This document shows, in pieces, positions 1 through 23,101 of a DNA stretch of 23,101 nt. The stretch comes from a bacterium. Its GTDB lineage: Bacteria; Patescibacteriota; Patescibacteriia; UBA1558; S5-K13. The translations under genes were made by a program, and so were the position numbers. Location of the stretch: positions 1-23,101 of the forward strand of contig JAKPTO010000032.1 in assembly GCA_029555085.1 (NCBI GenBank). Direction: 5' to 3'. Each line of letters opens with the position of its first letter. Position 1 is the stretch's first letter. Under the pieces are notes generated by a model. The model was not told where the DNA came from. It ran no database searches and saw only the letters and a program-made list of their open reading frames with translations.

Positions 1-54
1 TCCTAAATACCATAATACTCGCTTTTCTTTTGGATAACTTGGTTTTAAAGGCAT
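1..54 (-). CDS. N-terminus of a putative IS481-like transposase (partial, MPLKPSYPKEKRVLWYLG...)
   Basis: Manual translation from the ATG at 54 is open to the window edge. It lies just inside the TGT end and resembles the HTH-proximal start of IS481-type transposases. Only 18 codons are visible. Confidence 0.6.
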   Translation of the reverse strand, partial: MPLKPSYPKEKRVLWYLG

Positions 55-141
55 ATATGTTTTTTTTATTTATATATTTTTCTTAGTTAACAGTGTTACC
101 CCTAAGTATACCAAGTGTTACCTATTAGTGTTAACTGTACA
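1..141 (-). mobile_element. Left end of an IS481-family-like insertion sequence, running off the window
   Basis: The minus strand begins TGTACAGTTAACACT at 141 (TGT terminus). The sub-terminal motif AGTGTTA(C/A)C recurs at 92-100, 114-122 and 127-135, as expected for transposase-binding sites. An ORF starts at 54. The element abuts a transposase catalytic-core fragment at 142. Confidence 0.75.
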
Positions 142-351
142 GCATATATTGAAAGATTTAATGGAATACTTAGAAAAGAATGTTTAGGATATGTTAAATA
201 CAAAAAAGAAGATTTAGATATGGTTCAAAACAAGGTTAATAAATATATTGAATATTATCATAAGGTTAGACCCCACTTATCATTAAATATGAAAACACCC
301 TATGAATTTGTTTCTATGTTGCATTTGACCTTAGAGAGGATGTATAATTGA
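142..351 (+). pseudogene. C-terminal fragment of a DDE integrase-core (IS481/IS3-type) transposase, interrupted at 141/142
   Basis: AYIERFNGILRKEC...YYHKVRPHLSLNMKTP matches the rve catalytic E helix and the R-P-H-x-S-L-x-x-x-T-P tail. The first 9 residues of the track ORF (115-141) are IS-end DNA, not real protein. Confidence 0.85.
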
Positions 352-377
352 CTTTTTTGTGCAGAAATGATTAAATT
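348..377 (+). promoter_or_regulatory. Putative sigma70 promoter of tRNA-Gly
   Basis: TTGACT (348-353) lies 17-18 bp upstream of TTAAAT/TAAATT (371-377), about 10 nt before the tRNA. Confidence 0.45.
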
Positions 378-387
378 ATTACTGTCT

Positions 388-462
388 GCGGGTGTCGTAT
401 AGTGGCTATTATGTCAGCCTTCCAAGCTGAAGAGGGCGGTTCAATTCCGCTCACCCGCTCCA
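388..462 (+). tRNA. tRNA-Gly (anticodon TCC)
   Basis: Acceptor stem GCGGGTG/CACCCGC, anticodon arm TCAGC-CT TCC AA-GCTGA, T-loop GGTTCAATTCC and encoded 3' TCCA; 75 nt. Confidence 0.97.
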
Positions 463-464
463 AT

Positions 465-502
465 AACGAAAAACTATCTCTAAAAGGATAGTTTTTCGTT
501 TT
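465..502 (+). terminator. Intrinsic terminator after tRNA-Gly
   Basis: Perfect 14-bp inverted repeat AACGAAAAACTATC (465-478) / GATAGTTTTTCGTT (487-500) with a T-rich 3' side. Confidence 0.8.
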
Positions 503-551
503 ATTAAATTACTGATATAATTAAATAATTAACTTAAAGATTTTTATTTCT

Positions 552-2117
552 ATGAAAACAGCGATTATTATTGGCGCTGGACCGGCGGGTCTGACAGCTG
601 CATATGAGCTTTTGAAAAGGACAGATATCAAACCAATTATATTTGAATCAAGTGACCGTATAGGAGGAATTTCAACAACGATTGAATATAAGGGTAATAG
701 AATTGATATTGGTGGGCATCGTTTTTTTTCAAAATCAGACAGGGTAATGGATTGGTGGTTTAATATTTTTGCATTACAAGGTTATCCCTCTAGAGACGAT
801 AAAATTTTGAATAGGCAAATTTCAACATCTAGTAAGTCAGATGCTCCCGATCCAGAAAAAATTGATTCCGTTATGCTTGTTAGAAATAGATTATCAAGAA
901 TATTTTTTTTAAAAAAGTTTTTTAATTATCCAATTTCGTTAAATTTCAATACTTTAAAAAATTTAGGTCTTATCAGAGTATTAAAGGTGGGCCTAAGTTA
1001 TATAAAAATTAAAATTTTTCCAATAAAAGAAGAGAGTTCATTGGAAGATTTTTATATAAATCGTTTTGGCAATGAATTATATAAAATTTTTTTCAAAGAT
1101 TATACTAAAAAATTATGGGGTGTGCCTTGTAATAAAATTAAGGCAGATTGGGGCGCGCAAAGAGTAAAGGGGCTTTCTATCTCGAAGGCTATTTTTCATT
1201 CAATAAAAAAAAGTTTTTTTGGCTCTAAAAATATTAGCAATAAAAAAGTAGAAACAAGCCTGATTGATAGTTTTTATTATCCAAAATTTGGACCAGGACA
1301 AATATGGTCAAGAGTTGCGGAAATTGTTAAGGAGAGGGGCGCTAAAATTTATTTAGAGCACGAAGTTGTGGGGTTTGAAAGTGAAGCAAATAATATAACA
1401 AAAATAAAAATTAAAAATTTAAAAAATAATGAATTAAAAATATTAACAGGAGATTATATTTTTTCTAGTATGCCAATCAAAGATTTATTTGCTGATTTTG
1501 CGCAGGCACCTCAAGAAATTAGAGAGATTGCATCACAGTTACAGTATAGGGATTTTATTACTGTTGGACTGTTATTGAATAAATTAAAAATTAAAAACGA
1601 AACTAAAATTAAAACAATTAATAACATAATTCCCGATACATGGATATATATCCAAGAACCAGAAGTAAAAATGTGTCGTATGCAAATATTTAATAATTGG
1701 AGTCCATATTTAGTGAAAGATATCAATAATGTTTGGATTGGTTTGGAATATGTTTGTAGTGAAAATGATGAATTATGGCAAAAACAGAAACAAGAGTTTA
1801 TTGATTTTGCAATTTGTGAATTAGAGAATATGGGTATTATAGATAAAAAAGATGTAATTGATTCAACTTTGATAAAAATGAAGAAAGTCTATCCATCTTA
1901 TATAGGTGCCTATGAGAAAATAGGTGAAATTAAAAAATATTTAAATAAATTTGATAATTTATTTTGTATAGGTCGCAATGGGATGCATAAATACAATAAT
2001 ATGGATCATTCTATGTTAACAGCAATGGTGTCGGTAGATAATATTATAAAAGGAATAAAAGATAAAGATAATATATGGAATATAAATTCAGAACAAGAAT
2101 ATCATGAATCCAGGTAA
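552..2117 (+). CDS. FAD-dependent oxidoreductase, UDP-galactopyranose-mutase/protoporphyrinogen-oxidase-like superfamily
   Basis: N-terminal GAGPAG dinucleotide fold, [10 protein letters not shown] loop and C-terminal [14 protein letters not shown]; adjacent to GtrA and a GT-C gene. Confidence 0.85.
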
Positions 2118-2141
2118 TTTTTATTTGTAATTTTTTATTTA

Positions 2142-2555
2142 ATGTTAAGTTCAATAATACAAAAAATAATAATTAAATTTAGATCTAAGGAATTTTTGAA
2201 GTATTTTATTGTCGGATCAAGCTCTGTTATTTTAGACCTCGGAACTCTTTATATTTTTAAACAAATATTTCATTTTTCTGCTGTTGTTTCAGTAATTTTT
2301 AACCAATTGATTATTTACAATTATGTATTTTTTTTAAATAAATTTTGGGTTTTTGGAAGTAGAAAACAAATTTTGAGACAAATTATAAGGTATTATATGC
2401 TGGCTATTGTTAATTATATTATAGCTATTTTTTGGATGTTGTTTTTTCACAATTTTTTAAATCAAAATTATATATTAGTTAGGTTGTCAAATATAGTTTT
2501 GGCAACTATTTGGAATTTTTTTATATATAAATTTTTTGTATATGTTGAAAAATAA
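2142..2555 (+). CDS. GtrA-family membrane protein (lipid-linked sugar flippase-like)
   Basis: 137 aa with four hydrophobic segments; FLKYFIVG...DL, FFLNKFWVF and WNFFIYKFFVY are typical GtrA patterns. Confidence 0.9.
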   Translation: MLSSIIQKIIIKFRSKEFLKYFIVGSSSVILDLGTLYIFKQIFHFSAVVSVIFNQLIIYNYVFFLNKFWVFGSRKQILRQIIRYYMLAIVNYIIAIFWMLFFHNFLNQNYILVRLSNIVLATIWNFFIYKFFVYVEK

Positions 2556-2556
2556 A

Positions 2557-4101
2557 ATGTTTAATTTTTTTAAAAAAAATAGTCTAGTAATAATGTTGTT
2601 TATTTTTATAATTAGCGTGATTATTAGGATACCAAATTTAAATCGACCGCTTAGTTATCATCATGAGTGGCTTACAGCTTTTTCATTGAGGGTAGTGTCT
2701 ATTTTTTATGATAATGGAGCCATTAAATATAATTTTAATCCCATTGCGACATATGAGGGATCAGCAAATAAAAATATAGATAATACATCGGTTTTGTTTC
2801 AGTTAAAAGATAAATTTGGTAACTATTATTATAATTCATATCCCCCATTCAGCTTTATTCTGCCATATTTTTTATTTAAGATTTTCCATATTTACCCGTC
2901 TATTTTATCTATTCAGATTTTTAATATAATACTCCATTTTATTAGTGCGTATTTTATTTTTTTGATTATTTCTTTATTTACTAAAAATTCTACAATAAAA
3001 ACAAAAATTTCTGCAATTTTGGGATTTATTATTTATACATTTTTGCCATTAAATTTGTGGTTTCATTCCAACATATATTCAGCAGAAATTTTAATTCAAG
3101 CTTTATATATTATAGAAATTTATCTTTTTTTTAAAATAATATTATCGGAATCAGTAAATAAATATTACTATTTTTTATTGGGAATTATTAATTTTTTTGC
3201 TATTTATACTGAGTGGTTGGGATTATTTTTAGCGGCAACTATTTGTCTTTATCTATTGTTGAATATAAAAAAGAAAAAACACAGCATTGTATTTTTTATT
3301 ATAATTATTACTACCGTTATTCCAATTATTTTAACCATTTATCAATATTCAAAAATTTCCGGATTAATTTTGCTATTTACTTCATATAAATATAAATTTT
3401 TATTAAGAAGCGGATTTTCAGATTTATCTACTGTAGGTACAAAAATGTCAGAAATAAGCGCTTGGATAAAATTAATTTTTGTATATATTTTTAACTTTAT
3501 TCCCATTCTATTGTTTATGTTACCATTTTCTTATGTATTGTTAAAAATTTATAAAAATAAACTGTGGAAAAAGCGTTTTTTATTTCCAATTTTTATAATA
3601 ATTACTCCTATTATTTTACATCACATAGTTTTTTTTAATGGTACGGTCGCTCATGATTTTTTCTTACTCAAAGACAGTATTTATTTATCTATTTTTGGAG
3701 GATTAATCGTAGGTTATTTTTTAAATAATATAAAAAGGGGACAGCAATTGTTTTTAATAACAGGGATAATATTTTTCATCATCCTTTCAATTACCATATA
3801 CTATAAGTTCAATAACCCATATTCAAGCCAATATAAAAATATAGGCGAGGATATTAATAGGTTATCAAAAAATGATGAAGTTTTATTTATTAAGAGGAAT
3901 GATTTTAATTTTGATAGCGTTGCGAAAGTTGTCCCACAAATCATATTTTATGCAAAAAGAAATATAGCCGCATGGGAAAGCAATGAAGCGTCGATTGAGT
4001 TAATAAAATTAAATAAAGCAAGTGGCGGAAAAATATTTTTTATCAATTGTTCTGATGTAAATAATGGTTGTTATGTTTCTGATATTGGCATTATTAATTA
4101 A
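2557..4101 (+). CDS. GT-C fold membrane glycosyltransferase (ArnT/PMT-like), putative
   Basis: Polytopic membrane protein with an acidic first external loop (HHEW), a YxSYPP motif and a soluble C-terminal tail. Start placed at the ATG just after the GtrA stop (the track starts at 2536). Confidence 0.65.
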   Translation: MFNFFKKNSLVIMLFIFIISVIIRIPNLNRPLSYHHEWLTAFSLRVVSIFYDNGAIKYNFNPIATYEGSANKNIDNTSVLFQLKDKFGNYYYNSYPPFSFILPYFLFKIFHIYPSILSIQIFNIILHFISAYFIFLIISLFTKNSTIKTKISAILGFIIYTFLPLNLWFHSNIYSAEILIQALYIIEIYLFFKIILSESVNKYYYFLLGIINFFAIYTEWLGLFLAATICLYLLLNIKKKKHSIVFFIIIITTVIPIILTIYQYSKISGLILLFTSYKYKFLLRSGFSDLSTVGTKMSEISAWIKLIFVYIFNFIPILLFMLPFSYVLLKIYKNKLWKKRFLFPIFIIITPIILHHIVFFNGTVAHDFFLLKDSIYLSIFGGLIVGYFLNNIKRGQQLFLITGIIFFIILSITIYYKFNNPYSSQYKNIGEDINRLSKNDEVLFIKRNDFNFDSVAKVVPQIIFYAKRNIAAWESNEASIELIKLNKASGGKIFFINCSDVNNGCYVSDIGIIN

Positions 4102-4154
4102 TAACATATCTTTTATTTTCCACCTTTTGCGAATCATTAAGGCGATCCATAGAT

Positions 4155-4646
4155 TTAGATATGATTCATGTTATACATACAAGTTAAAGCTGCGGAAATT
4201 GCATCTGCTGTGTCGTCTTTTTTTGGAACTTGTTTTAATTTAAGAATAATTTTTACCATTTCCTTCATTTGATTCTTATCCGCTTTTCCATATGAAGTAA
4301 TAGCGCGTTTTATTTGAAGCGGAGTAAATTCATAAATTGGAATTTTATTTTGCGATAGCGCAAGAATTATTACGCCTCGAGCATGCCCAACATCCATTGC
4401 AGTTTTTATATTTTTACAAAAATATAATTTTTCCACACCAACAAAATCGGGTTTATATTTTTTTATAATTTGGTTTAATTCATGATATATTATATTTAAT
4501 CTTTCCTTGAATTCTGTCTTTGCTGGAGTTTCAATACAACCACAGGAAATTAATTTTGGTTGTTTTTCGTAGGTTATAAATCCATAACCAATTGTTGCAA
4601 GTCCAGGGTCTATACCCATTATTATTTTTTGTTTTTTATTCTGCAT
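4155..4646 (-). CDS. ruvC: Holliday junction resolvase RuvC
   Basis: MGIDPG, VEKLYF, GHARGV, YGKADK and DDTADA catalytic motifs; follows yebC as is usual. Confidence 0.97.
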   Translation of the reverse strand: MQNKKQKIIMGIDPGLATIGYGFITYEKQPKLISCGCIETPAKTEFKERLNIIYHELNQIIKKYKPDFVGVEKLYFCKNIKTAMDVGHARGVIILALSQNKIPIYEFTPLQIKRAITSYGKADKNQMKEMVKIILKLKQVPKKDDTADAISAALTCMYNMNHI

Positions 4647-5337
4647 TTGAATAATAATTATCTACATCATCATTTTCCTCAAGCGCTTCAAAAAGTTTTT
4701 CTAGCGTTTCGTCATTTTCAACATTGATTTTTGTTTTTGGAATATACTCGAGTTCCGCGGTATCAATATCTATGGTGTTTTTTATTTTTTCTTGAACTTT
4801 TTGTAGATCCTCCATTTGGGTGATGATTCTTATCCCATCTTCGGATTTTTCTATATCAAGCGCACCCGCATCTATAATTAATAATTCTTCTTCCTCGCTT
4901 AAAGAAGCGTTTTTTGTATAAATAACTCCGCGCCTATCGAATTGCCACAAAACAGAATTACTTTCACCAAGCGATCCCCCATGTTTTGATAATAAATGTT
5001 TTAAATCCGAAGAACTTCTGTTTTTATTGTCAGTAACAACTTCTATAATAAGCGCAACTCCATTTGGTCCATAGGCCTCGTAGGTGATTTCTTCAAGCGC
5101 GTTTCCATCTTCCGTGCCAGATCCGCGAGCAATGGCCCTTTCTATGTTATCTTTTGGAACTGAAAAACTTCTAGCTTTATCAATCGCCATACGAAGTTTA
5201 AAATTCGTGTCAGGGTCAGCTCCACCACGAGCTGCTATTTGAATTATTTTTGTAAGCTTTGTGAACATTGATGACCTTTTTGAGTCAACAAGTGCTTTTT
5301 TGCGTTTTGTTGTTGCCCATTTTGAGTGTCCAGACAT
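4636..5337 (-). CDS. yebC: YebC/PmpR family protein
   Basis: MSGHSKW start, YEAYGPNG, TDNKNRS and LEENDDVDNYYSN motifs. Confidence 0.97.
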   Translation of the reverse strand: MSGHSKWATTKRKKALVDSKRSSMFTKLTKIIQIAARGGADPDTNFKLRMAIDKARSFSVPKDNIERAIARGSGTEDGNALEEITYEAYGPNGVALIIEVVTDNKNRSSSDLKHLLSKHGGSLGESNSVLWQFDRRGVIYTKNASLSEEEELLIIDAGALDIEKSEDGIRIITQMEDLQKVQEKIKNTIDIDTAELEYIPKTKINVENDETLEKLFEALEENDDVDNYYSNAE

Positions 5338-5408
5338 AGTATTTTAATTTTAAGCATTTAATAATGATTAGATTGAATGAATTTTTGAAATATAGATTTA
5401 TATTATCA

Positions 5409-5456
5409 ATACTATCAATTCTTTTTGCTTGTGTAAAGTAATTGTTTTGATATAAT
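5409..5456. promoter_or_regulatory. Overlapping divergent promoters for yebC (-) and the GT87-like gene (+)
   Basis: Minus strand: TTTACA (5437-5432), 17 bp, TGn-TAGTAT (5414-5409). Plus strand: TGn-TATAAT (5448-5456), ending 6 nt before the ATG at 5463. Confidence 0.55.
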
Positions 5457-5462
5457 AATTTT

Positions 5463-6752
5463 ATGAACATTTATAGTAAAAATAAACATTTTATTTTTTT
5501 AAGTAGCTATTTATTTATATTAATTGTTTTATTATTTATTAGCTATTTAATATTTGGAGGGAATGTGAATACTTTTAGCCCCCTTGCTATATCAGATGTT
5601 GTTTTATACAAAAACATATCAGATAAAATAATCTTGGGATGGATACCATATACTAATTTTCATTTTGAATACCCACCATTGTCAGCATTGTTTTTTGTAT
5701 TGCCAAGAATTTTTACTAGCAACTTTATTGTTTATATGTATATATTTAGCATTATTTCTTTATTAACAGCATATTTTTGTATTTTTATTTCATATAAAAT
5801 TTTAAAACTATATTATCAAAAATTTGATTTTAAAAGAATTTTTCTTTATTGTTTGATTTTTATATTGTTATATTTGATATTAATAATATTTAGATATGAC
5901 ATTTATTCAGCGTTTTTTACTGCCCTGGGAATATTTTTATACTTACTTTCATACAAGATTAAAAACAAAACTTATCACTTATTGTCTTACATTGTTATTG
6001 TATTGGGCGGATTATTAAAACTTTATCCATTTTTAATTCTACCAATATTTTTTATTTCTGATTTAAAACAAAATAATCTAAAAGCATTTTTTAAAACAGT
6101 TATTTATGGCTGTGTATTAATTATTTTAAATTTTTATTTTATTATTTGTGCCATACCTGGAATTTTATTTTTTCTTAAATTTCATTCAGGAAGAGGAATA
6201 CATATTGAAAGTTTTTACAGTTCCATAATATTATTTTTATATAACAACGGCATTATATCCGATGTAAGCGTTGTACATAATTTTTGCTCACTGAATCTCT
6301 CTGGACACATTCCTATTTTATTATCTAGATTATACCCCTATATATTTTTTATTATTTATTGTAGTTTTATTTTTTTTGTATTTAAAAGAATTAATTGGAG
6401 TAAAAATTTGCCAAAAAATATCATTTTTTCCTCAACTATTGTTATTTTAATCTTCGTTTTATTTAATAAGGTTTTTTCACCACAATACTTATTGTGGTTA
6501 TTTCCGATGATTTTTATGTTAGATGTATTTAATAATAAAAAATATACTATCAGTTTTATATTTTTAATAGCAACATTTTTATCAGTTTTGATTTTTCCAA
6601 TTTATTACGAGGCTCTCGTATCTCTTAATTATTTAATTGTTCTAGTTTTATTAATCAGAAATGTATTATTATTAGTTATTCTAATTATGATGATAAAAAG
6701 TTTATTTATTAATCAAGAAAAGATTGATAAATTGGATGAAGTAAATATTTAA
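5463..6752 (+). CDS. GT87/DUF2029-like GT-C glycosyltransferase (polyprenol-phosphate-sugar dependent)
   Basis: SD..LY, PY..F.FEYPP, RYD, KLYP and NKVFSPQYLLW motifs in a polytopic membrane protein. Confidence 0.85.
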   Translation: MNIYSKNKHFIFLSSYLFILIVLLFISYLIFGGNVNTFSPLAISDVVLYKNISDKIILGWIPYTNFHFEYPPLSALFFVLPRIFTSNFIVYMYIFSIISLLTAYFCIFISYKILKLYYQKFDFKRIFLYCLIFILLYLILIIFRYDIYSAFFTALGIFLYLLSYKIKNKTYHLLSYIVIVLGGLLKLYPFLILPIFFISDLKQNNLKAFFKTVIYGCVLIILNFYFIICAIPGILFFLKFHSGRGIHIESFYSSIILFLYNNGIISDVSVVHNFCSLNLSGHIPILLSRLYPYIFFIIYCSFIFFVFKRINWSKNLPKNIIFSSTIVILIFVLFNKVFSPQYLLWLFPMIFMLDVFNNKKYTISFIFLIATFLSVLIFPIYYEALVSLNYLIVLVLLIRNVLLLVILIMMIKSLFINQEKIDKLDEVNI

Positions 6753-8146
6753 TTATTTTTTTTATAAAACATAAATCCACTTTCTTCAAAAATTAATTTG
6801 TAATTTTTAAAAATATAATCATCAACAGGATTATTTTTTTCATAATTAAATTTCTTCACTATAGCATAATATAAAACAGCGCATTTTGGTTGTTTTTTTT
6901 CAAGAATTTGTCTTGCTTCTTTGAATTGCGCTTCCGTGTGGTGATTTGTTATTAGCCAATCATATGGAGTTGGATTTATTTTTCTATTGTCAAAATATAA
7001 TTGTGGTAAAAATGGTCCAAAATAAACATCTTCTGAGTCGGAGCAATTTTCTTCCACAAATTTATGGATTATATTTTGAGTAGGTTTTATTTTGGGAATT
7101 ATTTTTTTATGAGTTAATGTGACAAAAATAGAAACAGTATATATTATATATACAAGAAATAAGGTAATAAATGAATAAATTATAAATTTTAAAAATTTTG
7201 TACAATTTATTTTTTTAAGTAATAATGGAGTTAAGCAATATAATGGAAATATTACGATAAGTATGTGTTGATCGTCTGCCCTTGCAAATGTCGTTATAAG
7301 CAAACAAAATTGTATAAATATTAAAAACCAAATATCTATTCTTTTTTCTCTGATAAAAACTTTTATGTATAATAAGAGAATAAACAATATAACATACAAG
7401 CGCCATGGAAAAATATAATTGATTTCTAAGCAATGGAATAATATAAAATAAACTAAATTATTGTAAATTAATTTAATTGGCCACAAAAAAAGTATAAATA
7501 GCGGTAGTACGGAAAATATTATATAAGATAGGCACCATTTTAAATAAATTTTATTTTTTTCTTTTAGAGAATAAAATATAAGAAAAGATACTATAGAAAT
7601 AATTAAAATTGCTCCCTTTTGTTGCAGAAATAATGTGGATATTCCAGATAGCAAACCAGCTATTATAAAATTTTTTTCTTTGCAATCATTAAGCCCTCTA
7701 ATTATAAAATAACAAGCCCAAATCATAAAAAACGCATTAAACGCATTGTGATTTATTATTGGCCAAAAACCAGAAGAAATAATAAATATGATTGGTAATA
7801 AGTAATTTAGTTTATTTTTATATATTAGTTCTGATATTCTAAAAATTCCGTAAGAAGCAAAAAAAAGCATTATTATAGAAAATAAATTGGCAACAAAATA
7901 ACTCACGCCAAATATTTTCCAAAGCCAAAAAATTAAATAAAAACTAGCCGGAGGAATAAATTCAAAAAAATCTATGTATAGTATTTTATTATTTATTAGA
8001 TTCCATGCGCCATTTATAATAACACCATTGTCCTGATTGTACCCATAGCCTATGTGTATATATAGAGTAAAAGCAAAAAGAAATATCCAAAAAAAATAAT
8101 ATCTATATTTAAAAATTTCCTTAAACGAACCTTTAATATCAAGCAT
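6749..8146 (-). CDS. GT-C fold membrane glycosyltransferase, putative
   Basis: First loop YNQDNG...YIDFFEFIPP resembles the D-E-G...Y-x-D-F-F...PP pattern of PMT/ArnT-like enzymes. Many TM segments plus a soluble C-terminal domain. Confidence 0.7.
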   Translation of the reverse strand: MLDIKGSFKEIFKYRYYFFWIFLFAFTLYIHIGYGYNQDNGVIINGAWNLINNKILYIDFFEFIPPASFYLIFWLWKIFGVSYFVANLFSIIMLFFASYGIFRISELIYKNKLNYLLPIIFIISSGFWPIINHNAFNAFFMIWACYFIIRGLNDCKEKNFIIAGLLSGISTLFLQQKGAILIISIVSFLIFYSLKEKNKIYLKWCLSYIIFSVLPLFILFLWPIKLIYNNLVYFILFHCLEINYIFPWRLYVILFILLLYIKVFIREKRIDIWFLIFIQFCLLITTFARADDQHILIVIFPLYCLTPLLLKKINCTKFLKFIIYSFITLFLVYIIYTVSIFVTLTHKKIIPKIKPTQNIIHKFVEENCSDSEDVYFGPFLPQLYFDNRKINPTPYDWLITNHHTEAQFKEARQILEKKQPKCAVLYYAIVKKFNYEKNNPVDDYIFKNYKLIFEESGFMFYKKNN

Positions 8147-8168
8147 AAAATAAGCGTTATTTATATAA

Positions 8169-8197
8169 ATATTAACAATTATACATATTTGTGTAAA
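8169..8197 (-). promoter_or_regulatory. Putative sigma70 promoter of the 6749-8146 gene
   Basis: TTTACA (8197-8192), 17 bp, TGn-TAATAT (8174-8169). Confidence 0.5.
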
Positions 8198-8357
8198 GCG
8201 TAAAAACTGTTTTTTTATTCGTTGTTAAAGTCGGGAAATGCGAAAATTATTTATCATGATTTTTGATTGATAAATATAAACATGTTTTTTTAGTATAAAT
8301 TTGAAGTATGCGGTTATAAGTTATATAATATATATAATTATCAATAAAAAAGTGTTT

Positions 8358-9059
8358 ATGGTGAATGAATTTGATGACTTTGCTGAAAATTATAGATCAA
8401 TACATGATGGAAATCTTAAAATTTCTGGTGGTGATAGTAATTATTTTAGTGAATATAAAATTTTAGAAATAAAAAGGAGAGATGGTGATAAAAAAATAGA
8501 ATCGATTTTTGATTTTGGTTGTGGCGATGGAATTCCACTAAGCTATTTTAGGAAATATTTTCCAAAAGCAGATTTATATGGAACAGACATATCTGAAAAA
8601 AGCATTGAAAAGGCGAAGAATAAAAATATACCAAATAGTACAATTTTTTTAATAAACGACGAAAGAGATTTACAAAATATAGAAAATAAAAAATTTGATA
8701 TGATATTTATATCATGTGTTTTCCACCATATTGATGATGAAAAAAAATTGAACAATATTTTAAATGAGTGTTATAGAATACTTAAAGATAGTGGGGTTTT
8801 GTATATTTTTGAACACAACCCTAAAAATCCATTTACAAGAAAAATTGTTAAAGACTGTATTTTTGATAAGGGAGTTAGGTTGATAAAACATAAAAGATTA
8901 AAAAAATTGGTTTCAAATAATAATTTTAAAAAAATATCTGTTAATTTTACATTGTTTTTTCCAAGATTTTTTTTATTCAACCCCCTTTTTATTTTTGAAA
9001 AAATTTTAATTAAATTACCAATTGGGGGACAATATTATATAAGAGCAAAAAAAATATGA
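8358..9059 (+). CDS. Class I SAM-dependent methyltransferase
   Basis: FDFGCGDG motif I, GTDIS, FDMIF..CVFHH and IFEHNP.NP motifs. Start moved to the ATG at 8358; overlaps the GT2 start (ATGA). Confidence 0.9.
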   Translation: MVNEFDDFAENYRSIHDGNLKISGGDSNYFSEYKILEIKRRDGDKKIESIFDFGCGDGIPLSYFRKYFPKADLYGTDISEKSIEKAKNKNIPNSTIFLINDERDLQNIENKKFDMIFISCVFHHIDDEKKLNNILNECYRILKDSGVLYIFEHNPKNPFTRKIVKDCIFDKGVRLIKHKRLKKLVSNNNFKKISVNFTLFFPRFFLFNPLFIFEKILIKLPIGGQYYIRAKKI

Positions 9060-10006
9060 ATAATAGATTAGCAATTATTATACCTTGTTATAATGAGGAA
9101 GAATGTTTATCAAAAACAGCAAAAGAGATACGGAGCGTTTTATTGAATTTAATACAAAAATCAAAAATATCAGAAGATAGTTTTATTTACTTTGTTAATG
9201 ATGGAAGTAGGGATAAAACATGGGATATTATTTCAAAATTACATGATGAAGATCCCAAAATTTTTAAAGGTTTGAAATTTTCCAGAAATTTTGGTCACCA
9301 AAATGCAATACTCGCCGGATTATTTTATACAAAAGAAAGGGCTGATTTTTTTGTCACAATTGATGCAGATTTGCAAGACGATACGAATGTAATCGAGAAA
9401 TTTTTAGATGCTTATTATAATGATGGAGCTGAGATTGTTTATGGAGTAAGAAAAAAAAGAGAAACAGATACATTTTTTAAAAAAATTACAGCAGAAATTT
9501 TTTATAAATTGATGCTTGTTATGGGAGTAAATATTGTTTATAATCATGCTGATTATAGATTTGCAACGAAAAAAGCAATAGAAAACCTATTTTTATTTAA
9601 TGAAGTTAATTTATTTTTAAGAGGAATTTTTCCACTAATTGGTTTTAAAACGCAACAGGTTTTTTATGATAGAAAAGAAAGAGAATTCGGAAAGTCAAAA
9701 TATTCACTCAAAAAAATGATTAATTTTGCATGGGATGGAATTACATCTTTTAGTATAGCTCCATTAAGATTTTTTGTTTTTATAAGTTTTTTTATTTTGA
9801 TATTGTCTATAATTTTAGGAATTTATTTTTTGATAAGGCATTTCACTGGTCATACAATTACAGGATGGACCTCTCTTACAGTTTTGATATTATTTTTGGG
9901 GTCATTGCAATCTCTTGGAATTGGAATTTTAGGAGAATATATTGGAAAAATTTATAAAGAAACAAAGCAAAGACCAAGATTTATAAAAGATATTGAAATA
10001 TTTTAA
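9056..10006 (+). CDS. GT2 polyprenyl-phosphate glycosyltransferase (GtrB/YkoT-like)
   Basis: IIPCYNEE, VNDGSRD, SRNFGHQ, IDADLQD, two C-terminal TM helices and GEYIGKIY.E.K.RP. Confidence 0.93.
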   Translation: MNNRLAIIIPCYNEEECLSKTAKEIRSVLLNLIQKSKISEDSFIYFVNDGSRDKTWDIISKLHDEDPKIFKGLKFSRNFGHQNAILAGLFYTKERADFFVTIDADLQDDTNVIEKFLDAYYNDGAEIVYGVRKKRETDTFFKKITAEIFYKLMLVMGVNIVYNHADYRFATKKAIENLFLFNEVNLFLRGIFPLIGFKTQQVFYDRKEREFGKSKYSLKKMINFAWDGITSFSIAPLRFFVFISFFILILSIILGIYFLIRHFTGHTITGWTSLTVLILFLGSLQSLGIGILGEYIGKIYKETKQRPRFIKDIEIF

Positions 10007-10024
10007 ATAATAAGCAATGAAATT

Positions 10025-11011
10025 ATGCATAATAATGTTTTAAAAACTTTTGAAAATACCCACAAACAGTTTGAGCAAGTTTTTGAAGAGTTTAATATTT
10101 CAAATTTGAAAAGTAAATTAGGAACAGTAGATAAAATTCTTGTTTGTGGAATGGGGGGTTCAGCGCTTGGGCCACACTTTGTAAGAAGTGTGTATGCTGA
10201 TAAAATTAATACTCCAATTATAATTTCGAATGAATATAATTTGCCAAAATGGGTGGATAAAAAAACTTTAATTGTGGTTTCAAGTTTTTCTGGCACAACA
10301 GAGGAATCAATTAATTGTTTCAACGAAGCCAAAAAGAGAAAATTTAAAACATATATAATTTGTACTGGCGGGAATTTATCAAAAGAGGATTCATTGAAAT
10401 TTGTTTATAATCCAAAATATAATTATGCTCAAAATCCAAGATTTGCCATCGGATATTCAATAGCAAGTTTTATTGTTTTATTGAATAAATTAGGATTTTT
10501 AAAAGTTAATAAAAAAGACATATTAAAACAAATTAAAATATTTTCAAAGGGAACGCTACAATCACGGAAAGTTACAAAGAAGATTGTAGGCAAAATTCCA
10601 ATAATTATCGCATCGGAACATTTAGTAGGAAATGCACATATTTTTCAAAATCAAATCAATGAAACAGGAAAGAATTTTGCCTCATATTTTGCAATTCCCG
10701 AAATTTGCCATCATCAATTTGAGGGACTCACATTTCCAAAAAATTTAGACAAAAATATAATCTATATTTTGTTAAATTCAAATTTATATTTTAAAAGAAA
10801 TCAGAAAAGATACGAAATAATGAAACAGGTTTTAAATAAAAAGAAAATTAAATTCGTAGAAATTAAAGCTACTGGTAAAAATGTTTTTGAAGAATCAATG
10901 TATGTTTTGGGAGTTTCTTCCTATGCATCACTTTATTTAGCAAACTCAAATAAAATTGATCCACAACCAAATCCATGGGTTGATTATTTGAAGAAAAGAA
11001 TTAATGAATAG
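10025..11011 (+). CDS. Bifunctional phosphoglucose/phosphomannose isomerase (SIS domain)
   Basis: CGMGGS, SFSGTTEE, PR, Q.NE.GK and PE..H motifs of the PGI/PMI family. Confidence 0.88.
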   Translation: MHNNVLKTFENTHKQFEQVFEEFNISNLKSKLGTVDKILVCGMGGSALGPHFVRSVYADKINTPIIISNEYNLPKWVDKKTLIVVSSFSGTTEESINCFNEAKKRKFKTYIICTGGNLSKEDSLKFVYNPKYNYAQNPRFAIGYSIASFIVLLNKLGFLKVNKKDILKQIKIFSKGTLQSRKVTKKIVGKIPIIIASEHLVGNAHIFQNQINETGKNFASYFAIPEICHHQFEGLTFPKNLDKNIIYILLNSNLYFKRNQKRYEIMKQVLNKKKIKFVEIKATGKNVFEESMYVLGVSSYASLYLANSNKIDPQPNPWVDYLKKRINE

Positions 11012-11017
11012 TTTTTT

Positions 11018-12361
11018 ATGGAAAATTTAAAAAATAGAATTTTTCATTTTTTATTAATTTTTATAAGTTTTTTGTATATAATATTGTTTATTTATTTACC
11101 AAAAATAAACCTAATAAAGGATATTAATTTTTCCACGAATAATTATTATGCTTTGTATAAACGCTCTGAAATATTTTCTCAAACAATAATTATTTTGTTT
11201 GTTATTTTTATTTTATATTGTTTGTTTTTTTATGGTATAAAAAATAATTTTTTTGAAATTAAATTTAAAAGATTATTTTTGTTCTCTGTGATTGTAAGTT
11301 TCTTTTCTATAATAGTTTTTCCCATTTTTTCATCTGATATATTTTATTATATTTGTAGTGATAGAGTTTTTGCTATTCATCATTTAAGCCCATTTACAAA
11401 TACATATGCATCGTTATCGGGGGATTATTTTCAAGATATTTTTCATGGCTATAGTTGGGAAACACATTTGAATAACTACGGGCCGATATTTATATTATTG
11501 TCATCAATTCCAGTTTTGCTTTTTTCAAAAAATTTATTTTTGTCTATTGTATTGTGGAAATTTATTTGTATAATAATTAATATTATAAATGGTTATTTGG
11601 TTTATAAAATTACTAAAAGCGAAAAGATTTATTTTTTATATGCATTTAATCCACTTTTGATTTTTGAGTTATGTTTAAATGCGCATAATGAAGTTTTAAT
11701 GATATTTTTTATACTACTTGCATTTTTTTATATTTTTAAAAAACCATGTATAAAGAATTATTTACTATCAATGGTTTTTTTAGTTTTATCTATATTAACA
11801 AAAATATTTAGTTTAGTTTTTTTACCAATATTTTTTTTATTAATGTTTTTAGGATTAAAATCAAAAAAGCAGAGGTTTCAATTTTTAATTTTTTCTACTA
11901 TTTTGTTGCTTATAATTATTATTCTTTCATATTGGCCATTTCATACAAATATTAAAGATATTATTAGTCCAATAATATTTCAATCTAGCTTTACAAGTTC
12001 AATTTTTGTGTCCCCACTTATTCAACTTATATGGTACGGTATTTACTTTTTTTCTGGAAAAGATTTTTTTCATATTGCATCATTTGTAAGCAGATTTGTG
12101 TTTTTAATTTCCTATGTTGGTATTTTATTTTGGGCGCTATTTAAGAAAAATAAACATTTTTCAAAACTTATTCTTATATCTTCTACAATAATATTTACAA
12201 TTTTTATTTTAACATTTTTTTCATGGCTGATGCCATGGTATTTTACCACCATAATTTGTCTAAATTTTTTATCTTATTTTTTTTCAAATAAGAAAGTGTA
12301 TTTAATGATGAATTTTTTCTTTACTTTGTATGGGATTTGTTTTTATTTTGTTTTAAGGTAA
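11018..12361 (+). CDS. GT-C glycosyltransferase, MptB/GT87-like polyprenol-phosphomannose-dependent
   Basis: FSSDIFYY, YGP, FNPL...AHNE, conserved K and PWY motifs in a polytopic membrane protein. Confidence 0.78.
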   Translation: MENLKNRIFHFLLIFISFLYIILFIYLPKINLIKDINFSTNNYYALYKRSEIFSQTIIILFVIFILYCLFFYGIKNNFFEIKFKRLFLFSVIVSFFSIIVFPIFSSDIFYYICSDRVFAIHHLSPFTNTYASLSGDYFQDIFHGYSWETHLNNYGPIFILLSSIPVLLFSKNLFLSIVLWKFICIIINIINGYLVYKITKSEKIYFLYAFNPLLIFELCLNAHNEVLMIFFILLAFFYIFKKPCIKNYLLSMVFLVLSILTKIFSLVFLPIFFLLMFLGLKSKKQRFQFLIFSTILLLIIIILSYWPFHTNIKDIISPIIFQSSFTSSIFVSPLIQLIWYGIYFFSGKDFFHIASFVSRFVFLISYVGILFWALFKKNKHFSKLILISSTIIFTIFILTFFSWLMPWYFTTIICLNFLSYFFSNKKVYLMMNFFFTLYGICFYFVLR

Positions 12362-12474
12362 TCTTTGGAAGATAAGTACTTATATTTAGGTTAATTTTTA
12401 TAAGTTTTGATATACAATATTTTTTTATTTACTAAAAATAATGTGATCTAAAAATGTTTATTTTTTAAACAAGA

Positions 12475-14301
12475 ATGAGATTAAAATTTTTACAAATTTT
12501 TAAAATTTTCTGCCTAATTTGTTTCGCATCTATTGTTTTAACATTTATTGGTTGTGATGTTTTTTTTATACATAAAAAAGAGATGATTTCTAGTGTCCCG
12601 ATCCATGAATATATTTTAAAAATTGTAACAAGTTTGATTCTGGGAATTTTACCAATATTTTTTCTTATATATATTAAGCAAATAAATAAAAATAAATATT
12701 TTTGGTATTTTATTTTTTTATTTTTTTGTTTATATTATTTATTTTTATTTCTCCTTCTGTCTTACTTTATTGTAACAGAGAATTTTTTTGATTTAGATTT
12801 TTTTGTTGACAATATTCATGAAGCATTTTTTACCATTTCACACTTTTTTGATGGTTTTAGTATAATCTTTATTTTGGTATTTTGTTTGATTTTTATATCA
12901 ACATTTTTTATTTCTGTAAATATTTTTAAATTGCAATCATATTTTGCTAAAAAGATTATTAAAATTATAATAATTATTTCTTCTATAATTTTGATAGTTT
13001 CAGTTTTTATACAATTTTATTTAGGATATGAAAAAGGATTGTTTCTAAATTTTATAAATACATTTTTCATACATAATGATCGGGTGTATCAACAGTATAA
13101 TAATGATTATGATTCTTTAGTTGATAGATATTTTAGCTTTGATATAAACAATTTTCAAATTGATAATGAAAAAGATTTGCCAGACATATACTTCATACAC
13201 TTGGAAAGTGTAAGTGGTTATTTAAAAGATAAGTCAATTATTCCGAATTTTGATAATTATTCAAAGCAATATGGAATTAATTTCGATAATTTTTATAGTA
13301 ATTCTATGCAAACATTGTTAGCTCAGGAATCTATTTTGTGCGCACTTCCGCCATCTATGAATGGTTATTTTAAATATAAATTTAATCCAGAAAATTTAAT
13401 TTGTATTCCTGAAATTTTATCTAATGCCGGATACAAAACTTTATTTTTTAAAAGTCACAATTTAGAATTTTCAGGAACTGGGAAATTTATGTCTCAAATA
13501 GGGTTTAGTGAGGTGCATAATAATGATATTATAAAACCCAAAGACATACAGTATAAGTGGGGGATTAGAGAAGATGTTTTTTATAATAGAGTTTATGAAT
13601 ATTTAGATAGATATAAAAATCAGAGAAAATTTGTTTATATCGCAGTTTCTACCACGAATCATTATCCATTTGAGCTTCATGATAAATTTCAAGATTTGCC
13701 AATAGATAGTCCAAAAAATATCTCAGAGAGAATACAAAATACCGTACATGTACAAGATAAATATTTACAAACTATTATAGAATATTTAAAAAATGATAAT
13801 AGAGAGAAATATGTTTTTTTATTTAGCGATCATGCTTGGCCACTTAATTATCATAATAGTAATTTTTTAAATCAAAGCAATGGATATAAAGAAAATTTTT
13901 ATATTCCATTTGCATTTTTATATTTCGGAAAAGAGAATACAAATTTTAAAATAGGACAGAGAGTTTCTGGTCTCTATAATGAAATTGATTTTTTGAAAAC
14001 CGTATTAGATTTATTAAATATTAAAACAAGCAATAATTATTTAGGAAACTCTTTTTATTGCGAATTATTAAAAGATTCAAAAAATTGTAATATTGATAAT
14101 TGTTCAATATCTATCCAGCCATATTCTGATAAGTATATAACATTTTTTTATGAAAATAATCATTATATTTACAATATAAAGAAAAAAAGAGCTTATTATT
14201 TCGATCTTTTAAATGATGAGTATGAAAATAATCAAAAAAATATAACGCAATTAGAATTTTTTAATCACTATAATAAGTGTAAAAACTTAATCGGATATTG
14301 A
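12475..14301 (+). CDS. LTA synthase/sulfatase-superfamily membrane phosphotransferase
   Basis: About five N-terminal TM helices, then an extracellular domain with HLES, a putative catalytic Thr (MQT), NHYPF and SDH metal-ligand motifs. Confidence 0.82.
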   Translation: MRLKFLQIFKIFCLICFASIVLTFIGCDVFFIHKKEMISSVPIHEYILKIVTSLILGILPIFFLIYIKQINKNKYFWYFIFLFFCLYYLFLFLLLSYFIVTENFFDLDFFVDNIHEAFFTISHFFDGFSIIFILVFCLIFISTFFISVNIFKLQSYFAKKIIKIIIIISSIILIVSVFIQFYLGYEKGLFLNFINTFFIHNDRVYQQYNNDYDSLVDRYFSFDINNFQIDNEKDLPDIYFIHLESVSGYLKDKSIIPNFDNYSKQYGINFDNFYSNSMQTLLAQESILCALPPSMNGYFKYKFNPENLICIPEILSNAGYKTLFFKSHNLEFSGTGKFMSQIGFSEVHNNDIIKPKDIQYKWGIREDVFYNRVYEYLDRYKNQRKFVYIAVSTTNHYPFELHDKFQDLPIDSPKNISERIQNTVHVQDKYLQTIIEYLKNDNREKYVFLFSDHAWPLNYHNSNFLNQSNGYKENFYIPFAFLYFGKENTNFKIGQRVSGLYNEIDFLKTVLDLLNIKTSNNYLGNSFYCELLKDSKNCNIDNCSISIQPYSDKYITFFYENNHYIYNIKKKRAYYFDLLNDEYENNQKNITQLEFFNHYNKCKNLIGY

Positions 14302-14326
14302 AAAATTTTTAAATAAGTTATATACT
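14298..14326 (+). promoter_or_regulatory. Putative sigma70 promoter of the DPM1-like gene
   Basis: TTGAAA (14298-14303), 17 bp, TATACT (14321-14326). Confidence 0.6.
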
Positions 14327-14347
14327 AGAAAAATAGCATATATTTTT

Positions 14348-15046
14348 ATGATTTACGTAGTAATTCCAACATACAATGAAAAGGAGAATATTTGCGATCT
14401 TGTTAAAAAGATATTTCGTTTGAATATAGAAAATTTAAAAATTTTAGTCATAGATGATAATTCCCCAGACGGAACCTACGAAGCATTACTAGAAATTAAA
14501 GACGATTTTCCGCTAGAAATTATAAAAAGACCCGGGAAGATGGGTTTGGGCAGCGCCTATATAGAGGGTTTTAAATATGCACTTTCACAGGGAGCTGAAA
14601 TGATAGTAGAGATGGATGCAGATTTTTCTCATAATCCGAATAAGATTCCAGAATTAGTTCAGTGCATAAAAGATGGAAATGATTTATGTATAGGTTCTAG
14701 ATGTGTAGAAGGTGGATGTACGATAGGTTGGAATGCGAAGAGAAAAATATTTTCTAGATCAGCGCAAATGTTTTCAAGATTAATGTTAGGATTAAAAACA
14801 AAAGATGTGACAGGTGGATTTAGGTGTTATCATAAAAAAATTTTTGATAAAGTTGATTTAAATAAAATTAAAAGCACAGGATATTCATTTCAAGAAGAAA
14901 TACTTTATTATATAGAAAAAGCAGGATTTAAAATAAAAGAAATTCCAATTTCATTTATTGATAGAAAAAGAGGAAAGTCAAAACTGCATTTTAAAGAAAT
15001 AACAGATTTATTAAAGAATGTAATAAGATTAAGATTCAAGAGATAA
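14348..15046 (+). CDS. Polyprenol-monophosphomannose synthase (DPM1/Ppm1-like GT2)
   Basis: VIPTYNE, IDDNSPDGT, GLGSAY..GF, EMDADFSH, D.TGGFR, GYSFQ.E and F.DR..G.SK motifs. Confidence 0.92.
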   Translation: MIYVVIPTYNEKENICDLVKKIFRLNIENLKILVIDDNSPDGTYEALLEIKDDFPLEIIKRPGKMGLGSAYIEGFKYALSQGAEMIVEMDADFSHNPNKIPELVQCIKDGNDLCIGSRCVEGGCTIGWNAKRKIFSRSAQMFSRLMLGLKTKDVTGGFRCYHKKIFDKVDLNKIKSTGYSFQEEILYYIEKAGFKIKEIPISFIDRKRGKSKLHFKEITDLLKNVIRLRFKR

Positions 15047-15070
15047 TTTATAAATGTAGAAGTATGGTAT

Positions 15071-15092
15071 ATCGTCGTAAGGCGATTTTTTT
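15071..15092 (+). terminator. Intrinsic terminator after the DPM1-like gene
   Basis: ATCGTC-GTAA-GGCGAT hairpin (GNRA loop, one G-U pair) followed by a T run. Confidence 0.65.
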
Positions 15093-15106
15093 GTACACAT
15101 TTTTGT

Positions 15107-15160
15107 TTGACATAAATATTTTTTTGTGGTAATATATTATGCTAAATACAAACATGGAGG
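15107..15160 (+). promoter_or_regulatory. Strong sigma70 promoter and Shine-Dalgarno sequence
   Basis: TTGACA (15107-15112), 17 bp, TGn-TAATAT (15130-15135); GGAGG at 15156-15160, 5 nt before the ATG at 15166. Confidence 0.75.
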
Positions 15161-15165
15161 AAAAA

Positions 15166-15597
15166 ATGAAAAACATATTTATAGTATTTACACTAAGCCT
15201 TATTACTTTAGCGGTGATGATGATTACCAGCGGATGTTACATAAGAGCTGGTTTTTATGACCAGGGTCTTATTGACTCTACTGGAAAATCGGTTTTTAAC
15301 GGACCTATTGATGTAGTTTTTCCCAATACAGGAGATACCCCAATTTTTATGAATCTGACGGGGGGCGGATTTAGCGTAAATAGAATGATTTGTCCCGGAG
15401 AAGCTATTCCGCATATGTTGGGAGCCGGGAAGTACAAGCTCTCTATTGAAAAAGATGGGGAAGTCTATACTGGCGAGGTTATCCTATGGGATAAGGGTGA
15501 CTTTATAATTTTTGGAAAGAAGGTAGATGATTTTATTTACCTGGATAAAAAATGGGAGGAGTGGAGGAACGCTCCCCCTAAAAGATACAGACTTTAA
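15166..15597 (+). CDS. Hypothetical exported protein, probable lipoprotein with a beta-rich (PEGA-like) domain
   Basis: Signal peptide ending in lipobox-like TSG-C and a GKYKLSIEKDG segment. It has its own promoter, SD and terminator. Start reassigned from 15139 to 15166. Confidence 0.6.
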   Translation: MKNIFIVFTLSLITLAVMMITSGCYIRAGFYDQGLIDSTGKSVFNGPIDVVFPNTGDTPIFMNLTGGGFSVNRMICPGEAIPHMLGAGKYKLSIEKDGEVYTGEVILWDKGDFIIFGKKVDDFIYLDKKWEEWRNAPPKRYRL

Positions 15598-15599
15598 AA

Positions 15600-15632
15600 A
15601 AAGAGGGTTGTTGATAATCAACAACCCTCTTT
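15600..15632. terminator. Bidirectional terminator between convergent units
   Basis: Perfect inverted repeat AAAGAGGGTTGTTGAT-A-ATCAACAACCCTCTTT between the stops at 15597 (+) and 15644 (-). Confidence 0.85.
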
Positions 15633-15643
15633 AAAATTTATTT

Positions 15644-16060
15644 TTACCAGTAGTAACCATTAGTGAGAATATTTCCCAAAATAAGCTTCATTACAATAGC
15701 TGTTATGATATAAGAAAGTAGAACTATTAAGATTCCTATTATGGCGCTCTTTATCATGGCTTTGGATTTTTTTATTATTTCATCATTTCCGCCACTAGTC
15801 ATCCATTTAAATCCAGCAATAATTATTAATATCAAAAATATGAATCCAAGAAATCCAAGGAACATTTTTATGTATTTTATTACCAATGCTTCAGTTAGTA
15901 GCGAGGTAGAGGTAGATTTAATGCCAGCCGTTTCGGCAAATAAATCCATATTATAGCCCGCATCACCATTTGGACTATAAGCGCTTTGAGCATTGATTTT
16001 TAATAAAGGCAGTAGAACGCAATTTAAAATTATTATAAACAATATTTTTTTTATTTTCAT
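15644..16060 (-). CDS. VirB2/TrbC-like (T4SS-pilin-like) protein, copy 8
   Basis: Signal peptide (INA-QS), then TM - GFKWMTSGGNDE..KKSK.MIKSAIIG - TM core. Confidence 0.85.
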   Translation of the reverse strand: MKIKKILFIIILNCVLLPLLKINAQSAYSPNGDAGYNMDLFAETAGIKSTSTSLLTEALVIKYIKMFLGFLGFIFLILIIIAGFKWMTSGGNDEIIKKSKAMIKSAIIGILIVLLSYIITAIVMKLILGNILTNGYYW

Positions 16061-16518
16061 GGTCTTTGATTTAGTACATTAAATACAAATGTTGATATTG
16101 TAAAAGATAATAGAACAATAGCCAGTCCTATAATAGAGTTTTTTAATTTTGCTTTTGCTTTATTAATTGTATCTTCGTTGCCGCCAGCAGTCATCCATTG
16201 AAATCCGGATATAATTGTTAAAATTAAAAAAATTATGCCGAGTAAACTAAGTATGGATTTTATAATAATTGCTATTGTGTCTATTATTGTGTAATCATGC
16301 GCTTGTGGGTAACCAGCTTCATCACCAACTTTTTGTAATTTTCCAATAATCATATTTTTGCTAGAAGAAGCATTGGTACTATTATTACTATCTTCTTCCG
16401 CAGGTTCTTCAGTGCCGGAACCTCCACCTGGGTCGTTCGCTTCTGTGGCAAAAGAAATATTTGAAAATATAATAAATATTATAATTATTGACAATATTGG
16501 AATTAAAAATTTTTTCAT
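16057..16518 (-). CDS. VirB2/TrbC-like pilin, copy 7, acidic/Ser-rich N-terminus
   Basis: Signal peptide (SFA-TE) and GFQWMTAGGNEDTINKAK core. Start moved to MKKFLIP at 16518. Confidence 0.85.
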   Translation of the reverse strand: MKKFLIPILSIIIIFIIFSNISFATEANDPGGGSGTEEPAEEDSNNSTNASSSKNMIIGKLQKVGDEAGYPQAHDYTIIDTIAIIIKSILSLLGIIFLILTIISGFQWMTAGGNEDTINKAKAKLKNSIIGLAIVLLSFTISTFVFNVLNQRP

Positions 16519-16684
16519 ATTTTTATTATACACTTTAATTAAATTTAGTTTTATCCATTAACCACAATGTTATAAACATTGTTAGAGCATATGCCATCAG
16601 AACTATTGCAAGTCCGTATGTAGCATTTTTCAATCTCGCTTTTGCTTTATTAATTGTATCTTCGTTGCCGCCAGCAGTCATCCA
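16151..16684. repeat. 47-bp exact direct repeat shared by pilin copies 7 and 6
   Basis: GCTTTTGCTTTATTAATTGTATCTTCGTTGCCGCCAGCAGTCATCCA at 16151-16197 and 16638-16684. Confidence 0.95.
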
Positions 16685-16993
16685 CTGTAAACCAGAAACT
16701 ATGATAAGGATAAGAAATAATATTCCCACAATAGATAAAACTGTTTTTATTATTTTTCCTATTATTTCCTCAATTTCCATATTATCTTTATAACCAACCT
16801 CTGGATTTGTGGCTACATTGTTTAGATTATTTTCAGCATTAGATATCCCAGGTTGAATATCTGCTTGGGTAAGTTGAATTGTCTGCGCTGTGGGGTTTTC
16901 TAATAATGCCGACGCATGGTTTGTTACTACCAAGAAAAACATTATCAAAATGAACGCATATTGTAGTTTTTTTATTATGGAGTAATTTTTCAT
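16535..16993 (-). CDS. VirB2/TrbC-like pilin, copy 6
   Basis: Signal peptide (ASA-LL) and GLQWMTAGGNEDTINKAK core between two TM helices. Confidence 0.85.
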   Translation of the reverse strand: MKNYSIIKKLQYAFILIMFFLVVTNHASALLENPTAQTIQLTQADIQPGISNAENNLNNVATNPEVGYKDNMEIEEIIGKIIKTVLSIVGILFLILIIVSGLQWMTAGGNEDTINKAKARLKNATYGLAIVLMAYALTMFITLWLMDKTKFN

Positions 16994-17067
16994 TATATTT
17001 TTAAATAATAATTATAAATATATTATATTGTTTATTATTTTTCAGATATGTAAATTGAGTTAAGATA

Positions 17068-17559
17068 TTAGACATTGAGAGATGTACGGAAGGATAGGAT
17101 AAATTGTGTTATAACATAGGCGCATAGAATTATCGCAAGTCCTATAACCGCATTTTTTATTGCTTCTTTTGATTTTTTGACTTTTTCTTCATCGCCTCCA
17201 GCAGTCATCCACTGAAAGCCATTAAATATAATAAGAATAAATATTATTACCCCCAAAAAGGCCAAAACTGCAGATATAATTCCGATGATTATTTGGAGTA
17301 TTCCAGTTTTTGATTTATTGTACTGTAATTCGCCAGCTGTTACATCTAAATCATTTGTTATCATATTAAATGTTTGCTCAACACCAGCACTGTTACTGTC
17401 TATATCATCGCTACTTGTAGCACTATCCGATGTACTTTCCTCAGCATTGCTTGTGGTATCACCTTCAGCTTTTATATTGCTTATAAAACAAAAATTTAGA
17501 AATATAATAAATATTAATAGTGGTAGAATTATGTTTTTTTTGTTTTTAAGTAACGACAT
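17068..17559 (-). CDS. VirB2/TrbC-like pilin, copy 5, Ser/Thr/Asp-rich N-terminus
   Basis: Signal peptide (IKA-EG) and GFQWMTAGGDEEKVKKSK core. Confidence 0.85.
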   Translation of the reverse strand: MSLLKNKKNIILPLLIFIIFLNFCFISNIKAEGDTTSNAEESTSDSATSSDDIDSNSAGVEQTFNMITNDLDVTAGELQYNKSKTGILQIIIGIISAVLAFLGVIIFILIIFNGFQWMTAGGDEEKVKKSKEAIKNAVIGLAIILCAYVITQFILSFRTSLNV

Positions 17560-18043
17560 CTTTTATTATTGTAAATAGATTGGATGTTATAACATAAGCA
17601 GCAAGTATTATTATAAGTCCCAAAACAGAGTTTTTTATTTTTGCTTTTGCCTGGGTTATGGTTTCTTCATTACCGCCAGCTGTTATCCATTGATATCCAG
17701 CAATAATTATATTAACAAAAACTAAAATACCAACTATACCTAATGCATATCCAACTATTGTCGTGGCCATGTCTTTTGGAGTTTTTTGTGTTTTAAGACC
17801 AGCTATATCTGCTGTCCGAGCTAATCCACTTTTAGTAGCCGATCCTGCTGGACAACATTGATTGGTTACACTAGAGTTATCACGACATTCTCCAGATATA
17901 CAACCCAATGTTCCGCAGTTATTTCCACACTCTATACAAGAATATCCAGGGTGTTTGTTTGAACAAGTGTTTTCTGCAATAGCATAATTAAAAGAAAGTA
18001 TAAGTGTTAATGTTAGTACAAAAAATAAAAGTATTTTTTTCAT
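17546..18043 (-). CDS. VirB2/TrbC-like pilin, copy 4, 8-Cys N-terminal domain
   Basis: Signal peptide (AIA-EN), eight Cys ending in CC, and GYQWITAGGNEETITQAK core. Confidence 0.85.
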   Translation of the reverse strand: MKKILLFFVLTLTLILSFNYAIAENTCSNKHPGYSCIECGNNCGTLGCISGECRDNSSVTNQCCPAGSATKSGLARTADIAGLKTQKTPKDMATTIVGYALGIVGILVFVNIIIAGYQWITAGGNEETITQAKAKIKNSVLGLIIILAAYVITSNLFTIIKDVVT

Positions 18044-18123
18044 GTAGTTATTTTAAAAACATATATATAATTTTAAACTGAAAAATTATATATCAAATTT
18101 TTAATATTCTTTAAAATATATTT

Positions 18124-18168
18124 CACATTCTTCCCCACCTTTATATTTATAAAGATGAGGAAAGTGTG
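18124..18168 (-). terminator. Long RNA hairpin 3' of pilin copy 3 (terminator or mRNA stabiliser)
   Basis: Minus-strand CACACUUUCCUCAUCUUUAU-AAAU-AUAAAGGUGGGGAAGAAUGUG pairs with three G-U wobbles, which are mismatches on the plus strand. No clean U tract follows. Confidence 0.65.
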
Positions 18169-18184
18169 CATATATTATTATTGA

Positions 18185-18613
18185 TTAACTTCCAGATTCA
18201 CTACCGCCTGCACCACTTCTAGTGTTTAGCGCGCTGCCAGCTGCTCCAAATATTAGGCTTGTTATTACATATGACATGAGAATTAAAATAAGGCCAATTA
18301 TTCCTGCTCCTAACATTTTTTTTGCTGCGCCAATTTTTTCTTCATTTCCACCGCTAGTCATCCATTTAAATCCAGCAATTATAATTACTATAAGAGCTAT
18401 GAATCCTAAAAATCCCAATACTACTCTCACAACATTTAATACTGTTGCCTCTGCGTTGGTACTGTTTCCAAGACCAACATCTGGGATGTACCCTAGGTTG
18501 TGTGTATTGAATCCACTTAGCTGCGCTTTTACTACTGGAACATTGAATAGTGGCAAACAAATTATCATTGCCATTACACCTAAGCTAATTAGGTTTTTTG
18601 TTAGCTTTTTCAT
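18185..18613 (-). CDS. VirB2/TrbC-like pilin, copy 3 (candidate major subunit)
   Basis: Signal peptide (VKA-QL), GFKWMTSGGNEEKIGAAKK core and a Gly/Ser C-terminal tail; dedicated promoter and 3' hairpin. Confidence 0.87.
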   Translation of the reverse strand: MKKLTKNLISLGVMAMIICLPLFNVPVVKAQLSGFNTHNLGYIPDVGLGNSTNAEATVLNVVRVVLGFLGFIALIVIIIAGFKWMTSGGNEEKIGAAKKMLGAGIIGLILILMSYVITSLIFGAAGSALNTRSGAGGSESGS

Positions 18614-18682
18614 TATTTTTTTCTTTCTTTTTCTGTTTTCTAAAAACAGAATTAATTTATTTAAAATATATTAATATTGTTT

Positions 18683-18711
18683 ATAATAGCACTTTTTATA
18701 AAAATGAGCAA
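18683..18711 (-). promoter_or_regulatory. Internal sigma70 promoter for pilin copy 3
   Basis: TTGCTC (18711-18706), 17 bp, TGn-TATTAT (18688-18683). Confidence 0.65.
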
Positions 18712-18746
18712 TTTATTTATGAGTATTTATTACGATACTTATTTTT

Positions 18747-19133
18747 TTATTGAATTAAAACATCTAATATAAAATTTAGAATACTATAACTTGCAAATAC
18801 TACTACCAATCCTAATACTGCCCATTTTAAAGTTTCTTTGCCCTTTTTTACATTGTCTTCATTTCCACCAGACATTATCCATAAAAATCCACCATAAATA
18901 AACATGATTAATGATAGTGAACCTATAATACCCAAAAGACCAAGTATAACCTTACCAATAAGAGTTTGAAATGTATTTATATTACCAAGTGGGTTTGCTA
19001 ATGTTTGGTCAGCAGAAACTTTTTTTATAAAAAATGTTGATAATGTTGTTAAGAGAGCTATTCCGATTGGTTTATGATATATATTTTTTTTAATATTTTC
19101 ATAATTTATTGGAGGTGTGTTTATTTTTTTCAT
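18747..19133 (-). CDS. VirB2/TrbC-like pilin, copy 2 (minimal)
   Basis: VSA-DQ cleavage site, LANPLG and GGFLWIMSGGNEDNVKKGKETLKWAVLG core. Confidence 0.85.
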   Translation of the reverse strand: MKKINTPPINYENIKKNIYHKPIGIALLTTLSTFFIKKVSADQTLANPLGNINTFQTLIGKVILGLLGIIGSLSLIMFIYGGFLWIMSGGNEDNVKKGKETLKWAVLGLVVVFASYSILNFILDVLIQ

Positions 19134-19259
19134 TTTATTTATAGTTTAAATAATTATTATTTAGATAATGCTACAGTTCCCTTTTTGTTTTAATGTTTTT
19201 ATTAATTCATTGATTTAAAAATATTTTTTGTTTTTATTTCTAAAAGATTGTAAATTTTA

Positions 19260-20015
19260 TTACCTTCCCTTTATTACATCTTGAATTTTATATTCAGAAT
19301 TACTTGGCAAAATAAGATCTTGAACAAAACGGACTATTAAAAATGAACATAATGCTATTGCAAGTCCAATTACAGAGTTAATCATCATTGATTTTGCGGA
19401 AGAAATTTTTTCTGAATTGCCTTGTGAAATTATCATTTGTATTCCAGCTATAATAAAGAACAATAAAGCTATAGACGCTATAACTCCAAGTAAAATATTA
19501 GCTCCATTTATTCCAGCTGTAACCAGGTCTTCAGTTGAGCACTCTCCGGTATCTCTACAATGTTCTATTCCAGTAAAAATATGTGAACCCTTTTTTTCTG
19601 GAGCTAGTGGTATGGATGGTGGCGGTTCAAGTGGAGTTATTGTTGGTGGTTCTAATTGAGTTTGCACACAACACAAATCACTGGGGTTGGGACACCGATC
19701 TCCCGCTATCGTTTCTCCAATGCTAGTATCACAACTACTTTTGCATGTTCCGGTACATGCGTTTGCGCATGTTCCATTGTTACTACACATTCCAGATGGA
19801 CACCGTTGATCGTTATCTACATATGTACAGATTCCCGTATTATACGGAGCATAATCAGACTGACATTCACTACATATAGGACAATCATCATCAGTTTCAC
19901 AAGAACTTTGAGCTTCTGCAAAATTAAAGAATATTATTATTGGAAAAATTATAAGTAAATATATAAATATTTTTTTTAAGCTACTGAATTTTTTATTATT
20001 ATTTTTATTTTTCAT
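19260..20015 (-). CDS. VirB2/TrbC-like pilin, copy 1, with a large Cys-rich domain and Pro-rich linker
   Basis: Signal peptide (AEA-QS), 14-Cys region, LEPP..LEPPP linker, CRDTGEC loop and GIQMIISQGNSEKISSAK core. Confidence 0.82.
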   Translation of the reverse strand: MKNKNNNKKFSSLKKIFIYLLIIFPIIIFFNFAEAQSSCETDDDCPICSECQSDYAPYNTGICTYVDNDQRCPSGMCSNNGTCANACTGTCKSSCDTSIGETIAGDRCPNPSDLCCVQTQLEPPTITPLEPPPSIPLAPEKKGSHIFTGIEHCRDTGECSTEDLVTAGINGANILLGVIASIALLFFIIAGIQMIISQGNSEKISSAKSMMINSVIGLAIALCSFLIVRFVQDLILPSNSEYKIQDVIKGR

Positions 20016-20074
20016 ATAAATAAATTTTTTTAATTTTACTAAAAGGTATAAAATTTCATCTAATAGATTTTATT

Positions 20075-21484
20075 TTATTGAATGGTTTGATTTATTTTTA
20101 TCTGGTATGTATTTATTATAGCATCTAAATTAGTATTTGCGCCAGCATTTTTTATCCCATTTGTTAATTCTTTTATATATTGACTGGCGAGTTCTGGATT
20201 AGAGCCCTTGTACCAGGATTTTGCTGTAAGTATTTGATTTACAAATGGAGCAAGATATAAATCTTTGCTTTGTTCAGAAATTAAATCTTTGAGCGCTGTT
20301 GGTCTGTTGGATTTTTCAAGATAATCTTTAACATTTTCTTTTCGTGTTGCAAAATCTATAAATCCCCAAGCAATATCTGGATGTTTTGTTTTGTGTGAGA
20401 CTGTCATTACCCAATAATTTCCAATATTTACAGGATTTCTAAGGATTATTTCTCCATTGTTTGATATGTCATAATCTAATTGTGGGACTTGTGTTACCCC
20501 GAAATTAAGTCTTTGCGCCTCTGCTTTACTTATGTCATGTGGGTATCCAAAGAAAAATGCAACTTGCCCACTTTTGAAAGCTTCCAGTGAATTTGATTGT
20601 TCTTTGTTCCATGAATATGTTTCTTTTATTGGATTTGAAAAATCATTATAGAAATTTATTGATGATAAAAAATTATTTTTATTTGTAACATTAAATCCTC
20701 CACTTGCGCCTCCCACATCAATAGATCTACTTTGTAGTAAAAGAAGCGCAATTATATCAGACGCATTTGTAATATTTTCTGTTGCCCCAAGCGCTGTTCC
20801 TGATTGTTGAATTTTTCCATCTTTTGAAATTCGACTAATTTTTTTTACTTGCCCTATAAAATCTTCTATTTCTCTACCTGAAATGCCAGACCATACTTGA
20901 GTTGGACGTATTATATTATTATCATCTAGCATATTTTTATTATAAAACATTCCCAGAGTTTCAATGCTTAATGGTAGACCGTAAATTTTACCATCCATAT
21001 AAACATCTTTCATTACAATTTGTGGAAATTTGGTTTCCAGATCATTTCTTGAGGTTGTGGGAACGCTTTTTGTGTAATCATATTGATCTACCTTTTGAAA
21101 GGAGCCTATTTTATTCACCTTGATTTCTCTATATGGTAGATTTACAGATTTTGGCATGGGAGTAATTCTTCCCTTGTTTTTGTATTTTATAATTAAGTTA
21201 CTTGGTATGAAATATATGTCTGGACCACCATTTAAACTAGCCCATTCTTCAAGTAATCTATATTCATATTCTTTGAATTCGAGTTTTTTGTATTGGAAAT
21301 TTACTGTTGGGTGGAGTGTCTTGAATTTATCAAATAATACTTGAAGAGCGTCTCTTTCTTCGAATACCCCCCATACAGTTATAGTTACATCTGGATTTAA
21401 TTTAGATTTTTTTGTATTACACTGAAATCCTGATGTTATAAGAAGTACAAATATTAAAAATATTATTATTTTTTTTATTTTCAT
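20075..21484 (-). CDS. Extracellular solute-binding protein (carbohydrate ABC SBP family 1-like), possibly a lipoprotein
   Basis: N-terminal hydrophobic anchor ending SGFQC; TITVWG, GPDI, IYGLPLS.ETLGMFYNK, AF.SGQVA and AW.FI.F motifs. Confidence 0.85.
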   Translation of the reverse strand: MKIKKIIIFLIFVLLITSGFQCNTKKSKLNPDVTITVWGVFEERDALQVLFDKFKTLHPTVNFQYKKLEFKEYEYRLLEEWASLNGGPDIYFIPSNLIIKYKNKGRITPMPKSVNLPYREIKVNKIGSFQKVDQYDYTKSVPTTSRNDLETKFPQIVMKDVYMDGKIYGLPLSIETLGMFYNKNMLDDNNIIRPTQVWSGISGREIEDFIGQVKKISRISKDGKIQQSGTALGATENITNASDIIALLLLQSRSIDVGGASGGFNVTNKNNFLSSINFYNDFSNPIKETYSWNKEQSNSLEAFKSGQVAFFFGYPHDISKAEAQRLNFGVTQVPQLDYDISNNGEIILRNPVNIGNYWVMTVSHKTKHPDIAWGFIDFATRKENVKDYLEKSNRPTALKDLISEQSKDLYLAPFVNQILTAKSWYKGSNPELASQYIKELTNGIKNAGANTNLDAIINTYQIKINQTIQ

Positions 21485-21490
21485 ATTGGT

Positions 21491-22357
21491 TTATTTTAAA
21501 ATTTGTTTTAAATATTTTTTGAAATCTATTGCTATGTCTTTTCTGTCTAACGCGTATTCAACAGTTGCTTGTAGAAAATTTAGAGGATCTCCCGTTGTTA
21601 ACCATTTTCCGCCCTCGGTTTGTTTTGCGTATGCTTTGCCACCATTTTTTATATAAGTATCTATTGCATCCGCAATCCAAAGTTCGTTATTTTTTCCGAG
21701 AGTTTGGTTTTTTAAAATTTGAATTATTTCAGAGTTTAAAATATATCTTCCAAAAATTGCTAAGTCAGATGGAGCTTCCTTGATTTCCGGTTTTTCAATA
21801 ATTTTTTCAATTTGATTTTTAGTTCCTTTTTTAATCCCCACTATTCCATATTTTGGTATATCTTTTTTAGGAATTTTTTGGACACCCATTATTACACCCG
21901 GATTTTTTTCATATTCTTCTAATAATTGTTTCGTGAAAGATTTTTTTGATTTTACTAAATCATCGCCAAATGCATAAATAAAAGGTTCATCTTTAACTAT
22001 TGATTCAGCGCATAAAACAGGAGTTCCATTTCCATAAGGACCTTTTTGTCTTATGTAAATATAATTTGCTAAATTCGCGATTTTTCTTATTTGTTCTAAA
22101 TAATCTAGTTTATTTGCTTTTAATAATTGTTGTTCTAATTCTGTGTTTACATCAAAATGATCTTCAAGTGGTTTTTTAGTCCATGTTGTTATCATTATGA
22201 TATCTTTTATTCCAGCATCAACTAATTCTTCTACTATGTATTGAACTATGGGTTTATCAACTATTGGTAGCATTTCTTTTGGTTGCGCTTTTGTGACTGG
22301 CAAAAATCTTGTTCCTGATCCAGCCACTGCTATAACCGCCTTTGTTATTTTTTTCAT
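21491..22357 (-). CDS. galU: UTP--glucose-1-phosphate uridylyltransferase
   Basis: KAVIAVAGSGTRFLPVTKAQPKEMLPIVDKP, EDHFD, IEKP and GRYIL motifs. Confidence 0.93.
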   Translation of the reverse strand: MKKITKAVIAVAGSGTRFLPVTKAQPKEMLPIVDKPIVQYIVEELVDAGIKDIIMITTWTKKPLEDHFDVNTELEQQLLKANKLDYLEQIRKIANLANYIYIRQKGPYGNGTPVLCAESIVKDEPFIYAFGDDLVKSKKSFTKQLLEEYEKNPGVIMGVQKIPKKDIPKYGIVGIKKGTKNQIEKIIEKPEIKEAPSDLAIFGRYILNSEIIQILKNQTLGKNNELWIADAIDTYIKNGGKAYAKQTEGGKWLTTGDPLNFLQATVEYALDRKDIAIDFKKYLKQILK

Positions 22358-22465
22358 ATAAAAAATAATTAGTTTATAACTAACTTTATTATACTATAAT
22401 TCTTTTTTTATTTCGAATAGTTGCAACTGTGGAATTCTTTTTATTTATCTGCTATCCTAATTATT

Positions 22466-22966
22466 ATGAAGAGAAAATTTGTATGTAATGAGAATAAGAT
22501 TCGACTTGATCAGTTTTTGACAAATAATCTGTCAAAATTTTCGCGTTCAAAAATTCAGAAAATTATTGAATCTGGTTTTGTTTATGTAAATAGAGAAATT
22601 ATAAAATCAAAACATTTTTCATTGTTAGAGGGAGATGTCGTAGTAATGGATTATAAAGAAGACGAGACAATAAATATTCCAGATGAAGTTAAAGATATAA
22701 AAATTATTCAAGAAACATCAGATTATTTAATAATAGAAAAACCAGCGGGAGTTTTAACTCACCGAGTAGAAGGAAGAAAAGAATATTCACTTTTAGATTG
22801 GATTTTAGAAAAATATCCGAAAATTAAAAAAGTTGGAGATAATGATAAACTACGCTCAGGAATAATACATAGATTAGATAAAAAAGTTTCAGGATTAATT
22901 GTTGTAGCAAAAAATCAAAAAATGTTTGATTTTTTAAAAAAACAATTTAAAGATAGAACAGCGTAA
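22466..22966 (+). pseudogene. rluD: RluA-family (RluD-like, S4 domain) pseudouridine synthase, truncated by an IS
   Basis: RLDQFL..SRS.IQK.I S4 domain, KPAG and HRLD motifs. The frame stops at FKDRT, just before the expected K-x-Y motif, and the stop codon is supplied by the IS end. Confidence 0.85.
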
Positions 22967-23101
22967 TAGCCCAATAGCTTGGCAACGCTTTAAGTGTAAT
23001 AATTAAATATATATACAATATAATAATTATTAATCTTTAAAGTGTATGGCATATACTATTAATCCTAATTTACCAAGATTAAGAGCTAAAGCAGTTAATA
23101 T
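22962..23101 (+). mobile_element. Left end of a second IS481-like element, running off the window
   Basis: rluD homology ends abruptly at about 22961. CGTAATAGCCCAATAGCTTGGCAAC follows (TGT-like terminus with one difference), then an AT-rich spacer and a new ORF at 23046. Confidence 0.7.
23046..23101 (+). CDS. N-terminus of a putative IS481-like transposase (partial, MAYTINPNLPRLRAKAVN...)
   Basis: Manual translation is open to the window edge and resembles, from memory, HTH-proximal starts of CPR IS481-type transposases. Only 18 codons are visible. Confidence 0.6.
   Translation, partial: MAYTINPNLPRLRAKAVN

Follow-up and report, generated by a model that had tools for sequence, protein, structure and literature searches.

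A conserved, ordered array of eight VirB2-like pilin genes in a member of the Patescibacteriota and its possible assignment to a monoderm-type secretion system

On the minus strand of a 23,101-nt stretch of contig JAKPTO010000032.1 from a tiny, host-dependent member of the Patescibacteriota (this whole stretch is referred to as the window), positions 15644-20015 hold eight co-oriented genes for VirB2-like pilins, here named s1 to s8 in the order of their transcription. In all eight products, a signal peptide ending in Ala is followed by a segment that varies between copies and by a two-helix core that is conserved. With moderate confidence, these genes are regarded as the fixed, ordered pilin set of a chromosomal type IV secretion system (T4SS) of the monoderm type (MPF-FATA-like). 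The array is a further example of a published phenomenon, and the interpretation of a first-pass annotation of this DNA, which had proposed a non-conjugative filament or surface coat displaying interchangeable domains that would serve in phage evasion or in attachment to a host, is partly supported.

Array layout and genomic setting

The ORF list agrees with the first-pass annotation on a tandem of eight minus-strand genes (Table 1). Overlaps of 14 nt and 4 nt connect s5 with s4 and s8 with s7, respectively. For s7, the ATG at 16518, which yields 153 aa beginning MKKFLIP, is more likely the true start than the GTG at 16533, and the hairpin beyond s8 is likely a two-way terminator. A family scan of the window ORFs places the array among envelope glycosylation genes. 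Among the 17 other ORFs scanned, four of which are without any family, no T4SS family was found at E <= 1e-5, in keeping with the earlier observation that VirB4, VirD4 and relaxase genes are absent from the window. The GalU-like gene and the gene of the solute-binding lipoprotein (SBP) at 20075-22357 are considered as context of the array, and no claim of joint action is made. Their order is the same in four relatives (G001, G003, G004 and G005), and among loci of more distant Patescibacteria the array lies downstream of GalU in 7 of 14.

In addition, the array is represented in RNA libraries: contigs from three studies match it with 0-4 differing letters per piece, and those of a single run (X15) touch all eight genes. 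The contig covering s3 had the highest contig depth in all four runs, a measure that cannot rank genes.

Table 1. Features of the pilin array and its immediate surroundings.
Feature	Positions	Strand	Description and basis
s1	19260-20015	-	251 aa, first gene of the array; ORF list
s2	18747-19133	-	128 aa, shortest and most TrbC-like copy; ORF list
s3	18185-18613	-	142 aa, most conserved slot; ORF list
s4	17546-18043	-	165 aa, 8-Cys segment ahead of the core; ORF list
s5	17068-17559	-	163 aa, acidic Ser/Thr-rich variable segment; ORF list, composition
s6	16535-16993	-	152 aa; ORF list, family score, orthogroup
s7	16057-16533	-	158 aa from GTG start; ORF list
s8	15644-16060	-	138 aa, final gene of the array; ORF list
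Hairpin, 15-bp stem	15600-15632	.	between array end and convergent lipoprotein gene; consensus scan only
Orphan solute-binding lipoprotein (SBP)	20075-21484	-	conserved neighbour upstream of the array; Pfam
GalU-like nucleotidyl transferase	21491-22357	-	conserved neighbour upstream of the array; Pfam

Architecture and family membership of the array proteins

As read from the sequences, all eight copies display a basic N-terminus followed by a hydrophobic stretch and a putative cleavage site at which Ala occupies -1 while the residue at -3 is small or aliphatic (INA↓Q, SFA↓T, ASA↓L, IKA↓E, AIA↓E, VKA↓Q, VSA↓D and AEA↓Q). A scripted scan gave seven of these sites, while that of s1, which lay outside the scan range, was read directly. 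The features of a Sec-type signal peptide ending at a small-residue/Ala site, as described in the first-pass annotation, are therefore present throughout, and the type IV prepilin motif G↓F-x-x-x-E, likewise reported as missing, is visible in none of the eight sequences.

The constant core, with copy 1 as its more divergent version, is upheld by an alignment of the eight copies, in which L, I, G, G, K and G are invariant and identity to the first copy amounts to 30-42%. The core motif of s1 departs furthest, with M for W and QG for GG. At the DNA level, the core constitutes a 124-nt repeat in six copies of 60-74% identity. Comparison of orthologues shows that the N-terminal parts change faster than the core, as had been claimed. 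The notion of unrelated payloads is not sustained: the variable parts are for the most part short linkers of polar character, and the two copies modelled (s1 and s3) yielded no confident fold for them. In six of the eight copies the segment comprises 19-53 residues, is Cys-free, rich in S/T/N/G and mostly acidic. Judging from composition, s4 and s1 are the only candidates for possible small domains, with 8 Cys in the s4 segment and 16 (counted by eye) in the corresponding region of s1, where the signal peptide (AEA↓Q) is followed by this Cys-rich region, a Pro-rich linker and the divergent pilin core (GIQMIISQGNSEK).

An HMM search, as the first-pass annotation had suggested, corroborates the assignment to the VirB2/TrbC-like family. 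The Pfam model T4SS_pilin (PF18895, cut-off 26.6 bits) is exceeded by seven of the eight copies (s1 30.4 bits, s2 45.3 bits, s4 42.1 bits); the exception is s8 with 19.6 bits, despite its canonical core motif. The TrbC/VirB2 model PF04956 is passed by s2 (31.3 bits, cut-off 27.9) and listed below cut-off in three further copies, and NF045849 matches all eight at E <= 5.1e-4, its cut-off of 40 bits being passed by s7 alone (46.6 bits). Moreover, profile-profile comparison with an alignment of 24 VirB2 sequences revealed a weak similarity (probability 31.9%, E 4.9e-4), which is collinear over 55 columns and covers both helices in the same order. The proposed helical-hairpin core is reproduced by AF2, which predicts a helix-turn-helix in both copies modelled, comprising helices 161-196 and 201-235 in s1 (pLDDT 80-92; residues 38-124 below 50) and helices 54-86 and 91-134 in s3 (pLDDT 82-89). 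Fold searches with these models returned nothing beyond generic helical hairpins.

These results also bear on whether the array encodes secreted effector- or toxin-like subunits exported via a T4SS, the 2020 reading of the 'Sec-secreted array' of TM7x. The products are indeed small, furnished with signal peptides and array-encoded, and McLean et al. proposed this function by analogy with the ptx/ptl locus (PMC7427843, accessible part). However, two long hydrophobic helices remain after the signal peptide, the proteins match pilin families, and the arrays of TM7x and Southlakia have since been reinterpreted as pilins in the available portions of later papers (PMC12102498, PMC10633639), rendering an effector role highly improbable.

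Slot order across related genomes

The array resides at a fixed chromosomal site where synteny with housekeeping genes is kept, and no relaxase (PF03432) was found, which agrees with the earlier view that it is not part of an ordinary conjugative element. In a phylogenetic tree, the copies group into positional orthogroups common to several genera: each genome's copies are spread over the shared orthogroups, the tree requires eight changes for the eight copies of G000, and the s2 orthogroup attains a support of 100/99. The slots follow a characteristic order, in which a long, Cys-rich slot comes first, the TrbC-like slot second and the conserved slot third, ahead of a variable group, and the succession s1-s2-s3 is maintained in distant lineages. 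Orthologues of s1, ranging from 194 to 402 aa, occur in G001, G003, G004 and G005. The N-terminal part of s3 is 57-68% identical to that of same-genus orthologues, as compared to 19-41% for the other slots, while the Cys-rich segment of s4 is shared by the orthologues of G000 and G002 and missing from those of G001, G003 and G004. Since positional orthogroups are kept across genera, the gene content appears largely fixed, and the annotation's description of the domains as interchangeable does not hold.

A store for antigenic variation, in which one gene is expressed and the other copies serve as silent recombining cassettes in the manner of pilE/pilS, would account for a tandem of diverged copies whose exposed part varies. 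Nevertheless, this is very unlikely here: each of the eight copies is a complete ORF that has a start codon and encodes a signal peptide, the DNA copies lack long identical tracts for recombination at the identities given above, they represent positional orthologues across genera, and RNA-library contigs of one run touch every gene.

T4SS genes elsewhere in the genome

A different contig of this genome, C5, encodes a monoderm-type VirB4 that matches NF045971 with 355.9 bits (cut-off 325) and reaches 270 bits with NF045975, the model for VirB4 of Mycoplasma ICEs. It is accompanied by TrsD-like, PrgI/VirB3-like and DsbA-like proteins as well as a 470-aa pilin-domain protein. The search for VirB4/VirB6-like partners proposed in the first-pass annotation was thus successful for VirB4, while no Pfam match to TrbL/VirB6 was obtained in this genome. 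Independence from a T4SS, which that annotation had implied, is not supported, in view of these genes and of the joint presence of pilins and VirB4 in all 41 relatives searched. Of 121 genomes sampled across the phylum, 120 contain PF18895, and VirB4 is near-universal as well, so that their co-occurrence cannot discriminate between readings. The distance from VirB4 to the array is about 99 kb in G004 and about 84 kb in G005. A pilin-domain protein of 380-500 aa is encoded 4-6 kb from VirB4 in all five genomes that have both on one contig. Because a pilin-domain protein is already encoded at the T4SS locus itself, the array may not provide its pilin. Further points were weighed against T4SS pilins: the array is unlinked to the T4SS genes, its similarity to canonical VirB2 is weak, TrbL/VirB6 gave no Pfam match, fold searches produced generic hairpins only, and a T4SS pilus has yet to be seen in the Patescibacteria, according to the available part of a review.

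Pilin modules on giant proteins

Contig C51 encodes two giant Ig-repeat proteins of 596 and 2315 aa, which carry Big_5 and TIG repeats and are headed by a pilin module of the s3 type; their N-termini match s3 best (125 and 97 bits), any other slot reaching at most 69 bits. A pair of this kind occurs in at least 19 of the 41 relatives, as counted from those listed. Single polypeptides with 2-17 pilin units also exist, one with six units having been read, and at least two units are present in 132 of the 150 representatives listed. Such fusions suggest that neighbouring units sit side by side. A hairpin acting as a membrane anchor and nothing more would explain the giants and the polypilins equally well.

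In an alternative reading, the hairpin would be a general two-helix anchor for ectodomains, either short polar or Cys-rich or, elsewhere, giant Ig-repeat adhesins, which would form a membrane-anchored coat with neither filament nor T4SS. Pilin-headed giants, the unlinked positions of array and VirB4, the location among envelope glycosylation genes and the sheer size of the family (80659 clusters at E <= 0.001), near-universal in the phylum, fit such a coat. Yet conservation is strongest not in the ectodomains but in the inter-helix turn, the family's most conserved part, for which a machine-read or lumen-lining role fits better than that of a plain anchor. Furthermore, the array proteins have relatives among pilin-like proteins of conjugative systems, the pilin-domain gene is retained beside VirB4 in the five genomes mentioned, and the Southlakia pilins lie inside a T4SS cluster, according to the accessible text of PMC10633639. 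A coat of this kind is hence considered unlikely.

Still less probable is a role confined to the interior of the T4SS channel, in which the pilins would be required for translocation and an extracellular filament would be absent, as in Gram-negative systems that need the pilin and make no pilus. The lack of any T4SS pilus observed in a Patescibacterium, stated in the available part of the review mentioned above, suits this reading, but eight diverging paralogues, fast-evolving outward N-terminal parts and pilin-headed adhesins would be hard to explain if the subunits were buried.

Proposed model of pilin assembly

According to the favoured T4SS-pilin model, each array product would use the Sec pathway for export and then be processed by signal peptidase I. 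The mature pilin is then predicted to reside in the membrane as a helical hairpin, with its N-terminus and short C-terminus facing outward and the conserved G-G-N-E-E...K-A-K turn on the cytoplasmic side. Machinery powered by the VirB4-family ATPase on C5 could extract the hairpins and assemble them into a mixed pilus or pilus-like conduit. Within this structure s3 is the candidate backbone pilin, the long, Cys-rich s1 and the TrbC-like s2 may be old specialised minor subunits, and s4-s8, which evolve faster, would as a group bring variation to the exposed surface. The giant proteins with the s3-type module might be incorporated into this structure, or dock to it, and act as adhesins. T4SS-dependent assembly, the filament and the slot roles are inferred.

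Comparison with known systems

The available part of a survey of Patescibacteria (PMC12102498) reports 441 VirB2-like pilin arrays of 2-11 genes each in 383 assemblies, with a mean inter-copy identity of 25% and a maximum of 54%; the present genome may already be listed in its Table S3/Fig. S9. Published examples include the TM7x array (PMC7427843, in part) and the T4SS pilin series of Southlakia epibionticum ML1, which is described as essential in the accessible text of PMC10633639. As far as the survey text is available, its arrays resemble the present one in their tandem PF18895/TrbC-like genes, signal peptides and low inter-copy identity, and share a monoderm-type VirB4 in the genome and the lack of a detected relaxase. 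The present array differs in being unlinked to VirB4, though in 813 of the 1948 assemblies of the survey, too, the pilin gene lies apart from virB4. The idea of host adaptation through pilin arrays is likewise already in print there. To these arrays, the present analysis adds the fixed slot order, the conserved GalU-SBP neighbourhood, the s3-type module on giant adhesin-like proteins, the polypeptides of 2-17 units and the resemblance to a Mycoplasma ICE pilin-like protein. Tandem amplification and divergence, read as surface variation, are also known for the VirB2 paralogues of Anaplasma and Bartonella (as cited in the available part of PMC12102498), which in contrast are diderm intracellular animal pathogens with canonical VirB systems.

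With the Gram-negative VirB2/TrbC/TraA pilins, such as the T-pilin of Agrobacterium, the array proteins have in common a signal peptide, two hydrophobic helices of which the first ends with a conserved W, and a short connecting turn that contains basic residues, in addition to the collinear profile alignment and the TrbC score of s2. However, the similarity is weak, the turn is eight residues longer, 20-135 extra residues are present at the mature N-terminus, eight copies take the place of one and do not adjoin VirB3/VirB4, and the cell is a monoderm in which no pilus has been observed. The Mbov_0395 family pilin-like conjugal transfer protein of Mycoplasma ICEs (NF045849) is matched by every copy, the VirB4 scores on the corresponding ICE model, and both systems represent wall-poor or monoderm T4SSs. 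On the other hand, only one of eight copies passes the equivalog cut-off, and the name of the ICE protein refers to one gene on a mobile element, as opposed to a chromosomal array with no relaxase found. Finally, the type IV pilins PilB and PilC of Streptococcus sanguinis are modular and bear adhesin modules at their C-termini. The C51 giants resemble them in principle only, as pilin modules carrying a large adhesive payload, since PilB and PilC belong to another pilin superfamily, that of type IV pili cut by prepilin peptidase.

Gene content and family assignment of the array

The eight pilin-like genes, numbered s1 to s8 in transcription order, follow one another without interruption; adjacent genes overlap by up to 14 nt or are separated by up to 141 nt. 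For s7, the ATG at 16518 is more likely to be the true start than that of the listed frame.

Pilin-like genes of the array in the window, in transcription order
Gene	Protein length (aa)	Position	Strand	Source
s1	251	19260-20015	minus	ORF listing
s2	128	18747-19133	minus	ORF listing
s3	142	18185-18613	minus	ORF listing
s4	165	17546-18043	minus	ORF listing
s5	163	17068-17559	minus	ORF listing
s6	152	16535-16993	minus	ORF listing
s7	158	16057-16533	minus	ORF listing
s8	138	15644-16060	minus	ORF listing

In HMM searches, seven of the eight copies pass the gathering cut-off of the T4SS_pilin family PF18895 (26.6 bits) with 30.4-45.3 bits, while s8 fails at 19.6 bits, yet carries the canonical core motif. 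The TrbC/VirB2 family PF04956 (cut-off 27.9 bits) is passed by s2 only (31.3 bits); three further copies stay below at 17.0-19.4 bits and the remaining four are unlisted. Hence, the VirB2/TrbC-like ascription made in the first-pass annotation stands for nearly all copies with respect to PF18895, but for s2 alone with respect to PF04956. In the eight-copy alignment, the copies share 30-42% identity with the first one, mean column identity amounts to 33%, and the invariant skeleton consists of L, I, G, G, K and G. At the DNA level the core appears as a 124-nt repeat in six copies, which are just 60-74% identical and thus show no trace of having been duplicated or converted recently. Loci of antigenic variation of the pilE/pilS type are marked by silent, partial copies sharing long tracts of near-identical DNA; such a locus is very improbable here on account of this divergence and of the fact that all copies are complete ORFs.

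Inspection by eye revealed a basic N-terminus, a hydrophobic stretch, Ala at position -1 and, at -3, a residue that is either small or aliphatic in all eight copies, and a crude scripted site scan returned a cleavage-type site in seven of them as well as three hydrophobic segments per copy. Each protein is accordingly predicted to carry a cleavable Sec-type signal peptide and a two-helix hydrophobic hairpin, as in TrbC/VirB2 pilins, the subunits of extracellular pili with bound phospholipid. Type IV pilins, on the contrary, feature the prepilin peptidase motif G|F-x-x-x-E, which by eye is absent from all eight sequences, in agreement with the earlier annotation. Its description of an eight-gene array with signal peptides and a conserved core is likewise borne out by the ORFs, the HMM scores and the alignment. 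No T4SS families were found among the 17 other ORFs scanned in the window.

Hairpin core and variable segments

AlphaFold2 predictions, run with family alignments on s1 and s3, yielded helices at 54-86 and 91-134 in s3 (pLDDT 82-89) and at 161-196 and 201-235 in s1 (pLDDT 80-92). The core is therefore modelled as a confident helix-turn-helix in both copies, and the proposal of a helical hairpin has survived this check. In six of the eight copies, the segment between signal peptide and core comprises 19-53 residues and is Cys-free, rich in S/T/N/G and mostly acidic, whereas that of s4 contains 8 Cys and that of s1 16 Cys (by eye), the latter followed by a Pro-rich linker. The variable parts are devoid of confident structure in the AlphaFold2 models (pLDDT <50 for 39-50 of s3 and 38-124 of s1), so that the "payload domains" of the first-pass annotation are too strong a term for most copies, the Cys-rich s1 and s4 being possible exceptions. 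For the Cys-rich part of s1, the ESM Atlas offered only weak likenesses (DX, WAP, Dickkopf and prokineticin, TM <0.4).

The array is situated amid envelope-sugar genes (window 552-15046 and 21491-22357), which encode GtrA-like, PMT_2-type glycosyltransferase, two GT2, LtaS/sulfatase-like membrane, bacterial PGI and GalU-like proteins. The Ser/Thr-rich N-termini of the pilins might be glycosylated.

The main rival explanation takes the hairpin for a mere membrane anchor of surface proteins. Fold searches with the s3 model, meant to reveal a likeness to solved pilin subunits of the T, F or pKM101 type, suit either reading, since they do not distinguish a pilin from another helical hairpin: Foldseek against the PDB gave no match at E <= 0.001, which is uninformative either way; VIA-align wide returned generic helical hairpins alone (Z <= 9.6, with the helical-model level at about 13), no T4SS pilin being among the best 50 rows, and is uninformative as well. 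The ESM Atlas otherwise yielded pilin clusters and generic hairpins, but nothing else. A four-copy complex prediction of s3 31-142 scored 0.00 vs a mark of 0.42 in a run without controls, and is neutral on self-assembly. A PDB sequence search with the eight-copy profile produced no more than one designed protein (E 0.053). On the other side, hhalign of the array profile against a 24-sequence VirB2 alignment gave a probability of 31.9% (E 4.9e-4) over 55 collinear columns, in which both helices are covered and the inter-helix turn of VirB2 is 8 residues shorter; a single-sequence comparison with the Ti-plasmid VirB2 was weak (probability 11%). In our judgement a mere anchor is unlikely. Slightly better than even, by contrast, is our confidence that s1-s8 represent ordered VirB2-like subunits, which would be assembled by a chromosomal monoderm-type T4SS into a putative conduit or mixed pilus whose backbone would be s3.

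Type IV secretion genes elsewhere in the genome

The genome G000 (1.02 Mb, 99% complete) contains 12 PF18895 matches, eight of which constitute the array on contig C27. The remaining four lie on contig C5 (a 470-aa protein), contig C51 (proteins of 596 aa and 2315 aa) and contig C46 (a 288-aa fragment). Contig C5 also encodes a VirB4 that belongs to the monoderm CD1110 family (NF045971 conju_CD1110, 355.9 bits vs a cut-off of 325), is adjoined by TrsD-like, PrgI/VirB3-like and DsbA-like proteins and lies 4 kb from the gene for the 470-aa pilin-domain protein. About 4 kb from that same gene, beside the T4SS region, a 405-aa reverse transcriptase is encoded (L017:2427-3644; RVT_1, 50.4 bits).

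The absence of VirB4 noted in the first-pass annotation thus holds for the window but not for the genome, where the partner search located VirB4, TrsD-like and PrgI-like genes on C5. Nevertheless, the array does not reside within a T4SS operon by VirB3/VirB4, as array and VirB4 occupy different contigs; where both fall on one contig, they are separated by ~99 kb (relative G004) and ~84 kb (relative G005). Searches of G000 gave no match for a relaxase (PF03432), nor for the Pfam TrbL/VirB6 and VKOR families, whereas weak T4CP-like matches came from contig C30 (a 540-aa protein; TrwB_AAD_bind, 41.7 bits) and contig C3 (an 847-aa protein; 20.4 bits).

Conservation of the locus and of the slot order

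Among genomes of the same order, PF18895 is present in 41/41 (3-16 matches each) and VirB4 in 41/41, 35 of them above the cut-off, and in a phylum-wide sample PF18895 was found in 120/121 genomes. The eight-copy profile retrieved 80659 clusters at E <= 0.001 out of 1.84 billion representatives. Relatives of the pilins are labelled Patescibacteria or Nomurabacteria by their sources.

The array occupies the identical chromosomal place in five relatives from the same family, flanked by a GT2 glycosyltransferase and a small lipoprotein gene on one side and by solute-binding lipoprotein (SBP) and GalU-like genes on the opposite side. It comprises 8 copies in G004, 8 in G005 and 9 in G003, and at least 6 in G002 and at least 5 in G001, where contigs end. 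In the window, these neighbours include a small protein in which ITSGC resembles a lipobox (15139-15597, plus strand) and an orphan solute-binding lipoprotein (20075-21484, minus strand) without an adjoining permease gene; both flank the array and keep their position in the relatives. The related loci returned for the GalU-like protein are mostly those of Bacillota, and the nearest named record stems from a Ca. Lloydbacteria MAG (61%).

A maximum-likelihood tree was computed from 43 array proteins, one masked G003 copy being left out. The copies of each genome are spread over shared clades, requiring 8 changes for the eight copies of G000, which identifies them as old positional orthologues rather than lineage-specific duplicates. 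The sole recent duplication seen concerns two near-identical s3-type copies of G003 (L020:3253-3648 and L020:6550-6945; branch lengths 0.11-0.13), one of which lies outside the array, beyond the lipoprotein gene. Within the genus, the neighbouring genes are 84-90% (GT2/GalU) and 60-62% (SBP) identical, the pilin cores 50-73%, and the N-terminal parts including the signal peptide 19-41%, with the exception of s3 (57-68%). G000 and G002 share the Cys-rich stretch of s4, which is lacking in the orthologues of G001, G003 and G004.

Distant Patescibacteria loci were reached via GalU, and in 7/14 of them arrays of 4 to 12 copies are located downstream, whose best matches again begin with s1-like, s2-like and s3-like copies, with s4-s8-like ones coming next in varying number. 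The largest of these (L079:10319-15592, from a Ca. Magasanikbacteria MAG) has 12 ORFs matching the pilin profile. On this comparison, the first three slots are largely fixed and the remainder elastic, and the copies do not form interchangeable cassettes, contrary to the first-pass annotation. A fixed slot order with a single backbone candidate provides these arrays with a testable structure, for which s3 is the natural first target.

Giant adhesin-like proteins and polypilins

Outside the window, two adjacent genes on C51 (L018:5624-7414 and L018:7420-14367) encode the 596-aa and 2315-aa proteins, each of which begins with a signal peptide followed by a pilin module and carries Ig-like repeats (Big_5 and TIG) past the second helix. 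A signal peptidase I gene is found 1.9 kb upstream of the pair. The pilin modules of both giants are closest to s3 (125 bits for the 2315-aa and 97 bits for the 596-aa protein, other slots reaching <=69), which renders their likely assembly partner predictable from sequence. Their payload is C-terminal and would face outward, too, in a hairpin of N-out/C-out topology. Similar pairs, of ~500-1000 aa and >1600 aa, occur in at least 19/41 relatives. A literature search on pilin-headed giant proteins found no description, which leaves their absence from the literature unproven.

A further type of fusion emerged among the best 150 representatives (P0023-P0172), 132 of which are "polypilins" carrying 2-17 pilin units per polypeptide. 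P0024, for instance, has six units joined by short linkers and a sole signal peptide, with none between the units; P0033 is a further example. Such multi-unit fusions suggest that neighbouring units lie side by side in the same topology.

A wider reading, which we put forward tentatively and hold to be rather improbable, regards the T4SS_pilin hairpin as a modular polymerisation unit and not just a simple pilin: the ordered s1 (tip- or adhesin-like), s2, the s3 backbone and the variable group would co-assemble with the s3-type giant Ig-repeat adhesins, and in some lineages with covalently chained polypilins, into a putative adhesive, host-contacting monoderm T4SS pilus. If true, modular VirB2-type pilins would be seen here for the first time.

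Occurrence in RNA and DNA data

Matches to the array, each piece differing by 0-4 letters, occur in contigs of four RNA libraries that stem from three studies on activated sludge and biofilm, and the contigs of run X15 reach all eight genes. RNA libraries may contain DNA, and uncovered stretches (e.g. 19992-20300) prove nothing. Contig depth was highest for s3 in all four runs, which is a hint only, as contig depth cannot rank genes. Fourteen DNA runs contain every sampled array word, yet each is flagged as a possible source, and hence they are not counted as independent evidence of strain invariance.

Relation to known pilins and arrays

With E <= 5.1e-4, all eight copies match NF045849 (Mbov_0395), a family of conjugal transfer proteins in Mycoplasma ICEs that are pilin-like, though s7 alone passes the equivalog cut-off of 40 bits (46.6 bits, the other seven reaching 19.7-38.0 bits); by these scores s1-s8 are related to this family without being members. 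The C5 VirB4, in turn, reaches 270 bits with the model for VirB4 of Mycoplasma ICEs. The likeness of the pilins bears on the origin of monoderm T4SS pilins and, should the modular-unit reading be true, would imply that the pilin arrived together with the monoderm T4SS instead of being taken over from diderm systems. No paper describing the Mycoplasma ICE pilin-like proteins turned up in a literature search, their absence being unproven, and tblastn of s2 against 72,556 plasmids gave no match.

Related arrays have been interpreted in different ways. An array of 4-6 small Sec-signal proteins by the Saccharibacteria T4SS was read as effectors (McLean 2020, PMC7427843), and the same proteins were later re-read as predicted pilins, essential in Tn-seq (Wang 2023, PMC10633639). 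A possible pilus has been called "an intriguing possibility" (2025 review, PMC12857230). The matter is of significance in that T4SS and pilin series are essential for epibiotic life in the sole Patescibacterium tested, yet the role of the T4SS has been termed "completely unknown" (2024 perspective, PMC11665869).

The closest counterpart is the survey by Quinonero-Coronel 2025 (PMC12102498), which reports 441 arrays, each with 2-11 pilin genes, from 383 assemblies and suggests an adaptation to different host strains. Its arrays are defined by at least two genes in tandem or with one non-pilin gene between them, and here eight are consecutive; the 12 copies of L079 exceed its range by one. Inter-copy identity is low in both cases, averaging 25% in the surveyed arrays and reaching 54% there at most. 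A VirB4 of the monoderm (MPF-FATA-like) type, accompanied by TrsD and PrgI as the survey describes, is found by HMM in G000 beside TrsD-like and PrgI-like proteins. The survey also describes the lack of a relaxase and of a clear coupling protein, to which G000, with no match in the one relaxase family searched (PF03432) but with weak T4CP-like matches, may or may not correspond. Taken together, the array is a further instance of an already published kind of locus and does not constitute a new kind of system.
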